This document shows, in pieces, positions 1 through 64,000 of a stretch of 64,000 nt of DNA. Under the pieces are notes generated by a model that was given only the letters and a program-made list of their open reading frames with translations, was not told where the DNA came from and did no database searches. The translations under genes were made by a program, and so were the position numbers. This stretch comes from Patescibacteria group bacterium (GTDB taxonomy: Bacteria > Patescibacteriota > Minisyncoccia > Phycocordibacterales > UBA9973), in the NCBI GenBank assembly GCA_038063515.1, contig JBBTUY010000001.1, positions 10,972 through 74,971 on the forward strand, read 5' to 3'. Numbering within the stretch: position 1 is the first letter of the stretch; every line of letters starts with the position of its first letter.

Positions 1-675
1 GATGGAGTAGTCATATACAACGAAGAAGACGAACATGTAAAAGAAATAGTAGAAGAGTATACAGGCAATAAAATTAGTTATGGCTCATACATAGAAGAAC
101 TACCAAAACTCTCAGTTCCTGGGATCCATAATAGGAAAAATGCCGCTTGTGCACTTGCTTTGGCGGATGCACTTAGTTTAAACAAAGAAGATGCAAAGAA
201 TTCACTTCAGAACTTCTTAGGCACTTGGAGACGACTTGATAGAAAAGGGGAAACTAAAGAAGGGACTATTGTTTATGATGATTACGCTCATCACCCAACA
301 GAGATACAGGCAAGTATACAGGGTTTACGTGAATTGTACCCAGTAGGTACTAAGAAAATTACCATAATCTTCCAGCCGCATTTGTATAGCCGTACTAAGG
401 CTCTCTTTGATGACTTTGTGAAAAGCTTTAAGGGTGCTGACCAGATACTACTTTTACCCATATATTTTGCTAGAGAGCAGAACGATCCGACTGTGTCTAG
501 TGAGAAATTAGCTATGGCTATGTGCATGGAGGGGGAGAATGTGCAGGCTTTTCCCGACTTTGCTTCTGCAGAAGCTGCTGTTTCGGCATTAAACTTAGGA
601 TCAAGTGACGTACTTGTCACCATGGGAGCAGGGGAAGCTTACAAAATTGGGGATAAGTTGCTAGTTAAAGTTTAA
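1..675 (+). CDS. murC: UDP-N-acetylmuramate--L-alanine ligase (MurC), C-terminal part; 5' end lies outside the window
   Basis: Frame 1 is open from position 1; translation carries the Mur-ligase C-terminal domain with a DDYAHHPTEI motif typical of MurC. Confidence 0.65.
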   Translation, partial: DGVVIYNEEDEHVKEIVEEYTGNKISYGSYIEELPKLSVPGIHNRKNAACALALADALSLNKEDAKNSLQNFLGTWRRLDRKGETKEGTIVYDDYAHHPTEIQASIQGLRELYPVGTKKITIIFQPHLYSRTKALFDDFVKSFKGADQILLLPIYFAREQNDPTVSSEKLAMAMCMEGENVQAFPDFASAEAAVSALNLGSSDVLVTMGAGEAYKIGDKLLVKV

Positions 676-687
676 AAACCCACAAAA

Positions 688-717
688 TACCGAAATTTTT
701 CCGGTACGAATTTTTTT
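688..717 (+). terminator. Hairpin TACCG...CGGTA followed by a T7 run, downstream of murC
   Basis: 5-bp stem read directly, with a T-rich tail 4 nt downstream. Confidence 0.35.
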
Positions 718-925
718 AAGCTTAAAAAATTCTGAAATTCTCAGCCCGTCGGCCTCGAAACCCCTCCAAAATTTGTATTTTATGTGTTTTTAAACTTTAA
801 CCTGCTGTCGAGACTCAATACATCATCCAATCTTCATACTCTTTTGTCAAGGAGTTATGCCTAAAATACCCTTATAAAATAAGGATATTTTGCATTTGAC
901 ATATGAGAAAAACATGGTCTAACTA

Positions 926-954
926 TTGACTTTTTATTCAAAACATGCTAGTAT
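926..954 (+). promoter_or_regulatory. Candidate sigma70 promoter TTGACT-17-TAGTAT
   Basis: -35 TTGACT (926-931), 17-nt spacer, -10 TAGTAT (949-954), upstream of the 1059 CDS. Confidence 0.35.
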
Positions 955-1058
955 ATTAGTAAGTCCTTATCGTATAGGCGTAAAGCTTATTGAATAAGGA
1001 TTTTTCAGTTATAGCTTGTAAAAGAGCTTTGAGTTTGGCGGGGCAAAACCGCTACAAT

Positions 1059-1709
1059 ATGCAAAAGAAAAACTTAATACGCTTCATGGATTCTTTCGTT
1101 TTATTACCTCTCCTTACAATGTCTATGCCATTTAATGGCTTTATAAACAACATTGTAAAGACTGATATAAACAGTTATCCTCAAGTCGTATTAGCAAAAA
1201 AACAAAATACGGAGAAAGATGCTCTTGTAGCCTCCAATCAGGCTAAAGAAGCAGCTATCCAAATAAATGACCTTAAGGCGAAAGCCATAGATGCTTATTT
1301 TGAGGATCGTAATATGCCCTTAAAAGGAGTAGGTAAAAAGATGGTTGAGGAGGCAGAGAAAAATGACCTCGATTATCGTCTTCTACCAGCTATTGCAGTG
1401 CGTGAATCCACAGGGGGTAGACACGCTTGTATTATGGTACCAAACAACCCTTTTGGTTGGGGTTCTTGTAAGATAGGCTTTTCTTCAAACGATAAAGCTA
1501 TCGAAACAGTGGCCCGTAACCTAGGAGGTAACAATCCAAATACTGATCACCATTACGCTAATAAGACTACAAAGGAGATACTTCAGAAATACAATCCTCC
1601 TTCTATTGTGCCAAAGTATGCAGAGCAAGTGATGGGCATTATGGATGTTATTGGAGCTGCAGAAATTACATTAAATACTAACGTCGTTGCTATTAACGAT
1701 TCAAAATAA
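1059..1709 (+). CDS. Hypothetical secreted protein, possible glucosaminidase-like fold
   Basis: Open frame from 990 (TTG); first ATG at 1059 (MQKKNLIRF...) with a hydrophobic N-terminus. No confident family assignment. Confidence 0.45.
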   Translation: MQKKNLIRFMDSFVLLPLLTMSMPFNGFINNIVKTDINSYPQVVLAKKQNTEKDALVASNQAKEAAIQINDLKAKAIDAYFEDRNMPLKGVGKKMVEEAEKNDLDYRLLPAIAVRESTGGRHACIMVPNNPFGWGSCKIGFSSNDKAIETVARNLGGNNPNTDHHYANKTTKEILQKYNPPSIVPKYAEQVMGIMDVIGAAEITLNTNVVAINDSK

Positions 1710-1718
1710 TAAACAATA

Positions 1719-1746
1719 AAAAAACCCGCATATGCGGGTTTTTTTA
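1719..1746. terminator. Bidirectional rho-independent terminator (CCCGCATATGCGGG flanked by A and T runs)
   Basis: Perfect GC-rich palindromic stem with A7 upstream and T8 downstream, between convergent genes. Confidence 0.8.
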
Positions 1747-1763
1747 TTGTTTATTTCTATTAC

Positions 1764-2873
1764 CTATTCTAGGTGCACCAAAGTCATCTTTTGATCTTTT
1801 GGTTCAAAGAGAGTTATTTGGAAATTGTAGTTTTTTCCAAGCTCTAATTTTTCACGTAGTTTGGTTTCAGAAGTAAATGTAGAGTTGTGAACAAGACCAG
1901 CTACTCCTTCTTTTATGGATATGAGTGCGCCGTGTTTGTTGTATTTTATAACAACACCCTTAATGATGTCTCCTTTCTTTAGTTTACCTTCAAACTCCTT
2001 CCAAGGGTTTTCTTTTAGAGCCTTTGTAGATAGGGATATTTTACCATCTTTGATCTCTATTACTTTAGCTTGAACCTTATCACCAACTTTAAACATAGTA
2101 CGTGGATCGTCTACAAGACCCCAATCAAGCTCTGATATGTGTACAAGTCCTTCAAGTCCGTCTTCGAGTTTTAAGAACACACCGAAATCAACAATACCAG
2201 CTACAGCACAATCTACAGTATCTCCGATAGTGTACTTGCTTAGGATTTCTTTCTTTTCTTCTGGGTTGTTGTCTTTCTCAGAGAATATCAATTTACCTTC
2301 TTTAGGAAGTGTAGATATTATCATTACTCCGATACTCTGACCTACTAATTTCTTTAATTCCTTTAAGATCTTATCTTTGTCAGAATCAAGTACTCGAGGA
2401 TAGTGTTCGCTCTTTAACTGAGAAGCAGGTAAGAAACCTTGTATGCCTTGCCATTCTAGGATAAGTCCTCCTTTGTTTGCGTCTTTTATCTCTAGGTTTA
2501 GTACAGTTTTAGACTTTATAGCCTTTTCTGCTTCATTCCAGATTACTGCTTGTCGTGCTTCTTTTAGTGAGAGCTCTGTGTAGCCATCTTCGTTTTCTGT
2601 TTCTACGACTTTTGCTTTAATTACATCACCTAGGTTTATCTTCTTTATTATGTCTTTAGCATTTATGAACTCACGACCGTATATGATACCAGTACCAAAA
2701 GGTGAAAGGTCAACGAATACTGATGACTTTTTGACTAAAATCACAGGACCTTCTACGAGTGTGTCCACCTGAGGCTTGTTTATACTTTTCGCTACAATAG
2801 ACTTTAAAACAGGGTTTTCATCCTGATCTTCGTTGTTTATTTGAGCTACTACTTCTTTTTTAATATTACTCAT
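1764..2873 (-). CDS. rpsA: 30S ribosomal protein S1 (multi S1-domain, short form)
   Basis: Four repeated S1 OB-fold signatures (e.g. GDVIKAKV..., FKVGDKVQAKVIEI...). Confidence 0.8.
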   Translation of the reverse strand: MSNIKKEVVAQINNEDQDENPVLKSIVAKSINKPQVDTLVEGPVILVKKSSVFVDLSPFGTGIIYGREFINAKDIIKKINLGDVIKAKVVETENEDGYTELSLKEARQAVIWNEAEKAIKSKTVLNLEIKDANKGGLILEWQGIQGFLPASQLKSEHYPRVLDSDKDKILKELKKLVGQSIGVMIISTLPKEGKLIFSEKDNNPEEKKEILSKYTIGDTVDCAVAGIVDFGVFLKLEDGLEGLVHISELDWGLVDDPRTMFKVGDKVQAKVIEIKDGKISLSTKALKENPWKEFEGKLKKGDIIKGVVIKYNKHGALISIKEGVAGLVHNSTFTSETKLREKLELGKNYNFQITLFEPKDQKMTLVHLE

Positions 2874-2988
2874 TATTTTATATATAAATTAAAACATCCG
2901 CATGAAAGCGGATATAAGGCTAGGTTCTCTTTCTGCTTAATGCTTGAGAGGGTTATCCTAAATCCATACTTTTAATAAAAATACTTAC

Positions 2989-3017
2989 TTTTAGTTTAGC
3001 AAAAAATATGCTATAAT
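2989..3017 (+). promoter_or_regulatory. -10 box TATAAT (3012-3017) placed 7 nt before ATG 3025; candidate leaderless promoter
   Basis: Consensus TATAAT read directly. Weak -35; spacing implies TSS at or next to the start codon. Confidence 0.3.
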
Positions 3018-3024
3018 GCAAATA

Positions 3025-3651
3025 ATGATAATCACATATTTCGGCAAACAATTTTTTAAAATTACCCAAGGAGAGATGGTCTTAGCCTTCAATCCAGTGA
3101 GCAAGGATTCCAAACTAGACATTTCTACTAAGTTTGGGGCAGATATAGCCCTCGTTACCACAAACCATCCTTTTTACAATGGCATAGAGCAAGTCTCTCA
3201 TGGGGACAGGACACCCTTTACCATCACTGGTCCTGGGGATTATGAGATTAAAGACATATTTATTAAAGGTGTGTTATCTGACGCATCTATCGGTGGTAAA
3301 AAGTATATAAACACTATCTATGCATTTTCTGTCGACAATGTAAAAATAGTCTTTTTAGGTGCATTAGGAGATGGAGGTTTATTAAAAGAGTCACTTGAAA
3401 TGATAAATAATCCTGACATACTTTTTATTCCCGTCGGAGGGGGTGACGTACTAGATGCAAAGTCTGCTGCCAAGCTAGCATCTTCACTCGAACCAAAAAT
3501 GATAATTCCAATGGATTATGACGCAGTCTCCCTTAAAGCATTTTTGAAAGAGACAGCAGAGGAAAAGGCAGAAGTCGTAGAAAAATTAACTTTGAAATTA
3601 AAAGACTTAGATGGCAAGGAGGGTGAAGTACTAGTTTTGAAAGCTATATGA
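3025..3651 (+). CDS. MBL-fold metallo-hydrolase (UPF0173-like)
   Basis: N-terminus MIITYFGKQFF resembles the MKITYLGHSSF start of the family; beta-lactamase-fold motifs are present. Confidence 0.55.
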   Translation: MIITYFGKQFFKITQGEMVLAFNPVSKDSKLDISTKFGADIALVTTNHPFYNGIEQVSHGDRTPFTITGPGDYEIKDIFIKGVLSDASIGGKKYINTIYAFSVDNVKIVFLGALGDGGLLKESLEMINNPDILFIPVGGGDVLDAKSAAKLASSLEPKMIIPMDYDAVSLKAFLKETAEEKAEVVEKLTLKLKDLDGKEGEVLVLKAI

Positions 3652-3860
3652 GGAAATTTATCCATAACATAAGAAGACAATCAGACGAAACTAAGAGACA
3701 CATCTTGCACGGCCTCACTCTGTTTTGTGCTTGTTTACTTTTCGTACTTTGGGTATATTCTTTAAGTGGGGGTTTGATTAATGAAGCTTCAGAAGCAGAG
3801 ATTCAAAATGAAGCGAACCCCCTTTCTGTATTAAAAGATAATATTACACCGTTATGGTAA
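3648..3860 (+). CDS. Small membrane protein, hypothetical
   Basis: ATGA overlap with the upstream gene; one TM helix. Confidence 0.3.
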
Positions 3861-6313
3861 AGAAGATTGAAGAATTAGAAAAAGAACCTCCAAAAGACGA
3901 AATCCTACAAGTTGACGTAGTTAAGGAGATGAAAGAGTCATACCTTGCGTATGCTATGTCTGTTATTACGTCACGTGCATTGCCTGACGTTAGAGACGGA
4001 CTCAAGCCTGTGCACAGGAGAATTCTCTTTGCTATGAATGAAATGGGGCTCACTGCTAGTGCACGTTTTCGTAAGTCTGCTGCAGTAGTCGGAGATGTGC
4101 TTGGAAAATACCATCCACACGGAGATGTGGCTGTGTACGACTCTATGGTGGGTATGGCACAAGAGTTTTCATACAGGTATCCTTTCATATTAGGCCAAGG
4201 TAACTTTGGTTCTATAGATGGAGACAATGCAGCTGCTATGCGTTATACCGAGGCTAAAATGTCTAAAATTTCTTCAGAGCTTATGAGGGATTTAGAAAAG
4301 GAGACAGTAGACTATCGTCCTAACTACGATCAGACTCGCAAAGAGCCAATAGTTTTTCCTTCATCTGTACCGGCACTTCTTTTAAACGGGACTCTCGGTA
4401 TTGCTGTTGGTATGGCGACAAATATCCCTTCGCACAATTTAGGCGAGGTTCTTGATGCAACAAGCCATCTGATTGAAAACGAAGATGCTACTACAGAAGA
4501 TTTAATGCAATTTGTAAAAGGACCTGATTTCCCTACAGGGGGCATAGCATACGGATACAAAGACATGCTTCACGCATACTCTGGTGGACGTGGTGGAGTG
4601 GTCACTAGAGGTGAAGCAGAAATAGTAGAACAAAAAGACGGTAATTTTTCTATAATTATTACTTCTATTCCTTTTAGAGTAAACAAAGCAAATCTAATCA
4701 TGGCTATTGCAGAATTAGTCCAAGAGAAAAAGCTTGAGGGTATAAAAGGCCTTCGTGATGAGTCTACGAGAGACATTCGTGTCGTTATAGATCTAAAGCC
4801 TAGCGCCCATCCAGAAAAAGTTTTAAATTATATTTACAAAAACACTCAGCTCGAGTCAAATTTCAATTTTAACATGGTAGCACTTGTGGACGGTGTGCCT
4901 CAGACTCTGTCTCTTAAGTCTATACTCGAGCAATTTATTTTACATAGAAAAGAAGTAGTACGAAGACGAAGTGAATACGATCTTAAAAAAGCACAAGAAC
5001 GTGAACACATTTTGCTTGGTTTGAAAAAAGCACTCGACAAGATTGATCGTGTTATCACCATCATTCGTGGCTCTAAGAATTCTCAAATTGCAAAACTAAA
5101 CTTAATGAAAGAATTTAAGTTTTCAGATTTACAGGCTACTGCCATACTTGAGATGAAGCTTTCAAAGCTCGCTGGTCTTGAGAGAAAGGCAGTGGAAGAT
5201 GAATTGAAAGAAAAACAAAATTTCATAGCAGAAATGAAAGATCTTCTTGCAAGTCCAAAAAAGATTTTGAAACTTATCGCAACAGAATTAAAAGAAATTC
5301 GTGAAAAATACGCAGACGAAAGAAGAACAAAGATCATCAAAGGGGGAGTAAAAGAAATCTCTGATGAAGATCTCGTGCCAGAAAAGGAGACTATGCTTGT
5401 GCTTACTGCCGGAGGATATGTAAAGTGTACAGATCCTAAAGAATACAAGTCACAAAAGCGTGGCGGTGTCGGCGTGATCGATCTTGAAACTAAAGAAGAA
5501 GACTTTGTTACAATGCTTGTCTCTGGTTCTACACATAGCAACATGCTTTTCTTCACAAACCTTGGTAAAGCATATCAAATGAAAATGTATGACATACCTG
5601 AGGGTCATCGTGCTACAAAAGGTAAGTCCATCATGAATTTCCTCTCACTTTCCGGTGATGAAAAGGTAAGCTCAATACTCGCCATGCCTAAAGATTTAAA
5701 TAAATCTTCTGCTTCACTTCTGCTTGTGACAAAAGACGGCACAGCAAAGAAAATGGCAAGTTCAAGCTTCCATGATGTGAGGAGGAGCGGAATCATAGCT
5801 ATTCGTCTCGACAAAGGCGACGAGCTCGTGGCCGCACTGAGTGTGGACAAAGGTGATGAGGTAATGATTGCAACAGGCGACGGACAAGCAATAAGATTTA
5901 AAGAGTCTGATGTGCGTGAAATGGGTAGAACTGCAGGAGGAGTTACCGGTATGAAATTAAAGAAAGGGGATATTGTCATAGGTGTGGATGTTATTAAAAA
6001 GGAACACAAAGATGGAACATTCCTCACCATGAGTGCAAATGGTTTTGGTAAAAAGACCAATCTTAAAGAATACAAAGTTCAGAAACGTGGTGGCTCTGGT
6101 ATAAAGACTGCAAAGGTTACAGGAAAGACAGGTAAGCTCATTGTCGCAAAAGTTCTAGCAGGGGAGGAAGAAGAGCTCGTAGCTATGTCTAAAAAAGGTC
6201 AGGTCATACGTACAGCACTCAAAGATATCTCAGCACTTGGTCGTCAGACACAAGGTGTCACGATAATGCGCCTACGCGCAGGTGACGGCATTGCATCACT
6301 TGCGTGCATATAA
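3854..6313 (+). CDS. gyrA: DNA gyrase subunit A
   Basis: [18 protein letters not shown] motif containing the active-site Tyr region; 819 aa with C-terminal beta-pinwheel repeats. Confidence 0.95.
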
Positions 6314-6328
6314 TATAATGTCTAAAAG

Positions 6329-6904
6329 ATGACAAACACAAAAATACAAATAGCCTTCAGAGATTTTAATGTAACATATTTTAAACCGGATAATAAAGAA
6401 ATTGTAATTTTTTCGTTAGGTAATTGTGAGATTGGAATACCCATTGTACGTATTCACTCTTCTTGCTTGTTTGGGGAAGCTTTTAATTCACAAGATTGTG
6501 ATTGCGCACAACAACTCAATGCTACTATTAAAAGAATTGTTCAAAATGGTGCAGGTATCATAGTTTATGTTTTTGAAGAAGGTAGAGGGATAGGGCTAGA
6601 AAATAAAATAAAAGCAATAGAAATTGAACGTACAGAAGAGGTAGACACAGTAGAGGCTTTTAGAAAATTAGGCTTTGAACCAGACCCGCGAGATTTGGAT
6701 ATTCCAGCTAAAATACTTTCAGATTTAAACACAAGTAAAACTATTGGATTATTTTCTGGAAATCCAAAAAAGAAACAATCATTAGAAAAGTTCGGATTTA
6801 AAATTGTTGAAGAATATGAAACTAGTGAACCTTTATTATCAGTAGTAGCAAAAAAGGAAAAAGAAACTAAACGTACAAAACTCGGATATAGTTACAAAAA
6901 ATAA
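6329..6904 (+). CDS. ribA: GTP cyclohydrolase II-like (RibA family)
   Basis: RIHSSCLFGEAF...CDCAQQL...EGRGIGLENKI closely matches the RibA zinc and catalytic motifs. Confidence 0.7.
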   Translation: MTNTKIQIAFRDFNVTYFKPDNKEIVIFSLGNCEIGIPIVRIHSSCLFGEAFNSQDCDCAQQLNATIKRIVQNGAGIIVYVFEEGRGIGLENKIKAIEIERTEEVDTVEAFRKLGFEPDPRDLDIPAKILSDLNTSKTIGLFSGNPKKKQSLEKFGFKIVEEYETSEPLLSVVAKKEKETKRTKLGYSYKK

Positions 6905-7230
6905 TGTTTAAAATCATAAAAATTTTCTTAAACACAATACCTATAATTTTTATGGTTTTTCTGATACCCATTGTGGAGGATGATTATTTGCTCACTGGTA
7001 TCTATATAGCAATAATCATCGCTCTTTTTTCATTTAAAAAAGAACGAAAAGAAATACTCATCTTTACTCTCGGATTTTTCTCTATGATATTTTTTGAGTA
7101 TATCTTTATAAGTACTGGAGTAGAAACTTTTTTAAGAAATAGTTTATTCGGCATAATGCCACTCTGGCTTCCATTTCTCTGGGGTTATGGTTTTGTAGTT
7201 ATTAAGCGCTCTACCTACCTATTAAATTAA
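6904..7230 (+). CDS. Small polytopic membrane protein, hypothetical
   Basis: Three hydrophobic segments; start overlaps the ribA stop. Confidence 0.3.
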   Translation: MFKIIKIFLNTIPIIFMVFLIPIVEDDYLLTGIYIAIIIALFSFKKERKEILIFTLGFFSMIFFEYIFISTGVETFLRNSLFGIMPLWLPFLWGYGFVVIKRSTYLLN

Positions 7231-7235
7231 CTCTG

Positions 7236-7256
7236 TGTCAAAGACCGTCTTTGACA
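7236..7256. repeat. Terminal hairpin TGTCAAAGAC-C-GTCTTTGACA
   Basis: Perfect 10-bp stem read directly; overlaps the transposase stop codon. Confidence 0.8.
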
Positions 7257-7873
7257 GTACCTTCCTTGCATAATTCTAGTGTTTCTTGCTCAAAATCTTT
7301 TTCGTCAAATGTGGACATTATGAGATCTTTAGATAGTATTGTTAGATTTCTTTTGTTTATGAAATCTATGTAACTACTCCATGGATATTCTCTGGGGTGT
7401 TGCGTCATTTTAGCTTTGACAGGATTCATATGCATATATGCTGATATCCACATTAACTGAGGATTATTTTGTATTAGTACAGCTTTGAATTTATCTTGAA
7501 AAACATGCCCAACTCTTTTGTATTTTTTGTTTATGTATTTAGAATAACTTGTACAGAGTTTTGAAATTAATTTTGAAATTGGAACATCTTTAGTTTGTTC
7601 TATGAGTAAATGAAAATGATTCGGCATCAAACAGAAAGCGTGGAGCTTAAAGTCACCCTTAACAGTTCCAGTAATTCTAATTCTTGAGTAGGGCATAGAA
7701 GTTAGCTTCTCTTTATTTAGTTCTTCTTCGGTAAATCCTAAGCATAGTCCGAGTCTAAAAAGAAAAGCTGTGTGATCTTGATTGTCAAAAAATATTTTTT
7801 CTTTGTTGTTACCACGATTGTAGATATGTAAAATATTGCCAGAGGCAAAATTTTTATAGTCTCTATTGTTCAT
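7238..7873 (-). CDS. tnpA: IS200-like / REP-associated tyrosine (Y1 HUH) transposase
   Basis: LHIYNRGNNKEKIFFDNQDHTAFL and CLMPNHFHLLIE (HuH) motifs of the Transposase_17 family. Confidence 0.75.
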   Translation of the reverse strand: MNNRDYKNFASGNILHIYNRGNNKEKIFFDNQDHTAFLFRLGLCLGFTEEELNKEKLTSMPYSRIRITGTVKGDFKLHAFCLMPNHFHLLIEQTKDVPISKLISKLCTSYSKYINKKYKRVGHVFQDKFKAVLIQNNPQLMWISAYMHMNPVKAKMTQHPREYPWSSYIDFINKRNLTILSKDLIMSTFDEKDFEQETLELCKEGTVKDGL

Positions 7874-7883
7874 AATTATATTA

Positions 7884-7904
7884 TGTCAAAGACGGTCTTT
7901 GACA
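7884..7904. repeat. Terminal hairpin TGTCAAAGAC-G-GTCTTTGACA (reverse complement of 7236-7256)
   Basis: Perfect 10-bp stem, 10 nt upstream of the transposase start. Confidence 0.8.
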
Positions 7905-7966
7905 ACAAGTGTATAACTTAGATTTTGTCTAATGCATACAATATTTTTTTGAGTTATAATTAAATA

Positions 7967-8497
7967 ATGTTCTCTGATCCGGTAAAAAATTTAAAATTGT
8001 TTGGACTAAGAGAAGATAGTATTGTTGCAGACTTGGGAGCTGGGACAGGATTTTATTCTGTGGCTGCGGGGGGCATGGTTCCAAAAGGGAAAGTTTATGC
8101 TATTGAAATAGTAAAAGACTTTTTAACAACAATCAAAAACAAAGTAAAAGACGCACATTTAGACAATGTAGACATCATCTGGGGCAATGTAGAGGACAAA
8201 CACGGCACACATTTGGCTGACAGCATAGTGGACGCAGTTATTGCTTCTAATATTTTCTTCCAAGTAGAAGACAAAAATCAATTTATCGAAGAAATAAAAA
8301 GAATATTAAAACCTTCTGGGAAAATACTTATCATTGACTGGCTTCCCGAAGATTCAAAAGATGCTTTACCTATCAAATTCAAAGGCTCTATGTCTAAAGA
8401 AAGGGCACGGGAGATGTTTGAGAAAAAAGGTCTTTTGTTTGATCGTGACATAGACGCAGGTGTGCATCATTATGGTATGATATTAAAAAAGCAATGA
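7967..8497 (+). CDS. Class I SAM-dependent methyltransferase
   Basis: VADLGAGTGFYS glycine-rich SAM-binding motif. Confidence 0.6.
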   Translation: MFSDPVKNLKLFGLREDSIVADLGAGTGFYSVAAGGMVPKGKVYAIEIVKDFLTTIKNKVKDAHLDNVDIIWGNVEDKHGTHLADSIVDAVIASNIFFQVEDKNQFIEEIKRILKPSGKILIIDWLPEDSKDALPIKFKGSMSKERAREMFEKKGLLFDRDIDAGVHHYGMILKKQ

Positions 8498-9789
8498 AGG
8501 CAAGCTTCCAAATTATATTTATAGTTTTATTTATAGCATCTGCCATATTTGGTGTCTTAGTTTTTTCTGGAATTATAAAACTAGGTGGTGATGATGCTTC
8601 CTCGACTGGTGGTACGGTAGTGCTTTGGGGTACCATTCGAAGTGAAGTTATGGTCGGAGCCCTCGAAGGTTTTAATAACAATAATCAAAATTTTAATGTA
8701 AAGTATGTACAAAAGTCAGCAGAGACTTTCGACAACGACTTACTCGAAGCCCTCGCATCTGGCAAAGGTCCAGATATGTATTTCTTGCCTGACAACCTTG
8801 CGTATCACTATGCAAACAAAATAGGCATCATACCTTACACGAGCTATTCACTCACTTCCTTTAAGAACAACTTTGCCGGAGCAGGGGAAGTTTTCCTCAC
8901 CCCTACGGGGCTACTCGCCTTTCCTATGACCATAGACCCTCTTGTGATGTATTACAACAGGAGCACTTTTGACTCAAATGGTATTATTTATCCACCAACT
9001 ACTTGGGATGAGATCTCAAATGACATAGTTCCTGTTCTTACAAAAAAGAATGAATTAAATAAAATAACAAAAAGTGCAGTGGCACTCGGGCATTTCTCAA
9101 ACGTAAATCATTCAAAAGACATCCTAGCAACTCTTTTCATGCAGGCAAAGAATCCCATTACGACTTTAAATGGCGGAAGACTTCGATCTTCTTTGAGTGA
9201 TTTAAATCCTAAATACAATTTAGGTTCTGTGCTTAAGTTTTATACTGATTTTGCCGACCCATCTCATCCTACTTATTCTTGGAATAAATCTTTTTCAAAT
9301 TCTCTAAATACATTTAGCTCTGAAGACCTCGCTATTTATTTTGGTTTTGCATCTGAGCTGAAGTCTCTCGTAGATAGGAATCCAAATCAGAATTTCTCTG
9401 TAGCACCAGTTCCTCAGATCAAAGGCGAATCTGTTAAAGTCACGGGTGCGAGAGTCATGGGGCTTGCCATATCTTCATTTTCTAAGAATTTTAATACTGC
9501 ATTTACCGCAGCTAGTCTCATGGCAACAGGGGACTTTGCATCTAAGCTCTCTCTTGCTTTAAGTGTGCCCCCTGCAAGGAGAGATTTGCTTGCCATAAAG
9601 CCTGTGGACTCTTATTCACCAATATTTTACAATTCTGCATTATATGCGAGAAGCTACCTTGATCCTTCTTCAGATCAGACAGATGATATTTTCCGTACTA
9701 TGATTGACGGTGTGCTTTCTAACAACATGACCCCAAACGATGCCATATCAGACGCAAGTTCCAAATTAGATCTTTTACTAGCTAAGTAA
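8494..9789 (+). CDS. Membrane-anchored extracellular protein; possible solute-binding (SBP family 1-like)
   Basis: N-terminal TM helix, then TVVLWGTI... and a periplasmic-binding-like composition. Weak assignment. Confidence 0.35.
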   Translation: MKASFQIIFIVLFIASAIFGVLVFSGIIKLGGDDASSTGGTVVLWGTIRSEVMVGALEGFNNNNQNFNVKYVQKSAETFDNDLLEALASGKGPDMYFLPDNLAYHYANKIGIIPYTSYSLTSFKNNFAGAGEVFLTPTGLLAFPMTIDPLVMYYNRSTFDSNGIIYPPTTWDEISNDIVPVLTKKNELNKITKSAVALGHFSNVNHSKDILATLFMQAKNPITTLNGGRLRSSLSDLNPKYNLGSVLKFYTDFADPSHPTYSWNKSFSNSLNTFSSEDLAIYFGFASELKSLVDRNPNQNFSVAPVPQIKGESVKVTGARVMGLAISSFSKNFNTAFTAASLMATGDFASKLSLALSVPPARRDLLAIKPVDSYSPIFYNSALYARSYLDPSSDQTDDIFRTMIDGVLSNNMTPNDAISDASSKLDLLLAK

Positions 9790-9800
9790 TTTATGTTTAT

Positions 9801-10238
9801 ATGAAAAGCTTAACCAAAATTTTAATTTCTTCTTTAGTTTTTATAATTCTCTTGACCCCTGTCATATCTTTTGCCTTTTTGGATTTAAGACAAGGCTTAG
9901 TGACATGTGGTAGAGGTGTAGCTCCTGGTGTACCCGAAGCATACACCCACCCATGTGGATTTAACGACATGATGGATTTTATAAATAACCTTATTCATTT
10001 TGTATTATTTTTCTTAGCTTTACCTATCGCTGCTATAATGGTTGCATATGCAGGATTTTTACTTGTTACCGCAGGAGAAGAGAGTGGCCATGCACGGCAA
10101 AAAGCAAAGAACATATTTACTCATGCTGTTGTCGGCCTTGTCATAGCCATTGCTTCGTGGCTCATTATTCGCTCAGTACTGTCTATAGTAGGATACGATG
10201 GGGCATGGATAGGTTTACCTAAAACAAATGTATTTTAA
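9801..10238 (+). CDS. T4SS pilin-like protein (TrbC/VirB2-type), paralog 1
   Basis: Signal peptide plus two hydrophobic helices around an AGFLLVTAGEE...KAK motif. Confidence 0.55.
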   Translation: MKSLTKILISSLVFIILLTPVISFAFLDLRQGLVTCGRGVAPGVPEAYTHPCGFNDMMDFINNLIHFVLFFLALPIAAIMVAYAGFLLVTAGEESGHARQKAKNIFTHAVVGLVIAIASWLIIRSVLSIVGYDGAWIGLPKTNVF

Positions 10239-10275
10239 TTTTGCCAAAAATTCAATTTGGCGTTACAATATAAAT

Positions 10276-10668
10276 ATGAAATTTTTTATAAGTAACCTGG
10301 TTGTTTTTACTTTTTTAGCTTTTGTTTTATTACTACCAACCTTAACTTTATATGCAGACACAAACCCTGTTCCGCCTACGACTACCCCTACTCCTTCCGG
10401 TAAACTAGTAAATCCAATACCAAGTATCACTTCGATACCTGGCCTTATTAAGACTATATTAGAGGGTCTGCTTAAGATCGGCCTTCCGCTCATAGCACTC
10501 GCTATTATTTATTGTGGATTTCTCTTTGTCGTGGCTCAGGGTAGTGAAGAGAAGCTTACTAAAGCAAAGGATACTTTGCTGTATACGATCATAGGATCAG
10601 CGATACTTCTCGGTTCTTGGGCTATTGCCAAGTTAATAGAGACGACTGTCACAGGTCTTGGAGCATAA
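10276..10668 (+). CDS. T4SS pilin-like protein, paralog 2
   Basis: IYCGFLFVVAQGSEEKLTKAKDTLLYTIIGSAILLGSWAIAK module; ATG 10276 chosen after the upstream stop. Confidence 0.55.
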   Translation: MKFFISNLVVFTFLAFVLLLPTLTLYADTNPVPPTTTPTPSGKLVNPIPSITSIPGLIKTILEGLLKIGLPLIALAIIYCGFLFVVAQGSEEKLTKAKDTLLYTIIGSAILLGSWAIAKLIETTVTGLGA

Positions 10669-10672
10669 ATAT

Positions 10673-11227
10673 ATGCTAAATTTACTAAACACAATACAAG
10701 AAATTCTAAATTCTCTCATACCGTTATTTGTAACTATCGGCATAGTGTATTTCGTATTCGGTGTTGTGCAGTATTTTATAGCTGATGCAGAAGAAGCAAA
10801 AAAGAATGGACGAGATAGGATCATCTATGGAATTATAGGCCTAGCGGCTATTACAGGCCTCTGGGGGCTTGTAAAAATAGTGCAGGACACCTTTGGAGTC
10901 AGCAACTTGTACGATCCAAACGTATCTGTTTCTGGTGTGTGTCGCGTGGGCACAACTTTCGCGACTTTGGTTTATTATATTATTTGCATAATAAATAAAT
11001 CCGTCATACCTCTTTTATTTGCGGTATCCATTTTAGTATTTGTATACGGGACGGTAAACTTCTTCATCATAGGTGCAGGCGAAGAAGCAAAGAGGACTCA
11101 AGGCAAGCAGTTTATGATCTGGGGAGTTGTAGCTCTCACGGTGATGCTCTCAGTTTGGGGATTAGTTAAAATTTTTGGTAGCACTTTTAATATTAATACA
11201 AGCGTCATACCACAGACTAAAGAATAA
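10673..11227 (+). CDS. T4SS pilin-like protein with two tandem pilin modules
   Basis: Two consecutive modules (…ADAEEAKKNGRDRIIYG… and …IIGAGEEAKRTQGKQFMIWG…). Confidence 0.55.
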   Translation: MLNLLNTIQEILNSLIPLFVTIGIVYFVFGVVQYFIADAEEAKKNGRDRIIYGIIGLAAITGLWGLVKIVQDTFGVSNLYDPNVSVSGVCRVGTTFATLVYYIICIINKSVIPLLFAVSILVFVYGTVNFFIIGAGEEAKRTQGKQFMIWGVVALTVMLSVWGLVKIFGSTFNINTSVIPQTKE

Positions 11228-11229
11228 TT

Positions 11230-11682
11230 ATGCTTTGCACATTTGCTACTGACTCAAAAATACAAGACGTACTGAACTACATTACCTGCTTTGTGTCAAA
11301 ATCTATATTGCCTCTCATTTTTACAGTGGCTATAGTCCTCTTTGTTTGGGGTATAGTGCAGTTTTTCATTATAGGTTCAGGTGAAGAGGCAAAGAGGACT
11401 CAGGGCAAGCAGTTTATGATCTGGGGAATACTCGCTATGGCAGTGATCTTGTCTCTCTGGGGGCTCGTACGTATCCTAGGGAGCACTTTTGGCTTAAATA
11501 CAAGTATTTTACCAGGTACTCGGCCCTCGTCTTCTTCTAATTTTAATCCCGCAGGTACAGACCCAATAGACCCAGGGAATTTCCCTATTACCTTACCTGG
11601 GTCTGAGAACAGTGATAACGTGGATTCTCCCATACCTTGTGAGTTTAGTGCAGAAGGTTGCGGTGGTCAGGTTGAGAGTTAG
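11230..11682 (+). CDS. T4SS pilin-like protein, paralog with a Pro/Ser/Gly-rich C-terminal tail
   Basis: IIGSGEEAKRTQGKQFMIWG module nearly identical to the one in the upstream gene. Confidence 0.55.
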   Translation: MLCTFATDSKIQDVLNYITCFVSKSILPLIFTVAIVLFVWGIVQFFIIGSGEEAKRTQGKQFMIWGILAMAVILSLWGLVRILGSTFGLNTSILPGTRPSSSSNFNPAGTDPIDPGNFPITLPGSENSDNVDSPIPCEFSAEGCGGQVES

Positions 11683-11776
11683 CTTTTTATTTAGCGTGTA
11701 GTATAATATATAGGTATTATTTATTATTAAAATAGGTCGCTTATTATTATAAATTTATGTTTGTTAAAAATTAGTT

Positions 11777-12190
11777 ATGAAAAATAAATTAATGGTTTTA
11801 TCAGGTTTAGTTATGATGTCTGCTCCTGTCGTTGCTTTAGCACAGGTGCAAATACAGAGCGGTGGGGCATGTAGTGGTCTTATTGGTACTGGTACAACAC
11901 AAGGAGGAGTAAAGGAGATCATATGTCGTGTTGGAGATATATTAAGTACAATAGTCCCAGTATTGATGGTGCTTGCTATCATCTACTTCGTATGGGGAGT
12001 TATTAACTACGTTATCGCTAGTGATGAAGAAGCTAAAAAAGCAGGAAGAGATAGAATTATCTACGGAGTTATAGGTCTTGCTGTTATCGTCGGTGTATGG
12101 GGACTTGTAAAAATCGTTCAAGATACATTTGGTTTTGATAACACTAATACAAACCCTATAGTTCTACCAACTATCGATATCTATAACTAA
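11777..12190 (+). CDS. T4SS pilin-like protein, paralog
   Basis: Signal peptide ending in ALAQ, plus a VIASDEEAKKAGRDRIIYGVIGLAV module. Confidence 0.55.
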   Translation: MKNKLMVLSGLVMMSAPVVALAQVQIQSGGACSGLIGTGTTQGGVKEIICRVGDILSTIVPVLMVLAIIYFVWGVINYVIASDEEAKKAGRDRIIYGVIGLAVIVGVWGLVKIVQDTFGFDNTNTNPIVLPTIDIYN

Positions 12191-12192
12191 GC

Positions 12193-12516
12193 ATGATGAA
12201 TTTGTTTTCTACTAACATAGCCTATGCTGCGACGCCGGAGCTTGATAAGTTTATCAGGAACGTGGATCGACTTATTATAAATCCCATCATTACCTTACTT
12301 TTTGCTATTGCTGTCGTATATTTTCTTTACGGTGTGTTTCAGTTTTTGTGGGCTAGTGCAAGTGAAGAGAAAAAGACAAATGGCAAGTCGCACATGCTCT
12401 GGGGCATCATCGGGATCACGATCATGATGAGCGTCTGGGCTATCCTTGGTATCGTAATGCGTACCATAGGAGTCACAGGTATTAACCCACAGCAGGGAAC
12501 AGTGGAGCTAAGGTAG
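12193..12516 (+). CDS. T4SS pilin-like protein, paralog
   Basis: LWASASEEKKTNGKSHMLWGIIG module. Confidence 0.5.
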   Translation: MMNLFSTNIAYAATPELDKFIRNVDRLIINPIITLLFAIAVVYFLYGVFQFLWASASEEKKTNGKSHMLWGIIGITIMMSVWAILGIVMRTIGVTGINPQQGTVELR

Positions 12517-12540
12517 TAGAAATAAAATAAATAGAAATGT

Positions 12541-12575
12541 AAAAGAGCCGAATCATAAACGATTCGGCTCTTTTT
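12541..12575. terminator. Bidirectional rho-independent terminator AAAAGAGCCGAATC-ATAAAC-GATTCGGCTCTTTTT
   Basis: Perfect 10-bp stem flanked by A4 and T5, between convergent transcription units. Confidence 0.8.
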
Positions 12576-12644
12576 GTGCTAGCCAACAGCACGATTTTTC
12601 GGCTAAGACCCTTTGACGGGGGTCAGCCGTGTCATCTACAATCG

Positions 12645-13043
12645 TCACCAGCGATTGTAGATGACAACCTCCTGCCCTTTATCAGGGCGGAAGGTGTAAA
12701 ATCCCGCGGGTTCCTCGGGAGCATGATCGCTCCCGGGGCAGTCGTGAATCTCACGACCGCTGGGTGTGTCTATATAGATACACCCACCCTTCGGGTAGAT
12801 GGCTGGAGAAAGCTCTAGCCACTTCCGAAGGCCTTCCTTTGGAATCTTGAAACGCTTGGGGGTTTTAGCCCCGCTCCCACTGGTGGTGGTACCAGTGGAG
12901 GAATTTTTGGCTTCGACTTTTTGAGGGGCCTCAGCCAGTTGGGTTTTTTTGGTGCTACCCGCTTTCTTTATCAGAAAAGTAGTAACACCTAAGATGATCG
13001 CAGCAACAATGGCAATCAACAGAAGCCCGCTTATTTTTTTCAT
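12645..13043 (-). CDS. Small membrane-anchored protein; C-terminal part encoded by a GC-rich palindrome-dense segment
   Basis: Start codon shares one nucleotide with the upstream stop (TAATG). N-terminal TM anchor. The C-terminal 60 aa come from a region of about 58% GC. Confidence 0.4.
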   Translation of the reverse strand: MKKISGLLLIAIVAAIILGVTTFLIKKAGSTKKTQLAEAPQKVEAKNSSTGTTTSGSGAKTPKRFKIPKEGLRKWLELSPAIYPKGGCIYIDTPSGREIHDCPGSDHAPEEPAGFYTFRPDKGQEVVIYNRW

Positions 13044-14062
13044 TAGTTTTTACTCCCTAAGAATTTTGCAACCAGGGCTGCAGTTGCAGGGTCAAGGCTA
13101 AAATTTTGTGCAGCAATATTCTTCGTGGCCTTACCCAAAGCCATTTGAACTTGCTCTTCTGCTCTTAGCCTGTCCATGCCACCTTTGATAATATTTCCGT
13201 CTTCATCTTGACCTCCATTTACAAGGAGATCAACCATACTATCAAAGTGTCCAATTTCGACGATCTGTCCTTTACGTTGCAGCTTTTCTCTGGTTTTTAA
13301 GGCCAGGTCTTCAGCTACTTTTGAGTCCGAAGGAGCTATCTGAGGTATTACAACATTCGTTATTTTGATACCCCAGGCATCGCTGTCATCTTCGTTTAAT
13401 CTCTCAAGGAGTTGGTCTCCCAACTCCTCATTCGAACTAAGCACTGTTTCAAGATTCATTTGACGCACGCGCACTCTGATTACTTGGTCACGTGCGTCAT
13501 CGATACCTTGCTTTATGTCTTTCATTTCTACCCCGAGATATTCGTAAAGATTGTCGGGGTAATAAGTTACTGTTGCGCTTACAGTAACTTCTACGTTATC
13601 TGCGGTCATAACTCTTAGTTTGTCGAGCGGCATTATCTGCAGTTTGACGTCCTGCGTTTTCAAGGAAAATGGGAGAGGGATCCAACGTAGTCCTTCTCCA
13701 ATTTGAATTCTTTGCCGTTCGCCAAAAAGGAGGAGTAATCCTCTATGCCCAATTTCGACGGTGATGAGCCCATTGACGACCCACCACCCTAAGAATATCG
13801 TCCAAGCTAATAGCCCGAACCATATCCATGACATCGAGAAGCTTAGAAACGTTTCGTAGGCGCTTAGTAATACTAATCCCGCGCCCAGTATGCCCAGTAT
13901 TCTGTCGCCTTGTTCTTTTAAGAATACTAGACATACGATTCCGCCAATAATTCCGGCTACCACACTTAGGCCTTCGAAGCCGTAGATGCGGTAGATGAAT
14001 ATGGTGATTAATCCCAGCAGAGCTGCTGCCAGAACTAATCCTAAAAATTTTTCTTTTCCCAT
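13043..14062 (-). CDS. SPFH/band-7 (stomatin/HflK-like) membrane protein
   Basis: N-terminal multi-TM region, then an SPFH core (…IGHRGLLLLFGERQ…VMTADNVEVTVSATVTY…); AAGGAGA SD 5 nt before the ATG. Confidence 0.7.
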   Translation of the reverse strand: MGKEKFLGLVLAAALLGLITIFIYRIYGFEGLSVVAGIIGGIVCLVFLKEQGDRILGILGAGLVLLSAYETFLSFSMSWIWFGLLAWTIFLGWWVVNGLITVEIGHRGLLLLFGERQRIQIGEGLRWIPLPFSLKTQDVKLQIMPLDKLRVMTADNVEVTVSATVTYYPDNLYEYLGVEMKDIKQGIDDARDQVIRVRVRQMNLETVLSSNEELGDQLLERLNEDDSDAWGIKITNVVIPQIAPSDSKVAEDLALKTREKLQRKGQIVEIGHFDSMVDLLVNGGQDEDGNIIKGGMDRLRAEEQVQMALGKATKNIAAQNFSLDPATAALVAKFLGSKN

Positions 14063-14300
14063 AACGTCTCCTTCGCGCCAGAGGCGCAGTGTTGCGCCCG
14101 CGACGGCGCGGGTGAGTTAACGTTTCTGGATAAATAAATTTACCCAGCTTTAAAAATTCCACTACCTCAAGGTCTCCCTCGAAATACTAAAATTTTTACG
14201 AACTGCATAGTTTGCTCACTAAAGAGCCAGTTTTTACTCGCTACTTGGTAAGCAAACCATGCAATTCTTATTTTATTGTCAGGGGACAGTCTACTGGTGT

Positions 14301-14329
14301 ATTATAGCATATAAATACAGAAAAGTCAA
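14301..14329 (-). promoter_or_regulatory. Consensus sigma70 promoter TTGACT-17-TATAAT (minus strand) with overlapping palindrome GTCAATATTGAC
   Basis: Read on the reverse complement: -35 at 14329-14324, -10 at 14306-14301. A 12-bp perfect palindrome (14325-14336) overlaps the -35. Confidence 0.55.
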
Positions 14330-14375
14330 TATTGACGTTACTTCAAATAGCCTATATTATATAGGTATAACTATG

Positions 14376-14422
14376 AAAAAGACCCTTATATAGATACGTC
14401 TATATCGGGGGCTTTTTCTTTT
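14376..14422 (-). terminator. Hairpin plus U-run directly after the NYN gene stop
   Basis: AAAAAGACCC...GGGGGCTTTTT outer stem with an inner TATAGA/TCTATA stem; on the minus strand it is followed by a T-run. Confidence 0.55.
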
Positions 14423-14903
14423 AGGACTGACTAGAGAATTTATGATAATGATCATTTAAGAAGGTCAGTTCAATATTCTTATTTCGGAGTAAAATAGAAC
14501 ATTTGTTCTTATCTGGTGCTAAAACACAGGTTAATGACTTGTTTTGCTCTAAAAACTCAACAAGGCAACCAAAGTCACCATCCCCAGTTATTAAAATACA
14601 TGAATTAAAAGCTTTAGTATAGAAATCTGAAACATTTTTTAGAACGAGTTCAGCATCACAGTTACCCTTTATTCTTCCATCAACAGATATGGTTTGTTTA
14701 AAAACAAGAATAAAACCACACTCTTGAAGGTATTCATAAAATTTTACCCTATTTGGAACAAGACCTATAAATAGGTATATATTTTCTGGGTTATATTTTT
14801 GACGAAGCCAGCCTCTAAATTTCTTATAGTCTATTTCGAAACCAAGTTCTTTTGCTGCTCTGTAGAGATTATTTCCATCAATATAAATATTAATTTTATT
14901 CAT
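14421..14903 (-). CDS. NYN-domain (LabA-like) protein, putative RNase
   Basis: IYIDGNNLY, GNCDAEL and ITGDGDF motifs of the NYN fold. Confidence 0.7.
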   Translation of the reverse strand: MNKINIYIDGNNLYRAAKELGFEIDYKKFRGWLRQKYNPENIYLFIGLVPNRVKFYEYLQECGFILVFKQTISVDGRIKGNCDAELVLKNVSDFYTKAFNSCILITGDGDFGCLVEFLEQNKSLTCVLAPDKNKCSILLRNKNIELTFLNDHYHKFSSQS

Positions 14904-14927
14904 TTAAAGTATATTTTACCATAAATC

Positions 14928-14954
14928 AAAAAATCCCCAAGTTGGGGATTTTTT
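14928..14954. terminator. Bidirectional terminator AAAAAATCCCCAAGTTGGGGATTTTTT
   Basis: Perfect stem with flanking A and T runs. Confidence 0.8.
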
Positions 14955-14965
14955 GATTACGATTA

Positions 14966-15661
14966 TTAATCGTGCTTCGCAGGCTTTGCGTGATATCTAG
15001 CTTCTCCACCAAAGATTTTTCGGACGAGGACGACTATTATAAGTATGATTATTGCAAATAGTATCCACTGTAGAAGTCCTGAGGGCATGAAGCTACCGTT
15101 ACCAAAGATTGCATTCGAAGCGAGGTCAGAATAATTTCCTATAGATTTATCTTCTGTCGTACTTTTGTTTTGGTTATATAGGTAGTTGTTAGGATCTTCG
15201 TTCTTTTGAGTATTTGTAGTTTGTGCAGTTTTTACATAACCCTTTATTTTAAAGAATATTGCAACAGAATACGCACTTCTACTAGGGTTGTATACGTTTA
15301 TGTATCCACCGTCAGAGCTCGAAAGGTCTGCATTAGTTAGGTGTATAAAGAGGTGCCTTCCATCTATGAAAGTCGTAGGGCGAGGGGAGCCTTTCCATCT
15401 TGCGACAGAGTTAGCCATAAATCCACGACCCGTAAGAGTAACAGTTGTATCAGGTTCACCTGAGTTTGCTGATCCAGGCTTTAAAGAATAAAGCTGTGGT
15501 ACGGGGTTCTGTGAGGGTGCTAGGAAGTGGTCGTATCCATCATCATAATACTCTGCTTTTGCAGTATGAGGCATAAATGCGAGTCCTAAAGAGAAAATAG
15601 CTAGTATTATCAATGTAGAAACTACTCCATATTTGATTTTTAGACTATTTATTTTATTCAT
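14966..15661 (-). CDS. Secreted, C-terminally membrane-anchored protein with an Ig/IPT-like segment
   Basis: Signal peptide MNKINSLKIKYGVV...AKA; TVTLTGRGF...ARW segment; C-terminal TM plus a basic tail. Start set at ATG 15661 because the longer frame would overlap tRNA-Leu. Confidence 0.45.
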   Translation of the reverse strand: MNKINSLKIKYGVVSTLIILAIFSLGLAFMPHTAKAEYYDDGYDHFLAPSQNPVPQLYSLKPGSANSGEPDTTVTLTGRGFMANSVARWKGSPRPTTFIDGRHLFIHLTNADLSSSDGGYINVYNPSRSAYSVAIFFKIKGYVKTAQTTNTQKNEDPNNYLYNQNKSTTEDKSIGNYSDLASNAIFGNGSFMPSGLLQWILFAIIILIIVVLVRKIFGGEARYHAKPAKHD

Positions 15662-15700
15662 ACCTATATAATAGCATATTTTAAATAAAAAGTCAAGTTG

Positions 15701-15782
15701 TGCTGGAGAAGGGACTCGAACCCTTAAGCCTTGCGGCACTAGTTCCTAAGACTAGCGCGTATACCAATTCCGCCACTCCAGC
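15701..15782 (-). tRNA. tRNA-Leu (anticodon TAG)
   Basis: Cloverleaf with a 7-bp acceptor stem, CTTAGGA anticodon loop, long variable arm, GGTTCGAGTCC T-arm. Confidence 0.8.
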
Positions 15783-15786
15783 AATG

Positions 15787-15859
15787 TGCGCCCTGAAGGG
15801 ATCGAACCTTCGACCTTATCCTTAAGAGGGATCTGCTCTACCAGCTGAGCTAAGGGCGC
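15787..15859 (-). tRNA. tRNA-Lys (anticodon CTT)
   Basis: GCGCCCT acceptor stem, GCTCAGCTGGTAGAGC D-arm, CTCTTAA anticodon loop, GGTTCGATCC T-arm. Confidence 0.8.
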
Positions 15860-15902
15860 ATTATTTTAAATTTTTTAACTTCTATTTTATAACATTCTTC
15901 TG

Positions 15903-16087
15903 TTGAATCCGCTACAGCTGAGCTAAGGGAGTATTTTATATTTTTAAAACCTACCTATATTATTATCTAATAAATTATTTTGTTGAACCCGCTACATCTA
16001 AACTAAGGGCGCATACGTATTTACATCTTATTTTAAACTATAATCTTACTAAAAATCTAACGACCTACCAAAACAACTAAGGGTGCA
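15903..16087 (-). repeat. Three degenerate copies of the 5' portion (acceptor plus D-arm) of tRNA-Lys at about 75-79 bp periodicity (15903-15934, 15983-16013, 16056-16087)
   Basis: Shared core CTAAGGG[C/A/T]G[C/T]AT and GCTACAGCTGAGCTAAGGG; similarity decays with distance from the intact tRNA-Lys. Confidence 0.5.
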
Positions 16088-16117
16088 TTTATAAAACAAA
16101 AAAATTTCAAAAAACGG

Positions 16118-16199
16118 TGCCCGGAGTGGGAGTCGAACCCACATCCCTTACGAGACACGATTTTAAGTCGTGCGCGTATACCAATTCCGCCATCCGGGC
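16118..16199 (-). tRNA. tRNA-Leu (anticodon TAA)
   Basis: GCCCGGA acceptor stem, CTTAAAA anticodon loop, long variable arm, GGGTTCGACTCCC T-arm. Confidence 0.8.
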
Positions 16200-16259
16200 A
16201 ATTTATTTATAACCTTCCTAATATATCAGAGAAATAAAGAAATGTTAAATAAAATGCTG

Positions 16260-16332
16260 AGGCCACGGTGGGATTTGCACCCACGCGTCGCGGTTTTGCA
16301 GACCGCTGTGTTAGCTACTTCACCACGTGGCC
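16260..16332 (-). tRNA. tRNA-Cys (anticodon GCA), non-canonical T-loop UGCAAAU
   Basis: 7-bp GGCCACG acceptor stem, 5-bp anticodon stem with CTGCAAA loop, 5-bp T-stem; 3-bp D-stem. Confidence 0.65.
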
Positions 16333-17040
16333 TTCTATTATCCTTTTCATTACTTTATCGATAACTTGCGGTCGTAATTTAAAGTAATTATTGAATATTC
16401 TAAATTTTCGCATAAAAAAGGAATTAATGCTAGTGCCTTTATACATCAGCTTAAATAACTCTAAAGAATCTTTTGTATTATATATTAATTGATAGGATCT
16501 TTTACTTACATATATTTTACCATTTTTAATCTCAGCAATTTCTAAAGAAGCCTGCATTTCTTGAAGAAATAATTTACTACCACTTGTAAATATTACACGT
16601 ACTCTTTTGATAATTAATTTTTGAGTTTTACCTTTAGTTTGTAGAAAACTAACACAACCATCACCATCAAAATATCCTCTGACAAAGTCACCTAAGTATT
16701 TTTTTGGAATTTTAGGAAAATTTATCGTTAAGGATTTATTTGGGTATAATCCTAATTTAAAAAGGTCGTTATATATTTTATGGCTGCCTATTCTTAATAT
16801 AAAACAAATTTTTCCTCCTATGAAATTTGATTTTTTCTGACCAATTTTATGCTCAGAATTTAGCCAGTTTTTAATTCTATATATAGAATCTTCATCTGTG
16901 CTTGTTATTTGTATGTATTTACCACGCATGTAAGGGGAATCATCTAAGCTTCCATCAGCGTAGATATAACCTAAAACATATCCCATAGTCGGTGACCATT
17001 TTTTAAAAAACTTTTCGTTAACTTTATATTTTAATCCCAC
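16315..17040 (-). CDS. LAGLIDADG homing endonuclease, double-motif, free-standing
   Basis: Two motifs, LGYIYADGSL and VRGYFDGDGCVSF, about 100 aa apart. The 3' end overlaps the 5' end of tRNA-Cys by about 18 nt. Confidence 0.75.
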   Translation of the reverse strand: MGLKYKVNEKFFKKWSPTMGYVLGYIYADGSLDDSPYMRGKYIQITSTDEDSIYRIKNWLNSEHKIGQKKSNFIGGKICFILRIGSHKIYNDLFKLGLYPNKSLTINFPKIPKKYLGDFVRGYFDGDGCVSFLQTKGKTQKLIIKRVRVIFTSGSKLFLQEMQASLEIAEIKNGKIYVSKRSYQLIYNTKDSLELFKLMYKGTSINSFFMRKFRIFNNYFKLRPQVIDKVMKRIIEGHVVK

Positions 17041-17085
17041 TTTTATATTATAGGTGGTAATTATGTATACTGCAAGTTAATTGCT

Positions 17086-17403
17086 CTATCTAAGCAATTC
17101 GTCAATTCTTTGTCTGTTCTTTTCTCCTTGATCTATCTCAATATCAATAAAAGGAATTATTTTAACAGGCATATTCTTTTTCAAGTATTCTCGGAGTTCT
17201 GGTCTTTTGCGTTTTGCGAATTCTAGCGCAGTCTTTTCTTTGTCAGTAGGAAGTACTGTCATAAAAATTGTTGCACGCTTTAGGTCAGGGGAACAGCTCG
17301 CATTTGTAACAGTCAAAAGGGAAGTTTTATTATTTTCTCTTCCTAGGAATTCTGCTGCCAGTTCTTTTATTTTATTTGTGACTTTCTCGTTTCTTTGGGT
17401 CAT
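17086..17403 (-). CDS. rbfA: Ribosome-binding factor A
   Basis: RbfA-like SPDLKRATIFMTVL core; lies directly downstream of infB. Confidence 0.7.
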   Translation of the reverse strand: MTQRNEKVTNKIKELAAEFLGRENNKTSLLTVTNASCSPDLKRATIFMTVLPTDKEKTALEFAKRKRPELREYLKKNMPVKIIPFIDIEIDQGEKNRQRIDELLR

Positions 17404-17412
17404 ATTTGTCTA

Positions 17413-18942
17413 TTATTTATGCACGACTGAAAATGATTCTATTACGTCTCCTTCAGCTATTTCTATCTTTGATTCGATCATCATTCCAAATTCTGTTCCA
17501 GTGTTTACTTCACTTGTCTTAACCTTTCCTTTTTCTAGGTTTACTATTTTACCGCGTCCTATTTCAAAGTCTCTGCGTGTTATTTTCACCATAGCATTCA
17601 GGCTGATGCCTCCTTCGAGTACTCTGCCTCCTACTATTTGTCTTTCTTTTGTACGACTAAAAGCTCTTAAGATTTTTGCTTTTCCTATAACCACGTTTGT
17701 CTCCACTCGTGGTCTCCTTGCTTCCATTTCAGTTTCTAGCCATTCAGACATTTTATATATTATTTCAAAGAATGAAATTTTTATACCTCTATTCTCTGCT
17801 ATCTCGACAGCGGTAGCGTCAGCCTTTACATTAAATCCAATTATTATTGTGTCTTCTGCTGTGGTTATAGATTTCATGTCTCTTTCTGTGATGGGTCCCA
17901 CACCTTTTGCAATAATTTTAAATTCTACTGTTTGATCATCTACGCCGTCTATGGATTTTGTTTTTATTTTAGATATTTCTTTTTCTATTGCCTCTAATGA
18001 CCCAGATACATCAGCTTTTACTATCACAGCTATTATTTTCTTGCCTGTTTCTTCGGTATTTTGACTGTTTGTTTCATTTTTATTATCACCTTGCCATTTC
18101 TCCGCATATTCTATGGCGTCCTTTTTATTTTCGAAAGATTTAAATTCTGCACCAACGCGAGGCATTTTATCAAAACCAAAAATTCTAACAGGTGAAGAAA
18201 AGTGAGCTTCATCAACAGGGGAGCCTGTAAAGTTTTCTATCATACGAGTAGAACAAATGCTGTGTTCGGTGACCACTGTCATGCCTTTTTTTAATACACC
18301 TTCTTTTATGAGCATAGTAGCTTGCATTCCACGTTTTGAGTCGAGGTTTGCTTCGAGTATGTAGCCTGATGCATTGCCAGTCTCTATGCCGGCTATGTTT
18401 TCTACTTCTGCAATGAGTAGTATGAGTGAAAGGAGGCTGTCTACTCCAGTGCCTACTTTTGCAGAGATCTCTACGTATGGTATTTTACCCCCATAGTTTT
18501 CTAGATAGATTTCATGCTCTGCGAGCTCCATTTTTGTTTTTTCTACATTTGCGCCTGGTTTATCTATTTTATTTATTGCTACTATGGCAGGGAGCTTCAT
18601 GTCTACGACTGTTTTCCATGCTTCTAGTGTTTGTGGCTTTACCCCATCTTCTGCAGAGACGACGAGTATTGCTATGTCTGCAATCATGGCTCCACGCTCA
18701 CGCATCTTAGAAAAGGCTTCGTGTCCGGGTGTATCTAAAAAGGTGATTTTCTTTTTCTCACCAGTTTCATCTTTGTGTAAAACTTCGTATGCAGAAATCC
18801 TCTGGGTGATGCCTCCAGTCTCACTATCAACTACATTTGATTTTCGTATATAGTCGAGGAGCGTAGATTTACCATGATCGATGTGACCCATAACTACCAC
18901 GACTGGTGGTCTACTTGTAATTGTATTTTCTTTTATATTCAT
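17413..18942 (-). CDS. infB: Translation initiation factor IF-2, short form without the N-terminal extension
   Basis: G-domain [12 protein letters not shown]...DTPGHEAF, then the IF-2 beta-barrel domains; 509 aa. Confidence 0.9.
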
Positions 18943-19397
18943 TTTACGTGAGCTTTGTCTAATACTTCTTTTTCTTCTGTGGTAAGTTCGTAATCTGATT
19001 TTCTATTTTTAATTGGCTTGGCAAATACACTCATTCGTTCACGAGCATACAGACTTGAAAGTATAACTCCGTCTCCATCTTCGTTTAGAAGTCCAATTGC
19101 AAAGCTTTGATTGCTACCTTGATCAGAGAATGGATTAAATCTTATGGTTTCAAGTCCGCGAATACTTTTTCGCATTTTTAGATTCATAACACCCATTTCT
19201 TTCTCTATGTCCTCTCTCGCTTTCTTTAATTTCACAATTTCGTTTTCAAGTGCTAGTATATTGTCTTCGAGGTTTTTTCCATTTTTACCCATAAAGAATC
19301 TCTTAAGACGCTTTTCTGTCATAGTTACCCAAAAAGACCCCACAAGGAGAAAAAAACCAAATACAACAAACAAAACTATTTCGAGCTTTATATCCAT
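18939..19397 (-). CDS. Membrane-anchored hypothetical protein (DUF4446-like) occupying the position usually held by nusA
   Basis: N-terminal TM, coiled-coil, ATGA overlap with infB. Confidence 0.35.
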   Translation of the reverse strand: MDIKLEIVLFVVFGFFLLVGSFWVTMTEKRLKRFFMGKNGKNLEDNILALENEIVKLKKAREDIEKEMGVMNLKMRKSIRGLETIRFNPFSDQGSNQSFAIGLLNEDGDGVILSSLYARERMSVFAKPIKNRKSDYELTTEEKEVLDKAHVK

Positions 19398-19421
19398 ACA
19401 TTTTCAATATATACTATTTTC

Positions 19422-20636
19422 ATGAGGAGATCAATGAATAAATTTAATAAAACAAAGAATACAGTTTACCTAGACCATGCTTCTTCGGCTAACTTTGCGT
19501 CTTCAAATCCAAGTGCCATTCACGCACTCGGAGTACAAGAGAAAAATAAATTAGAAAATGTGAGAAAAAAAGTGGCAGACATTTTACATGCACACTCTGA
19601 TGAAGTCGTTTTCACATCAGGTGCTACTGAGAGCAATAACTTAGCTATCTTGGGACTTGTTTCTGATTTTAATAAACCACATATTGTTACTACAAACATA
19701 GAACATGCATCTGTATTAGAACTTTGTAAACATTTAGAAGAAACAAAGAGAGCAACAGTGACGTATGTCGAAGTGGGTAACGACGGAATAGTTGATCCAA
19801 AGAAAATAAAAAAAGCTATAAAAGAAAATACAGTACTTGTGTCTGTGATGTATGCAAATAATGAAATAGGTACAATACAACCGATACAAGAAATTGCAAA
19901 AGAGATTCGACACTATAATAAAAGAAACAGGAAAATGAAGTTTTTGGAATGGTCTTCTGATTTTTTCCGAGGACCTGAGAAAAATTTGCATTTTCCTGTT
20001 TCTTTTCATACCGACGCTACACAAGCTGTAAATTATTTATCTATAAATGTTGCCAAGCTCGGTGTAGACTTGATGTCTTTTAATGGCGCAAAAATTTATG
20101 GCCCAAAAGGTGTTGGAGTTTTGTATGTAAAGAAAAATACACCTATTAAGAAAATAATGTTTGGCGGAGACCAAGAGCACGGATTGCGCCCAGGCACAGA
20201 AAATGTTTCAGGTATTACAGAGCTTGCATTTGCTTTAGAGCACACAGAAAAGATTAAGGAAAGGGAAGTCGCGCGTCTCTCTAAGCTCCGTGAATATTTT
20301 ATAAATAAATTATCAAATATTTCACACGCTCACGAAATAAATGGTGATCTGGTAAATAGATTACCAAACAACATAAACATTACCTTCCCAAATATCCCAA
20401 GTGATCTTCTTGTCATAGAATTATCAGCACACGGAATAATGTCTTCTGCGAAGAGTGCGTGTAAATCAGGCGACGGCAAAGCATCACATGTAATACAAGC
20501 AATAAATAAAAATATTAAAGATACAGACGGATCATTGCGTTTTTCTCTCGGTAGAGATACTGCAAAACATGATATCGACTACACTATTACAGTTTTAAAA
20601 AATGTTTTGCAAAAATTAGAAAAATGGTATAATTAA
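19422..20636 (+). CDS. Cysteine desulfurase (class V aminotransferase, IscS/NifS-like)
   Basis: PLP-lysine region SFNGAKIYGPKGVGVLY, HASVLE, GATESNN. Confidence 0.8.
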   Translation: MRRSMNKFNKTKNTVYLDHASSANFASSNPSAIHALGVQEKNKLENVRKKVADILHAHSDEVVFTSGATESNNLAILGLVSDFNKPHIVTTNIEHASVLELCKHLEETKRATVTYVEVGNDGIVDPKKIKKAIKENTVLVSVMYANNEIGTIQPIQEIAKEIRHYNKRNRKMKFLEWSSDFFRGPEKNLHFPVSFHTDATQAVNYLSINVAKLGVDLMSFNGAKIYGPKGVGVLYVKKNTPIKKIMFGGDQEHGLRPGTENVSGITELAFALEHTEKIKEREVARLSKLREYFINKLSNISHAHEINGDLVNRLPNNINITFPNIPSDLLVIELSAHGIMSSAKSACKSGDGKASHVIQAINKNIKDTDGSLRFSLGRDTAKHDIDYTITVLKNVLQKLEKWYN

Positions 20637-20639
20637 ATT

Positions 20640-21170
20640 ATGGATGTAAAAGATTTAAACAAATCACAGCTTATACTTCTTGCGATACTACTTTCTTTCG
20701 TTACGTCTATAGCTACTGGTATCACCACTGTGACATTGCTCCAGCAAGCACCTACGTCTGTGAGCATTCCTATCACTCGTGTTGTTCGTGAGACAGTAGA
20801 GAAGATAGTCCCGACTGTTGTCACCCCCACTGTAAATACTCCAGCACTATCTGATGAACAAAAGAAGCTTTTAGAAGAGTTAAAAGCTATTAAGCCACTC
20901 ACTGTCACTCTAGTTTTAAAAGGAGACAAAGAGGATAAAGTTTTAGGCACAGGATTATTTTTAGGGGATAACAAAGTTGTGATAGCATCCTTAATATCAG
21001 GACCAAAAGAAGGTGAAGTGTATCTCGTACGATCTGTCCTAGGAGAGCAAAAAGTTTCTAAAGTAACACAAGAAAAAGATTTTACAATCATTGAGTTAGT
21101 TAAAACCGAAGTTACACCTCCTCCATCTGTCCCTACTCCAAAAGAAGGAGAGCCTGAAATAAAACAATAA
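20640..21170 (+). CDS. Membrane-anchored Pro/Thr/Val-rich hypothetical protein
   Basis: Single N-terminal TM helix and a low-complexity ectodomain. Confidence 0.3.
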   Translation: MDVKDLNKSQLILLAILLSFVTSIATGITTVTLLQQAPTSVSIPITRVVRETVEKIVPTVVTPTVNTPALSDEQKKLLEELKAIKPLTVTLVLKGDKEDKVLGTGLFLGDNKVVIASLISGPKEGEVYLVRSVLGEQKVSKVTQEKDFTIIELVKTEVTPPPSVPTPKEGEPEIKQ

Positions 21171-21289
21171 TCTGCACATCATATTCATATATAGAAAGTT
21201 CTCATGTGTTGACACAAAAGTGTATTATGAGATTATAGACCATATATTTTTGAGAACCTTAAAATATCGTTATAAATAAATAAAATATA

Positions 21290-24007
21290 ATGCCACCATT
21301 ACATAAATTTACAACTAAAGCTAAAGATGCAATAAAAAAGGCTCACGAGCTTGCCATAGAGCGTGGTGTTAACCACGTGTCATCTTTGCATTTACTAGGA
21401 GCACTGCTTTTAGCAGAGGAGTCTATGGTAAATTCTATTTTAGATAAATTAGACATAGACACGATGCTTTTGACGGATTCTGTTTTAGAGTTGATAGAGC
21501 TACCAGAGGCACATTCGACTTTGTCACCTGCGTATCAGATTTATTTAAATCCAGATCTTGCACAAGTTATAGAACACTCAGCCAAGCTTGCAGAATACAT
21601 GAAGGATGATTTTGTTTCGACAGAGCATTTGTTCATAGCCATTTTAGAAGTTACAAGTGAAGCTCGCGAGACACTGGCTCGTTTTAGGATTGGGAAAGAT
21701 CAGGTTTTGAAAGTCCTCGAAGAGCTTCGCAGTCAAAACATCACAGATGTAAATGAACCAAAGAAATTTAAATTAATTTTAAAATATACAAGGAATCTCA
21801 CAAAATTAGCAAAAGAAGACAAGCTCGATCCTGTCATTGGTCGTGATAGTGAGATTACACGCATCATGCAGATACTTTCTCGAAGGACAAAAAACAATCC
21901 GATACTGATTGGTGAAGCTGGCACAGGTAAGACAGCAGTGGTGGAAGGGCTTGCAGAACGTATAGTAAAAGGTAATGTTCCAGAATCACTAAAAGATAAA
22001 GAGCTTGTATCTCTCGACTTAGGTATGCTTGTCGCCGGTACAAAATACAGAGGCGAATTTGAAGAAAGACTGAAAGGCATAATGAAAGAAATAGAAAGAT
22101 CAGATAATAAAATTATTCTTTTTATTGATGAGATCCACACAATAGTCGGAGCTGGTGGGGCAGAAGGTACTATGGATGCTTCAAATATGCTAAAACCCGC
22201 ACTTTCACGCGGTGAGCTACGTGCGATAGGTGCAACTACTTTAAAAGAATATCAAAAGCACATAGAGAAAGATCCTGCACTCGCTCGTCGTTTCCAGCCT
22301 GTTTACATAGATGAGCCTAGCATCGAAGATGCAGTTACAATACTACGCGGACTTAAAGAAAAGTACGAGCTATTTCACGGTGTGAGGATTACTGATGATG
22401 CGATAATCTCCGCAGTAAATCTTTCTGCTAGATACATCACAAATAGATTTCTTCCAGATAAAGCAGTGGACTTAATAGACGAAGCTTCTTCTTCACTTAA
22501 AATAATGCTTGAGAACAAGCCTGCTGTTTTAGAAGATGCACATAGAAAAATAATGCGTTTTGAAATAGAGAAAGAAGCCCTGAAAAAAGAGCTCTCTGTT
22601 TTAGCTGGAGAAAAAGGTAAAGAAGAGAAAGAAAAAGACAAAGAAATACGAAATAGAATAAAAGAAGTGGATCGTGAAATAGGAAATCTGTATGAAAAGA
22701 CAAAAGAACTCGAGTTAAAATGGACAAATGAAAAGGCTATCGTCACCGAAATCAGAACTATAAAAAAAGAATTAGAGACTATTCGTCTCGAGGCTGAAGA
22801 TGCAGAGATGAAATCAGATCTTTCTCGTGCAGCCGAGATACGCTACGGGAAAATCCCTTCTCTTAAAAAAGATTTAGAAGTAAAACTCACAAGACTTAAG
22901 AAATTACAGAAATCTCGCCGAATATTAAAAGAAGAAATTACAGCGGAAGATATTGCAGAAGTTGTTTCTCGTTGGACAGGTATTCCTCTTACAAAGATGC
23001 TTGAAGAAGAGCGTGTAAAGTTAGAGAAAATGGAGCTTGAATTAAATAAAAGAGTTGTCGGACAGACTGAAGCCATATCTCGTGTGGCAAATGTTATCAG
23101 ACGTTCTCGTGCTGACATAGGAGATCCCAATAGACCCATAGGCTCATTTATGTTCCTAGGTCCTACTGGTGTCGGTAAGACAGAGCTTACAAAGACTCTC
23201 GGGCAATTTATGTTTAATGACGAGCGAGCAATTATCAGGGTGGACATGTCAGAATACATGGAAAGACATTCTGTATCAAAACTCATTGGTTCACCTCCTG
23301 GATACATAGGATATGATGAGGCAGGACAGCTGACCGAGTCTGTACGACACAGACCGTACTCTGTTGTTTTATTTGATGAGATTGAAAAGGCACATCCTGA
23401 AGTTTTCAATATGCTTTTGCAAGTTATTGACGAGGGAAGACTTACGGATGGAAAAGGAAGAATGGTTAATTTTAAAAATACAATTATCATTCTTACCTCC
23501 AACCTAGGATCACAGTTTGTAGAGAAGATGGAGTCTATCGGTTTCTCTAATAACTCTAAAAAGGATGACTATACCAACATGAAAGAAAAGGTTATGGAAA
23601 CCTTAAAAGATAGTTTCCGTCCAGAATTTTTAAACCGTCTTGATGAGATTATAGTATTCGATATTCTTACACCCGAGTCTATTCGTGAGATTGTAAACCT
23701 CAGGATTAAAGTTGTGCAACATCGTTTATTTGCAAAGGGTATTACCTTATCTCTCGATGATGACGCTATCTCTTATTTGGTAAAAGAAGGATACGATCCA
23801 CATTATGGCGCACGACCTTTGAACCGCTTAATTCAAAATAAAATATTAAACCCTGTTGCTTCATATATAATAAGCAATCAAGTAAAGAAAGGGGACAGTG
23901 TCTTTGTAAGTGCTAAAAATAACGAGCTTGTTATTGAAAACAGAAAACCTGCTAAAACTGGTAAAATAAAAAGCACCATTCACACTAGCTCTCGCTCTAA
24001 AGTTTAA
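21290..24007 (+). CDS. clpB: ATP-dependent chaperone ClpB
   Basis: Clp N-domain repeats, two AAA+ modules (GEAGTGKT; [10 protein letters not shown]) and a long coiled-coil middle domain. Confidence 0.9.
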
Positions 24008-24075
24008 AATTTTAAATTTGTAAAAATACATAAAAAAGTGTATAGTTTTTTGTATGCATATATCTGTGCATACAT

Positions 24076-24159
24076 GCGTCGGTGGTAGAGTGGTCAAATA
24101 CAACAGACTGTAAATCTGTCGGCCTTAGGCCTACGAAGGTTCGAATCCTTCCCGACGCA
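24076..24159 (+). tRNA. tRNA-Tyr (anticodon GTA)
   Basis: GCGTCGG acceptor stem, CTGTAAA anticodon loop, long variable arm, GGTTCGAATCC T-arm. Confidence 0.8.
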
Positions 24160-24165
24160 CAATAT

Positions 24166-24196
24166 AAAAACCCTAAGCTTTTGCTTTAGGGTTTTT
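24166..24196 (+). terminator. Rho-independent terminator CCCTAAGC-TTTTG-CTTAGGG plus T5
   Basis: Perfect 8-bp stem with a U-run. Confidence 0.7.
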
Positions 24197-24342
24197 ATAT
24201 ATATGTGCTCGAGAGGAAGAGTGCTTGCACAAGACTGACCCTTTTTTTATTTGTTATTTTCCGAGAAGTATGTTACAATTATAGGGTGTTAAAAGAGCCT
24301 CCGGGCTTTTTTTCTTTATTATTTACTTAAATTCTTAAAATT

Positions 24343-26145
24343 ATGGAAATTCGAAACATAGCTATTATCGCTCACGTGGACCATGGAAAGACAACTCTTA
24401 CAGATGCTTTAATGAAGCAAAATGGTGGTCTACAAGATGAAGGACTGTCCATGGACTCAAATGCTCTAGAAAAAGAGCGTGGTATTACTATTTATTCTAA
24501 AAATACATCTATCACGTACAAGGGTACGAAGATAAACATAGTAGATACTCCAGGTCACGCTGACTTCGGATCTGAAGTAGAGCGTGTGCTTCGTGCTATT
24601 GATTGCGTGCTTCTTTTAGTTGACGCTGTCGAAGGTCCTATGCCTCAGACGAGATTTGTTTTGAAAAAATCACTCGAGCTTGGTTTAAAACCAATAGTTG
24701 TTATAAATAAAATAGACAAGCCCGCATCTGACCCACACAGAGTACACGAAGAAGTTTTAGAATTATTCTTTGAATTAGGTGCTAGCGAAGAGCAGGCAGA
24801 TTTTGAAACCATATACGCAATAGGACGTGAAGGAAAAGCATTTAAAAATCTAGGTGATGAGTCTTCAGATTTATCTCCTCTGGTTGATTTAATTTTAGAA
24901 AAAGTTCCTCCAGCTTCTGTAAAGGAAGGAGAGAAAATGGCCGCACAAGTTTTCAACTTGGGTTACGACAATTTCTTAGGAAGAATGGCTGTATGCAGAA
25001 TATACAGTGGTAAGATTGTCTCTGGTAGTACTGTTTTCGTAAAAGGTGAAAATGGAACTCGTAAAGGAAAGATAACTAAACTTTTTTCCTTCGAAGGTAT
25101 TGCAAGAAAAGACATAGACAATGCGACTTCTGGAGACATAGTTTTACTCTCAGGTATTCCAGACATCTACATAGGAGAAACTTTATGTGAAGATGAAACA
25201 GTAGACCCGCTTCCACACATAGCCATAGATGAGCCGACTTTGTCTCTTAACTTTTTAGTTAACGACTCTCCATTTGCAGGAACAGAAGGAAAGTTTGTGA
25301 CATCTCGTCAGATAAAAGAAAGACTAGAAAAAGAGCTTGAAATAAACGTCGGACTAAAAGTTGATTTTGCTCCAGATCAAGGTGACAACAAAGGTGGCCC
25401 TAGCTTTTTCAAAGTCTACGGACGAGGTGAGCTTCACATAGCTATTCTTTTAGAAAACATGCGCCGTGAAGGATTTGAAATGCAGGTATCACAGCCAGAG
25501 GTTATTGTGAAAGAGGAAAATGGAATGAAGACAGAGCCATACGAAGAACTCGTAATAGATGTTCCTATGGAATTCTCTGGAAGTGTTATAGAGAAGATTG
25601 GCAAGAGACGTGGAATCATGAAAGACATGGTAGAGAAAATGAATATTGCCAGAATAACCTTTGACATACCTACTCGTGGACTACTTGGTTATAGAGGAGA
25701 GTTTATAATTGATACAAAAGGTGAGGGGATCATGAGCTCTCGTGTTACAGGATTTAGAGAGTATGCAGGTGAGATAAAAAAGCGTTCTTATGGCTCTATG
25801 ATTTCCATGGTGGCAGGTAAAGCAGTTGCCTTTTCCTTGGCAAACTTGCAAGAACGTGGTATACTATATATAGAACATGGTAGTGCTGTATACGAAGGAA
25901 TGGTTGTCGGTAATGTTCTCAAAGGTGAGGACATGTCAGTAAACCCTACTAAAGGAAAACAGCTTACAAACATGCGTGCATCTGGTACAGATGAGGCCAT
26001 AACTTTAAATCCGGTGTTTATTTTGAGTATAGAACGTGGTCTTGAGGTTATGAACGGAGACGAATACTTAGAGGTTACCCCTCAGTCTGTGAGACTTAGA
26101 AAAAGATACTTAACAGAAGTTGATAGGAAGAAATTAGGTAAATAA
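24343..26145 (+). CDS. typA: Translational GTPase TypA/BipA
   Basis: IRNIAIIAHVDHGKTTL G-domain; 600 aa; BipA-type C-terminal domain. Confidence 0.9.
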   Translation: MEIRNIAIIAHVDHGKTTLTDALMKQNGGLQDEGLSMDSNALEKERGITIYSKNTSITYKGTKINIVDTPGHADFGSEVERVLRAIDCVLLLVDAVEGPMPQTRFVLKKSLELGLKPIVVINKIDKPASDPHRVHEEVLELFFELGASEEQADFETIYAIGREGKAFKNLGDESSDLSPLVDLILEKVPPASVKEGEKMAAQVFNLGYDNFLGRMAVCRIYSGKIVSGSTVFVKGENGTRKGKITKLFSFEGIARKDIDNATSGDIVLLSGIPDIYIGETLCEDETVDPLPHIAIDEPTLSLNFLVNDSPFAGTEGKFVTSRQIKERLEKELEINVGLKVDFAPDQGDNKGGPSFFKVYGRGELHIAILLENMRREGFEMQVSQPEVIVKEENGMKTEPYEELVIDVPMEFSGSVIEKIGKRRGIMKDMVEKMNIARITFDIPTRGLLGYRGEFIIDTKGEGIMSSRVTGFREYAGEIKKRSYGSMISMVAGKAVAFSLANLQERGILYIEHGSAVYEGMVVGNVLKGEDMSVNPTKGKQLTNMRASGTDEAITLNPVFILSIERGLEVMNGDEYLEVTPQSVRLRKRYLTEVDRKKLGK

Positions 26146-26148
26146 AAC

Positions 26149-27180
26149 ATGTCTATAACAATATCTTTTAAACCAAAAAAAGTTACTAAAAAAATAACAT
26201 CAGAACTCGCATCTCGCGCTTCTGATGTTATTGTCAATCGTTTCGGATTAACTCTTGACGGTAAAAGAAAAACTCTCGAAGAGATAGGAAAGAAATACAA
26301 CATCACCAGAGAAAGAGTTCGCCAGATTGAAGAAGTAGCAATAGCTTCTATAAAAAAGTCTGGTGCGTACCACACAGAGCAAGCTATTTTCGAAGAGTTG
26401 AAGCAACTTATGCACAAGCTAGGATCAGTCGTAGCGGAGCATGAGCTTCTTCCTTATATTTCTAAAGATAAAATAACTCAGAATCATATTCATTTCTTGC
26501 TTACACTAAGTGATTCTTTTAAAAAGCATCGTGAAGATCAGCATTTTCATTCACGTTTTAGTGTGGATGATGAGATGGCATTACGTGTGCATGAAGCACT
26601 ACGTAAGTTGTATTCGAGTTTAAGTGACGAAGACCTGGTTACAGAAACTGAAATAATAAAAAAGTTTTTTGATCACCTTAAAGAGGTTGCAGAGGAATAC
26701 AGAGATGATGAGATAGTAAAGAGGTGGCTTTCTATGTCTAAGACTATTGCTAAGAATCCGCTTGGTGAGTGGGGTAAAGCTTCTTCTCCAAATATAAAGA
26801 TTCGCGGAGTTAAAGATTACGCTTTTCTTGTCATGAGAAGTCATGGTTCTCCTATGCATTTTCGTGAAGTTGCAGACTCTATATCTAAGACTTTTAGTAA
26901 AAAGATACACTACGCTACATGTCACAATGAATTAATCAAAGATCCACGATTTGTTTTAGTAGGTCGCGGTATATACTCGCTTGCTGAGTGGGGATACAAG
27001 TCTGGTACCGCTCGCGAAGTTATGATAGATATATTAAAAAAAGAAGGACCACTCTCACGAGAAGATATAATTTCCAAAGTTAATAAAGAGAGATACTTTA
27101 AGAAAAATACTATTTTAGTAAACCTTGTAAACTCTAAGTTTTTCAAGAAAAACAAAGAAGGACTCTATATTCTAGCTTAA
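26149..27180 (+). CDS. Putative transcription factor: N-terminal sigma-70 region-4-like HTH, C-terminal HARE-HTH-like domain
   Basis: KRKTLEEIGKKYNITRERVRQIEEVAI (sigma region 4.2 signature); C-terminal GRGIYSLAEWGY (HARE-HTH/RpoE-delta-like). Confidence 0.4.
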   Translation: MSITISFKPKKVTKKITSELASRASDVIVNRFGLTLDGKRKTLEEIGKKYNITRERVRQIEEVAIASIKKSGAYHTEQAIFEELKQLMHKLGSVVAEHELLPYISKDKITQNHIHFLLTLSDSFKKHREDQHFHSRFSVDDEMALRVHEALRKLYSSLSDEDLVTETEIIKKFFDHLKEVAEEYRDDEIVKRWLSMSKTIAKNPLGEWGKASSPNIKIRGVKDYAFLVMRSHGSPMHFREVADSISKTFSKKIHYATCHNELIKDPRFVLVGRGIYSLAEWGYKSGTAREVMIDILKKEGPLSREDIISKVNKERYFKKNTILVNLVNSKFFKKNKEGLYILA

Positions 27181-27250
27181 ATAAAGTTACATTTTCTTTA
27201 TAATGCATTTTTTCATTTCTTTTTTATCGTTTATGTATTATTATTAGTAC

Positions 27251-28651
27251 ATGACTGAGTTTGGAGATAATCTCGAACACATTATAGCAAATTATTGGCA
27301 CTACATTTTAGCTTTAATAGCTATATTTTTTCTTTGGTACTACGATTTGCTTCGTGGAGCTATAGAAGCAGCACTAGCCCTTGCCGGAGTTATTATACTT
27401 GGACGTATGGCTTGGAAGGTATGGGTGCATTATGTTCAGCAGGATTTTATCTCAGGTATCGATTATGTTTTACTTGAGATCATCCCTCCACGAGAAGTTT
27501 TAAGAAATCCTAAAGCAATGGAGCTTTTTTTTAGTAATGCACTCTATCACTGGAGTTTAAAAGGAGGAAAAGAGGAATACTGGCAGGGTGCAGTGTGGTT
27601 TTGGTTTTCTCTTGAGATCGCATCCATTGACGGACAAGTGCATTTTTATGTACGTACACCCACTCGTATACGAGGGCTCATAGAGACACAGATGTACGCT
27701 CAGTATCCTCAAGCACAAGTAAAGGAAGTGGAAGACTATACTATGGCTGTGGATAAAATAAGCCCTGATAGTAAATGGATGGGTTGGGGTTGTGAATTTA
27801 AATTAAAGAAAAATGAAGCATATCCTATTAAAACTTATGTGGATTTCGGTCTTGATAAGGATCCTAAAGAAGAGTATAAGGTTGACCCTATTTCACCTCT
27901 TATAGAGCTTTTTGGTTCACTTAAAAAGGGTGAGCAAATGTGGGTGCAGATAGTCGTAACGCCTTCTAAAAAAGCTTACAAAACTAAAGGGACATTGTTT
28001 GGATCTCATGACTGGGTACAAGAGGCGCAAGATGAAGTTTTAAGATTTCTTGCTCCATACACAAGCCATAAGGAGGTTAAGGAAATAGGTGATTATGGAA
28101 TAGGTAGGAGTCGTATTGAAACTCGTGTGCCGCCATTTTTAGATAGAGCAGTAAAAGCCATGGGTGCAAAGACTACAAAGCTTGGTTTCGACACCGGTAT
28201 ACGTGCATATTATGTAGCTCCTAAAGAAATATACGACATGAGTAGTAGGAGAAACATCCGTCTCATCTTCCGTCAGTATGATGCTCCTGATAGTAATGGA
28301 CTTATCCGTACAAATCCTACTCAGGCTGATGCGCTCGGTCGTTTCGGTGTTTTTTCTCTTTCCGCTGAGCAGGTCATGGTATTAGCAGACAGGATGCTCA
28401 ATGAGTACAGAGAAAGACAGTTTTTTCATCCACCACTTCGTCATCAAATTTTAAATAACCATAATATAAAATGGCCTTTTAATATTTTTGTACATCCATT
28501 TTTCTTACCATATCTTCATGGTAGTACTTTTGTTTTAAATACTGAAGAGCTTGCGACACTCTGGCATTTCCCTGGTCAGATACTCAAAGTTCCTACACTC
28601 GAACGTATCGAATCTAAAGAAGCTTCTCCTCCTACTAACTTACCGACTTAA
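27251..28651 (+). CDS. Large membrane-anchored hypothetical protein
   Basis: One or two N-terminal TM helices; no recognisable catalytic motif. Confidence 0.35.
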   Translation: MTEFGDNLEHIIANYWHYILALIAIFFLWYYDLLRGAIEAALALAGVIILGRMAWKVWVHYVQQDFISGIDYVLLEIIPPREVLRNPKAMELFFSNALYHWSLKGGKEEYWQGAVWFWFSLEIASIDGQVHFYVRTPTRIRGLIETQMYAQYPQAQVKEVEDYTMAVDKISPDSKWMGWGCEFKLKKNEAYPIKTYVDFGLDKDPKEEYKVDPISPLIELFGSLKKGEQMWVQIVVTPSKKAYKTKGTLFGSHDWVQEAQDEVLRFLAPYTSHKEVKEIGDYGIGRSRIETRVPPFLDRAVKAMGAKTTKLGFDTGIRAYYVAPKEIYDMSSRRNIRLIFRQYDAPDSNGLIRTNPTQADALGRFGVFSLSAEQVMVLADRMLNEYRERQFFHPPLRHQILNNHNIKWPFNIFVHPFFLPYLHGSTFVLNTEELATLWHFPGQILKVPTLERIESKEASPPTNLPT

Positions 28652-28654
28652 TAT

Positions 28655-29587
28655 ATGGAAAATGTCCCTTTCAACCCTAAAATACTAGGTGATAGTTCTA
28701 AGTTCCACAAGCATAGATATGCTATTTTTTCTTTTTTAATAATAGGTTTTATTTTTTTTGTATATTATTTATTTTTTTCTACACCTAGAAGTTTTCCTGT
28801 AAATTATAAATTACAAATAGAGCAAGGAGAGACTTTGCATGCTATATCAAATGAGCTTAAGAGAAATAATGTTATCCGGTCAAGTATTGCATTCGAGGCT
28901 TTCGTTATATTTTATAATGCAGAAAATAGTATAGTAGCTGGAGATTACTTGTTTGAAAAGAATATGCCTGTATGGCAAGTCGCAAGACGTATTTCTAAAA
29001 ATGTACGATTTGTTCCATCTGTTATAGTGGCTATTCCAGAAGGTTACGATATATATCAGATAGCCGATACGTATGCTAGCAAGCTATCTCTTTTCAGTAA
29101 AGAGAAATTTTTAGCCTATGCAAAAACCAAAGAAGGATATTTTTTCCCTGATACATATTACTTTTTAAACAATGACACAGAAAAGAATGTGATAGATTCT
29201 ATGAGTAAAAATTTTGAGAAGAAGCTTGCGCCCATTCGTCCAAATATACTAGCATCTGGTAAAAGTGAAAAAGATATCATAACCATGGCCTCTATTATAG
29301 AACGTGAATCAAGAGGATATTTCGATCGTAAGGAAATATCTGGAATTTTATGGAAGAGAATTTCTATAGGTATGAGACTGCAAGTAGACGCTGCACCGGT
29401 AACTTACCAAGCAAAAGGCTTACCAACAAATCCAATTTCTAATCCAGGATTAGAGGCAATAGATGCTGCCATTAATCCCAAAATTTCGAATTATTTGTAT
29501 TATTTACATGACAAAGATGGAAATATACATTATGCAAAAACTTTCGGTGAGCATAAGGCTAACATAGCGAAATATTTGACGAAGTAG
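28655..29587 (+). CDS. mltG: Endolytic murein transglycosylase MltG (YceG-like)
   Basis: N-terminal TM and the YceG signature ...MASIIERE... Confidence 0.75.
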   Translation: MENVPFNPKILGDSSKFHKHRYAIFSFLIIGFIFFVYYLFFSTPRSFPVNYKLQIEQGETLHAISNELKRNNVIRSSIAFEAFVIFYNAENSIVAGDYLFEKNMPVWQVARRISKNVRFVPSVIVAIPEGYDIYQIADTYASKLSLFSKEKFLAYAKTKEGYFFPDTYYFLNNDTEKNVIDSMSKNFEKKLAPIRPNILASGKSEKDIITMASIIERESRGYFDRKEISGILWKRISIGMRLQVDAAPVTYQAKGLPTNPISNPGLEAIDAAINPKISNYLYYLHDKDGNIHYAKTFGEHKANIAKYLTK

Positions 29588-29612
29588 TTTATTCTGTTAG
29601 ATTAAAGAATAA

Positions 29613-30851
29613 ATGATGAAGTCAGATAAAAAGAAAATAACTAGAAATAAAAAAACTCGAGAAAAGAAAGTTGTTTTTGTGGGTCTCTCTGGGGGCGTAG
29701 ATAGTGCTGTTTCGGCTAGCCTATTACTTCAGTCTGGGTATGAAGTAGTGGGAGTTTTCATTAAAACTTGGCACCCTGATTTCTTAGAATGCAACGAAGA
29801 AGAAGAGAGGCGTGACGCTATGCGTGTGGCAGCACACCTAGACATCCCATTCCTTACTTTTGATTTTGAAGATGTTTATAAAAAGGAAGTTGCGGACTAT
29901 ATGATAAGAGAGTATAGGCTAGGTCGTACTCCAAATCCCGATGTGATGTGTAACAAAGAAGTAAAATTTGGAGCATTTTTACAGAAGGCACTTTCTATGG
30001 GGGCAGACTATGTGGCGACGGGCCACTACAGTCAGATCAGCGAAGTTGGAAATGACTTTTTATCAGGTCCTCGGTTCTCTGGGTCCCTATCCCGGCCAGA
30101 CCATGCTAAAAAGTATTTCCAACTTTGCCAGAGCTCGGATCCTTCAAAAGACCAAAGTTATTTTCTCTGGACTTTAAAACAAGAACAGATATCTAAAATA
30201 ATTTTTCCTATAGGCAGTTTTAAGAAAATTGAAGTGAGGAAATTAGCAAAGAAATTCAACCTACCTGTTGCCGAAAAGCATGACAGTCAAGGCATATGTT
30301 TTTTGGGCGATATAGATTTAAAAGAATTTTTAAAACATTATATTAAAGAAAAGAGAGGTAAAGTTTTAAATGATACAGGTGAGGAGATAGGGTATCACGA
30401 TGGCGTGGTTTTCCATACACTCGGAGAACGTCATGGATTTACTATTACTAAAAAGAGCACAAATGATGGACGATACTATGTAGTTAGTAAAGATGTAAAG
30501 AAAAATACTTTGATTGTTAGCCAAGAAAAAAATATGCTTCTTTCTCACGGCTCGCACTTCATCTTGAATATGGATGACCGAGCTTTGGTAGCGAATGCCG
30601 AAGAAAGAACATATTTTAATCTTGGCTTAGAAAATGTAAATTGGATTTCTCAAATTCCAGAAGAAAATAAAATCTATAAAGCCCAGATACGATATCATGG
30701 GGAATTTTTACCATGCAAAATAAAATGTTTAACACCGAGTGTTGAACAAAACACAGAAATTATTTTTGAGAAGCCTGTTTTAGTTGCACCTGGGCAGTCT
30801 ATAGTTCTCTACGACAAAGACGTTTGCCTGGGTGGCGGAGTTGTGAGATAA
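29613..30851 (+). CDS. mnmA: tRNA-specific 2-thiouridylase MnmA
   Basis: PP-loop GLSGGVDSAV and catalytic-Cys regions MCNKEVKFGAFL / DQSYFL. Confidence 0.85.
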   Translation: MMKSDKKKITRNKKTREKKVVFVGLSGGVDSAVSASLLLQSGYEVVGVFIKTWHPDFLECNEEEERRDAMRVAAHLDIPFLTFDFEDVYKKEVADYMIREYRLGRTPNPDVMCNKEVKFGAFLQKALSMGADYVATGHYSQISEVGNDFLSGPRFSGSLSRPDHAKKYFQLCQSSDPSKDQSYFLWTLKQEQISKIIFPIGSFKKIEVRKLAKKFNLPVAEKHDSQGICFLGDIDLKEFLKHYIKEKRGKVLNDTGEEIGYHDGVVFHTLGERHGFTITKKSTNDGRYYVVSKDVKKNTLIVSQEKNMLLSHGSHFILNMDDRALVANAEERTYFNLGLENVNWISQIPEENKIYKAQIRYHGEFLPCKIKCLTPSVEQNTEIIFEKPVLVAPGQSIVLYDKDVCLGGGVVR

Positions 30852-30858
30852 TGTATTT

Positions 30859-31320
30859 ATGTCTCAATTTTTAATACAAAATGGTCCTATAATTTTAAAA
30901 TTATTTATAGCTGCTGGTTTAGGTATGCTTATAGGTTTAGAGAGGGTCTTAGTACATAAAGAAGCAGGTATGAAAACCCACGCACTGGTCTCTCTTGGTG
31001 CAGCTGTTTTTATAATTATTTCCGAATTAATAGCTGTAAAATACGCAATAACAGGCGGGCTCGATCCAAGTCGTGTTGCTTCACAGATAATAGTAGGTAT
31101 TGGATTTTTAGGTGCAGGGTCAATAATTTTACAAGGTAATAAACTTATGGGACTCACTACTGCGGGCGGTCTTTGGGTCACAGCAGGTATTGGTATGGCT
31201 GCTGGTTTTGGATTTTATTCTCTAGCTATCATGACTACAATAATTGTACTTTTCATATTAATAGTTGTGTACTTATTTGAAAAACCTATTCGTGAAAGAT
31301 ACAATGATGCAATCAAGTGA
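30859..31320 (+). CDS. MgtC/SapB family membrane protein
   Basis: GLERVLVHKEAGMKTHALV motif; four TM helices. Confidence 0.6.
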   Translation: MSQFLIQNGPIILKLFIAAGLGMLIGLERVLVHKEAGMKTHALVSLGAAVFIIISELIAVKYAITGGLDPSRVASQIIVGIGFLGAGSIILQGNKLMGLTTAGGLWVTAGIGMAAGFGFYSLAIMTTIIVLFILIVVYLFEKPIRERYNDAIK

Positions 31321-33046
31321 AATAAGAAATAGATTTTTAAAATTTTTTGAAAATAGGGGACATAAAATAATTCCTTCGGCTTCTCTCGTGCCCGAGAATG
31401 ATCCCTCAGTACTCTTTAATACTGCAGGCATGCAGCCACTCGTGCCGTATCTTTTAGGACAGGATCACCCTATGGGTAAAAGGATTGCTGATGTTCAGAA
31501 GTGTGTACGTACAGGAGACCTAGATGACATAGGTGACAATAGACATTTTTCTTTTTTTGAAATGATGGGAAACTGGTCACTTGGGGATTATTTCAAAGAA
31601 GATGCGATAAAGTGGAGTTACGATTTTTTAACTTCCAAGGAAGAGGGTCTAGGCTTAGATGTAAAAAGACTTTATGTTACAGCATTTGAAGGAGATGAAA
31701 ATGCCCCCAAGGATATAGAATCAAGAGATATTTGGAAAAGTTTAGGAATACCGGAAAACAGAATTTATTTCTTACCCGCAGAGGACAATTGGTGGAGTCC
31801 AGGAGACAATGGCCCATGTGGACCTTGTAGCGAAATGTTTTATGATATGACTGGTAATGTTGGGGATCTTTCCCATGAGGAGTTTCTAGATGCCACAAAT
31901 AAAGAAACAGTCATAGAAATATGGAATGACGTCTTTATGGAATACGAAAAGAAAGACGGAAAGGTTATAGGTAAATTAAAGCAGAAAAATGTAGACACAG
32001 GTGCCGGACTTGAGCGTATCACAGCAGTAATGCAAGGTAAACAAACTGCGTATGATACTGATTTATTTGATGGTATTTTAGATTTAATAAAAAGTAAATC
32101 TAAGGATTTTGATGGAAAGAAAGCAAGAATTATAGCTGATCATATGCGAACAGCACTTTTTCTTGTGTCTGATGGAGTTATTCCTTCAAATAAAGATAGA
32201 GGATACGTTTTACGTAGATTACTGCGACGTGCGGGTACAAGAGCCCAACAAATGGGCCTCACAACCTCTGATTTAATTGAAGTTTCTAATATATATAGAG
32301 AAAAATACAAAGAAGCATATCCAAATATACATAATAGTAAAAATAATGAGATGCTTGTAGAGGAGTTGAATAAATTTAATCAAACACTGGTTTCCGGCTT
32401 AAAAGAATTTGAAAAAGGTACAGATGTATTTATTTTAGCAACTACATACGGCTTTCCTGTTGAGCTCACTGTTGAGCTTGCTAAGGAAAATGGAAGAGAG
32501 ATTGATCTCGAAGACTTTAATAAAAAAATGTCTGAGCACCAGAGACTTTCACAGACTGCGTCAGCAGGTATGTTTAAGGGAGGGCTTGCAAATCACAACG
32601 AAAAGACTGTAAAGTTACACACTGCTCACCATTTGCTTCTCGCGGCCCTTCAGAATGTTGTCAGTAAAGAAGTAAGACAAAGAGGAAGTAACATTACCGA
32701 AGAGCGTCTTCGTATAGATTTTCTCTGTGACCATAAATTAACAGATGAAGAGAAGCAAAAAGCGGAAGATTTAGTAAATGATAAAATATCTCAAGGCTTA
32801 AACGTAGTACGTAGAGAGATGTCAAAAGATGAAGCCTTGCGTATAGGTGCTGAGATGGAGTTTGGTGCAAAATATGCTGACCAGGTCTCTGTATATTTTA
32901 TTGAAGATAAAGATGGTAATGTCTTTTCAAAAGAATTCTGTGGTGGTCCGCACGTTTCTAATACAAAAGAGCTTACAAAATTTAAAATTCAAAAAGAAGA
33001 AGCAGTTGCTCAAGGAATAAGGAGAATAAAGGGTGTACTTTTGTAG
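31304..33046 (+). CDS. alaS: Alanine--tRNA ligase, truncated form (catalytic, tRNA-recognition and editing domains; no C-Ala domain)
   Basis: N-terminal motifs (FNTAGMQP, FFEMMGNWSLGDYFK) and the editing HxxxH ... CGGPHV motif; ends about 280 aa short of canonical AlaRS. Confidence 0.8.
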   Translation: MMQSSEIRNRFLKFFENRGHKIIPSASLVPENDPSVLFNTAGMQPLVPYLLGQDHPMGKRIADVQKCVRTGDLDDIGDNRHFSFFEMMGNWSLGDYFKEDAIKWSYDFLTSKEEGLGLDVKRLYVTAFEGDENAPKDIESRDIWKSLGIPENRIYFLPAEDNWWSPGDNGPCGPCSEMFYDMTGNVGDLSHEEFLDATNKETVIEIWNDVFMEYEKKDGKVIGKLKQKNVDTGAGLERITAVMQGKQTAYDTDLFDGILDLIKSKSKDFDGKKARIIADHMRTALFLVSDGVIPSNKDRGYVLRRLLRRAGTRAQQMGLTTSDLIEVSNIYREKYKEAYPNIHNSKNNEMLVEELNKFNQTLVSGLKEFEKGTDVFILATTYGFPVELTVELAKENGREIDLEDFNKKMSEHQRLSQTASAGMFKGGLANHNEKTVKLHTAHHLLLAALQNVVSKEVRQRGSNITEERLRIDFLCDHKLTDEEKQKAEDLVNDKISQGLNVVRREMSKDEALRIGAEMEFGAKYADQVSVYFIEDKDGNVFSKEFCGGPHVSNTKELTKFKIQKEEAVAQGIRRIKGVLL

Positions 33047-33078
33047 TATTTATATCAATCTTTTGATATAATTTACTT

Positions 33079-34263
33079 ATGGGATTTTTTGGTGAAACTA
33101 AAACAAATGAAGAATTAATATTAGTTTTTGATATCAGGTCTTCTTCTGTCGGAGCAGCTTTTTTTTATACTGATAAGAACCAAAAAAGTAGAATTATTAT
33201 GTCTGTATCTGAGCCCATCCCTGCTGAGGACAAGGGAGACATAGACAGATTTCTTTTTCTTACTATGAAAGCACTCGAAGTAGTAGTTGGTCGCATCATA
33301 GTCAAAGGTTTAGGTGCACCAGACAAGATTTTTTGTGTTCTATCTCTACCATGGTACATATCAGAGTCCCGTGTTGTTAGCCTTAAAAAAGATACACCAT
33401 TTTTATTTACTCCCAAAGTCGCTGATAGTTTGATTGAGCAAGAAGTTGCTTTAGTAAAAGAGAAATATTTGAAAATGTACACAGATATCGGTGATAGTTT
33501 GCGTAGTATTGAACTTAAAAATGTTAAGATAACTATGAATGGTTATGAGGTATCAAATCCTATAAATAAACACGCTAAAGAAGTTGAGATGAATTTATTT
33601 ATTTCACTAAGTGCTGAGAAAATATGTAAGAAAATAGAAGAAACGATAGCCACACATTTCTCATCTAGGCAAATAAAGTTCTCGCCTTTTTCTATGGCTG
33701 CATTTTCTGTAGTACGAGATATATTTAGTGACTTTCTTGTTATCAATATAGGCGGAGAAATCACAGATATATCTATGGTAAAGGGCAGTACATTACGTGA
33801 ATCCATCTCCTTTCCCATCGGAACAAATTCTATGACCCGTGGTGTTGCATCGAGTATGAAATGTACTCTCGATGAAGCACGATCCTTTGTATCTATTTTT
33901 AAAGATAGTCATGCTTCACCTAGCCTCATTGCAACACTAGAGCCCATAATGAAGAAATTAAAAGCAGAATGGCTTGTAAAATTTCAAGAATCTTTAGCAA
34001 ATATTTCTAATGACATTTCTGTACCAGCCCTTTTGTATATCACGATAGATAGTGATCTAGAAGAATTGTTTAGAGAATTAATAACCACAGAACAATTTAA
34101 CCAGTATACACTTACAGAATCCAAGTTTCAGCTTGTCTTTTTAAATATCGAAACATTGCGCAATTTTATAGTATTTGAAAGAGATGTACCTTTCAATTCA
34201 TATCTGGTGATAGATGCTATTTATATTAATCATTTTTTAACCAATCCTAAAACATATGCCTAA
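33079..34263 (+). CDS. Actin-like ATPase-fold protein (PilM/FtsA-like)
   Basis: ILVFDIRSSSVGAAF and LVINIGGEITDISMV phosphate-binding-loop-like motifs. Confidence 0.4.
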   Translation: MGFFGETKTNEELILVFDIRSSSVGAAFFYTDKNQKSRIIMSVSEPIPAEDKGDIDRFLFLTMKALEVVVGRIIVKGLGAPDKIFCVLSLPWYISESRVVSLKKDTPFLFTPKVADSLIEQEVALVKEKYLKMYTDIGDSLRSIELKNVKITMNGYEVSNPINKHAKEVEMNLFISLSAEKICKKIEETIATHFSSRQIKFSPFSMAAFSVVRDIFSDFLVINIGGEITDISMVKGSTLRESISFPIGTNSMTRGVASSMKCTLDEARSFVSIFKDSHASPSLIATLEPIMKKLKAEWLVKFQESLANISNDISVPALLYITIDSDLEELFRELITTEQFNQYTLTESKFQLVFLNIETLRNFIVFERDVPFNSYLVIDAIYINHFLTNPKTYA

Positions 34264-35548
34264 AAATCAAATTCAAGATATGGTAAAAGTGAAGAGTATA
34301 AGGAATATTCCGAAGAGGCATCACACGGAACAGAAAAAAGTCTCACCACGTCCTCTAGAAGTCAGACAACACCATATTAGAAAAGAAGAATATTTTGAAC
34401 CAAAAAAAGGGGGAAATTCTAAATACAGCTTGTGGTTTGTTTCTATTGTTCCCATATTATTTTTTATTTTTGCCATATCGTATCTCTTTACTAGAGCAGA
34501 GGTAACAGTCGAGCCTAAAACTCAAAATTTAGTTTTAAGTCAAAGCTTGTCAGCTATTAAAAATTCTACTACTGAAGATCTAGGGTTTAATTTAGTCATT
34601 ATTTCTGGAGAAGAGGAAGAGAAAGTATTAGGAAAAGAAGAAAAAGACGTAGCCCTAGCTTCTAAGGGAACTGTGTTTGTCTACAATTCTTTTAGCTCGG
34701 CTCCCCAGAAGCTTCTGATTGATACAAGGCTCGAAGGGTCAAATGGTAAAATATATAAAACAGCATCTGCTTTCACAGTGCCAGGTATGGCAAAAGACGG
34801 CACTCCAGGCAAAGTACAGGTTTCCATATACGGAAGTGAGCCCGGACCAGAATATGATGATAAACCGCTTGATTTTAAAATCTTTGGTTTTAAAGGTACA
34901 CCCAAATACGAGAAATTTTATGCACGAAGTGAGGGAAACATAACAGGAGGATTTATAGGCAAGTCACCCGTCATTTCTGACGACGATAAAATAGCCTCAA
35001 TTAACACTCTAAAAGATAAACTAGGAGCAAAGCTTTTACAAAAGGCAGGAGATCAGATACCAAGTGGATTTATTTTATTTAAAAATGCATTTTATCTAAA
35101 TATAGACGAAGAGAAATTTGACGTAGATAGTAACAACGAACCAGTTCTAAAGGTCAAAGGCACCTTGTATGGAATACTCTTCAATGAGCAAGATCTCACT
35201 AAGAAAATTGCAGAAAGTAATATAAAGAAATACGATGGAAGTGAAATTTATATTCCTGGTATACGTGACCTCACCTTTAACCCTGGTAATGGTGGCATAT
35301 TAACTTCAAATATTGCTCTTACAGAGAGGCTGGATTTCAATCTAACTGGAAATACAAAGCTTGTATGGAAAGTTGATCAAGCTAAGCTCACAAAGGATCT
35401 CGCAGGTAAATCTAAAAAAAGCTTTGGCCAAACTCTCGGAGAATATCCAAACATAGAGTCTGCAAATTTGTCGATAAGCCCATTTTGGTCTAGGTCTATT
35501 CCGAGCAAGACAAAATACATCAAGGTTGTAATTGACGACACTAAATAA
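34256..35548 (+). CDS. Membrane-anchored extracellular hypothetical protein
   Basis: Basic N-terminus, one TM helix at about aa 60, large ectodomain. Confidence 0.35.
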   Translation: MPKNQIQDMVKVKSIRNIPKRHHTEQKKVSPRPLEVRQHHIRKEEYFEPKKGGNSKYSLWFVSIVPILFFIFAISYLFTRAEVTVEPKTQNLVLSQSLSAIKNSTTEDLGFNLVIISGEEEEKVLGKEEKDVALASKGTVFVYNSFSSAPQKLLIDTRLEGSNGKIYKTASAFTVPGMAKDGTPGKVQVSIYGSEPGPEYDDKPLDFKIFGFKGTPKYEKFYARSEGNITGGFIGKSPVISDDDKIASINTLKDKLGAKLLQKAGDQIPSGFILFKNAFYLNIDEEKFDVDSNNEPVLKVKGTLYGILFNEQDLTKKIAESNIKKYDGSEIYIPGIRDLTFNPGNGGILTSNIALTERLDFNLTGNTKLVWKVDQAKLTKDLAGKSKKSFGQTLGEYPNIESANLSISPFWSRSIPSKTKYIKVVIDDTK

Positions 35549-35565
35549 TTAATATTTTTCACCTA

Positions 35566-35593
35566 TTGACCATATTTTTAATTCTGGTAGAAT
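35566..35593 (+). promoter_or_regulatory. Candidate sigma70 promoter TTGACC-16-TAGAAT upstream of infA
   Basis: Both hexamers read directly; 12-nt leader without a clear SD. Confidence 0.45.
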
Positions 35594-35605
35594 ACATAGA
35601 TATAA

Positions 35606-35839
35606 ATGAGTGATAATAAAAATGAAAAACTTGAAACAGTTAGGGGAGTAGTCACAGAAGCTTTACCCTCAACATTGTTTCGAGTAGAAATTAAAGAGAA
35701 AGAAGGCGACGCAAAAGAAATTCTTGCTTACTTGTCTGGAAAGATGCGCATGCACAGAATTAAAGTTTTAATTGGGGATTCGGTTGAGGTCGTACTTGAC
35801 CCATATGGAGGCAAAGGACGCATTGTGAAGAGATTTTAA
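35606..35839 (+). CDS. infA: Translation initiation factor IF-1
   Basis: S1-like OB fold; GKMRMHRIKVLIGDSVEVVLDPYG. Confidence 0.85.
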   Translation: MSDNKNEKLETVRGVVTEALPSTLFRVEIKEKEGDAKEILAYLSGKMRMHRIKVLIGDSVEVVLDPYGGKGRIVKRF

Positions 35840-35908
35840 AGAAACACTTGTATTTTTTTTATAATAGTGTATCATAGTATGTACAGTTTTTAAAACATTT
35901 ATAGCGTT

Positions 35909-35937
35909 TAAAAATAAAGGTTTTTTCCTTTATTTTG
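35909..35937 (+). terminator. Hairpin AAATAAAGG-TTTTTTC-CTTTATTT between infA and rpmJ (possible attenuator)
   Basis: AT-rich stem with a T-rich loop and tail. Confidence 0.4.
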
Positions 35938-35957
35938 TGTTTTACGTCAAATATTTT

Positions 35958-36068
35958 ATGAAAATCAAATCAGCAGTAAAGAAAATATGTCACAATTGTA
36001 AAATGGTCAAAAGAGCTAGGCATTTAAGGATTATTTGTGTGAATCCTAAGCATAAACAAAAACAATAA
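35958..36068 (+). CDS. rpmJ: 50S ribosomal protein L36 (36 aa, below the ORF-track length cutoff)
   Basis: Manual translation: [36 protein letters not shown], with the C-x2-C...C...H zinc-ribbon pattern of L36. Confidence 0.85.
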
Positions 36069-36070
36069 TT

Positions 36071-36451
36071 ATGAGAATCCTTGGAATTACGGTACCAAAT
36101 GAAAAGAGACTTGAATTTAGCTTGACTGTTATCTACGGTATTGGGCTTTCTACTGCAAGAAAAATAATAGACAACGTAGGCATAGATAGAGGTATAAAGG
36201 CACAAGACTTAACTCCTGAACAAGAGAACAAAATTCGCGTTGTTATAGAAAGTATGACAATCGAAGGAAATTTAAAAAGAGAGATTTCAAGTAACATTAA
36301 GAGATTGAAAGATATTAAAAGTTATCGTGGTACAAGGCACATGAAAAGACTGCCTGTGCGAGGTCAGCGAACTAAAACAAATTCTAGAACAGTGAGAGGA
36401 AATGTTCGAAAGACAATGGCTTCTGGAAAGAGAAAAGAAAGTAAGACATAA
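36071..36451 (+). CDS. rpsM: 30S ribosomal protein S13
   Basis: MRILGITVPNEKRLEFSLTVIYGIG signature. Confidence 0.9.
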   Translation: MRILGITVPNEKRLEFSLTVIYGIGLSTARKIIDNVGIDRGIKAQDLTPEQENKIRVVIESMTIEGNLKREISSNIKRLKDIKSYRGTRHMKRLPVRGQRTKTNSRTVRGNVRKTMASGKRKESKT

Positions 36452-36455
36452 TTTT

Positions 36456-36884
36456 ATGGTAAAGACTAAGACAACAACAGAATCCGTGGAAGAGAAAGTA
36501 GTTGAAGAGAAGGCAGTCTCTAAAGCTCAGAAAAAGAAAATAAGTTCTGGTGTTTTACACATTGAGGCTACTTTCAACAACACAAAGGTTCTTTTTTCAG
36601 ATAAGGCTGGTAACACTTTATTTTGGTCAAGTTCAGGCTCACTTGGTTTTCGTGGAGCAAAGAAGGGTACTCCTTTCGTAGCTTCTAAGATAGGTGACCT
36701 TATAGGAGGAAAAGCAGCAATGATAGGAGTTAAGGATGCTGATGTTGTAGTTTTAGGAGTTGGATCAGGTCGCGAACCAGCTATAAGAGCTTTCATGGCT
36801 CATGGTATACAGATAAATGCCATTACAGACAAGACTCCGGTTCCTCACAATGGACCAAAAGCTAAGAAGCCTAGAAGAGTTTAA
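36456..36884 (+). CDS. rpsK: 30S ribosomal protein S11
   Basis: VLHIEATFNNT...SGSLGFRG core. ATG 36456 chosen after the rpsM stop. Confidence 0.9.
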   Translation: MVKTKTTTESVEEKVVEEKAVSKAQKKKISSGVLHIEATFNNTKVLFSDKAGNTLFWSSSGSLGFRGAKKGTPFVASKIGDLIGGKAAMIGVKDADVVVLGVGSGREPAIRAFMAHGIQINAITDKTPVPHNGPKAKKPRRV

Positions 36885-36896
36885 TTTTTAAAAAAA

Positions 36897-37496
36897 ATGA
36901 TATCCAAACCAAAGTTTAAAATTTGTAGAAGATTAGGACCAGGTGTGTATGACAAATGTCAGACTACTAAGTTTTCGACTTCAACTAAAGGCAGCATGGG
37001 CAACAAGCGTCCTAAGGCTCTCTCTGAATACGGCACTCAGTTTTTAGAAAAACAAAAAGTTAGACTTTCATACGGTGTATCTGAAAGACAGCTATCAAAC
37101 TACGTTAAAAAAGCAACAGCAATAAAGGGAACTCATACTACAGAAAAGTTTTATGAAGATCTTGAGTCTCGCTTAGACAACGTTATTTATAGAACTGGTC
37201 TCGGATCTACAAGACGTGCAAGTCGCCAAATGGTTTCTCATGGACACTTCTTAGTAAATGATCGCAAAGTGACTATACCTTCATACGAAATGAAAGTAGG
37301 TGATGTGATCAAGATTCGTGAAGGTTCTAAGAGTAGTAAATTATTTACTGATCTCGCTGCAAAGCTTAAGGATCACGTAGCACCTACTTGGATTTTTTTT
37401 GATATAAACAAGATGGAGGGAAAGGTGCTCGCAAAAGCTAAAAATGTAGAGACTTTCCTCAATTTAAATGCTGTCCTCGAATTCTATAGTCGTTAA
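36897..37496 (+). CDS. rpsD: 30S ribosomal protein S4
   Basis: N-terminal MISKPKFKICRRLG with a C-x-C zinc motif and an S4 RNA-binding domain. Confidence 0.9.
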   Translation: MISKPKFKICRRLGPGVYDKCQTTKFSTSTKGSMGNKRPKALSEYGTQFLEKQKVRLSYGVSERQLSNYVKKATAIKGTHTTEKFYEDLESRLDNVIYRTGLGSTRRASRQMVSHGHFLVNDRKVTIPSYEMKVGDVIKIREGSKSSKLFTDLAAKLKDHVAPTWIFFDINKMEGKVLAKAKNVETFLNLNAVLEFYSR

Positions 37497-37542
37497 TTTG
37501 TAAATTTATTTATTATTAAAAATTTAACTTTTTTATAAAATT

Positions 37543-38517
37543 ATGCCTGAATATAAAATAATTATGCCTTCAAAGCCAAACGTTGTTTTGGAAGATGGTA
37601 ATAAGGGAGTATTTGAAATAGACGGCCTCTATCCTGGGTACGGACATACACTAGGAAATAGTTTAAGAAGAATCATTTTGTCTTCACTTCCAGGTCATAG
37701 TATCACATCTATTAAAATAGATGGTGTTTCTCATGAGTTTCAGACTATCGATGGAATAAAAGAAGATGTAATTGTAATGATTTTGAATTTGAAAAAGACT
37801 AGATTTAGAATGACATCTGATGAACCTCAGACAGTTACACTTTCTGTAAAAGGACCAAAAGAAGTTACAGCAGCTGATATAAAAACAACAGGACAAGTAG
37901 AAGTATTAAATCCTGAGAACCACATAGCTTCTGTGACAGGAAAGGTGAATTTAAATATTGAACTTCTCATAGAGAAAGGCTTAGGTTTTATTTCAAAAGA
38001 AAATTTCCACAAAGAAAAGGTGGACGTTGGTACTATCGCTGTCGATGCTATCTTTACTCCTGTAAGACGTGTGTCTTATGAAGTAGAGAACATGCGTGTA
38101 GGTGACAAGACTAACCACAACAGACTTAGAATTTCTATAGAAACAGATGGAACTCTATCTCCACGTGAAGCCCTCACAAGATCAATAGAAATAATGATAA
38201 ATCAGCTTAAAGCTATTGTTGATTTTAAGGAACCTGAAGAAGAAACAGAAGAAGAAGTTTCTAATACAAAAGTAGCAAAAGAAGAAAAGAATGAAAAGAG
38301 CGACGCTGATTTTGCCGATGTTTTAAAGACTCGTACAGAAGACCTTGATTTCTCTACTCGAACATTGAACGCTCTAACTTCTGCAAACGTTCGAACTCTT
38401 GGAGGACTTGCTCGAAAAAAGAGAGAAGACCTTTTGGAGATAGAAGGTATCGGAGAGAAGGGAATTACTGAGATTAAAAAGATGTTGAATAAATTTAATT
38501 TAAATTTAAAAGATTAA
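37543..38517 (+). CDS. rpoA: DNA-directed RNA polymerase subunit alpha
   Basis: Alpha NTD motifs (GHTLGNSLRRILLSSL) and a C-terminal HhH domain. Confidence 0.9.
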   Translation: MPEYKIIMPSKPNVVLEDGNKGVFEIDGLYPGYGHTLGNSLRRIILSSLPGHSITSIKIDGVSHEFQTIDGIKEDVIVMILNLKKTRFRMTSDEPQTVTLSVKGPKEVTAADIKTTGQVEVLNPENHIASVTGKVNLNIELLIEKGLGFISKENFHKEKVDVGTIAVDAIFTPVRRVSYEVENMRVGDKTNHNRLRISIETDGTLSPREALTRSIEIMINQLKAIVDFKEPEEETEEEVSNTKVAKEEKNEKSDADFADVLKTRTEDLDFSTRTLNALTSANVRTLGGLARKKREDLLEIEGIGEKGITEIKKMLNKFNLNLKD

Positions 38518-38518
38518 T

Positions 38519-38872
38519 ATGAGACACCATAACGCTAATAGAAAATTTGGTAGAACGAAGACACAAAGGAGAGCACTCTTAAACTCTTTAGCATTCAACC
38601 TCATAACACGTGAGAAAATAAAGACTACACTACCTAAAGCAAAAGAACTACGACCTTTCGTTGAAAAGATAGTAACTCATGCAAAGAAAGGAGACATAGC
38701 AAGTAGGAGACTCGTAGTCTCTAAGCTTGGTGCTGGTAGTCGCGAGATTAAAAAGCTTTTTGAAGTTATAGCGCCAAAATACGAAAAGAAAAGTGGTGGC
38801 TATACAAGGATTTTAAAATTAGGAGTGAGAAAGTCTGACGGTGCACCTATGGCTGTCATAGAATTTGTATAA
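38519..38872 (+). CDS. rplQ: 50S ribosomal protein L17
   Basis: MRHHNANRKFGRTKTQRRALL signature. Confidence 0.9.
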   Translation: MRHHNANRKFGRTKTQRRALLNSLAFNLITREKIKTTLPKAKELRPFVEKIVTHAKKGDIASRRLVVSKLGAGSREIKKLFEVIAPKYEKKSGGYTRILKLGVRKSDGAPMAVIEFV

Positions 38873-38909
38873 TTTTTGACAATAGTTTAGTATGATTTAA
38901 TATCGAAAT

Positions 38910-39275
38910 ATGAAAAAAGAAAACACAAAAGAAATAAAGACGATAGATGCAGAAGGACGAACTCTCGGCCGTGTGGCTTCAGAGGTCGCTATGTCTTTAA
39001 TGGGTAAGACAAAGGCTACATTTGAGCGTCATGTGTATTCTGGTTTTCCTGTTAAAGTTGTAAATGCTTCTAAATTAAAGATCACTCCTAAGAAGCTCGC
39101 TGAGATTTATCACACTCGCTACTCTGGTATCCCAGGAGGTTTGAGGATACTTTCAGGTACTTTCACGAAAGAGACAAAAGGCTTAAAAGAGCTTATTAGA
39201 CTTGCTACATACCAAATGCTTCCTGACAACAAGATCCGCCGAACTATGATGAAAAATCTAAAGATAGAAGATTAA
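38910..39275 (+). CDS. rplM: 50S ribosomal protein L13
   Basis: IDAEGRTLGRVASEVA...YSGIPGGL pattern. Confidence 0.85.
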   Translation: MKKENTKEIKTIDAEGRTLGRVASEVAMSLMGKTKATFERHVYSGFPVKVVNASKLKITPKKLAEIYHTRYSGIPGGLRILSGTFTKETKGLKELIRLATYQMLPDNKIRRTMMKNLKIED

Positions 39276-39286
39276 TTTAAATATAT

Positions 39287-39706
39287 ATGGAAAAAAATAC
39301 AGAAGATAAATACATAGAGGCTGTCGGACGAAGAAAAACTTCGACTGCACGAGTGCGTATCTGGGTAGCAGGACGTGCAAGCTTTAAAGTAAACCATAAG
39401 GATGCTAAAGAGTATTTTCCTACAGAAGAAGAAAGAATTTTGATATTAGATCCTATAGTAAAAGGCATAGAAGGAGAAGGTAAAAATATAAAATGGGCAG
39501 TAGAAGCACATGTGTCTGGCGGCGGCATACACTCTCAGTCTGAGGCTGTACGTCACGGACTCTCTCGTGCACTCGTAAAATACGATCTAGAGCTCCGTGG
39601 TGCTCTTAAGAGTCTTGGATTCTTAAAGCGTGACCCAAGAGCAAAAGAACGCCGTAAATTCGGTCTCAAAAAAGCTCGTAAGGCTCCAAAGTGGTCTAAA
39701 CGTTAA
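39287..39706 (+). CDS. rpsI: 30S ribosomal protein S9
   Basis: GRRKTSTARV...C-terminal KARKAPKWSKR. Confidence 0.9.
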   Translation: MEKNTEDKYIEAVGRRKTSTARVRIWVAGRASFKVNHKDAKEYFPTEEERILILDPIVKGIEGEGKNIKWAVEAHVSGGGIHSQSEAVRHGLSRALVKYDLELRGALKSLGFLKRDPRAKERRKFGLKKARKAPKWSKR

Positions 39707-39710
39707 TTAT

Positions 39711-39738
39711 AAAAATCCCCTTTATAAGAGGATTTTTT
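39711..39738 (+). terminator. Terminator hairpin AAAATCCCC...GAGGATTTTTT after rpsI
   Basis: Stem with one mismatch followed by T6. Confidence 0.55.
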
Positions 39739-39739
39739 G

Positions 39740-39748
39740 TGCTATAAT
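39740..39748 (+). promoter_or_regulatory. Extended -10 promoter TGcTATAAT, 6 nt upstream of the grpE ATG (leaderless arrangement)
   Basis: TGnTATAAT read directly at 39740-39748; ATG at 39755. Confidence 0.45.
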
Positions 39749-39754
39749 ACACAT

Positions 39755-40348
39755 ATGAGTGACGAAAATGAGCTAAATAAAGAAGAAGAAATCTCTATAC
39801 CCGAAGAGGAAACTGAGGTTGAAGAATTTGAATTCAATGATGACGGGGAGGAGGATTTAAAGAAAACTCTTAAGAAATTAAGGGTGGATTTGAAAGTTGC
39901 TAAGAAAGAAAAAGAAGAATACCTGACAGGCTGGCAGAAAGAGCGAGCGGACTTTATAAATTACAAAAAAGAAGAGGCGACCAGACAGAGCATGATGTCA
40001 AATGTTTTTCGTGAAAGTATAATTTCAGAATTTTTATCTGTGGCAGATAGCTTTGATGTGGCATTTTCCAACAAGGAGGCATGGGAAAAAGTAGATGCAA
40101 ACTGGCGTACAGGCGTCGAGTACATTTATTCTCAAATGAATGGCATCTTTGAAAATTACGGAGTGAAAAGCTTGGGTGTAGAAGGAGAGAATTTTGATCC
40201 CAATATTCACCAGTCTATAGAAGTAGTAGATACAGACAAAAAAGATCTTGATCACAAAGTAGCAAAAGTAATTCAAAAAGGTTATAAGCTCGGCGAACGA
40301 GTCATGCGCCCTGCTCGGGTAAATGTATACGAATACAAAGATTTGTAG
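39755..40348 (+). CDS. grpE: Nucleotide exchange factor GrpE
   Basis: RADFINYKKE (GrpE RxEFxNYRKR-like) and C-terminal GYKLGERVMRPARVNV. Confidence 0.8.
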   Translation: MSDENELNKEEEISIPEEETEVEEFEFNDDGEEDLKKTLKKLRVDLKVAKKEKEEYLTGWQKERADFINYKKEEATRQSMMSNVFRESIISEFLSVADSFDVAFSNKEAWEKVDANWRTGVEYIYSQMNGIFENYGVKSLGVEGENFDPNIHQSIEVVDTDKKDLDHKVAKVIQKGYKLGERVMRPARVNVYEYKDL

Positions 40349-40364
40349 ACGTCCGACGTCTACA
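40344..40364. repeat. Perfect palindrome TGTAGACGTC-C-GACGTCTACA spanning the grpE stop codon
   Basis: 10-bp arms read directly. Followed by A5 rather than a T-run, so it is not a canonical terminator. Confidence 0.4.
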
Positions 40365-40402
40365 AAAAGCTTAGTTTATCATATATGATATATTAAGGAT
40401 TT

Positions 40403-42094
40403 ATGAAAAGTGAAACTAAAAACTGCCAGAATTGTAAAAAAGATTTCGTAATAGAAACTGAGGATTTTGACTTTTATGAAAAGATAAAAGTGCCTCCACC
40501 GACGTGGTGCCCAGAGTGTAGGCAAGTACGTCGCTATGCTTGGAGAAATGAACGTACTCTGTACAGGAGAAACTGTGATCTCTGTAAGAAAAATATGGTG
40601 ACAATATATTCACCGAACAAACCATTTGTAGTGTATTGCAATGAATGCTGGTGGGGTGATGGCTGGGATCCAGCTTCGTATGCCAAAGATTTTGACTTTT
40701 CAAGGCCATTTTTCGAGCAATTTTCTGAGCTCCAGCACGAAGTCCCCCGTATGGCACTTTTAAATAAAAATAGTACTAATTCAGAGTATACTAACCATGC
40801 CGCTAATAATAAAAATTGTTATCTATCATTTACACTTATTGATGATGAAAATGTTATGTATAGTGCGTGGGTTGTAAAATCTCGTGATTGTGTAGATTGT
40901 AGTTTTATATATGAGAAAGGGGAGCGGCTTTATGAAGTAATTGATTCCCGTACTTGTTATCAGTGTCAGTACGGACTTTTTTTTAAAGACTGTTCGTCAG
41001 TGTATTACTCTTATGATTGCCATAGTTGCAATGAATGCTTTTTATCTTCAAATTTACGTAATAAAAGTTATGTTTTTAAAAATGTTCAATACTCGAGGGA
41101 AGAATATTTAGAAAAAATAAAAGAATATAATTTATCTTCTTTTGAAGTACGACAGAAATTAAATGAAGAATTTAAAAATCTATTGGAAAATATTGCTGTC
41201 CACAAGTATGTCGTCAATGAAAGAAACGTAAATTCTACAGGGTCCTTAATTTATGACTGTAAGGATGTAAATAAGGCATTTGAAGTTTATAAAGGAGAAA
41301 ATGGTAAATATATTTATGGTGCAATAAATATAAAAGACTCTATGGATTTGTACCACATAGATGGAGCTGAGTTGTGCTATGAGGTTCATGCTGGTATTAG
41401 AAATACTAATTCCCAGTTTATTACTCTCTGCTATGATAATACTTATATCATTTATAGTGATACCTGTCATAACAGTCAAAACCTTTTCGGCTGTGTTAGC
41501 GTCAAGAAAGGTGAATATGTGATTTTAAATAAGAAATACAGTAAAGAGGATTATCTTATTTTAAGAGAAAAGATTATTGAACATATGAAAAAGGGAGGGG
41601 AATACGGAGAATTTTTTCCTCCCTCCATTGCTCCTGTCACCTACAATGAGACTCAGGGGAATTTATATGAGCCTATGACCAAAGAGGAGGTCTTGGCTAA
41701 GGGATGGAACTGGGAAGAAAATGTACCAGGGACATTTGGTAAAGAAACTATTCCTCACGACCAAATACCAGACAAAATAGAAGATGTCCCCGATTCATAT
41801 TTGAAAGAGATTTTTATTTGTACCGAGTGCTCGAAGAATTACAATATTAATCAAAATGAACTTCTTTTTTATAAAAAAGAAAAAATCCCACTTCCTAGGA
41901 AATGCCCAAATTGTAGATACAAAAGGAGATTTGACTTAAGACCACTTCGCAAGTTGTGGCATCGTATTTGTATGTGCTCGCAAAAGCATAATAATCATGA
42001 AGGTAAATGTGAAGTAGAATTTGAGACCCCATATTCTCCGGATAGAGTTGAAAAAGTGTATTGCGAAAAATGCTACCAGCAAGAAGTCTACTAA
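40403..42094 (+). CDS. Cysteine-rich protein with N- and C-terminal zinc-ribbon modules and internal Cys repeats (hypothetical)
   Basis: About 40 Cys. N-terminal CQNCKKDFVIETEDFDFYEKIKVPPPTWCPECRQVRR and C-terminal CTECSKNYNINQNELLFYKKEKIPLPRKCPNCRYKRR are homologous CxxC...CPxCR ribbons. Confidence 0.5.
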   Translation: MKSETKNCQNCKKDFVIETEDFDFYEKIKVPPPTWCPECRQVRRYAWRNERTLYRRNCDLCKKNMVTIYSPNKPFVVYCNECWWGDGWDPASYAKDFDFSRPFFEQFSELQHEVPRMALLNKNSTNSEYTNHAANNKNCYLSFTLIDDENVMYSAWVVKSRDCVDCSFIYEKGERLYEVIDSRTCYQCQYGLFFKDCSSVYYSYDCHSCNECFLSSNLRNKSYVFKNVQYSREEYLEKIKEYNLSSFEVRQKLNEEFKNLLENIAVHKYVVNERNVNSTGSLIYDCKDVNKAFEVYKGENGKYIYGAINIKDSMDLYHIDGAELCYEVHAGIRNTNSQFITLCYDNTYIIYSDTCHNSQNLFGCVSVKKGEYVILNKKYSKEDYLILREKIIEHMKKGGEYGEFFPPSIAPVTYNETQGNLYEPMTKEEVLAKGWNWEENVPGTFGKETIPHDQIPDKIEDVPDSYLKEIFICTECSKNYNINQNELLFYKKEKIPLPRKCPNCRYKRRFDLRPLRKLWHRICMCSQKHNNHEGKCEVEFETPYSPDRVEKVYCEKCYQQEVY

Positions 42095-42097
42095 AAT

Positions 42098-42676
42098 TTA
42101 TTTACAAAAACTCTCTAAAAGTATTTTCTTAGTTTCTTCGTCTATCATTTGAGTGACGATGATCATGATCTCAGTTGTAAATCCGAGATCTTTTTTAATA
42201 TTTATAAAAAGATGTTCGTACGGGTAGGGGGATATCCATGCAGAATTTTTAAGACATACAAAGCCTGCTTTTTTAAGGAGATAACGCATGCTTTCGCGTT
42301 CACTTTTTCTATCTTCTGGTATGTCGAGAAGTATGATCCTCCAATATCCATCCCACTTGGTGCTCACCATTCCTGTAGTGTTTTCTAGTTTGAGGCTATG
42401 AGTCTTTTTCTTACCTTCTTTTGTGAGTCTCACATAATCATTTTGAGGAGAAGAGATTTGCTCTATAAGCCCAGCTTCCCGGAGTCCTTTGAGGGATCGG
42501 GTAATAGCGTATTTCTGATCAGATAGAGGTTTAGCCTCTATCTTAGAATTATTTAAATTACTTAGGTGTCCAACACCTAAGTTGTGTATTTCAGACAGGG
42601 AAATAGCGGGTTTTTGACCTAAAATCCTTAATATTTTCTTTGAGTATTGATTGTCTTTCTTGTCTTTGCTTGACAT
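42098..42676 (-). CDS. Winged-HTH transcriptional regulator, PaaX-like C-terminal domain (tentative)
   Basis: N-terminal wHTH (KKILRILGQKPAISLSEI), C-terminal WDGYWRIILLDIPEDRKSERESMRYLLKKAGF resembling PaaX_C. Divergent from dnaK. Confidence 0.4.
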   Translation of the reverse strand: MSSKDKKDNQYSKKILRILGQKPAISLSEIHNLGVGHLSNLNNSKIEAKPLSDQKYAITRSLKGLREAGLIEQISSPQNDYVRLTKEGKKKTHSLKLENTTGMVSTKWDGYWRIILLDIPEDRKSERESMRYLLKKAGFVCLKNSAWISPYPYEHLFINIKKDLGFTTEIMIIVTQMIDEETKKILLESFCK

Positions 42677-42784
42677 GCATATATATTATCATATATACTA
42701 CTTTATACAAGTATTTGGTGGTCACGAAATACCTGTAAATATTAAAAAATATCATTAAAATTATTAAATAATCAAACAAAATAT

Positions 42785-44701
42785 ATGTCAAAAATAATAG
42801 GTATAGATTTAGGTACAACAAACTCAGCGGTCGCTTTCATCGAAGGTGGAGCACCAAAAATAATAGAAAACATAGAAGGCTCTCGTACGACTCCTTCGAT
42901 AGTTTCTGTTGCTAAAAATGGAGATAGACTCGTCGGTCTCCTTGCAAAGAGACAAGCCGTCACAAATCCAGAAAATACTGTTTACGGTATCAAGCGTTTT
43001 ATGGGTCACAATTTTGAAGATCCAGAAGTGCAGAAGGACTTAAAAAATGCATCTTTCAAAATTCAAAAAGGAACAAATGGTGGTGTTGAAGTAAAGATTG
43101 GTGATAAATGGATGAGACCAGAAGAAATCTCTGCAATGATTTTAGGTAAAATAAAGGCAGACGTAGAAGCAAAACTCGGAGAGAAGATAACAGAAGCTGT
43201 GATTACAGTTCCTGCATATTTTAACGATGCTCAGAGAAAAGCTACAAAAGACGCAGGTGCAGTCGCAGGACTTGATGTAAAGCGTATTATAAACGAGCCT
43301 ACAGCAGCAGCGCTCGCATACGGATTTAATAAAAAGAAAAATGAAAAAATAGTAGTCTACGACTTCGGTGGAGGAACATTTGATGTATCTGTGCTCGAGA
43401 TTGGTGACGACGTTATCGAAGTTAAGTCTACAGACGGAGACAGTCACTTAGGTGGTCGTGATATAGATCACAAGATCATCGCATGGATCGCGGAAGAGTA
43501 TAAGAAGACTTCAGGTGTAGATGTACGCAACGACAAGCTCGCATTACAGAGACTCGATGAGGCGGCAGAAAAAGCGAAGATCGAACTTTCTACTTCTATA
43601 GAAACAGAAATAAATATTCCATTTATAACTTCTACAGCCGAAGGCCCTCAGCACTTACTTTTGAAGATGACACGTGCACAACTCGAAGCTATAGCAGAAG
43701 AATATATAAACCGTTCTATAGAGATCACAAAGCGTGCTATGTCTGCATCTGGTTTTAAAATGGAAGACATGAATGAGATCATCATGGTCGGAGGTCAAAC
43801 AAGAATGCCTAGAATAGTGGAGGAAGTTAAAAAAGTTTTTGGTAAAACTCCAAACCTTTCTATAAATCCTGACGAAGTGGTAGCGCTCGGTGCTGCGGTG
43901 CAGGCTGGAGTATTGCAGGGTGATGTGCGTGATGTACTTCTTCTCGATGTTATACCTCTTTCTCTCGGTATTGAGACTCTAGGAGGAGTAGCGACAAAGT
44001 TAGTCGAAAGAAATACAACTATCCCATCAAATAAATCTCAGACTTTTTCTACAGCTGCTGACAACCAGACTTCTGTGGAGATACACATAGTCCAAGGTGA
44101 GCGTCCAATGGCGTCTGATAACAAATCTCTAGGAAGATTCATCTTAGATGGAGTTCCACCAGCACCACGCGGTATGCCTCAGATCGAAGTATCTTTTGAT
44201 GTGGATGCAAACGGAATACTAAATGTTACTGCAAAGGATAAAGCTTCAGGTAAAACACAATCCATAAAGATCGAAGCAAGCTCTGGACTTAAAGATGAAG
44301 ACATAAAGAAAATGCAGGCTGATGCTGAGCTTCATGCAGACGAAGATAAAAAGAAGAGAGAATTAGTAGATGTGAAGAATACAGCAGAGATGATCATCTA
44401 CACTGCGGAGAAAGCTATTAAAGATGCTGGTGATAAAATTCCTGCTGAATTAAAAACAGAAGTAGAATCCAAGATCGCTATAGTAAAAAGTGTCAAAGAT
44501 GGCACTGACGAGCTTGCGATAAAGAAAGCTACAGAAGAGCTATCTAATGAAATGTCAAAGATCGGTGAAGCGATGCAAAAAGCAGGCGCAACTGATTCAG
44601 CCTCTTCAGGACCTTCAACTCCCGAAGAACAGCCAGCAGAAGTCAATGACGCTGAATTTAAAGAAAAAGAAGGAGGAGAGGGAGAGCAACCCAAAGCATA
44701 A
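42785..44701 (+). CDS. dnaK: Chaperone DnaK (Hsp70)
   Basis: [23 protein letters not shown] and the full NBD plus SBD organisation. Confidence 0.95.
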
Positions 44702-44740
44702 ACTTTAAACTTGTTCAACATTCGGTATTGAACATTACTA

Positions 44741-44770
44741 AAAAGCCCTAAAATAAAGAGGGGCTTTTTA
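44741..44770 (+). terminator. Terminator hairpin AAGCCCT...AGGGCTT plus T5 after dnaK
   Basis: 7-bp stem with a U-run. Confidence 0.65.
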
Positions 44771-44831
44771 GTTCTCTATTTATTGCTGTGTTGTTCATGC
44801 TCTTCATTTGTTGTGATATAATATAAATCAT

Positions 44832-46916
44832 ATGGAATTTCCAGAAATACCTAAAAATAGAGATATAACCTATTTGGGTCTTACCACGTATAGAGATAAA
44901 AATACGCTCTTCGGCATAAAGCGTAAAGACAGGCGTCAGCATGTATACATTCTCGGAAAGTCCGGTACAGGTAAGTCTGTACTCATGTTTAATATGATTA
45001 TACAAAACATCCAGAATGGGGACGGTGTTTGTTTAGTTGACCCTCACGGAGAAAATGTTGAAGGAGTGCTTTCTTCTATTCCTCCACACAGAGTAAAGGA
45101 TGTAGTTTATTTTAACCCTGCAGATACGGAGCACCATATTGGTTTTAATGTTTTAGAATTAGTTGACCCTCAATACAAGCACCTAGTAGCTTCTGGGCTC
45201 ATGGGAATCTTTACAAAGATATGGGCAAATGCATGGTCTGCTCGTATGGAATACATTTTAAACAATACTATTCTTGCACTTCTTGATACTCCAGGTTCTA
45301 CAATGCTCGGCATTCCTCGAATGCTCGTAGACAAAGATTATCGTCAGAAAATAATTTCAAATTTAAAAGACCCTGTCATTAAAGCCTTCTGGGTGCATGA
45401 ATATGAAGCATGGCAAGATAAATTTAGAAATGAAGCAATAGCACCAATACAAAACAAAGTAGGGCAATTCCTCTCTACGTCTATCATAAGAAATGTTGTC
45501 GGGCAGTCAAAGAGCACTATAGACATTTTCAACATGATGAATGAGGGAAAGATTTTCCTTGTGAATGTTTCTAAGGGTCGCATAGGTGAGGACAACTCTG
45601 CGTTGCTTGGAGGTATGATCATTACCAAGATCCAGCTTGCAGCCATGGAGCGTGTGAGAATTCCTGAAGATTCTCGTCGTGACTTTTATTTATATGTCGA
45701 CGAATTTCAAAATTTCGTTACAGATGCTTTTGCTGGGATTTTGTCTGAGGCTCGAAAATACCGACTAAACCTTACAGTGGCTCACCAGTACACAGCTCAG
45801 CTCGTCTCAGACAAGAGTACGGCAGTGCGTGACGCAGTCTTCGGTAACGTAGGAACCATGATCATTTTTCGTGTCGGTTCTGACGACGCAGAATTCTTAG
45901 AAAAAGAATTTGATCCAGAGTTTACTCCACAGGATATTGTAAATCTTCCAAACTATAAAATTTATCTAAAGCTCATGATAGACGGCGTGACTTCTCGCCC
46001 ATTTTCTTCGAGGACGTTACCTCCTATGGTAAAGTCTGGAAATAAAGAAATAGAAGAGGCTGTTATAAAGTCTTCTCGCGAGCTTTATTGTAAATCAAAA
46101 GAAGAAATAGAAAGAGAAATAAATAATTGGAGTGGCATGTCTCTCGGTGGTGAAGGAGGCGAGTCGGTGAATCAGCCTACGGGTAAATTTGAAATTACAT
46201 GCTCTGCATGTAAGAAGCAGACCACTGTGCCATTTAAGCCTGAGGGAGGTAGGCCCGTGTATTGTAAGGAATGTATGGCAAAGATAAAATCAGGGGAGTT
46301 AAAAGTACAAAAAGGAAAAGACGATCAGATTAAATACGATGATTCAAAGTTTTACAAACCTCTTGCTGATCTTGGTATAGAATACAAGCCTAAGGATGAA
46401 GGCGTAAAATCTGTCATTAATTCTGCCATTAATAAGGAATTAAAAGAAGTAAAGGAGGTTCCTAAAGAAATGCAAAAAGAAAAGGTTGTAAAAAAAGAGG
46501 AAGAAAAACCTCCTTACGTGCAAAAACAAGAAGTTTCACCCCTTAAACAAGCCTTAAATAAAATTACAGAGATAATAAAAACAGAGCCTGCTCCTGTAGT
46601 GGAAGAAGTAAAGGAAACAATAAATAAAGAAGAACCTTCTCCGGAACTTTTAAAAGAGAAAATAAAAGTAATTGCAAAAAAGTCTACAATAGTAACCACC
46701 TCAAAAGATAAATCTGCAAGTAAAGAAGATATGAAAAAACTAAGAGACTTCTTGGCTTCTGCCCCTATGAAACAAACTGAAGAAAATACTAAAAAAGAAA
46801 TTCCTGAAATACAAAAAGAGCCAGAAGTAAAGCCAAGTGAAGAGGATGTTGTACCTCTTCCTAAAAAGCCAAAAGAAGTTCCAGAGGAAGTTTTACGAAA
46901 GATCTTAGAAGATTAA
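44832..46916 (+). CDS. Soluble VirD4/TraG-like (type IV coupling protein family) P-loop ATPase with C-terminal zinc ribbon and Lys/Glu-rich disordered tail
   Basis: Walker A ILGKSGTGKS, then CLVDPHGE; Walker B YLYVDEFQNF; ARKYRLNLTVAHQYTAQL (T4CP RKYG...Q..QL-like). CSACKK...RPVYCKECM ribbon. No TM helices. Confidence 0.55.
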   Translation: MEFPEIPKNRDITYLGLTTYRDKNTLFGIKRKDRRQHVYILGKSGTGKSVLMFNMIIQNIQNGDGVCLVDPHGENVEGVLSSIPPHRVKDVVYFNPADTEHHIGFNVLELVDPQYKHLVASGLMGIFTKIWANAWSARMEYILNNTILALLDTPGSTMLGIPRMLVDKDYRQKIISNLKDPVIKAFWVHEYEAWQDKFRNEAIAPIQNKVGQFLSTSIIRNVVGQSKSTIDIFNMMNEGKIFLVNVSKGRIGEDNSALLGGMIITKIQLAAMERVRIPEDSRRDFYLYVDEFQNFVTDAFAGILSEARKYRLNLTVAHQYTAQLVSDKSTAVRDAVFGNVGTMIIFRVGSDDAEFLEKEFDPEFTPQDIVNLPNYKIYLKLMIDGVTSRPFSSRTLPPMVKSGNKEIEEAVIKSSRELYCKSKEEIEREINNWSGMSLGGEGGESVNQPTGKFEITCSACKKQTTVPFKPEGGRPVYCKECMAKIKSGELKVQKGKDDQIKYDDSKFYKPLADLGIEYKPKDEGVKSVINSAINKELKEVKEVPKEMQKEKVVKKEEEKPPYVQKQEVSPLKQALNKITEIIKTEPAPVVEEVKETINKEEPSPELLKEKIKVIAKKSTIVTTSKDKSASKEDMKKLRDFLASAPMKQTEENTKKEIPEIQKEPEVKPSEEDVVPLPKKPKEVPEEVLRKILED

Positions 46917-46931
46917 TTTAATAATTTATAT

Positions 46932-48410
46932 ATGCCAAAGCCAAATAGAATACAAATAATAAAATACGGTCCACCACCACCAGAACTTCCTGTTTTCGGT
47001 AAGGTAAAACCTGAAGACGTATCTTTTATAGGCCGTACGAATTACGTGGCTGCACTTGAAGAAAAGAAATTCGTCTTTGGTATCAAAAGGGTAGATAGGA
47101 GAAGGCACCTATACATCATAGGAAAGTCGGGAGTGGGGAAGACTAAGCTTCTTGAGCTTTTTTTGCGTCAGGATATCACCTATGGACATGGACTTTGTCT
47201 CATAGACCCTCACGGAGACGTGATAGACGCAATGCTTGATTATATTCCTAAGGAACGCATTGATGACGTATGTATTATAGACCCATCTGATATTGATTTC
47301 CCTGCATCATTTAATCCTCTTTCAAACGTGGATCCTATGTTTAAGTTTCAGCTTACGCAAGGACTCATCGAAGTTTTCCAAAAGCAATTCGGAGCCAACT
47401 GGACTCCACGTCTTGAGCACGTTTTTCGTTTCACTTGCCTTGCACTTCTAGACTATCCTCATGCGACGATGCGTGGAATGATATCAATGCTTACAGATAG
47501 AAACTACAGACAGAAAGTTGTGGAATACATCACAGATGACATGGTGAAAAGATTCTTCGCTATTGAATTCGCTGATTGGTCTGAGAAGTTCGATACTGAC
47601 GCTATAATCCCGCTTGTAAACAAACTAGGACAATTTCTCTCTGACCCACTGCTACGTAATATTTTCGGTCAGAAACAAAACAAAATAGACATAAGCAAGC
47701 TCATGAATACTCAAAAGATAATTTTTATTAATTTATCTAAGGGTCGCCTCGGTGAGGAGAATTCTTCATTTCTCGGTTCTATGTTTTTAACAAAGATAAA
47801 ACAAGCAGGCATGGAGCGTGCAGGTATGCCAGAGAGTGCACGTAAAGACTTCTACATATATGTGGATGAGTTTCAGAATGTTGTGACGCAAACATTTGAA
47901 AATATTTTATCTGAGGCCCGTAAGTACGGACTCAATCTCACCATGGCTCACCAGTATGTGGGACAAATAATCACAAAAGTTCACCAAGCTGTACTTGGTA
48001 ACTGCGGTAGTATTATTACTTTTCGTATAGGTGGTGAAGATGCAGTGAAATTAAAACCAGAATTTTCCCCACTTTTTGATGTTAAAGATATGATCAATCT
48101 CGCTGTGACAGAATTTTATATAAAAATGACTATTGATGGTGAATCTTACGATCCATTTTCAGCTGAGACTTTACGAGTTTTACCTCCAACGCACGAGTCT
48201 TATAGAGAAGAAATAATTGCTGCATCTAGAGCAAAATATTCAATACCCAAAGATGATGCACAGAAATTAATTGCTGAAGAAGAAGCCACTATCATCAGAA
48301 GCGTCGAAGAAAAGGCTATGATCGAAGGTAAAGCAAAGAATAAAGACGGTATGGGTAATGAAACAACAGAAACTCCAAAAGTAAAAGAAGAAGTGCAGCC
48401 AATGATATAA
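46932..48410 (+). CDS. Soluble VirD4/TraG-like P-loop ATPase, paralog of the upstream gene
   Basis: IIGKSGVGKT / CLIDPHGD / YIYVDEFQNV / ARKYGLNLTMAHQYVGQI in the same order as in 44832-46916. Confidence 0.55.
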   Translation: MPKPNRIQIIKYGPPPPELPVFGKVKPEDVSFIGRTNYVAALEEKKFVFGIKRVDRRRHLYIIGKSGVGKTKLLELFLRQDITYGHGLCLIDPHGDVIDAMLDYIPKERIDDVCIIDPSDIDFPASFNPLSNVDPMFKFQLTQGLIEVFQKQFGANWTPRLEHVFRFTCLALLDYPHATMRGMISMLTDRNYRQKVVEYITDDMVKRFFAIEFADWSEKFDTDAIIPLVNKLGQFLSDPLLRNIFGQKQNKIDISKLMNTQKIIFINLSKGRLGEENSSFLGSMFLTKIKQAGMERAGMPESARKDFYIYVDEFQNVVTQTFENILSEARKYGLNLTMAHQYVGQIITKVHQAVLGNCGSIITFRIGGEDAVKLKPEFSPLFDVKDMINLAVTEFYIKMTIDGESYDPFSAETLRVLPPTHESYREEIIAASRAKYSIPKDDAQKLIAEEEATIIRSVEEKAMIEGKAKNKDGMGNETTETPKVKEEVQPMI

Positions 48411-48452
48411 ATATTTTCTTGACCAAAGTGTATCTATAAGTATAATACGACT

Positions 48453-49538
48453 ATGAACAAAGACTATTATGAAACATTAGGAGTAAATAAAAATGCCTCA
48501 AAAGAAGAAATCAAGAAGGCTTTTTATAAGCTCGCACACAAATACCACCCTGATAAAAAAGACGGAAATGAAGCTAAATTCAAGCAGGTAAATGAAGCGT
48601 ACCAAGTGCTCTCTGATGACTCTAAACGCTCTAAATATGACCAATACGGCTCTCAATATGAAAACATGGGTCATGCACATGCCGGACACCAAGGTGGCGG
48701 ATTTGAAGGTTTTGACTTTAGTGGCTTTGGACAGGGTGGGGCAGAGTTTGATTTTGGAAACTTAAACGATATCTTTTCTGATTTCTTTGGAGGTGGTATG
48801 GGAGCAAGAAGAGAACAAAGAAGAGGTAGAGACATTTCTACAGAAATACAAGTATCTTTTAGTGATGCTGTTTTTGGCATCACCAGAAAAGTTCTTATCA
48901 CAAAGACTTCTACTTGTGTGACATGTGATGGTAAAGGTGCGAAAATAGGTACTAAAATGGAAACCTGTAAGACATGTAATGGTCAAGGTAAGATACACGA
49001 AACAAAAAGATCATTCCTTGGAAATATTTCTACTACCAAAGTATGTGAGACATGTTTTGGTAGCGGTGAAGTACCAAAAGAAGTCTGTGATAAATGTAAA
49101 GGTAAAGGAGTACTTCGTCGTGAAGAAGAGATAACTATTATGATCCCTGCTGGCATCAGAGACGGTGAGATGATACGTATGACAGGCATGGGCGAAGCAG
49201 TTTCGAGAGGTATGACAGGGGACTTGTATATCAAGATAAACGTTGCTCCACACCCACTATTTAAACGTGACGGTAATGATTTGGTTATGAATCTCGATTT
49301 AAATTTATCTGATGCATTACTCGGTATGAAATATCCTGTAAAAACTTTAGATGGAGACATAGAAGTCACTATTCCTGAAGGAGTAAAGATAAATGAAGTG
49401 CTCCGAGTACGTGGCAAGGGTGTACCAAATAAAAATAAAAGAGGAGACTTGCTTATAAAATTAAATATAAAACTTCCACATAAGATTTCCAAAAAATCTC
49501 GTGAACTTATCGAGCAGCTTAAAAAAGAGGGGATATAA
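48453..49538 (+). CDS. dnaJ: Chaperone DnaJ
   Basis: J-domain with HPD (KYHPDK), G/F-rich linker, four CxxCxGxG repeats. Confidence 0.9.
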
Positions 49539-50129
49539 ATGAACTTCGAACAAATAATCGCTTGTATTATTCTTATTATCCAGTCTATTGGAGTTTTTTT
49601 CTATATTCGTGATATGGTGCGTGGCACCACGAAACCAAACAGGATTACTTGGTTTATCTGGGCTCTGGCCCCGCTCATTACAACATGGATTGCAGTTAAA
49701 GCTGGTTCAGGACTTTCGATACTTCCAGTATTTCTAGCTGGATTTAATCCAGTTTTAGTTCTTATTGCTTCTTTTATAATTAAAAAAGGCTATTGGGAAA
49801 TAACCAAACTTGATGTTGTGTGTGGTATTTTAGCGGGTATCTCACTTTTGTTGTGGTTATTAACGCAAAGTTTTTGGGTTTCAATATTATTTGCGATTTT
49901 AAGTGATGGACTTGCTGCAGTTCCAACATTAATAAAATCATGGAAATTTCCTGAGACTGAAACTTCTTCTGCATATCTTGGCGGTGCAGTTGCCAATGTT
50001 CTTGGTCTTATAATAATTAAAGAGTGGACTTTCCCTATATACTCGTTTGGAGTTTATAATATTTTAATCAATTTACTAATCCTTTGTTTTATCCATCGCA
50101 AAAAGATTTTATTTTGGTATACTAGATAA
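49539..50129 (+). CDS. Polytopic membrane protein, hypothetical
   Basis: About 6 hydrophobic helices; no family signal recognised. Confidence 0.35.
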   Translation: MNFEQIIACIILIIQSIGVFFYIRDMVRGTTKPNRITWFIWALAPLITTWIAVKAGSGLSILPVFLAGFNPVLVLIASFIIKKGYWEITKLDVVCGILAGISLLLWLLTQSFWVSILFAILSDGLAAVPTLIKSWKFPETETSSAYLGGAVANVLGLIIIKEWTFPIYSFGVYNILINLLILCFIHRKKILFWYTR

Positions 50130-50133
50130 TATT

Positions 50134-51000
50134 ATGCATGAAGATAAAGAAGAACATGTGCCAAACAATTTTTTAGGAATAAATGAAGTGTCCATGGAAG
50201 AGGCACAGGTTTTAGTATTGCCAATACCTCTTGAGGCGACAGTGAGCTATGGTAAAGGTACTGCAAAAGGTCCCGAAGGTATCATTACAGCTTCACAGCA
50301 AGTAGAATTTTATGACCATGAGCTAGGGTATGAGGTGAATGAAGAAGTTAAAATAAAGACATTACCTTATATTGATTTTCCTGAACAAAACGCAGAAAAA
50401 GCACAAGCTATAATATCTGACACGATTAAAGACCTCACTGATAAATTTATATTAAGTCTTGGTGGAGAACACTCTATAACTCCAGCGCTTGTAAGTGAGT
50501 ACAAAAAGAAATACCCTGATCTTTCTATTTTATATTTTGATGCACATACTGACATGCGTGAAGAATACAGAGATACTAGGTGGTCTCATGCCTGTGCGGC
50601 TAGAAGATGCCAGGATGACCATGGTATTAAAAACATAGTCTGGGTAGGTACTAGAAATACTTCTCTAGGCGAACAGCAATATATAAATAAAGATCAAGTG
50701 AATTATGGAAATACATATGACTTAAAGAAAATTTTAAGTCAGCTTTCTGATAACGTATATCTTTCTTTTGATGTAGACGTCTTTGATGTCTCTACTATGC
50801 CAGCAACAGGTACACCAGAGCCAGGAGGAATTTCTTGGTATCAAGCAATGGAGATATTTGAAGCGGTGACACGTGAGAAAAATGTTGTCGGGGCGGATAT
50901 AGCAGAATGCTCTCCGATACAGACTCCTGGATTTCATGGGTATGATTTCTTAGTAGCAAAACTTGCTTTCAAGCTTATTGGGTATAAATTTAGAAAATAA
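50134..51000 (+). CDS. Ureohydrolase family (agmatinase/arginase-like)
   Basis: GGEHSIT, DAHTDMR and SFDVDVFD Mn-binding motifs. Confidence 0.7.
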   Translation: MHEDKEEHVPNNFLGINEVSMEEAQVLVLPIPLEATVSYGKGTAKGPEGIITASQQVEFYDHELGYEVNEEVKIKTLPYIDFPEQNAEKAQAIISDTIKDLTDKFILSLGGEHSITPALVSEYKKKYPDLSILYFDAHTDMREEYRDTRWSHACAARRCQDDHGIKNIVWVGTRNTSLGEQQYINKDQVNYGNTYDLKKILSQLSDNVYLSFDVDVFDVSTMPATGTPEPGGISWYQAMEIFEAVTREKNVVGADIAECSPIQTPGFHGYDFLVAKLAFKLIGYKFRK

Positions 51001-51006
51001 AAAATT

Positions 51007-52371
51007 TTAAATCTTAGAAATTTTTTGTCCTTCCTCGGTGTCTTTTACCTCATAGCCGAGAGACTTGATCTTATCTCGTAATTCATCAGAATTTTTAAAG
51101 TCTTTATTTTTTCGAGCTTGCTCTCTTTCTTTTATTATCGACTGAATATTTTCAGGAATTTCTATTTCTTTAGCTTCTTTTAGATTTTTAAAACCAAGTC
51201 CTAAAACTTTATCAAAGTCTAATATTGTCGCCTTGCGGTCTGCTTTAGAGACATTCTCGTCTCTAATTACATCCCAAAGTACTACTAATGCTCGAGGGGT
51301 GTCTAGGTCGTCCGTGATGCATTCAGCAAACTTTTTCTGGTATTTCTTGTCTATTTTACCCACTTTAGTACCTAGTGCTATATAGAGGGAATAAAGGCGT
51401 TTTAGGGCCGTTTCTGCCCCTTCTAGGGCCTCCCAGATGAAGTTTACACGTGTCCTGTAGTTGGCCATGAGAAGCCAGAATCTGTATGCCACAGGGTTTA
51501 TGTTTTGCTCTAGTAAATCTCGCAAAGTAAAGAAATTCTTCTCTGACTTAGACATTTTCTTATTGTCTACGAGGACCCATTCATTATGCATCCAGTATTT
51601 TACAAAATGTTTTCCAGTAGCACCTTCGGACTGAGCTATCTCATTTTCATGATGGGGGAATATGTTGTCTACTCCTCCTGTGTGGATATCAAGTTGCGCT
51701 CCGAGATTTGCTATAGACATAGCAGAACATTCTATATGCCAGCCTGGACGGCCTTTGCCAAGTTTTGTTTTCCAGAATACATCTCCATCTTTTTCGTCCC
51801 ATGCTTTCCATAATGCAAAGTCTTCAGCACTGTCTTTGTCATATTCGTCTTTTTTTATTCTACCTCCTGCATTTTCTTTTTGGTTTTTGAGTACGAGGTG
51901 AGAGAGCTTGCCGTAATTTTTAAATTTCTTTATATCAAAATACACAGAGCCGTCCTCGCTTTTATATGCGAGTTTTTTCTGTAATAACTTTTCTATGATC
52001 TTCACCATTTCTTTTACGTAGCTTGTGGCTTTGGTGAATTTCTTTGGATTTGTGATATTGAGAGATTTTATATCTTTAAAAAATTCTTTAGTGTAGAATT
52101 CTGTAAATTCTTTTAAAGTTTTTCCTTCTTTTTGTGATTCACGGATGGTCTTGTCATCTATGTCTGTGAGGTTCATTATGTGCTTTACTTTGTAGCCTTG
52201 GTAGATGAGGACACGTTTTAATGTGTCAGCAAATATGTAGGCTCTGTAGTTGCCTATGTGTGGATAGTTGTAGACTGTAGGTCCGCAGCTATACATTTTG
52301 ACTTCTTTTTTAGAAAGCGGTGTGAAGATTTCTTTTTTGCGTGATAGGGTATTATAGAATTTTATTTTCAT
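51007..52371 (-). CDS. cysS: Cysteine--tRNA ligase
   Basis: HIGN (PHIGNYRAY) and KMSKS class-I motifs plus a CysRS-type anticodon-binding domain. Confidence 0.9.
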   Translation of the reverse strand: MKIKFYNTLSRKKEIFTPLSKKEVKMYSCGPTVYNYPHIGNYRAYIFADTLKRVLIYQGYKVKHIMNLTDIDDKTIRESQKEGKTLKEFTEFYTKEFFKDIKSLNITNPKKFTKATSYVKEMVKIIEKLLQKKLAYKSEDGSVYFDIKKFKNYGKLSHLVLKNQKENAGGRIKKDEYDKDSAEDFALWKAWDEKDGDVFWKTKLGKGRPGWHIECSAMSIANLGAQLDIHTGGVDNIFPHHENEIAQSEGATGKHFVKYWMHNEWVLVDNKKMSKSEKNFFTLRDLLEQNINPVAYRFWLLMANYRTRVNFIWEALEGAETALKRLYSLYIALGTKVGKIDKKYQKKFAECITDDLDTPRALVVLWDVIRDENVSKADRKATILDFDKVLGLGFKNLKEAKEIEIPENIQSIIKEREQARKNKDFKNSDELRDKIKSLGYEVKDTEEGQKISKI

Positions 52372-52380
52372 TTTATTTTC

Positions 52381-53397
52381 TTAAACTCTTTGTTCATTAA
52401 ATTCATTTCTATAAATAGATATGAGTGTGTAGAGTAGACTCACAGCAAGCGGTCCTACGAGCACCCCTATAGGTCCCAAGAAGGCTATGCCTCCTAGTAC
52501 AGAAAAGAGGATTAGAAATGGATGAATGTTTGTTTGCTTTCCGACAACAAGCGGACTCAAAACATTGTCTATCATTCCTACAATAACAATAGACCAACAC
52601 AAGAGCCCTATGGCTGCAGGTGTGTTTCCAGTTATCATTAAGAAAATAATAGCAGGTACGGATACGAGCGCAGTACCGAGAGTGGGTATGAGAGACATAA
52701 TAGCAGCGACTACACCCCAGAGTGCAGGATTTGGAACATTAAAGAGCCATAAACCAAAGCCCATGAGCATACCTTGAACGAGAGCTATCAAAAGGTAGCC
52801 TTTAACGACAGCATTAACTGCTATTACGAGGTGACTTGTAATTTTTTCATTATATTTGTCTCCGAGAGGTGAGAGGGCTCTTAGAGATTCTTTCCATCTT
52901 GAGCCATCTTTTAAGAAATAGAAAATAATTAAAAGCATTAATATGAAAGAAAAGAATGCTGACAAGGTGCTTTTAAATATATTCGCTATGTTGCTCGATA
53001 CATATGAAATGAGTTCTGTGGCTTTATCGTTTATGTCAAAAGTTACACCTACTGGTAAGTGCTTGCTTATTGTTACTCCTAGGGATTTTATAAATGGACC
53101 AGTGTCTTTGTTGTTTACTACGAGATGGTATACATCTTCACTTTGGTTGTAAACGAGAGTACCAATTAGGAGGAGCGGACCACATATTATGATAGTAAAT
53201 AGTATTACAGTTATTAGTGAAGCAAGCCATTCTGGAAGCTTTATGTTTAACCATCTGTAAATAGGGTGTAATACTATTGCAAAGCAGACACCGAGAACTA
53301 ATACTATCCAAAAAGGACGGAAAATTAAGAAAGTGAATGCTAAAGTCGCTATTAAAAGCCCAAAGAAAAAGTATCTTTCACTAGTTTTTGTTTGCAT
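52381..53397 (-). CDS. AI-2E family (PerM/YhhT-like) transporter
   Basis: Eight TM segments with an AI-2E-like topology. Confidence 0.5.
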   Translation of the reverse strand: MQTKTSERYFFFGLLIATLAFTFLIFRPFWIVLVLGVCFAIVLHPIYRWLNIKLPEWLASLITVILFTIIICGPLLLIGTLVYNQSEDVYHLVVNNKDTGPFIKSLGVTISKHLPVGVTFDINDKATELISYVSSNIANIFKSTLSAFFSFILMLLIIFYFLKDGSRWKESLRALSPLGDKYNEKITSHLVIAVNAVVKGYLLIALVQGMLMGFGLWLFNVPNPALWGVVAAIMSLIPTLGTALVSVPAIIFLMITGNTPAAIGLLCWSIVIVGMIDNVLSPLVVGKQTNIHPFLILFSVLGGIAFLGPIGVLVGPLAVSLLYTLISIYRNEFNEQRV

Positions 53398-53495
53398 GCT
53401 TTAAGTATAGCATTCGGTAGTAGAGCTTTGCAAAGTCTCGCTCCTAAGTGCTAAAAGCTTGCTTTTTAACACGATTTCTTATAATATAAGGCAAT

Positions 53496-53834
53496 ATGAA
53501 AACAGCAGAGTATGCAGTCATACAAACAGGCGGAAAACAATACAAAGTCTCAGAAGGAGACGTTGTTTCTATTGAGAAAATAAAAGCTCTAAAGGGAAGT
53601 GAATACAAAAAAGGAGACAAGGTTTCCTTTGATCAAGTTCTCTTAGTTGATAGTGGTAAAGATGTAACAATAGGTACTCCTTACATAACTGGTGCTAAAG
53701 TTGACGCTGAAATTACAGAAATAGGACGAGCAAGAAAGATACTTGTTGTAAAATATAAACAAAAGTCTCGCTACCTCCGCCGAAACGGTCACCGCCAGCC
53801 ATTCTTTAAAGTAAAAATAACTTCCATAAAATAA
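53496..53834 (+). CDS. rplU: 50S ribosomal protein L21
   Basis: YAVIQTGGKQYKVSEGD signature. Confidence 0.85.
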   Translation: MKTAEYAVIQTGGKQYKVSEGDVVSIEKIKALKGSEYKKGDKVSFDQVLLVDSGKDVTIGTPYITGAKVDAEITEIGRARKILVVKYKQKSRYLRRNGHRQPFFKVKITSIK

Positions 53835-53835
53835 T

Positions 53836-53857
53836 CTGCCTCAAGGGCAGGTTTTTT
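53836..53857 (+). terminator. Rho-independent terminator CTGCC-TCAAG-GGCAG plus T6
   Basis: Perfect stem and U-run directly after rplU. Confidence 0.75.
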
Positions 53858-53877
53858 ATTTATGTTATAATATTCTT

Positions 53878-54267
53878 ATGAAAAAATACGAGCAGATTAT
53901 TAAGAAATATTTAAAGGAAAGAGGATGGGATGATTTGCGTCCGGCGGATATTGCTAAGTCTATATCCATAGAGTCCGCAGAGCTTTTAGAGATTTTTCAG
54001 TGGAGCAATCAAAGTCTCGCAGAAGTAAAAAAAGATAAAGAAAAAATAGAAAAGATCAAAAATGAATTAGCTGATGTCTTGAATTATTGTTTTGATATGA
54101 CTGTACTTCTAAATCTAAATACTGAGAAAATACTCATGGATAAGTTAAAAAAAGTTAAAGCAAAGTATCCTGCCCATTTATTTAAAAACCGACCTAAAAA
54201 CGTAGATGCTGGCTCAGAAGAGATCTATTGGAAAATCAAAAAGGAACACAGAATGAAGGGGGAGTAA
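53878..54267 (+). CDS. MazG-like nucleotide pyrophosphohydrolase
   Basis: All-alpha NTP-PPase motifs (ESAELLEIFQW...ELADVLNY). Confidence 0.55.
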   Translation: MKKYEQIIKKYLKERGWDDLRPADIAKSISIESAELLEIFQWSNQSLAEVKKDKEKIEKIKNELADVLNYCFDMTVLLNLNTEKILMDKLKKVKAKYPAHLFKNRPKNVDAGSEEIYWKIKKEHRMKGE

Positions 54268-54294
54268 TTGGTCAAACTGCCAGGTCGACCAATT

Positions 54295-54906
54295 CTACTG
54301 CCTATTTTTTAATGCATTTTTGAGAGTTTCATTGTCTGAGTATTCAAGCTCGGTGCCTGTTGAGAGTCCACGACCTAGGGAAGATATTTTAGTATTATTT
54401 TTTTCTAGAATAAGAGCAAGCTCTTCGCGTACATAAGAGTCTGTATGGTTGCCTTGAGGGTTTAATGAAAAGGCGAGTACTATCTCTTTTATCTCTTTAT
54501 TATTTTTTATTTTGTTTTTTAATTCTTCTATCCTCACTCGACTTTTGGTATTCTTCTCTACTATAGGTACAAGTCCACCGAGTACAAAATACTTTCCAGT
54601 ATAGACTCTACTTTTCTTTACGGATTCTAGATCAGAATCTTTTTCTACTATCATAAGCATCGATGTATCCACATTTATGTCACTGCATACATCACAATTT
54701 TTATTGTTACCATTTTTGATGATGAAAAATCTAAAACATTCTCTGCACTGAGCCACTTCTTTTTTTATATCTGCTATGAGGCTTGATAAATTTTCGTTAT
54801 ACGCTCCTGTTTTAGACATTAAGAAATACACAAACCTTCTTGCTTGTCTCTCACCTATACCAGGGAATTCCTTAAATACTTCTGTTAGTTTATCTATGAC
54901 ATCCAT
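54295..54906 (-). CDS. recR: Recombination protein RecR
   Basis: N-terminal HhH (FPGIGERQARR), C4 zinc finger (CxxC...CxxC), Toprim. Confidence 0.85.
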   Translation of the reverse strand: MDVIDKLTEVFKEFPGIGERQARRFVYFLMSKTGAYNENLSSLIADIKKEVAQCRECFRFFIIKNGNNKNCDVCSDINVDTSMLMIVEKDSDLESVKKSRVYTGKYFVLGGLVPIVEKNTKSRVRIEELKNKIKNNKEIKEIVLAFSLNPQGNHTDSYVREELALILEKNNTKISSLGRGLSTGTELEYSDNETLKNALKNRQ

Positions 54907-54921
54907 CTTATTAATTTCATC

Positions 54922-56358
54922 TTAAAATTCATCCAGACTTCCAGAAATCTTTGATGGTGTAAATTCACTAATATTACTTTTCTCTAAGTTTAAGAATGTT
55001 GTCGTCTTCTCGTCGAAATAAAGTTCTACTTTACCCGTAGGACCATTTCTGTGTTTCTCTACTAGTATCTCGGCTATGTTTGTTCTCTCAGATTCATCTT
55101 TGCCTTTATCTTCACGGTGGATGAACATGACAACGTCTGCATCCTGCTCTATGGATCCAGAGTCACGTAGGTCTGAGAGGCGAGGCTTGCCCCCACGACT
55201 TTCCACTGCACGAGAGAGCTGAGAAAGTGCAAGCACGGGTACATCGAGCTCTTTTGCGAGGCTTTTGAGTGAACGAGATATCTCTGTAACTTGGTTTACC
55301 ATCGAGTCGTAATTTTTAGTTGTTGACATAAGCTGTAAGTAATCTACGACAATGAGGTCGACTCCTTTTTCAGCTTTGATTCTACGAGCAAGTGCCTTCA
55401 TGCGGACTATGGAGTTACCTGCTTGGTCATCAATGTATATTTTTGCTTTTGCAAGCTTGTCGAGAGAGTCACGAAGCTGAGAGAATTCTCTGTCTGAAGA
55501 AAGGTTTCCAGTACGGAGACTCCACGCATTTACTCGAGACTGTGCAGAAAGCATGCGGTCCACTAGCTGTTGCGAGGACATTTCAAGAGAAAATATTAAT
55601 ATTGATTTATCGTGAACGGTTGCAGCGAGTCTAGATATGTCTAGTGCAAGAGTCGTCTTACCCATACTTGGACGAGCAGCGAGAATGATGAGGTCTGAAG
55701 GCTGGAGACCAGAAAGCATCAGATCAAGATCTTTAAATCCAGTTGGTAATCCACGAAGCATGCCTTTGTTCTCATGAAGCTTCTCTAATCTTTCGTATGC
55801 TTCAGGTAGGGAATCCTTAAGAGTTACAAATTTTTGATTTTTAGGACTAGATACTACGCTAAACATTTTCTTTTCAGCTAAATCTAAAATGTCATCCATG
55901 TGGTCTTCACCTTCTTCGAATGCAAGTTCAGAGACATAGTCTGCTGCTTCTATGAGGCTTCTTAATACATATTTTTTTTGCACTATGTCTGCATAATGTT
56001 TAACATTAGTAGAAGATGGAACAATGTTTACTATTTCTGCGAGATATTGATTTCCACCGACTGCTTCTAAGAGTTTTTGTTCACCTAATTTTGTAGAAAG
56101 TGAAAGCATGTCTATAGGCTCATTCTTGAGAGATAGATCAAGCATCGCATTAAATATTTTCTTATGCTTTTCTACATAGAAAGATTCTGGTGTCACCATG
56201 TCTTCTATTTCATGCATTGCATCTTTGCGTAGCATTATGGATCCAAGCACTGCTTGTTCTGAAGGTATGCTCTGAGGAGGTATGCGGATACTGCCTGAAT
56301 TGAAATTTGGTTTTGGGTTTTGTTTATTATGAAAATTATTTTTAGCGTTCCTGTCCAT
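54922..56358 (-). CDS. dnaB: Replicative DNA helicase DnaB
   Basis: Walker A ARPSMGKTTLALD and the DnaB N- and C-terminal domains; no intein. Confidence 0.9.
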   Translation of the reverse strand: MDRNAKNNFHNKQNPKPNFNSGSIRIPPQSIPSEQAVLGSIMLRKDAMHEIEDMVTPESFYVEKHKKIFNAMLDLSLKNEPIDMLSLSTKLGEQKLLEAVGGNQYLAEIVNIVPSSTNVKHYADIVQKKYVLRSLIEAADYVSELAFEEGEDHMDDILDLAEKKMFSVVSSPKNQKFVTLKDSLPEAYERLEKLHENKGMLRGLPTGFKDLDLMLSGLQPSDLIILAARPSMGKTTLALDISRLAATVHDKSILIFSLEMSSQQLVDRMLSAQSRVNAWSLRTGNLSSDREFSQLRDSLDKLAKAKIYIDDQAGNSIVRMKALARRIKAEKGVDLIVVDYLQLMSTTKNYDSMVNQVTEISRSLKSLAKELDVPVLALSQLSRAVESRGGKPRLSDLRDSGSIEQDADVVMFIHREDKGKDESERTNIAEILVEKHRNGPTGKVELYFDEKTTTFLNLEKSNISEFTPSKISGSLDEF

Positions 56359-56460
56359 ACAAGAATATTAACATACTAGAAAATTTGAGGAAGCCTCTCT
56401 GGTGCGTAAAAGTGGGGGTAAGGTGTGGAGAATTATTTTAAGTGTGATAATATAGTAAAT

Positions 56461-57417
56461 ATGTCTAAGAAAATACTATTATCTGGTTTAAAACCAACAG
56501 GAGCCCCGCATATAGGGAATTATTTTGGTGCAATAAAACAATGGGTAGATCTAATAAATGAGTATGAAAGCTATGTCTTTATTGCTGACTACCACGCCTT
56601 GAATTTCATTCAAAATAGAGAAGAAATGAGTAAAAATATTGTAAATGTTCTGCTCGACTATTTAGCGCTTGGTCTTGATCCAGCAAAAGTTACAATATTT
56701 AAACAAAGTGATGTGAGTGTTCACACTGAGCTCACTTGGATTTTTGATACTATCACCACCATGCCTTACCTTATGCGAGCACATGCATATAAAGATGCAG
56801 AAGCGAAGAATAAAGAGATAGTAGTAGGAACTTTTAATTACCCGTTACTTATGGCTTCTGACATATTGCTTTATGATGCAAATATTGTACCTGTGGGCCA
56901 AGACCAACAGCAGCACGTAGAAATAGCGAGAGATACAGCTCAAAAATTCAACAATACTTTCGGTGAAACTTTTATATTACCAGAACACAAGATAGTGAAA
57001 GAGGTAGCTGTAGTTCCGGGTACAGACGGAAGAAAGATGAGCAAGAGTTATGGCAATACAATCCCGCTATTTGCAGAATATGAAGAAATACAAAAGTTAA
57101 TTATGGGTATTGTGACTGATTCAAGTGAAGGTATTCCTAAAAATGTTTATGAGATACACAAGCTTGTGAGAAGTGAAGATGAATTAAAAAAGATTTATGA
57201 AGAAAATTCAGGAAAGTACAAGATCTTAAAAGAGACACTAATAGAAGACTTAGAGAAATTCATCGCTCCACTTAGGGAAAAGAGGAAAGAATTTGAGAAA
57301 GATATACCAAAAGCACTAGAAATATTAAAAAAGGGTGGAGAAAAAGCAAAGAAAATTGCCGAAGAAAAAATGAAAGAAGTGAGAAAGAAAATAGGAGTGG
57401 ATGTTTATGAAAAATAA
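56461..57417 (+). CDS. trpS: Tryptophan--tRNA ligase
   Basis: HIGN (GAPHIGNYFGA) and KMSKS motifs. ATG 56461 chosen within the longer frame. Confidence 0.85.
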   Translation: MSKKILLSGLKPTGAPHIGNYFGAIKQWVDLINEYESYVFIADYHALNFIQNREEMSKNIVNVLLDYLALGLDPAKVTIFKQSDVSVHTELTWIFDTITTMPYLMRAHAYKDAEAKNKEIVVGTFNYPLLMASDILLYDANIVPVGQDQQQHVEIARDTAQKFNNTFGETFILPEHKIVKEVAVVPGTDGRKMSKSYGNTIPLFAEYEEIQKLIMGIVTDSSEGIPKNVYEIHKLVRSEDELKKIYEENSGKYKILKETLIEDLEKFIAPLREKRKEFEKDIPKALEILKKGGEKAKKIAEEKMKEVRKKIGVDVYEK

Positions 57418-57700
57418 TATAGATCTCTATAAAAAGGAAGTGACTGAAGTTATTTATAAAATAGCTAAAGATAAAGGTCTTTTGTCTGATTTTATAAAAG
57501 ATATATTAACCCCCCGAGAGTTTGAAAATCTAAGTGTTCGCTGGCAGATAGTCAAACGTCTCTCAAGAGGGGAACATCATCAATCCATAGCAGAAGATTT
57601 ACATTTAGGTGTCGCTACTGTTACCAGGGGATCCAGGGAGATGCGTAAGAAAGAAGGCGGACTTCAAAGAGCATTAAAAGTCCTTAAAGCTATTAAATAA
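57401..57700 (+). CDS. TrpR-like protein (YerC/YecD family)
   Basis: TPREFENLSVRWQIVKRLSRGEHHQSIAEDLHLGVATVTRGS matches the Trp-repressor-like HTH; 17-nt overlap with trpS. Confidence 0.6.
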   Translation: MFMKNNIDLYKKEVTEVIYKIAKDKGLLSDFIKDILTPREFENLSVRWQIVKRLSRGEHHQSIAEDLHLGVATVTRGSREMRKKEGGLQRALKVLKAIK

Positions 57701-57989
57701 AAAACAAAGTTACTCACACATATATAAAAGTCACACTTGACTTTCTTTTCTATATATACTAGCATACTAGTATGATAGTAATAAATCATTTTCAAATGCA
57801 AAAAAATACATTAAACATAATGAGTGAAAATAGGGAAGTCACTGGGTTATCTTGGTGGGGCGTAAAGCATCTAGCTTTTACGTCTCTCTGTTGATTTCTT
57901 ACTTAATTTTAATTGACTATTTAAAACAAGGAATCCATTAAGTGGCGCAAGAGCGTCATTTTTTTTGTTCTTTAAAAAAGGAGATTAAT

Positions 57990-58766
57990 ATGAAGAGAAA
58001 AGAACTACAGCTCCAGCTGCCAAACGTCGCTGAGATTCCTGCTTGGGTCTTGCGCTCTATTGAGCGCAAGATTAAGAGTGGAACACTTATACTTGTATCT
58101 GCAGTTTGCCCTGACTATGAAAGAGCAGATCGTAGATTTACTTATAAAAATGTTGGCTGGGGTGTACCATACATCGCTGGCCAACATTTGGAAGTGGTCA
58201 AAGCATTAATTTCTCAAATTCCTAATTCTGTTAAAGTTACATACCATGTAACTTTGGCTGATACTGAATTTGATTTACCACTCGTCATGGATCATTTGGT
58301 TGGAGGTGATCCAAATGAATTTCTCCAACGCTGCCAACTTAGTTGCGAGAAAATTCTAGAGCGGGCGCTGGAAATAAATTTGCCAGTCAAAAGCTCAAGC
58401 CGCTTCACTGAGGTTTTCCCTCAATGGTTTCAACTGTATGAATTAGCACTTTTGCAATTCAAACAAGAAGCTAAAGTTAGCTCTTCAACCGGATACGATT
58501 TAGAGTCGGGAGCACAGAAACGTGTCCCACTCTATGCGGCAATGGCGGGTCACGAAGTTGGTGTGGAGTATTGTCGAGAGATGGTATTACGCCAGTGGGC
58601 TCAATATGCGGCATGGGGTGAGGCTGCGCGTGGGGTCTTTGGTCAAGACTTTGTCATGATCAATCACTCGACCCCCAACCTAGGTCGGGTCAATGATCAG
58701 ATTTTCCGGAAGGATAGGGAACGAATTCCAATCCTTCAACTATCGACCACTACGACACCCGAGTAG
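57990..58766 (+). CDS. Hypothetical protein encoded by a GC-rich (about 50%) segment; unknown function
   Basis: AAGGAG SD 6 nt upstream of ATG 57990; composition differs sharply from the flanks. No family recognised. Confidence 0.4.
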   Translation: MKRKELQLQLPNVAEIPAWVLRSIERKIKSGTLILVSAVCPDYERADRRFTYKNVGWGVPYIAGQHLEVVKALISQIPNSVKVTYHVTLADTEFDLPLVMDHLVGGDPNEFLQRCQLSCEKILERALEINLPVKSSSRFTEVFPQWFQLYELALLQFKQEAKVSSSTGYDLESGAQKRVPLYAAMAGHEVGVEYCREMVLRQWAQYAAWGEAARGVFGQDFVMINHSTPNLGRVNDQIFRKDRERIPILQLSTTTTPE

Positions 58767-58810
58767 TGGTCACATCTTCACCCTTCTGTCGCTCGTGCGG
58801 TAGAAGGGTG
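58745..58810 (+). terminator. Two consecutive hairpins (GACCACTAC...GTAGTGGTC; CACCCTTCT...AGAAGGGTG) at the 3' end of the GC-rich gene
   Basis: Two perfect 9-bp inverted repeats read directly; the first spans the stop codon; weak U-tract. Confidence 0.4.
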
Positions 58811-58838
58811 TTAATATTAAAATATTAAATTAAAAAAT

Positions 58839-59465
58839 ATGCCAAAAATTATTCCAATCATTACTAGTGCGCCAATAAAGTATGCTTTTGACGGGCTCGA
58901 CACATATGATGCTTTTGACTTGGTTTCTCAGGGAATCAAAGAAGCACCTCTTTCAGAAAATGTGCTGGAAATTATAAAAAATCATAAATTCTCCTTTCCA
59001 CTTAAAGGAATAAAAATAATTTTTACTGCTGAAAAAGGTCAGACCGTAGAGACGGCAAAACTTTTTATAGACTCTGGAATCACTCCAAATGCAAAAATTG
59101 TTCGTACTTATCTTCTGAATGGTATTAATTTTTCTATGAGAAATTTAATATCAAAGGAGAAGTTTGTCAGTATGCCTCAGGGTCAGGCTCTTTCCTTGGC
59201 ACGCGAAGCTTTTGTCATAGAATTATATAAAAATAATTTAGAAGAATCTTTAGGGAGTATTATTTCACAAATGAATAGTTTACTTTCTTTACTAAAAGAT
59301 CAAAAAGGCTCAGTGCTTTGTATTTCCCACTCTTTTTATATTAAACTTTTTGAAATATATATAAAAGATAGATCCAGGTTTTTAGACGTAGAAATATTAA
59401 TAGATTCATTCAATCCAGAACATAAGCCCTATGAACCACTTTCGGGTTTTATTTTAGAGATTTAA
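58839..59465 (+). CDS. Hypothetical protein, weak histidine-phosphatase-like similarity
   Basis: LCISHSFYIKLFE loosely resembles the second conserved His region of the phosphoglycerate-mutase superfamily. Confidence 0.3.
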   Translation: MPKIIPIITSAPIKYAFDGLDTYDAFDLVSQGIKEAPLSENVLEIIKNHKFSFPLKGIKIIFTAEKGQTVETAKLFIDSGITPNAKIVRTYLLNGINFSMRNLISKEKFVSMPQGQALSLAREAFVIELYKNNLEESLGSIISQMNSLLSLLKDQKGSVLCISHSFYIKLFEIYIKDRSRFLDVEILIDSFNPEHKPYEPLSGFILEI

Positions 59466-59508
59466 TATATAAATAATAATTATATTTTTATGCTAAACTG
59501 TTTTAATA

Positions 59509-61146
59509 ATGACACAAGCGGAAGCTTTGAATATTTTAAAAACAGGGGCAAATGTTTTCTTGACTGGTGAACCCGGAGCAGGGAAAACGCATACGGTTAA
59601 TTCTTATATTTCATATTTACGTGACTCTAATATTGAGCCAGCTGTTACTGCTTCTACTGGTATCGCAGCGACACACATTAATGGTATGACTATACATTCA
59701 TGGAGTGGTATTGGTATACGACCAAGATTAGACAAATATGATTTAGATAAAATAGCGAGTAGTGAATATATTGCAAAGCGTATTCATAAGACTCGAGTGC
59801 TTATCATAGATGAGATTTCTATGTTGTCGGCTGATACTCTTGATATGGTGGACATGGTTTGCCGAGAAGTAAAACAAAACACTGAGCCATTTGGGGGAAT
59901 ACAGATCGTCTTAGTCGGTGATTTTTTTCAATTACCACCAATTATAAAAAGAGATTTTTACCATGAAGAAAAAACGAGAAAACAAAATTCTTTTTTAGAA
60001 GAAGAATCAAATTCACAAATTCCAAAAGTTTTCGCTTACGATTCGACTGCATGGGGGCGTACTGATCCTGTTATTTGCTACTTGACTGAGCAACATCGTC
60101 AGGATGATGAGTCTTTTCTTAAAATACTCGCAGCTATTCGCAGTGATGAAGTTTCTGAAGAAGATTTTGAAAAAATAATTACTCGAAAAATAAATAGGGA
60201 TAGTATGCCGTTAAATATTACAAAACTTTTTTCACACAATGTTGATGTGGACAAGGTAAACAATATTGAACTTTTAAAACTAGATAAAGATGTAAAATCA
60301 TTTGTAATGTCTACCGCTGGCAACGACAAGCTGGTGGATACTTTGAAAAAGGGTTGCTTGTCTCCAGAGAATTTGGAATTAAAAGTCGGCGCAGTTGTTA
60401 TGTGTACAAAAAATAATCCAAAAGAGAGATTTGCAAATGGAACTCTCGGCACTGTCACTTCTTTTGAAGAGTTTACGGGATATCCCATTATTAAAACTAA
60501 AAATGGTAGAAGTATTGTGATTTCACCCATGGATTGGGCTGTTGAAGAAAATGGAAAGATTCGTGCACAGATAACTCAGTTTCCACTTCGCCTCGCTTGG
60601 GCTATCACGGTGCACAAAAGTCAGGGGATGAGCATGGACGCTGCTATTATGGATTTGTCTCAAGTGTTTGAATTTGGGCAAGGGTATGTGGCTTTGTCTC
60701 GTGTGCGTAAGCTCTCTGGAATTTATTTACTCGGTATAAATGAGCGTGCTTTTAAAGTGCATCCAGAAATTCTAGAGAAGGACATATTTTTTAAAGATAG
60801 ATCACGGCAAGCAGTGGAAGTCTTCGGTAATCTTTCAGAAAATGAGATCAAGAAAATGCATGATGATTTTATCATCTCTTCTGGGGGTAAAATAAAGAAA
60901 CCTTTTCGTAGTGGCGGAGAGAAAAAAGAAGGAAAGTCTGTATCTCTAATTAAATCCTCAACAAAATCTTTTGAAGAAATACCAGAAAAATATCCAAATG
61001 CATATAGACCATGGAATGAAAATCAGGATGCAAAGTTAACAGAGTTATATACTTCCGGTTCCTCTATACCGGAATTAGTAGAGACATTTGGGAGGAAAAG
61101 AGGTGCTATTACTTCTAGGCTTGTGAAGCTTGGGTTGAGGGAATAA
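59509..61146 (+). CDS. PIF1/RecD-like superfamily-1 helicase with C-terminal HTH
   Basis: Walker A LTGEPGAGKTHT, Walker B LIIDEISML, QIVLVGDFFQLPP and C-terminal SF1 motifs. Confidence 0.7.
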   Translation: MTQAEALNILKTGANVFLTGEPGAGKTHTVNSYISYLRDSNIEPAVTASTGIAATHINGMTIHSWSGIGIRPRLDKYDLDKIASSEYIAKRIHKTRVLIIDEISMLSADTLDMVDMVCREVKQNTEPFGGIQIVLVGDFFQLPPIIKRDFYHEEKTRKQNSFLEEESNSQIPKVFAYDSTAWGRTDPVICYLTEQHRQDDESFLKILAAIRSDEVSEEDFEKIITRKINRDSMPLNITKLFSHNVDVDKVNNIELLKLDKDVKSFVMSTAGNDKLVDTLKKGCLSPENLELKVGAVVMCTKNNPKERFANGTLGTVTSFEEFTGYPIIKTKNGRSIVISPMDWAVEENGKIRAQITQFPLRLAWAITVHKSQGMSMDAAIMDLSQVFEFGQGYVALSRVRKLSGIYLLGINERAFKVHPEILEKDIFFKDRSRQAVEVFGNLSENEIKKMHDDFIISSGGKIKKPFRSGGEKKEGKSVSLIKSSTKSFEEIPEKYPNAYRPWNENQDAKLTELYTSGSSIPELVETFGRKRGAITSRLVKLGLRE

Positions 61147-61156
61147 TTATGTTAAA

Positions 61157-62518
61157 ATGCAATTACTTATGAAAAATAGAGTATATATTAAAGATTTAAA
61201 AGATCATGTGGGTAAGGAGGTAATGATTGCTGGATGGGTAGACGTGCGCAGAGATCAAGGAAAAATGATATTTTTTGATATGCGTGATATGACAGGCAAA
61301 GTGCAGTGTGTCGTACTTCCAAATCATCCAGAAGCCATAGAGAAATGCAAAGACATAAGACTCGAATGGGTGGTGAAGCTTACTGGAATGGTAAACAAGC
61401 GTCCAGAGAGAAATGTAAAAGCTGGAGTTATGAATGGTGATGTAGAGCTCGAAGTTTTAGATGTGGAAGTTCTGTCCCAGGCTGCGCCACTACCTTTTGA
61501 CATGTCTCTCGATGGTTACAATCTTGACCTTACGACAGAGCTTGATAACAGATCTTTGGTGTTAAGACAGCCAAAGGTTCAAGCAGTATTTAAAATACAA
61601 GAAACAGTCATAGACTCGTTCCGAGAATTTATGAAGAAAAATATGTTTTTCGAATTTCAAGCACCAGCCATAACTCCTGCGACAGCAGAAGGTGGAGCCG
61701 AAGTTTTTCAAGTTGATTATTTTGATAAAAAAGCATATTTAACTCAGTCACCTCAGCTCTACAAGCAAATAGTCATGTCTGCATTTGAGAGATGTTTTTC
61801 TGTGAATAAAGTTTTTCGTGCAGAGCCTTCGTCTACAACTCGACACCTCACAGAGATCGTATCTCTAGATGCTGAGATGGCATTTATTGATTCTTGGACT
61901 GACGTGCGTGACATGGCCGAAGAGACAGTGAGATTTATTTTGCAACAAGTACAAGAAAGAAATGGAGAACATTTAAAAACACTCGGAGCAACATTGCCTA
62001 CGATGATAGACAAAACTCCAACTATGTCTCTTAGAGAAGTGCAAGAAAAGATCTTTGCTAAAAATGGACGAGATGTGCGAGGAGAGAAAGATACAAACCC
62101 TCAAGATGAAAGAGAGATATGCGAAATAATAAAAGAAGAGACTGGTTCTGACTTTGTATTTATATACGGCTATCCAACACGTAAGAAGCCTTTTTATGTA
62201 TATCCAAATCCAGATGAACCAGAATACAACGAAGGTATGGACTTAATATGTCGCGGTGTCGAATGGCTCTCAGGAGGCAGAAGAATAAATGAATACGAGC
62301 AACTGATGAAGCATGTTGAGATTTGGAAAATGGATCCAAGTAAAATAAAAATGTTCTTACAAGCATTTAAATACGGAGTACCACCAGAAGGTGGCTTTGC
62401 TCTTGGTGCTGAGCGCATCACCATGCAACTTCTTGAATTAAAAAATGTACGTGAAGCTTGTATGTTTCCTCGTGATATGAACAGAATAGATGAGAAGTTA
62501 AACTTTGATGGATTCTAA
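61157..62518 (+). CDS. aspS: Class IIb aminoacyl-tRNA synthetase, most likely archaeal-type aspartate--tRNA ligase (AsnRS not excluded)
   Basis: N-terminal OB fold (VMIAGWV...GKMIFFDMRD), motif 2 FRAEPSSTTRHLTE, motif 3 GGFALGAERI. Confidence 0.6.
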   Translation: MQLLMKNRVYIKDLKDHVGKEVMIAGWVDVRRDQGKMIFFDMRDMTGKVQCVVLPNHPEAIEKCKDIRLEWVVKLTGMVNKRPERNVKAGVMNGDVELEVLDVEVLSQAAPLPFDMSLDGYNLDLTTELDNRSLVLRQPKVQAVFKIQETVIDSFREFMKKNMFFEFQAPAITPATAEGGAEVFQVDYFDKKAYLTQSPQLYKQIVMSAFERCFSVNKVFRAEPSSTTRHLTEIVSLDAEMAFIDSWTDVRDMAEETVRFILQQVQERNGEHLKTLGATLPTMIDKTPTMSLREVQEKIFAKNGRDVRGEKDTNPQDEREICEIIKEETGSDFVFIYGYPTRKKPFYVYPNPDEPEYNEGMDLICRGVEWLSGGRRINEYEQLMKHVEIWKMDPSKIKMFLQAFKYGVPPEGGFALGAERITMQLLELKNVREACMFPRDMNRIDEKLNFDGF

Positions 62519-62876
62519 AAAAAAATACAGGATTTCGGGACTTGTCGTGCACGGTGATGGATATGGGAGGAAAATTGGATTTCCTACAGTGAATTTAGAT
62601 ATAGATACGGAGGCAACGCCTCCGTATGGAATAAGGGAAGGGGTTTATTCTGGTCTAGCTTTATTAGATAAAAAAACTTATAGAGCAGGGATTGTAGTCA
62701 GTAATGTTGTTGATAAAAATATACCAAAGATAGAGGCGCATTTGATAGATTATACCGGAGACGCTTATGGTAAAAATGTAGTACTAGAAATACAAAAGTT
62801 TATCCGCGAGTATAAAAACTTTGAAACAGAAGAAGAATTAATTAATCAAATTAAAGAAGATTTAAACCAATGCTAA
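62505..62876 (+). CDS. Stand-alone riboflavin kinase domain (RibF C-terminal-like)
   Basis: GRKIGFPTVNL...GVY...AHLIDYTGDAYG pattern of flavokinase; 14-nt overlap with the aaRS gene. Confidence 0.55.
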   Translation: MMDSKKKYRISGLVVHGDGYGRKIGFPTVNLDIDTEATPPYGIREGVYSGLALLDKKTYRAGIVVSNVVDKNIPKIEAHLIDYTGDAYGKNVVLEIQKFIREYKNFETEEELINQIKEDLNQC

Positions 62877-63790
62877 ATACAGCGTTAAAAAATTACACAG
62901 GTCCTATCTTTATAATAATGGCCGCATCTCTCTGGGCCTTTGACGGTCTCATCAGACAGTACCTTTATACATTGCCACCGATAACTATAATTTTCTTTGA
63001 GCATTTAATAGGATTTATTATTTTATTTCCTTTTGTTTTTAAGTATGTTTTAAAAGCTGAGCTTACAAAAAGGGAATGGTGGCTCCTCGTACTCATATCC
63101 ATATTGAGTGGACTCTTAGGTACATTATGGTTCACTACAGCTTTAGGTAAAGTCCACTACATTTCAATATCAGTGGTATTTTTATTACAGAAACTTCAGC
63201 CGATATTTGCTATATCTACTGCCCACATTTTTCTTAAAGAAAAGTTAGATACAAGATATATCAAATGGGCTGTGCTTGCACTTCTGTCTGCATTTTTTGT
63301 GACATTCCCAAATGGGTATGTTAATTTGTCGACAGGTGATGGAACATTTATAGCAGCTCTTTATGCACTCGGTGCGTCTTTTGCGTGGGGATCTTCTACT
63401 ACGTTTTCTAAAATGCTTTTAGGGAGAGTAGACTTTAAGGTAAGTGTTTTTTACAGATTTCTCTTTACTTTAATTCTGTCTATTCCTTTTGTTTTTTTGT
63501 TTGGGAAGACAAGTGCAGGGGGTTTAGCAGTTCCAAATCTGTCGCAGTTTTGGTACCTCTTGATCATCGCTCTGTCTACAGGCATGATCGCTCTTCTCAT
63601 ATATTATAGAGGTCTTGCAAAGACGCCTGTCCACATATCCACCATCTTAGAATTAACTTTTCCATTTATTGCCATACTCCTTGATTTCATGATAAATGGC
63701 ACAGTCTTATCATTTACTCAATGGATCGCATCTCTTGTACTTGTATTTAGTATTTATCAAATTTCTAAACTAAGAGAAAAGATTATATAA
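62870..63790 (+). CDS. EamA/DMT-superfamily permease
   Basis: Ten TM helices in two 5-TM EamA-like halves. Confidence 0.55.
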   Translation: MLNTALKNYTGPIFIIMAASLWAFDGLIRQYLYTLPPITIIFFEHLIGFIILFPFVFKYVLKAELTKREWWLLVLISILSGLLGTLWFTTALGKVHYISISVVFLLQKLQPIFAISTAHIFLKEKLDTRYIKWAVLALLSAFFVTFPNGYVNLSTGDGTFIAALYALGASFAWGSSTTFSKMLLGRVDFKVSVFYRFLFTLILSIPFVFLFGKTSAGGLAVPNLSQFWYLLIIALSTGMIALLIYYRGLAKTPVHISTILELTFPFIAILLDFMINGTVLSFTQWIASLVLVFSIYQISKLREKII

Positions 63791-63797
63791 TCATAAT

Positions 63798-64000
63798 ATG
63801 AATAATTTAGCAAAAAAGAAATGCGGTCCATGTGACAAAAAGGGAATGAAGCCTTTAAGTAGAGAAGATGCACAAGATTACGTGGACGAGTCATACGGAT
63901 GGACTTTAAGTGAAGATGCGAAAAAGATTTCAAAAGAATTTAAATTCAAGGATTTTATAGGTGCCATAAACTTCGTCGAACGAGTGGCTGACGTAGCAGA
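63798..64000 (+). CDS. Pterin-4a-carbinolamine dehydratase (PCD/DCoH-like), 3' end outside the window
   Basis: CGPCDKKGMKPLSREDAQ...W.L...KKISKEFKFKDFIGAINFVERVADVAE matches the DCoH N-terminal pattern. Confidence 0.55.
   Translation, partial: MNNLAKKKCGPCDKKGMKPLSREDAQDYVDESYGWTLSEDAKKISKEFKFKDFIGAINFVERVADVA

What the first reader, a model, noticed from the sequence alone, without database searches (positions are those of the whole stretch)
44832..48410. Tandem paralogous soluble VirD4/TraG-like ATPases; the first carries a zinc ribbon and a 200-aa Lys/Glu-rich tail
Both proteins have Walker A immediately followed by a DPHG(E/D) motif, Walker B [YI]YVDEFQN, and the T4CP-like ARKY(R/G)LNLT(V/M)AHQY...Q(L/I) segment. 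Both lack the N-terminal transmembrane helices of canonical coupling proteins. The first adds a CSAC...RPVYCKEC ribbon and a long disordered KE-rich tail; the second has a short acidic tail. Paired soluble T4CP-like ATPases are not part of a described conjugation system. They could be DNA or nucleoprotein translocases of a novel apparatus, possibly working with the pilin array at 9801-12516 or with the membrane protein at 27251-28651.
Basis: partly seen in the sequence, partly recalled or inferred. Interest (0 to 1): 0.65.

Follow-up and report, generated by a model that had tools for sequence, protein, structure and literature searches.

The report
Split T4SS coupling ATPases in Patescibacteria
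Two neighbouring genes encode paralogous motor ATPases of the kind that feeds DNA or protein into bacterial conjugation machines; in this ultra-small (Patescibacteria) bacterium they are extremely conserved core chromosomal genes, the membrane-anchoring half is encoded as a separate gene 17 kb away, and their cargo is still unknown.

Summary
ORFs 44832-46916 (A, 694 aa) and 46932-48410 (B, 492 aa) are intact paralogues (45% identity) with a TrwB/VirD4 coupling-protein fold, intact Walker motifs and no TM helix. A carries a zinc ribbon and a tail.

They are not free-standing "soluble" oddities. In other Patescibacteria, and in Bacillus and actinomycete conjugation operons, the same ATPase is fused to a ~300-400-aa N-terminal module. 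A profile of that module hits one ORF in the window, the membrane ORF 27251-28651 (E 4.6e-60). That ORF plus A reconstitutes the fused protein. B keeps only a stub of its own module.

The family is near-universal in Patescibacteria, at about two copies per genome (a 2025 survey noted it without dissecting it). B is the most conserved protein in its neighbourhood (median 89% identity; DnaK 82%). The dnaK-A-B-dnaJ position is lineage-specific, with separate promoters and a terminator after dnaK.

Most likely they are a domesticated, duplicated, split coupling-protein motor. Whether it still serves the relaxase-less patescibacterial T4SS or has been exapted is unresolved.

It is a new variant of a known kind, of moderate interest.

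The parts
44832..46916 (+). Protein A (694 aa). A-clade T4CP-type ATPase (aa 1-~440, with an all-alpha domain), followed by a zinc ribbon and a tail of conserved short motifs.
   Evidence: ORF. Pfam PF10412, PF02534, PF12696 and PF23477. Close homologues are about 70% identical with the same architecture. A-clade membership.
44955..44978 (+). A Walker A, GKSGTGKS (aa 42-49). DPHG follows at 45039-45050.
   Evidence: Coordinates. Invariant in alignments A1 and A2. Aligns with the TrwB P-loop.
45681..45791 (+). A Walker B, DFYLYVDEFQN (aa 284-294), and LSEARKYRLNLTVAHQY (aa 304-320).
   Evidence: Coordinates. Invariant columns. Aligns with TrwB '...LFIDE...LTKGRKAGLRVVAGLQS'.
46200..46274 (+). 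A zinc ribbon, CSAC-x17-CKEC (aa 457-481).
   Evidence: PF23477 E 1.8e-14 and TIGR04272 E 9.8e-15. The domain type was shown to bind zinc in Methanosarcina small proteins (PMC12704099). A ribbon is present in 37 A-clade members and in no B-clade member.
46347..46913 (+). A tail with conserved islands: KFYKPLADLGIEY (46347-46385), SPLKQALNKI (46536-46565), SPELLKEKIK (46638-46667), KDKSASKEDMKKLRDFL (46704-46754) and the C-terminal KEVPEEVLRKILED (46872-46913). Variable K/E/P linkers separate them.
   Evidence: Alignment A2. Model helices at aa 570-583, 605-616, 631-642 and 685-693. Coordinates.
46932..48410 (+). Protein B (492 aa). B-clade T4CP-type ATPase. N-terminal stub KPNRIQIIKYGPPPPELP (46938-46991) of a lost N-module, Walker A at 47121-47144, Walker B at 47847-47879, and an acidic tail ending in KEEVQPMI (48384-48407).
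   Evidence: ORF. Pfam. Model pLDDT 77, best fold match TrwB at E 2e-12. Median 89% identity across 80 species-level loci. The C-terminal EP[ILM][IV] motif holds across the clade.
27251..28651 (+). Detached N-module (466 aa). Two hydrophobic helices (aa 15-31 and 37-55; nt 27293-27415) are followed by a ~400-aa domain carrying the motifs FSLEIAS, QMYAQYP, YPIKTY and EELATLWHFP. It ends in PPTNLPT at the fusion junction.
   Evidence: A profile of the N-extensions of fused homologues hits only this ORF in the window (E 4.6e-60, covering profile positions 6-298 of 298). It is of the A-associated subtype (222.9 vs 131.9 bits). N+A aligns continuously with fused P0281 (40% identity over 843 aa). 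Homologues carry the precomputed Pfam accession PF26449.
26149..27180 (+). Conserved upstream neighbour of the N-module: a 343-aa protein with sigma-70 region 4 and an RNAP-delta-like HARE-HTH. Whether it belongs to the system is uncertain.
   Evidence: Pfam PF04545 and PF05066. NCBIfam RpoD C-terminal and RNAP delta matches. It lies immediately upstream of, and co-directional with, the N-module or N-fused ATPase in 26 of the 29 diverse loci that contain it.
44737..44772 (+). Terminator-like hairpin between dnaK and A.
   Evidence: 13-bp stem followed by a U-run; -17.4 kcal/mol, z = -4.2, 0 of 200 shuffles as stable.
44814..44822 (+). Extended -10 (TGATATAAT), 9 nt upstream of A's ATG. This is A's own promoter candidate and implies a near-leaderless mRNA. 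The A-B spacer is only 15 nt.
   Evidence: Sequence. This is a consensus match only.
40403..42094 (+). Cys-rich 563-aa protein (31 Cys) with treble-clef-like ribbons at both ends. It is a variable-copy family that recurs beside or between A and B in related genomes. Membership in the system is uncertain.
   Evidence: Sub-threshold PF13451, PF23477 and TIGR04272 matches. 161 homologues in the fetched loci. It lies between A and B in 40 of 59 loci and flanks fused genes in L081, L082 and L084.

Best explanation
A and B are the two paralogous NTPase subunits of a chromosomally fixed, Patescibacteria-wide descendant of a monoderm conjugative coupling protein (T4CP). The hallmark of that T4CP subfamily is a ~300-400-aa N-module placed in front of a TrwB-like ATPase. 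In this genome the machine is split into three genes:
- ORF 27251-28651: a TM hairpin plus the N-module, of the A-associated subtype.
- A: ATPase, zinc ribbon and a tail of short conserved motifs.
- B: a second ATPase that has lost its own N-module, keeping only a stub.

Shown here: homology, fold, intact catalytic motifs, the split, the two clades, strong purifying selection, and the ancestry shared with conjugation-operon T4CPs.

Inferred mechanism:
1. The ATPases form ring (hexameric) assemblies, homo- or hetero-oligomeric.
2. The N-module holds the ring at the membrane.
3. A's ribbon and tail motifs recruit cargo or adaptors.
4. B's acidic tail with its terminal EP[MIL][IV] docks a partner. 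This is analogous to the F-plasmid TraD tail binding TraM (from my own knowledge, not tested here).
5. NTP hydrolysis drives a macromolecular substrate to or from the relaxase-less patescibacterial T4SS (VirB4, VirB6 and VirB2-like pilins), which is encoded elsewhere.

I hold the identity and architecture at about 0.85. I hold the T4SS-coupled role at about 0.4.
For: Fold and family:
- Pfam T4CP families score above their cut-offs.
- TrwB is the only solved relative by sequence and the best fold match (E 2e-12, about 420 aligned columns, all-alpha domain at B aa ~135-245), ahead of HerA, Cagbeta and DotL.
- Walker A, Walker B and ARKY...AHQY are invariant in both paralogues.

The split:
- The N-extension profile hits only ORF 27251-28651 (E 4.6e-60), and the match ends at the fusion junction.
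- N+A aligns continuously with fused proteins: 590 bits, against 509 for N+B.
- N-B-A or N-ATPase gene clusters occur in L078, L114, L116, L147, L159 and about 15 other loci.

Ancestry:
- Bacillus pBM69 and a B. subtilis plasmid carry 'DUF87' proteins with the N-module (111-113 bits) plus the ATPase (194 bits). Each is the first gene of an operon with a replication-relaxation protein, TcpE, a VirB4-like ATPase and a lytic transglycosylase.
- The Embleya 812-aa T4CP has TM + N-module (51.8 bits) + ATPase (314 bits), beside PrgI, a replication-relaxation protein and NlpC/P60.

Core status:
- At least 8,000 homologues each, and 8,468 clusters at 50% identity with E <= 1e-30.
- T4CP homologues occur in 2,918 of 3,035 genomes, about two per genome (PMC12102498).
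- B has a median 89% identity, against 82% for DnaK and 72% for RpsI.

Other:
- A T4SS is plausibly present in this organism: six VirB2-like pilin genes at 9801-12516.
- There is precedent for a TM-less T4CP anchored by a separate membrane protein: pIP501 TraJ with TraI (PMC12857230).
Against: - There is no virB4, virB6 or relaxase within contig positions 4.4-84 kb.
- Recurrent neighbours in 80 diverse loci are housekeeping genes (secDF, the sigma-r4/HARE-HTH gene, topA, dprA, murG, ftsW, ftsQ-like, murJ, mnmA). None are T4SS genes.
- The literature reports only 148 of 5,713 homologues near virB4. It also reports that the T4CP homologue of Southlakia epibionticum was non-essential while the T4SS genes were essential (PMC12102498; PMC10633639). 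Two paralogues could mask essentiality.
- Oligomeric state, the N-A and A-B contacts, and the cargo are all untested.
- Model A has low confidence (pLDDT 57).
- The N-module has no structural or functional annotation.
- The clade analysis used UPGMA on identities, not a rooted phylogeny.
Confidence: 0.5

Rival explanations
1. Exapted, T4SS-independent housekeeping translocase. The membrane-tethered ring ATPase acts on the cell's own or incoming nucleic acid (chromosome handling at division, or pulling DNA in during natural transformation) and does not use a T4SS channel.
For: - The context is housekeeping everywhere: the secDF, sigma-r4/HARE-HTH, N-ATPase block beside topA, dprA and the murG/ftsW/ftsQ/murJ genes, and the dnaK/dnaJ block here.
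- B is more conserved than DnaK.
- Only 148 of 5,713 homologues lie near virB4, and the survey's authors themselves raise exaptation (PMC12102498).
- T4CPs belong to the FtsK-HerA superfamily of DNA pumps (fold hits).
- A zinc ribbon and a conserved DNA-binding-type neighbour (HARE-HTH) are present.
Against: - No known T4CP works without a T4SS channel.
- A TM hairpin plus a cytoplasmic module is not itself a translocon.
- An ftsK gene is annotated in Saccharibacteria TM7x, so there is no obvious FtsK gap to fill (that annotation is unverified).
- Synteny with housekeeping genes in streamlined genomes may simply be inherited.
- The 96% versus 80% prevalence gap can be explained by MAG incompleteness combined with two paralogues: 1 - 0.2^2 = 0.96 (my calculation from the numbers).
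Confidence: 0.3
2. Chaperone-linked machine. A and B act with DnaK, DnaJ and GrpE (for example as an unfoldase or translocase for proteins), as their position inside the dnaK-dnaJ block might suggest.
For: - The order dnaK-A-...-B-dnaJ is conserved in the window's relatives: dnaK directly precedes A in 43 of 45 loci, and B directly precedes dnaJ in 71 of 74.
- L124 has the order DnaJ-N-smTM-B.
Against: - A strong terminator-like hairpin follows dnaK.
- A and dnaJ each have their own promoter-like site.
- In the 80 more diverse loci, dnaK or dnaJ is nearby only in the window-like subset. The ancestral position is next to the N-module and the sigma-r4/HARE-HTH gene.
Confidence: 0.04
3. A HerA-type helicase or anti-phage defence ATPase (HerA-NurA, HerA-DUF4297, MADS or Dnd-like) rather than a coupling protein.
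For: - DUF87 (HerA central domain) scores just above its cut-off.
- HerA structures appear among the fold hits from rank 31.
- There are weak PADLOC matches to mad8, HerA and DndH.
Against: - TrwB outranks HerA in both sequence and fold searches.
- The all-alpha domain and TraG-D_C are present.
- No NurA, nuclease or other defence partner occurs in any of the roughly 160 loci.
- The PADLOC hits are superfamily-level only.
- The gene is core and near-universal, unlike patchy defence islands.
Confidence: 0.03
4. Decaying remnants of an integrated conjugative element, meaning truncated, non-functional T4CP genes.
For: - Relatives in Bacillus and actinomycetes are longer and sit in conjugation operons.
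- A and B lack the N-module and TM segments.
- B carries a stub of a lost module.
Against: - Both ORFs are intact, with all catalytic motifs.
- B has a median 89% identity and A 83% across 80 species-level genomes, above DnaK.
- Thousands of homologues share the same architecture.
- The missing module is retained as a conserved separate gene, with 2,948 homologues at E <= 0.001 among the scored candidates.
- No integrase or relaxase is nearby.
Confidence: 0.02

Closest known systems
N-module-bearing coupling proteins of monoderm conjugation operons: the 'DUF87 domain-containing protein' WP_003349917.1 of Bacillus methanolicus pBM69, WP_121549396.1 of a B. subtilis 24.7-kb plasmid, and the Embleya sp. 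T4CP WP_331738717.1
   Same: The same two-part architecture: the N-module (111-113 bits in Bacillus, 51.8 bits in Embleya, including the ELA-L-H-P motif) followed by the same ATPase core (194-314 bits). An N-terminal TM segment is present in Embleya.
   Different: - Those genes sit in conjugation operons next to a replication-relaxation (relaxase-type) gene, TcpE or PrgI, a VirB4-like ATPase and a cell-wall hydrolase.
- They are single-copy and fused, and only 25-29% identical to B.
- The window's genes are chromosomal, duplicated (A and B), split from the N-module, unlinked to any relaxase or virB4, and A has gained a zinc ribbon and a motif-bearing tail.
TrwB (R388) and the VirD4/TraG/TraD family of type IV coupling proteins
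   Same: The RecA-like nucleotide-binding domain with an inserted all-alpha domain, Walker A and B, and the GRK...LQS-type motif. It is the best fold match (E 2e-12, TM 0.55-0.62) and the only PDB relative by sequence.
   Different: - About 14% identity.
- NCBIfam T4CP equivalogs score far below their cut-offs (for example 54 bits against 366).
- Canonical T4CPs have two N-terminal TM helices directly preceding the ATPase. Here A and B have no TM helix, and a ~400-aa module lies between the anchor and the ATPase.
- No relaxase or T4SS neighbourhood.
pIP501 TraJ (a T4CP) with the small membrane protein TraI
   Same: A coupling ATPase proposed to be held at the membrane by a separately encoded membrane protein (PMC12857230). 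This is a precedent for an anchor supplied in trans.
   Different: - TraI is described as a small protein with two predicted TM domains. The anchor here carries a large conserved cytoplasmic module that is fused to the ATPase in most relatives.
- TraJ and TraI lie within a plasmid tra operon.
- I did not test sequence homology to TraI or TraJ.
HerA and FtsK ring translocases (FtsK-HerA superfamily)
   Same: P-loop ring-ATPase fold. HerA structures appear among the fold hits (E 2e-10), and DUF87 gives a marginal match.
   Different: - Ranked below TrwB.
- No detected HerA- or FtsK-specific accessory features: no NurA partner, and FtsK_SpoIIIE scores only E 0.21.
- The T4CP-type all-alpha domain is present.

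Membership tests
Type IV coupling protein (VirD4/TraG/TrwB family) | FtsK-HerA-superfamily P-loop NTPase with conserved Walker A and Walker B | tested here: met
   GKSG[TV]GK[ST] and DFY[LI]YVDEFQN are invariant in A, B and their homologues. They align with the TrwB P-loop and Walker B.
Type IV coupling protein (VirD4/TraG/TrwB family) | All-alpha domain inserted in the nucleotide-binding domain, with overall TrwB-like fold | tested here: met
   Model B (pLDDT 77) has a helical insertion at aa ~135-245 between core strands. TrwB is the top Foldseek hit at E 2e-12 over about 420 columns. Pfam TrwB_AAD_bind spans aa 31-350 in A and 56-365 in B.
Type IV coupling protein (VirD4/TraG/TrwB family) | N-terminal transmembrane anchor on the same polypeptide | tested here: not met
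   Neither A nor B has a TM-grade segment. For A the anchor is supplied in trans by ORF 27251-28651, which has two hydrophobic helices. B has none.
Type IV coupling protein (VirD4/TraG/TrwB family) | Encoded with a relaxase and/or T4SS (virB4) genes | tested here: not met
   No virB4, virB6 or relaxase occurs in the 64-kb window or in contig positions 4.4-84 kb; only a VirB2-like pilin array is present. Diverse loci show housekeeping neighbours only. The feature is met in the Bacillus and Embleya relatives.
Type IV coupling protein (VirD4/TraG/TrwB family) | Score above curated family thresholds | tested here: inconclusive
   Pfam PF10412, PF02534 and PF12696 are above their gathering scores (40.8, 30.4 and 26.1 bits for A). 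All NCBIfam T4CP equivalogs and subfamilies are far below their cut-offs (at most 54 bits against 250-650).
Type IV coupling protein (VirD4/TraG/TrwB family) | Hexameric ring that binds DNA or relaxosome and hydrolyses NTP | not testable with these tools
   This needs biochemistry or multimer modelling.
N-module T4CP subfamily (N-module PF26449 + ATPase; CPR, Bacillus and actinomycete members) | The ~300-aa N-module (motifs SFE-V, GQ-YAQYP, YPIK-Y/F, ELA-L-H-P) immediately N-terminal to the ATPase | tested here: met
   It is met in split form. ORF 27251-28651 covers the whole N-module profile (E 4.6e-60) and ends at the junction. N+A aligns colinearly with fused members. B retains only the last ~20 residues.
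HerA helicase (with NurA or a defence partner) | HerA-like core as best match plus a conserved nuclease or effector partner gene | tested here: not met
   HerA ranks below TrwB. No NurA or nuclease partner occurs in the window or in about 160 related loci. PADLOC matches are superfamily-level only.
FtsK/SpoIIIE DNA translocase | FtsK_SpoIIIE motor domain, multi-TM N-terminus and gamma domain | tested here: not met
   PF01580 gives E 0.21 over the P-loop only. There are no TM helices and no FtsK entry among the top fold hits.

The most novel reading that the evidence does not exclude
The A/B/N-module machine is the cytoplasmic motor and receptor of the essential, relaxase-less patescibacterial T4SS, and it runs in the import direction. 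It would pull host-derived nucleic acid (RNA or DNA) through the VirB2-like pilus into the epibiont. A's zinc ribbon and tail motifs, and perhaps the co-located multi-copy Cys-rich zinc-ribbon proteins, would serve as cargo-handling adaptors. This would make a domesticated conjugation coupling protein part of the feeding apparatus of a whole bacterial radiation. My evidence does not exclude it. A 2026 preprint reports a cultivated member feeding on host RNA and shows tubular structures that may be T4SS pili at the host interface (10.64898/2026.06.21.733656).
Probability: 0.12. Interest if true: 0.9.

Novelty: new variant of a known kind. Interest (0 to 1): 0.5.

Why it matters
Patescibacteria (CPR) are a very large, mostly uncultured radiation of ultra-small epibionts. 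Their T4SS is the first shown to be essential for its bearer, yet it has no recognised coupling protein or relaxase in its gene cluster, and its cargo is unknown (PMC10633639, PMC12857230).

The genes examined here are the missing-in-cis coupling-protein homologues. They are near-universal, duplicated and more conserved than DnaK.

Three results give concrete handles for experiments:
- They belong to a specific monoderm T4CP subfamily defined by an uncharacterised N-module.
- In this lineage the protein is split into an anchor/module gene and two ATPase genes.
- The two paralogues carry different conserved terminal peptides.

These point to specific tests: double knock-outs of the paralogues, N-module/ATPase and tail-peptide interaction mapping, and cargo capture.

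The results also correct the annotation picture. The "hypothetical" ORF 27251-28651 and its PF26449 relatives are the front half of a T4CP.

If the machine proves independent of the T4SS, it would be a rare case of a conjugation ATPase exapted to a core cellular role.

Tried and rejected
Searches that gave nothing or were unavailable:
- The N-module profile against PDB sequences gave only chance-level hits (E >= 0.07).
- NCBIfam gave nothing for the N-module.
- No paper mentions PF26449.
- The Cys-rich protein has no significant PDB, Pfam, NCBIfam or PADLOC match.
- The look-up of the S1-domain ORF found no record.

Ideas tested and set aside:
- Defence-system idea: only superfamily-level PADLOC hits.
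- FtsK-replacement idea: ftsK is annotated in TM7x, so this was not pursued.
- Chaperone coupling: rejected as the main explanation after finding the dnaK terminator, the separate promoters and the lack of dnaK/dnaJ synteny in diverse loci.
- The small HEPN-like TM protein found between the N-module and B in 8 diverse loci plus L078 has no copy in the window.

Method limits:
- My first A/B classification by HMM score was ambiguous.
- Coarse UPGMA thresholds did not separate the clades. Finer thresholds did, but this is not a true phylogeny.
- The genome contigs and metagenome scans return only the 80 best loci each, so the synteny statistics are samples, not censuses.
- The paper's Table S3 is only partly stored, so I did not tabulate it.

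Full report
**Observation.** The public gene calls on the source contig, a 191-kb Hainich groundwater metagenome contig, are identical. A and B are paralogues (45% identity over 439 aa, E 3e-136). All quoted motifs are present, and they are invariant across homologues of both proteins. Neither protein has a TM-grade hydrophobic stretch: the maximum 19-residue Kyte-Doolittle means are 1.13 and 1.06, against 2.3-2.6 for membrane controls. The same holds for 239 of 240 close homologues. A's CSAC-x17-CKEC ribbon matches PF23477 and TIGR04272 (E ~1e-14). That domain type has been shown to bind zinc in Methanosarcina small proteins (PMC12704099).

Three details of the description need correction:
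- DPHG lies 20 residues after Walker A, not immediately after it.
- A's K/E-rich tail contains five conserved islands and a near-invariant C-terminal peptide, KEVPE[DE]VLRKILE. These coincide with predicted short helices.
- B's acidic tail ends in a peptide...EP[MIL][IV], that is conserved across very distant relatives.

**What the ATPases are.** Pfam TrwB_AAD_bind, T4SS-DNA_transf and TraG-D_C all score above their gathering cut-offs for both proteins. DUF87/HerA is marginal. NCBIfam's curated T4CP models match only far below their cut-offs. TrwB is the only solved relative detectable by sequence. An AlphaFold model of B (pLDDT 77, pTM 0.78) shows a RecA-like core with a helical insertion at aa ~135-245. 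Its best Foldseek matches are TrwB chains (E 2e-12, about 420 columns), followed by HerA, Cagbeta and DotL. So the fold is that of a coupling protein, including the all-alpha domain. The model of A is poor overall (pLDDT 57), but it supports the ribbon and the tail helices.

**Distribution and conservation.** Each protein has at least 8,000 database homologues. The top hits are about 70% (A) and 84-92% (B) identical, and all come from Patescibacteria. An exhaustive profile search of 1.84 billion cluster representatives found 8,468 clusters at E <= 1e-30. A 2025 survey counted 5,713 VirD4-type T4CP homologues in 2,918 of 3,035 Patescibacteria genomes. Only 148 lie near virB4, and VirB4 itself is in 2,417 genomes. 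The authors remarked that exaptation 'cannot be ruled out' (PMC12102498). Its Table S3 lists, for example, T4CP hits at genes 83 and 85 of one genome. The family is therefore known to exist but has not been dissected.

In 80 species-level loci of close relatives, B is the most conserved protein of the neighbourhood:

| Protein | Median identity |
|---|---|
| B | 89% |
| A | 83% |
| DnaK | 82% |
| DnaJ | 73% |
| CysS | 72% |
| RpsI | 72% |

This level of conservation excludes the pseudogene reading.

**Context in the window.** The surroundings are core chromosome. The order is rpsM-rpsK-rpsD-rpoA-rplQ-rplM-rpsI-grpE, a 563-aa Cys-rich ORF, a divergent PaaX-like gene, dnaK, A, B, dnaJ, and then a membrane protein, an arginase-family gene, cysS and others. 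No virB4, virB6 or relaxase is present in the window or in contig positions 4.4-84 kb. The only T4SS-related feature is an array of six PF18895 (VirB2-like) pilin genes at 9801-12516.

In close relatives, dnaK directly precedes A in 43 of 45 loci and B directly precedes dnaJ in 71 of 74. A precedes B in 59 of 61 loci, but they are directly adjacent in only 19. In the other 40, 1-4 paralogues of the Cys-rich ORF lie between them.

Transcriptionally the pair looks autonomous:
- A 13-bp hairpin with a U-run follows dnaK (-17.4 kcal/mol, z = -4.2).
- An exact extended -10 (TGATATAAT) ends 9 nt before A's ATG.
- A and B are 15 nt apart.
- dnaJ has its own TTGACC-16-TATAAT site ending 6 nt before its ATG.

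These are consensus matches, not mapped transcripts.

**The key finding: a detached N-module.** Among the best 150 cluster representatives, many homologues start the ATPase at residue ~230-500, behind a long N-terminal extension. Of the 59 extensions used to build the profile, about 25 begin with a strongly hydrophobic segment. These extensions have no family in the local Pfam copy. An HMM built from 59 of them hits exactly one ORF in the window, 27251-28651 (466 aa), at E 4.6e-60. The match covers profile positions 6-298 of 298 and ends at ...ELATLWHFPGQILKVPTLERIESKEASP, which is the point where the ATPase begins in fused proteins. It has two hydrophobic helices (aa 15-31 and 37-55) followed by a ~400-aa domain. 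Its 2,948 scored homologues (top 120 at 65-75% identity) are unnamed and carry the precomputed accession PF26449. That accession is absent from the local Pfam library and from the literature searched. The module has no detectable relative among solved structures or NCBIfam families.

**Which ATPase does it belong to?** Clustering of 201 ATPase cores separates two clades:
- **A-clade** (about 57% identity to A): long C-terminal tails, zinc ribbons in 37 members, N-fused in 33-45 members and N-adjacent in 14.
- **B-clade**: short tails ending in EP[ILM][IV], either N-fused or free.

All free-standing N-module ORFs, including the window's, match the A-associated subtype much better (222.9 vs 131.9 bits). 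The concatenation N+A aligns colinearly with fused A-clade proteins (40% identity over 843 aa with P0281, 590 bits), with the junction bridged. N+B scores 509 bits. B's N-terminus (KPNRIQIIKYGPPPPELP) corresponds to the last ~20 residues of an N-module, so it is a stub of a module that B has lost. The clustering is UPGMA on identities, not a phylogeny, so clade boundaries are provisional.

**Synteny across diverse lineages.** In 80 metagenomic loci recovered with fused proteins as query (33-60% identity), the arrangements are:
1. A fused N-ATPase gene, sometimes two in tandem.
2. An N-module ORF directly upstream of, and often overlapping, an ATPase ORF.
3. N-(small TM protein)-B-A clusters (L114, L116, L147, L159; also L078).
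4. The dnaK-A-(Cys-rich)n-B-dnaJ arrangement, found only in window-like relatives.

The most frequent neighbour family (29 of 80 loci) has sigma-70 region 4 plus an RNAP-delta-like HARE-HTH. It lies immediately upstream of, and co-directional with, the N-module or N-fused ATPase in 26 of those 29 loci. The window's ORF 26149-27180, directly upstream of the N-module ORF, has the same two domains. Other recurrent neighbours are secD/secF, topA, dprA, murG, ftsW, an ftsQ-like gene, murJ and mnmA. None are T4SS genes. The window thus keeps the ancestral sigma-r4/HARE-HTH, N-module, yceG, mnmA position at 26149-30851, while its ATPases have moved 17 kb away into the chaperone block. The dnaK/dnaJ association is therefore lineage-specific and is weak evidence for function.

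**Relatives outside Patescibacteria.** B matches 346 plasmid records at no more than 37% identity and 39 phage records, including Bacillus phage G gp156.
- In Bacillus methanolicus pBM69 and a B. subtilis 24.7-kb plasmid, the 833- and 886-aa 'DUF87 domain-containing protein' contains the N-module (111-113 bits) followed by the ATPase (194 bits). It is the first gene of a Gram-positive conjugation operon. It is followed by a replication-relaxation protein, conjugal transfer proteins, a TcpE-family protein, an ~850-aa ATP-binding protein and a lytic transglycosylase/C40 peptidase.
- In an Embleya plasmid, an 812-aa T4CP has a TM segment, the N-module (51.8 bits) and the ATPase (314 bits). Its neighbours are PrgI, an ATP-binding protein, a replication-relaxation protein and NlpC/P60.

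So [N-module + TrwB-like ATPase] is a genuine coupling-protein subfamily of monoderm conjugation systems. This agrees with the published nesting of patescibacterial VirB4 within the monoderm MPF-FATA class. The profile E-values in these small searches refer to tiny databases. The bit scores are the meaningful figures.

**Mechanism.**
- *Shown:* fold, motifs, the split, the two clades, the ancestry and the purifying selection.
- *Inferred:* the ATPases assemble into rings, as TrwB does. The N-module tethers the ring to the membrane through its hydrophobic hairpin, as an anchor supplied in trans; pIP501 TraJ with TraI is the precedent (PMC12857230). A's zinc ribbon and tail motifs recruit cargo or adaptors. 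B's acidic tail with a hydrophobic C-terminus docks a partner; the TraD-TraM analogy comes from my own knowledge. The motor serves the relaxase-less patescibacterial T4SS.

Against the last step stand three points: the absence of T4SS genes from every neighbourhood examined, the 148-of-5,713 figure, and the reported non-essentiality of the homologue in Southlakia while the T4SS is essential. Two caveats soften those points. Paralogue redundancy could mask essentiality. And the 96% versus 80% prevalence gap is what MAG incompleteness predicts for a two-copy versus a one-copy gene (1 - 0.2^2 = 0.96).

The main rival, a T4SS-independent housekeeping translocase, fits the synteny and the extreme conservation. 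It lacks any known precedent for a T4CP working without a channel. I rate the identity and architecture at about 0.85, the T4SS-coupled role at about 0.4 and the exapted role at about 0.3.

The other readings are poorly supported:
- Chaperone-linked function.
- HerA or defence function.
- Relic of a mobile element.

**Novelty and verdict.** The proteins are already in databases, annotated as T4SS DNA-binding-domain or CxxC-x17-CxxC proteins, and the family has been counted in a survey. The following were not found in the literature I could search:
- the split architecture;
- the assignment of the 'hypothetical' ORF 27251-28651 (PF26449) as the front half of the coupling protein;
- the A and B clades with distinct terminal peptides;
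- the homology to relaxase-adjacent T4CPs of Bacillus and actinomycetes;
- the conserved sigma-r4/HARE-HTH and Cys-rich neighbours.

This is a new variant of a known kind. Interest is moderate (0.5), and would be higher if the motor proves to be the missing engine of the essential patescibacterial T4SS.

Noticed in passing
window 40403-42094 (+); paralogues in most of L001-L080 and in L081, L082, L084, L114, L116 and others: A 563-aa Cys-rich protein (31 Cys). It has a conserved N-terminal ribbon (CqnCk-dF-ie-Df-FYeKikVp-Pt-Cp-CR), a similar C-terminal ribbon, and a tail ...RPEIVYCEKCYQQEVY that weakly resembles A's ribbon (PF13451, PF23477 and TIGR04272, all sub-threshold). The family is multi-copy (161 copies in the fetched loci, about 40% identity between paralogues). 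Copies lie between A and B in 40 of 59 related loci. No family or structure match was found, and the function is unknown. It could be an adaptor or cargo of the ATPases.
   Followed up: partly
window 26149-27180 (+): A 343-aa hybrid protein with sigma-70 region 4 at the N-terminus and an RNAP-delta-like HARE-HTH at aa 221-281. It lies immediately upstream of the N-module gene here and in 26 of the 29 diverse loci that contain it, often preceded by secD-secF. It may be a patescibacterial RNAP accessory factor or a DNA-binding partner of the system.
   Followed up: partly
window 9801-12516 (+): An array of six consecutive small genes that all match PF18895 (T4SS_pilin, VirB2-like). An ABC-type solute-binding protein gene (8494-9789) lies immediately upstream. 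No virB4 or virB6 occurs within contig positions 4.4-84 kb, so the pilins are detached from any T4SS core.
   Followed up: partly
window 44814-44834 and 48419-48455: The promoter-like -10 elements of A (TGATATAAT) and dnaJ (TTGACC-16-TATAAT) end 9 and 6 nt before the respective ATG codons, with no Shine-Dalgarno sequence between. This suggests leaderless or near-leaderless mRNAs.
   Followed up: no
window 42098-42676 (-): A PaaX_M-domain (Cas2-like fold) HTH protein is divergently transcribed from dnaK. It is conserved in that position in 35 related loci, which makes it a candidate regulator of the dnaK locus. I did not search for hrcA or a CIRCE element.
   Followed up: no
L078 5879-6385; L124 5910-6623; L114, L116, L147, L159, L112, L115: A ~170-240-aa protein with an N-terminal TM segment and a C-terminal domain carrying an Rx4H motif (AHKLRN-x-HE, HEPN-like). 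It sits between the N-module gene and the B-type ATPase in 8 diverse loci and in L078. It is absent from the window.
   Followed up: partly
L059 15189-17936: One close relative carries a third, N-fused paralogue (915 aa) a few kb downstream of its dnaK-A-...-B-dnaJ block. Some genomes therefore have three family members, which is consistent with three T4CP hits per genome in the published Table S3.
   Followed up: no
L164 (Sulfitobacter mediterraneus plasmid NZ_CP081110.1) 8989-10176: The closest non-CPR relative of B (37% identity, E 3e-82) is a solitary 395-aa ATPase without an N-module or tail. A recombinase gene lies upstream and transposase genes lie downstream, on a non-mobilizable alphaproteobacterial plasmid. 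It may have been acquired horizontally.
   Followed up: no
phage records JN638751.1 / NC_023719.1 (Bacillus phage G gp156) 91999-93177: The giant Bacillus phage G and several other Bacillus phages encode homologues of the ATPase core (up to 28% identity, E 4e-37).
   Followed up: no
window 7238-7873 (-): An IS200/IS605-type Y1 transposase (PF01797 in the public gene call) lies about 2 kb upstream of the pilin array. It is the only mobile-element gene seen in the window.
   Followed up: no

Follow-up and report, generated by a model that had tools for sequence, protein, structure and literature searches.

The gene at positions 57990-58766 of the window (the whole stretch of 64,000 nucleotides that was analyzed), here called gene A, is quite probably the first cistron of a two-gene operon, A-B, that responds to tryptophan (Trp) and is conserved in Patescibacteria/CPR; judged from the sequence, a Trp-linked regulation of the pair is well supported. 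Gene A is an open reading frame on the forward strand with an ATG start, a product of 258 amino acids and a TAG stop codon at 58764-58766. An earlier note on this DNA had described the reading frame with a canonically spaced AAGGAG, and this Shine-Dalgarno (SD) sequence was found at 57978-57983 (forward strand), 6 nt before the ATG, with a conserved GTTCTTT (57967-57973) preceding the SD. Gene B (58839..59465, forward strand; 208 amino acids), the obligate partner of gene A, has a histidine-phosphatase (PGM-like) fold and follows gene A in every locus having downstream sequence, including the distant pair in locus L026. A putative TrpR operator, a predicted Trp-codon attenuator and, in other loci, a likely Trp T-box converge on this one gene pair, and their convergence gives a precise, testable clue to the function of a superfamily that numbers at least 383 clusters at 50% identity and lacks any relative by sequence in Pfam, NCBIfam or the PDB. 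Literature searches on cyclodipeptide synthases (CDPSs), T-boxes, TrpR and leader peptides in CPR yielded no prior description of such a system.

The genes directly upstream point in the same direction. The trpS gene (56425..57417, forward strand) encodes a tryptophan--tRNA ligase (TIGR00233, 278 bits with a cut-off of 176.75; Pfam tRNA-synt_1b match), and ATG 56461 is likely its true start. It overlaps the gene for a TrpR-like repressor of 99 amino acids (57401..57700, forward strand; Pfam Trp_repressor, E 8.7e-15, 55 bits with a cut-off of 27), and the two are probably co-transcribed. Against TIGR01321 the TrpR-like protein scored 38.9 bits, under the cut-off. To our knowledge, TrpR-like proteins of CPR have never been characterised. 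The adjacency of trpS and the TrpR-like gene had been noticed before and taken as mere context; it is present, and we now read it as the key to the locus. The TrpR-like gene lies directly upstream of gene A in the window and in L001, L004, L012, L020 and L025, a linkage that spans at least three different genomic contexts. The neighbourhood recR-dnaB / trpS-trpR / A-B / aspS-ribF-eamA is common to the window, L001 and L004; trpS adjoins in these three, and in L026 it is encoded on the opposite strand, about 3 kb upstream.

The intergenic region 57701-57989 is AT-rich, as had been stated, and carries a sigma-70-like promoter, TTGACT-17-TAGCAT (57737..57765, forward strand), which is a pattern match only, with 9 of 12 consensus positions in the scan. 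Its -10 box is overlapped by tandem palindromes resembling TrpR operators, ATACTAGCATACTAGTAT, at 57756..57773. One of the palindromes, ATACTAGTAT at 57764-57773, was already known from the earlier reading of the region, in which its TrpR-type operator character went unrecognised. The motif RTACTAGYA occurs seven times in the window (1.9 expected), three of these at the palindromes, and all nine matches to the 8-mer TACTAGTA among the 27 loci examined are intergenic, upstream of gene A and confined to TrpR-bearing loci. A CTAG-centred palindrome at a promoter next to a Pfam Trp_repressor gene supports the view that 57756..57773 is a putative TrpR operator, with binding and Trp dependence as predictions.

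Between the promoter and gene A, the ORF scan revealed a leader-peptide reading frame (57772..57894, forward strand) that ends in LSWWGVKHLAFTSLC and the stop codon 57892-57894, and that contains two adjacent Trp codons at 57853-57858. It starts either at ATG 57772, in which case it is possibly leaderless, or at ATG 57820. An attenuator hairpin 1:2 (57857..57886, forward strand) begins with the final base of the second Trp codon. Within this full stem of 57857-57886, the imperfect hairpin CGTAAAGC/GCTTTTACG occupies 57861-57882 and not 57868-57893, where it had been placed before. In a three-sequence alignment 91.7% of the cells of hairpin 1:2 are paired, with compensatory changes in two pairs. 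An intrinsic terminator (57940..57966, forward strand), with its stem at 57940-57961 followed by a run of eight T, sits directly before the gene A SD, so that the region has the layout of a trp-type attenuator: a leader ORF with adjacent Trp codons and then a terminator before the first gene. Constrained folding with the ribosome at the Trp codons predicts an antiterminator (57874..57954, forward strand), in which 57874-57900 pairs with 57928-57954, including the conserved UGAUUUCU:AAGGAAUC, and captures the terminator's 5' arm; once the modelled ribosome has moved on to the leader stop codon, the terminator folds. In silico, by constrained MFE folding, this switch from terminator to antiterminator with the ribosome on the Trp codons was found in six of seven leaders (the window, L001, L006, L010, L022 and L025), and no switch was seen in the folding model of L012, which has a single Trp codon. 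The description of the upstream region as structured is thus borne out, while the Trp leader ORF and the terminator before the SD had been missed. An Rfam scan, which the earlier note had suggested for 57700-57990, gave only chance-level matches for the window leader and no T-box at E<=10.

The leaders of the orthologous loci carry Trp-sensing elements of two kinds. Analogous Trp-containing leader ORFs, each with a terminator between it and the gene A SD, were found in seven loci (L001, L006, L010, L012, L022, L025 and L028). Their motifs are WW in L001, L010 and L028, as in the window, WWW in L022, WRW in L025, WPW in L006 and the single W in L012. In six other leaders the T-box family RF00230 is the top-scoring Rfam family, with E-values from 1.6e-9 to 0.02 (L019 1.6e-9, L026 1.2e-6, L011 3.9e-5, L002 1.9e-4, L023 2.7e-4 and L013 0.02) and scores of 24-47 bits that all lie under the Rfam gathering score of 93. 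These leaders show the T-box sequence with its UGGN bulge and a terminator/antiterminator, and a purine comes after the specifier codon; stem I and the specifier were assigned manually. The specifier position reads UGG and then a purine: GAA-UGG-G in L026 and a YUGGG bulge in L002, L011, L013 and L019, while L023 is truncated 5' of this region. With UGGU or UGGC as their bulge, the T-boxes are compatible with G73 as the discriminator, the base that the CPR tRNA-Trp of L025 carries. A Leu (YUG) specifier was rejected, since L026 reads GAA-UGG-G and the L013 bulge has a C, for which G73 is needed, the UUG/CUG reading being excluded by L026 and the discriminator argument only; a Gly (GGG) specifier was rejected because GGG would precede a paired C. 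In L025, gene A is preceded at a distance of 24 nt by a tRNA-Trp(CCA) gene that is co-transcribed with it. No Trp-sensing element was recognised in L005, L014, L021 and L024, two of which have very little upstream sequence.

Put together, these elements suggest the following model. When Trp is plentiful, the TrpR-like repressor would block the promoter 57737-57765 at 57756-57773. Transcripts would begin with the leader ORF and its two adjacent Trp codons (57853-57858), and with plentiful Trp the ribosome would run to the leader stop codon and the terminator would form. Under a shortage of charged tRNA-Trp, the ribosome would stall on the Trp codons and cover the 5' arm of hairpin 1:2, the freed 57874-57900 would pair with 57928-57954, the terminator 57940-57966 would be prevented and A-B would be transcribed. 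Such control would follow the dual logic known from the E. coli trp operon, in which a CTAG-centred palindromic operator likewise overlaps the promoter, adjacent Trp codons stand in a short leader ORF and mutually exclusive 1:2, 2:3 and 3:4 hairpins can form, with the terminator just upstream of the first gene. In contrast to E. coli, the system of the window controls an uncharacterised two-gene operon, its repressor gene lies next to the operon and is linked to trpS, and its leader is possibly leaderless and has no sequence similarity to trpL. The T-box loci resemble RF00230 with a reduced stem I, as in actinobacterial ileS: they have GGGUGGUAYCRCG, the F-box/stem IIA-B, the terminator/antiterminator and a codon-like UGG with a purine after it in the stem I loop or bulge. 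They differ from it in a very short stem I and in scores far under the gathering threshold, the window itself lacks a T-box, and the regulated A-B pair is not an aminoacyl-tRNA synthetase (aaRS), biosynthetic or transporter gene. CPR are thought to lack Trp biosynthesis and to rely on their hosts for amino acids. On this model, ultra-small CPR/Patescibacteria would rely on attenuation in the classical style of the trp operon and on control by TrpR, and a dedicated Trp-starvation operon would hint at a means, so far unrecognised, of withstanding Trp limitation.

To get an idea of what the operon may do, we turn to its products. The core family of gene A has about 33 members with 45-74% identity, all from CPR metagenomes, and the wider family comprises 383 cluster representatives. 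The motifs of the gene A protein are VSAVCPDY, LADTEFDLP, RQWAQY..WG and NHxTPNL. Three loci were found in the scan of GTDB genomes and 12 in the scan of metagenomes; the family is rare or poorly assembled. The earlier note could not name the product, and the same holds for searches of Pfam, NCBIfam, PADLOC, PHROGs and PDB sequences, which gave no match with the single sequence or with 33- and 96-sequence profiles; all cluster names and source annotations of the relatives read 'hypothetical protein'. The AlphaFold model (pLDDT 92) shows a single domain of 258 amino acids with a class-I aaRS-like Rossmann fold, as in CDPSs. Foldseek against the PDB returned CDPSs as all of the top 22 matches (E 1.6e-4 to 1.6e-3, TM 0.41-0.51), with lower-ranked CDPS matches up to TM 0.53, and after these PIsnA/PvcA (TM 0.45-0.48) and TyrRS 4nd6. 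From the model we infer a soluble enzyme with the Rossmann fold of the class Ic aaRS catalytic domain, a fold shared by the offshoots of these enzymes, the CDPSs and IsnA/PvcA. By sequence it is not a class I aaRS: HIGH and KMSKS are not visible in the family alignment, and there is no tRNA-synt_1b match. More than 40 polar, aromatic and Cys residues are invariant and clustered in motifs, including R138, R178 and R201, and one Cys, C40 (in VCPDY), is invariant across the whole 96-member superfamily. With 1.9% Trp, as opposed to 0.88% for the proteins of the window, gene A is rather Trp-rich, which is unusual in a protein made during Trp starvation and counts against the model; in its favour, gene B of the window has no Trp at all, and only 2 of the 3558 residues of 17 gene B orthologues are Trp.

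The model of gene B (pLDDT 94) matches phosphoglycerate mutases and histidine phosphatases (TM 0.45-0.57), and the description of the downstream gene as 'phosphatase-like' is therefore right at the level of the fold. It resembles this group (PF00300; dPGM, PhoE, PspA) also in TAEKGQTVETA, the equivalent of SPLxRAxQTA, and in the late SH motif that many members keep. The catalytic His is absent, however: an invariant T9-S10-A11 at the end of strand 1 takes the place of RHG with its nucleophilic His, the second Arg is Gln, and SH is missing in several orthologues. Because of these changes gene B is probably not a phosphatase, and an active phosphatase was rejected on the loss of the RHG motif. 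Pfam PF00300 matches were weak or faint and limited to two gene B orthologues.

Because three independent devices are predicted to tie expression to Trp shortage, A, with B, would act on Trp, on a Trp precursor or conjugate, or on (Trp-)tRNA-Trp; its function is probably related to Trp or tRNA-Trp, and its activity would relieve a shortage of charged tRNA-Trp in auxotrophic bacteria. We tentatively suggest that A and B may catalyse a new route supplying Trp or charged tRNA-Trp to auxotrophic CPR, with A as a cysteine-based branch of the class-I aaRS/CDPS fold, in which case the family may extend the catalytic repertoire of this fold. Trp salvage from a host-derived conjugate or cyclodipeptide and a tRNA-Trp-dependent step are examples of such a route. 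It is improbable that A is instead a genuine CDPS that makes a diketopiperazine from aminoacyl-tRNAs (for example Trp-tRNA-Trp), with B in a tailoring or auxiliary role. Structurally, gene A matches CDPSs best (AlbC, YvmC, Rv2275; PF16715), with an identical order of secondary structures and conserved residues at the end of strand 1, in the long helix and in the following strand; Ser37 ends strand 1 and is invariant in the 33-member CPR subfamily, like the CDPS G-x-S motif; the L025 orthologue is co-transcribed with tRNA-Trp; and a true CDPS has been reported from Parcubacteria (PMC5816076). On the other hand, Pfam found no CDPS match even at E<=1, and hhalign of the gene A alignment against the AlbC/Rv2275/YvmC/BtCDPS profile gave a probability of 0.1%, so that residues were equated by their spacing and the secondary structure only. 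The CDPS residues compared were the catalytic Ser after strand 1 (AlbC S37), the essential trio N40/Y202/H203 (or X/Y/P), Y178 and E182. On spacing relative to the strand-4 His, the putative CDPS-equivalent residues of gene A are C40, R201, Q205, N225 and H226, with R201, Q205 and N225 at the positions of CDPS Y178, E182 and Y202. The catalytic residues thus appear to differ from those of CDPSs; Ser37 varies in the 96-member superfamily while C40 is kept, giving a universal Cys rather than Ser, and gene A has an extra beta-hairpin after strand 1. Inducing a consumer of Trp-tRNA when charged tRNA-Trp is scarce would also be counter-intuitive.

The same objection weakens the idea that gene A modifies free Trp in the manner of IsnA/PvcA (PF05141), for instance by condensation with a sugar phosphate, to yield a metabolite or signal made from Trp and not a supply of it: induction by Trp shortage speaks against a Trp-consuming pathway, and we see only a slim chance for it. 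Its appeal lies in the related Rossmann fold of enzymes whose substrates are aromatic amino acids (Trp, Tyr), in R138, R178 and R201, which could bind phosphate or carboxylate, and in the distant homologues L015 and L016, which adjoin a 2OG-Fe(II) oxygenase (one passage of the analysis credits this neighbour to L015 only) and recall the IsnA-IsnB pairing. Yet none of the 10 + 96 superfamily members scanned matches Pfam DIT1_PvcA, nor does any match another family, and no CPR locus examined has a Fe(II)/2OG oxygenase partner; a pseudo-phosphatase stands there instead. Control of the anti-TRAP gene in Bacillus likewise combines a Trp T-box and a leader with Trp codons. This likeness, the missing catalytic His of gene B and the binding of tRNA acceptor ends by fold relatives of A would fit non-enzymatic, anti-TRAP-like sensors or regulators of the Trp response that bind uncharged tRNA-Trp, TrpRS or TrpR. 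Such a role is very unlikely for A and B, given that the clustered invariant residues of A are typical of an active site and that the superfamily is broad and occurs also in contexts resembling biosynthetic clusters.

The Trp-responsive operon also has to be weighed against the view of the earlier note, in which gene A was likely acquired horizontally, as a recently imported foreign gene in a compositional island with no functional link to its neighbours. The GC content of about 50% given there was too high: the coding sequence has 45.0%, and 52-54% is reached only in the 3' part (200-nt windows). Gene A is nevertheless about 2 sd above the mean of the window genes (37.0%, sd 3.8%), and the comparison of GC3 bears out a difference (0.39 vs 0.30, sd 0.06), although the GC of the window region 11230-14062 is equally high or higher. 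High expression was ruled out as the cause of the high GC3, as the ribosomal-protein genes of the window have ordinary GC3. Import would also agree with the several differing genomic contexts in which the A-B cassette is found across CPR. Presence in related genomes, proposed as a check, tells against it: gene A occupies the same neighbourhood in L001 (74% identity to the window) and L004 (59%), and this divergence is in line with that of the flanking housekeeping genes. Of 16 loci, 11 have a gene A that is richer in GC than the locus itself, and 15 have a gene B that is poorer. Because this pattern recurs in lineages that span 32% to 61% GC, the composition is a family trait and no mark of recent import. 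With predicted operators for the adjoining TrpR gene in its promoter as well, gene A has little prospect of being an unlinked foreign gene.

The two hairpins reported at the 3' end of gene A were both recovered. A perfect 9-bp hairpin, GACCACTAC/GTAGTGGTC (58745..58771, forward strand), straddles the TAG stop codon, and a strong GC-rich hairpin of 14 pairs, CACCCTTCT.../...AGAAGGGTG (58779..58810, forward strand), lies between A and B and is terminator-like with an imperfect T tract. Together they reach -39.3 kcal/mol (z = -8.5). Analogous stop-straddling hairpins occur in L001, L002, L005, L020 and L024, and 13 of the 16 loci have a strong hairpin in the A-B spacer, which often comes with a U run.

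Gene A runs from an ATG at window position 57990 to 58766 and encodes 258 amino acids. As the earlier note had described, it is preceded by a strong Shine-Dalgarno (SD) sequence (AAGGAG, 57978-57983) and an AT-rich spacer of 290 nt, 3' of a TrpR-like gene. The spacer contains the expected palindrome ATACTAGTAT (57764-57773) and the hairpin CGTAAAGC/GCTTTTACG, which exists, though some 7-10 nt upstream of the proposed place (57861-57882; full stem 57857-57886). Among the other loci carrying gene A relatives (L001-L028), a homologue of gene B (58839-59465, 208 aa in the window) stands directly 3' of gene A in every locus having downstream sequence. The distant pair of L026 has the same arrangement, with an A-like protein (E 3e-25 to the profile) and a B-like protein (26% identity, E 5e-10).

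The 99-aa product of the TrpR-like gene (57401-57700), which adjoins the operator, matches Pfam Trp_repressor with an E value of 8.7e-15. The tandem operator-like palindromes ATACTAGCATACTAGTAT (57756-57773) lie over the -10 box of a TTGACT-17-TAGCAT promoter. The window has seven RTACTAGYA sites where 1.9 would be expected, a count reached by none of 100 shuffles, and three of the seven are in the 57756-57773 region. Across 27 loci, all nine matches to TACTAGTA fell in the intergenic stretch 5' of gene A, exclusively in loci that also carry a TrpR-like gene (L001/L007, L004/L008, L012, L020); in the E. coli trp operator, GTACTAGTAC forms the half-site pair. At least three unrelated genomic settings (window type, L020, L025) have a TrpR-like gene upstream of gene A. 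In the window, trpS (56425-57417) overlaps the TrpR-like gene by 17 nt; trpS also adjoins in L001 and L004, and in L026 it is encoded on the opposite strand some 3 kb upstream (TIGR00233, above cut-off). The GTG start at 56425, from a mechanical listing, is probably wrong; from the ATG at 56461 the product (MSKKILLSG...) aligns from residue 1 of TrpRS models. L020 (4596-4924) carries the operator-plus-promoter module GTACTAGTACACTATTGAC in two identical copies, one ahead of a 57-aa ORF (4663-4836) and the other ahead of gene A.

Downstream of the promoter, a leader ORF (57772-57894) ends in LSWWGVKHLAFTSLC and a stop codon, and its Trp codons (57853-57858) abut the hairpin at 57857-57886. Directly 5' of the gene A SD is a terminator with a stem at 57940-57961 and a run of eight T. 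When a ribosome was modelled on the Trp codons, the MFE fold paired 57874-57900 with 57928-57954 and the terminator was lost; placing the modelled ribosome at the leader stop instead allowed the terminator to form. The motifs common to the window, L001 and L012 (UCUGUUGAUUUCU, AAGGAAU and GUUCUUU) are partners in these alternative helices, and over the three sequences hairpin 1:2 (57857-57886) shows 91.7% pairing and two compensatory pairs. Leaders followed by a terminator were also found with the Trp codons WW (L001, L010, L028), WWW (L022), WRW (L025), WPW (L006) and a single W (L012), and these W-containing leaders are independent. The folding model gave a stalling-dependent switch in six of the seven modelled leaders (window, L001, L006, L010, L022, L025) and none in the seventh, that of L012. 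Just 5' of the gene A SD, GYTCTTT (window 57967-57973) is conserved over attenuator-type, operator-only and T-box-type leaders (also L001, L004, L011, L012, L013, L019, L022); its possible pairing partners are AAGGAAU, in the terminator conformer, or the SD, and it may add a layer of translational control. In L005 (Falkowbacteria), gene A is preceded not by a recognisable Trp-sensing leader but by a 75-aa ORF with zinc-ribbon-like CxxC...CxxC motifs (4732-4959).

In six loci the top-scoring Rfam family of the upstream leader was the T-box, RF00230 (E values: L019, 1.6e-9; L026, 1.2e-6; L011, 3.9e-5; L002, 1.9e-4; L023, 2.7e-4; L013, 0.02); all six matches fall short of the gathering score, as would be expected if stem I is very short. 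YUGGG forms the stem I bulge in L002, L011, L013 and L019, and the terminal loop of L026 is AGAAUGGG, i.e., GAA-UGG-G; we read UGG and the following purine as a putative Trp specifier. In four loci the T-box bulge reads UGGU and in one other UGGC; either form pairs with G73, the base found in the CPR tRNA-Trp gene of L025. This tRNA-Trp(CCA) gene follows the attenuator and stands 24 nt before the gene A start. No tRNA-Trp gene was found in the 64-kb window, which carries a Leu, Lys, Leu, Cys tRNA cluster (15700-16332, minus strand) and a tRNA-Tyr (24076-24160).

Gene B protein contains only two Trp among 3558 residues of 17 orthologues, a scarcity that fits a protein made under Trp shortage. 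Because operators, attenuators, T-boxes, tRNA-Trp, trpS and the Trp-poor gene B point the same way when taken together, the A-B operon is very probably induced by shortage of Trp or charged tRNA-Trp. In the window it would be under dual control by TrpR and attenuation, which T-boxes would replace in other lineages. These devices are of well-known kinds, in a phylum for which we found no description of them in the literature, and the genes they regulate form an unannotated superfamily of known fold.

Gene A protein gave no match in Pfam, NCBIfam, PADLOC, PHROGs or PDB sequences, in agreement with the earlier failure to name it. An exhaustive profile search collected 383 cluster representatives (E<=1e-3), and no Pfam domain was found in 10 individually scanned members or in the 96 of the superfamily alignment. 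The 33-member CPR subfamily has more than 40 invariant positions, including S37, A38, C40, P41, Y43, L89-L96 (LADTEFDL), R138, F139, R178, Y194, R201, Q202, Q205, Y206, W209, N225, H226, T228 and N230. Over the 96 members C40 alone is invariant, and P41, Y43, A90, E93, R178 and Y206 are kept in at least 90%. The gene B model (pLDDT 93.9) matches phosphoglycerate mutases and histidine phosphatases; it has an invariant T-S-A instead of their RHG, and Gln68 in place of their conserved Arg.

Could gene A be a true cyclodipeptide synthase (CDPS) or an IsnA-like, Trp-consuming enzyme? Its confident AlphaFold model (pLDDT 92.3, pTM 0.90) shares their fold: Foldseek against the PDB returned CDPSs first (E from 1.6e-4, TM 0.41-0.53), followed by PIsnA/PvcA isonitrile synthases and one TyrRS. 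However, profile-profile comparison with a CDPS alignment detected no relation (probability 0.1%). From secondary-structure order and spacing we infer that S37 corresponds to the catalytic S37 of AlbC, C40 to N40, R201 to Y178, Q205 to E182 and N225-H226 to Y202-H203; if correct, the pocket would be kept and the chemistry changed. Since the CDPS-defining residues (described in PMC5816076) appear to be missing, the partners are missing too, and the induction logic is opposite to that of a Trp-consuming enzyme, this reading is less likely. A purely regulatory role of A-B is possible. In the reading we prefer, gene A, with gene B, would act on Trp, a Trp precursor or conjugate, or tRNA-Trp and so relieve the shortage; the upside is appreciable if the enzymology proves new. 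A distant, N-terminally extended homologue (about 26% identical) in a high-GC genome (L015, 3760-10092) neighbours a fatty-acid hydroxylase, a 424-aa protein of unknown family, a 2OG-Fe(II) oxygenase and a penicillin amidase, surroundings that look like a biosynthetic cluster.

The reported double hairpin at the gene A 3' end is present: GACCACTAC/GTAGTGGTC (58745-58771) spans the TAG stop, and a 14-pair stem follows at 58779-58810. The two have a combined folding energy of -39.3 kcal/mol versus -16.5 (SD 2.7) for shuffles (z = -8.5). The double hairpin is conserved in kind across A-B loci: of 16 loci, 13 have a strong hairpin in the A-B spacer, in many cases followed by a U run, and a hairpin spanning the gene A stop codon recurs in several loci. 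These hairpins may determine how much B is expressed relative to A. A gene for a class II Asp/Asn/Lys-type tRNA synthetase (tRNA-synt_2) is found at most a few kb from A-B in three genomic contexts (window 61157-62518; L002, 7875-9368; L005, 924-2207), which may be coincidence.

The GC content of about 50% given previously for gene A was overstated: the whole CDS has 45.0%, and only its 3' part reaches 52-54% in 200-nt windows. Relative to a greedy set of 66 window ORFs (mean GC 37.0%, SD 3.8%; GC3 0.30, SD 0.06), gene A is about 2 SD higher in GC and 1.4 SD higher in GC3. GC3 is high in gene A and low in gene B (window, 0.39 vs 0.23; L001, 0.52 vs 0.20; L006, 0.55 vs 0.28), a strong contrast seen at 57990-59465 and in 16 related loci. 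Gene A exceeds the GC of its own locus in 11 of 16 loci and gene B falls below it in 15 of 16; as this recurs over backgrounds of 32% to 61% GC, the contrast characterises the gene pair itself. Both the identical protein and its nearest relatives are encoded in Patescibacteria/Saccharibacteria-like metagenome assemblies. The window, L001 and L004 (gene A 74% and 59% identical, respectively, to the window copy) share the neighbourhood recR-dnaB / trpS-trpR / A-B / aspS-ribF-eamA, with flanking proteins at 68-90% identity. Given this synteny and the recurrent contrast, the suggested horizontal acquisition was not supported, and gene A is very unlikely to be a foreign island.

It is the Pif1/RecD-like helicase gene between gene B and aspS (59509-61146; Pfam PIF1, E 2.6e-34; PADLOC PDC-S68/RecD-like), not gene A, that looks like a lineage-specific insertion; tblastn found no counterpart at the syntenic position of L001 and L004, where the gap is only 470-730 nt. 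Between the window and L004, DnaB is 90% identical but the TrpRS encoded beside the same trpR-A-B cassette only 35%, which suggests that one lineage exchanged its trpS for another type of TrpRS. A second GC-rich stretch, 11230-14062, is as GC-rich as gene A or richer (gene GC 0.44-0.51); it holds two T4SS-pilin-like genes (11230-11682, 12193-12516) and, on the minus strand, a 132-aa ORF without a family (12645-13043, GC 0.51) and an SPFH/Band-7 gene (13043-14062).
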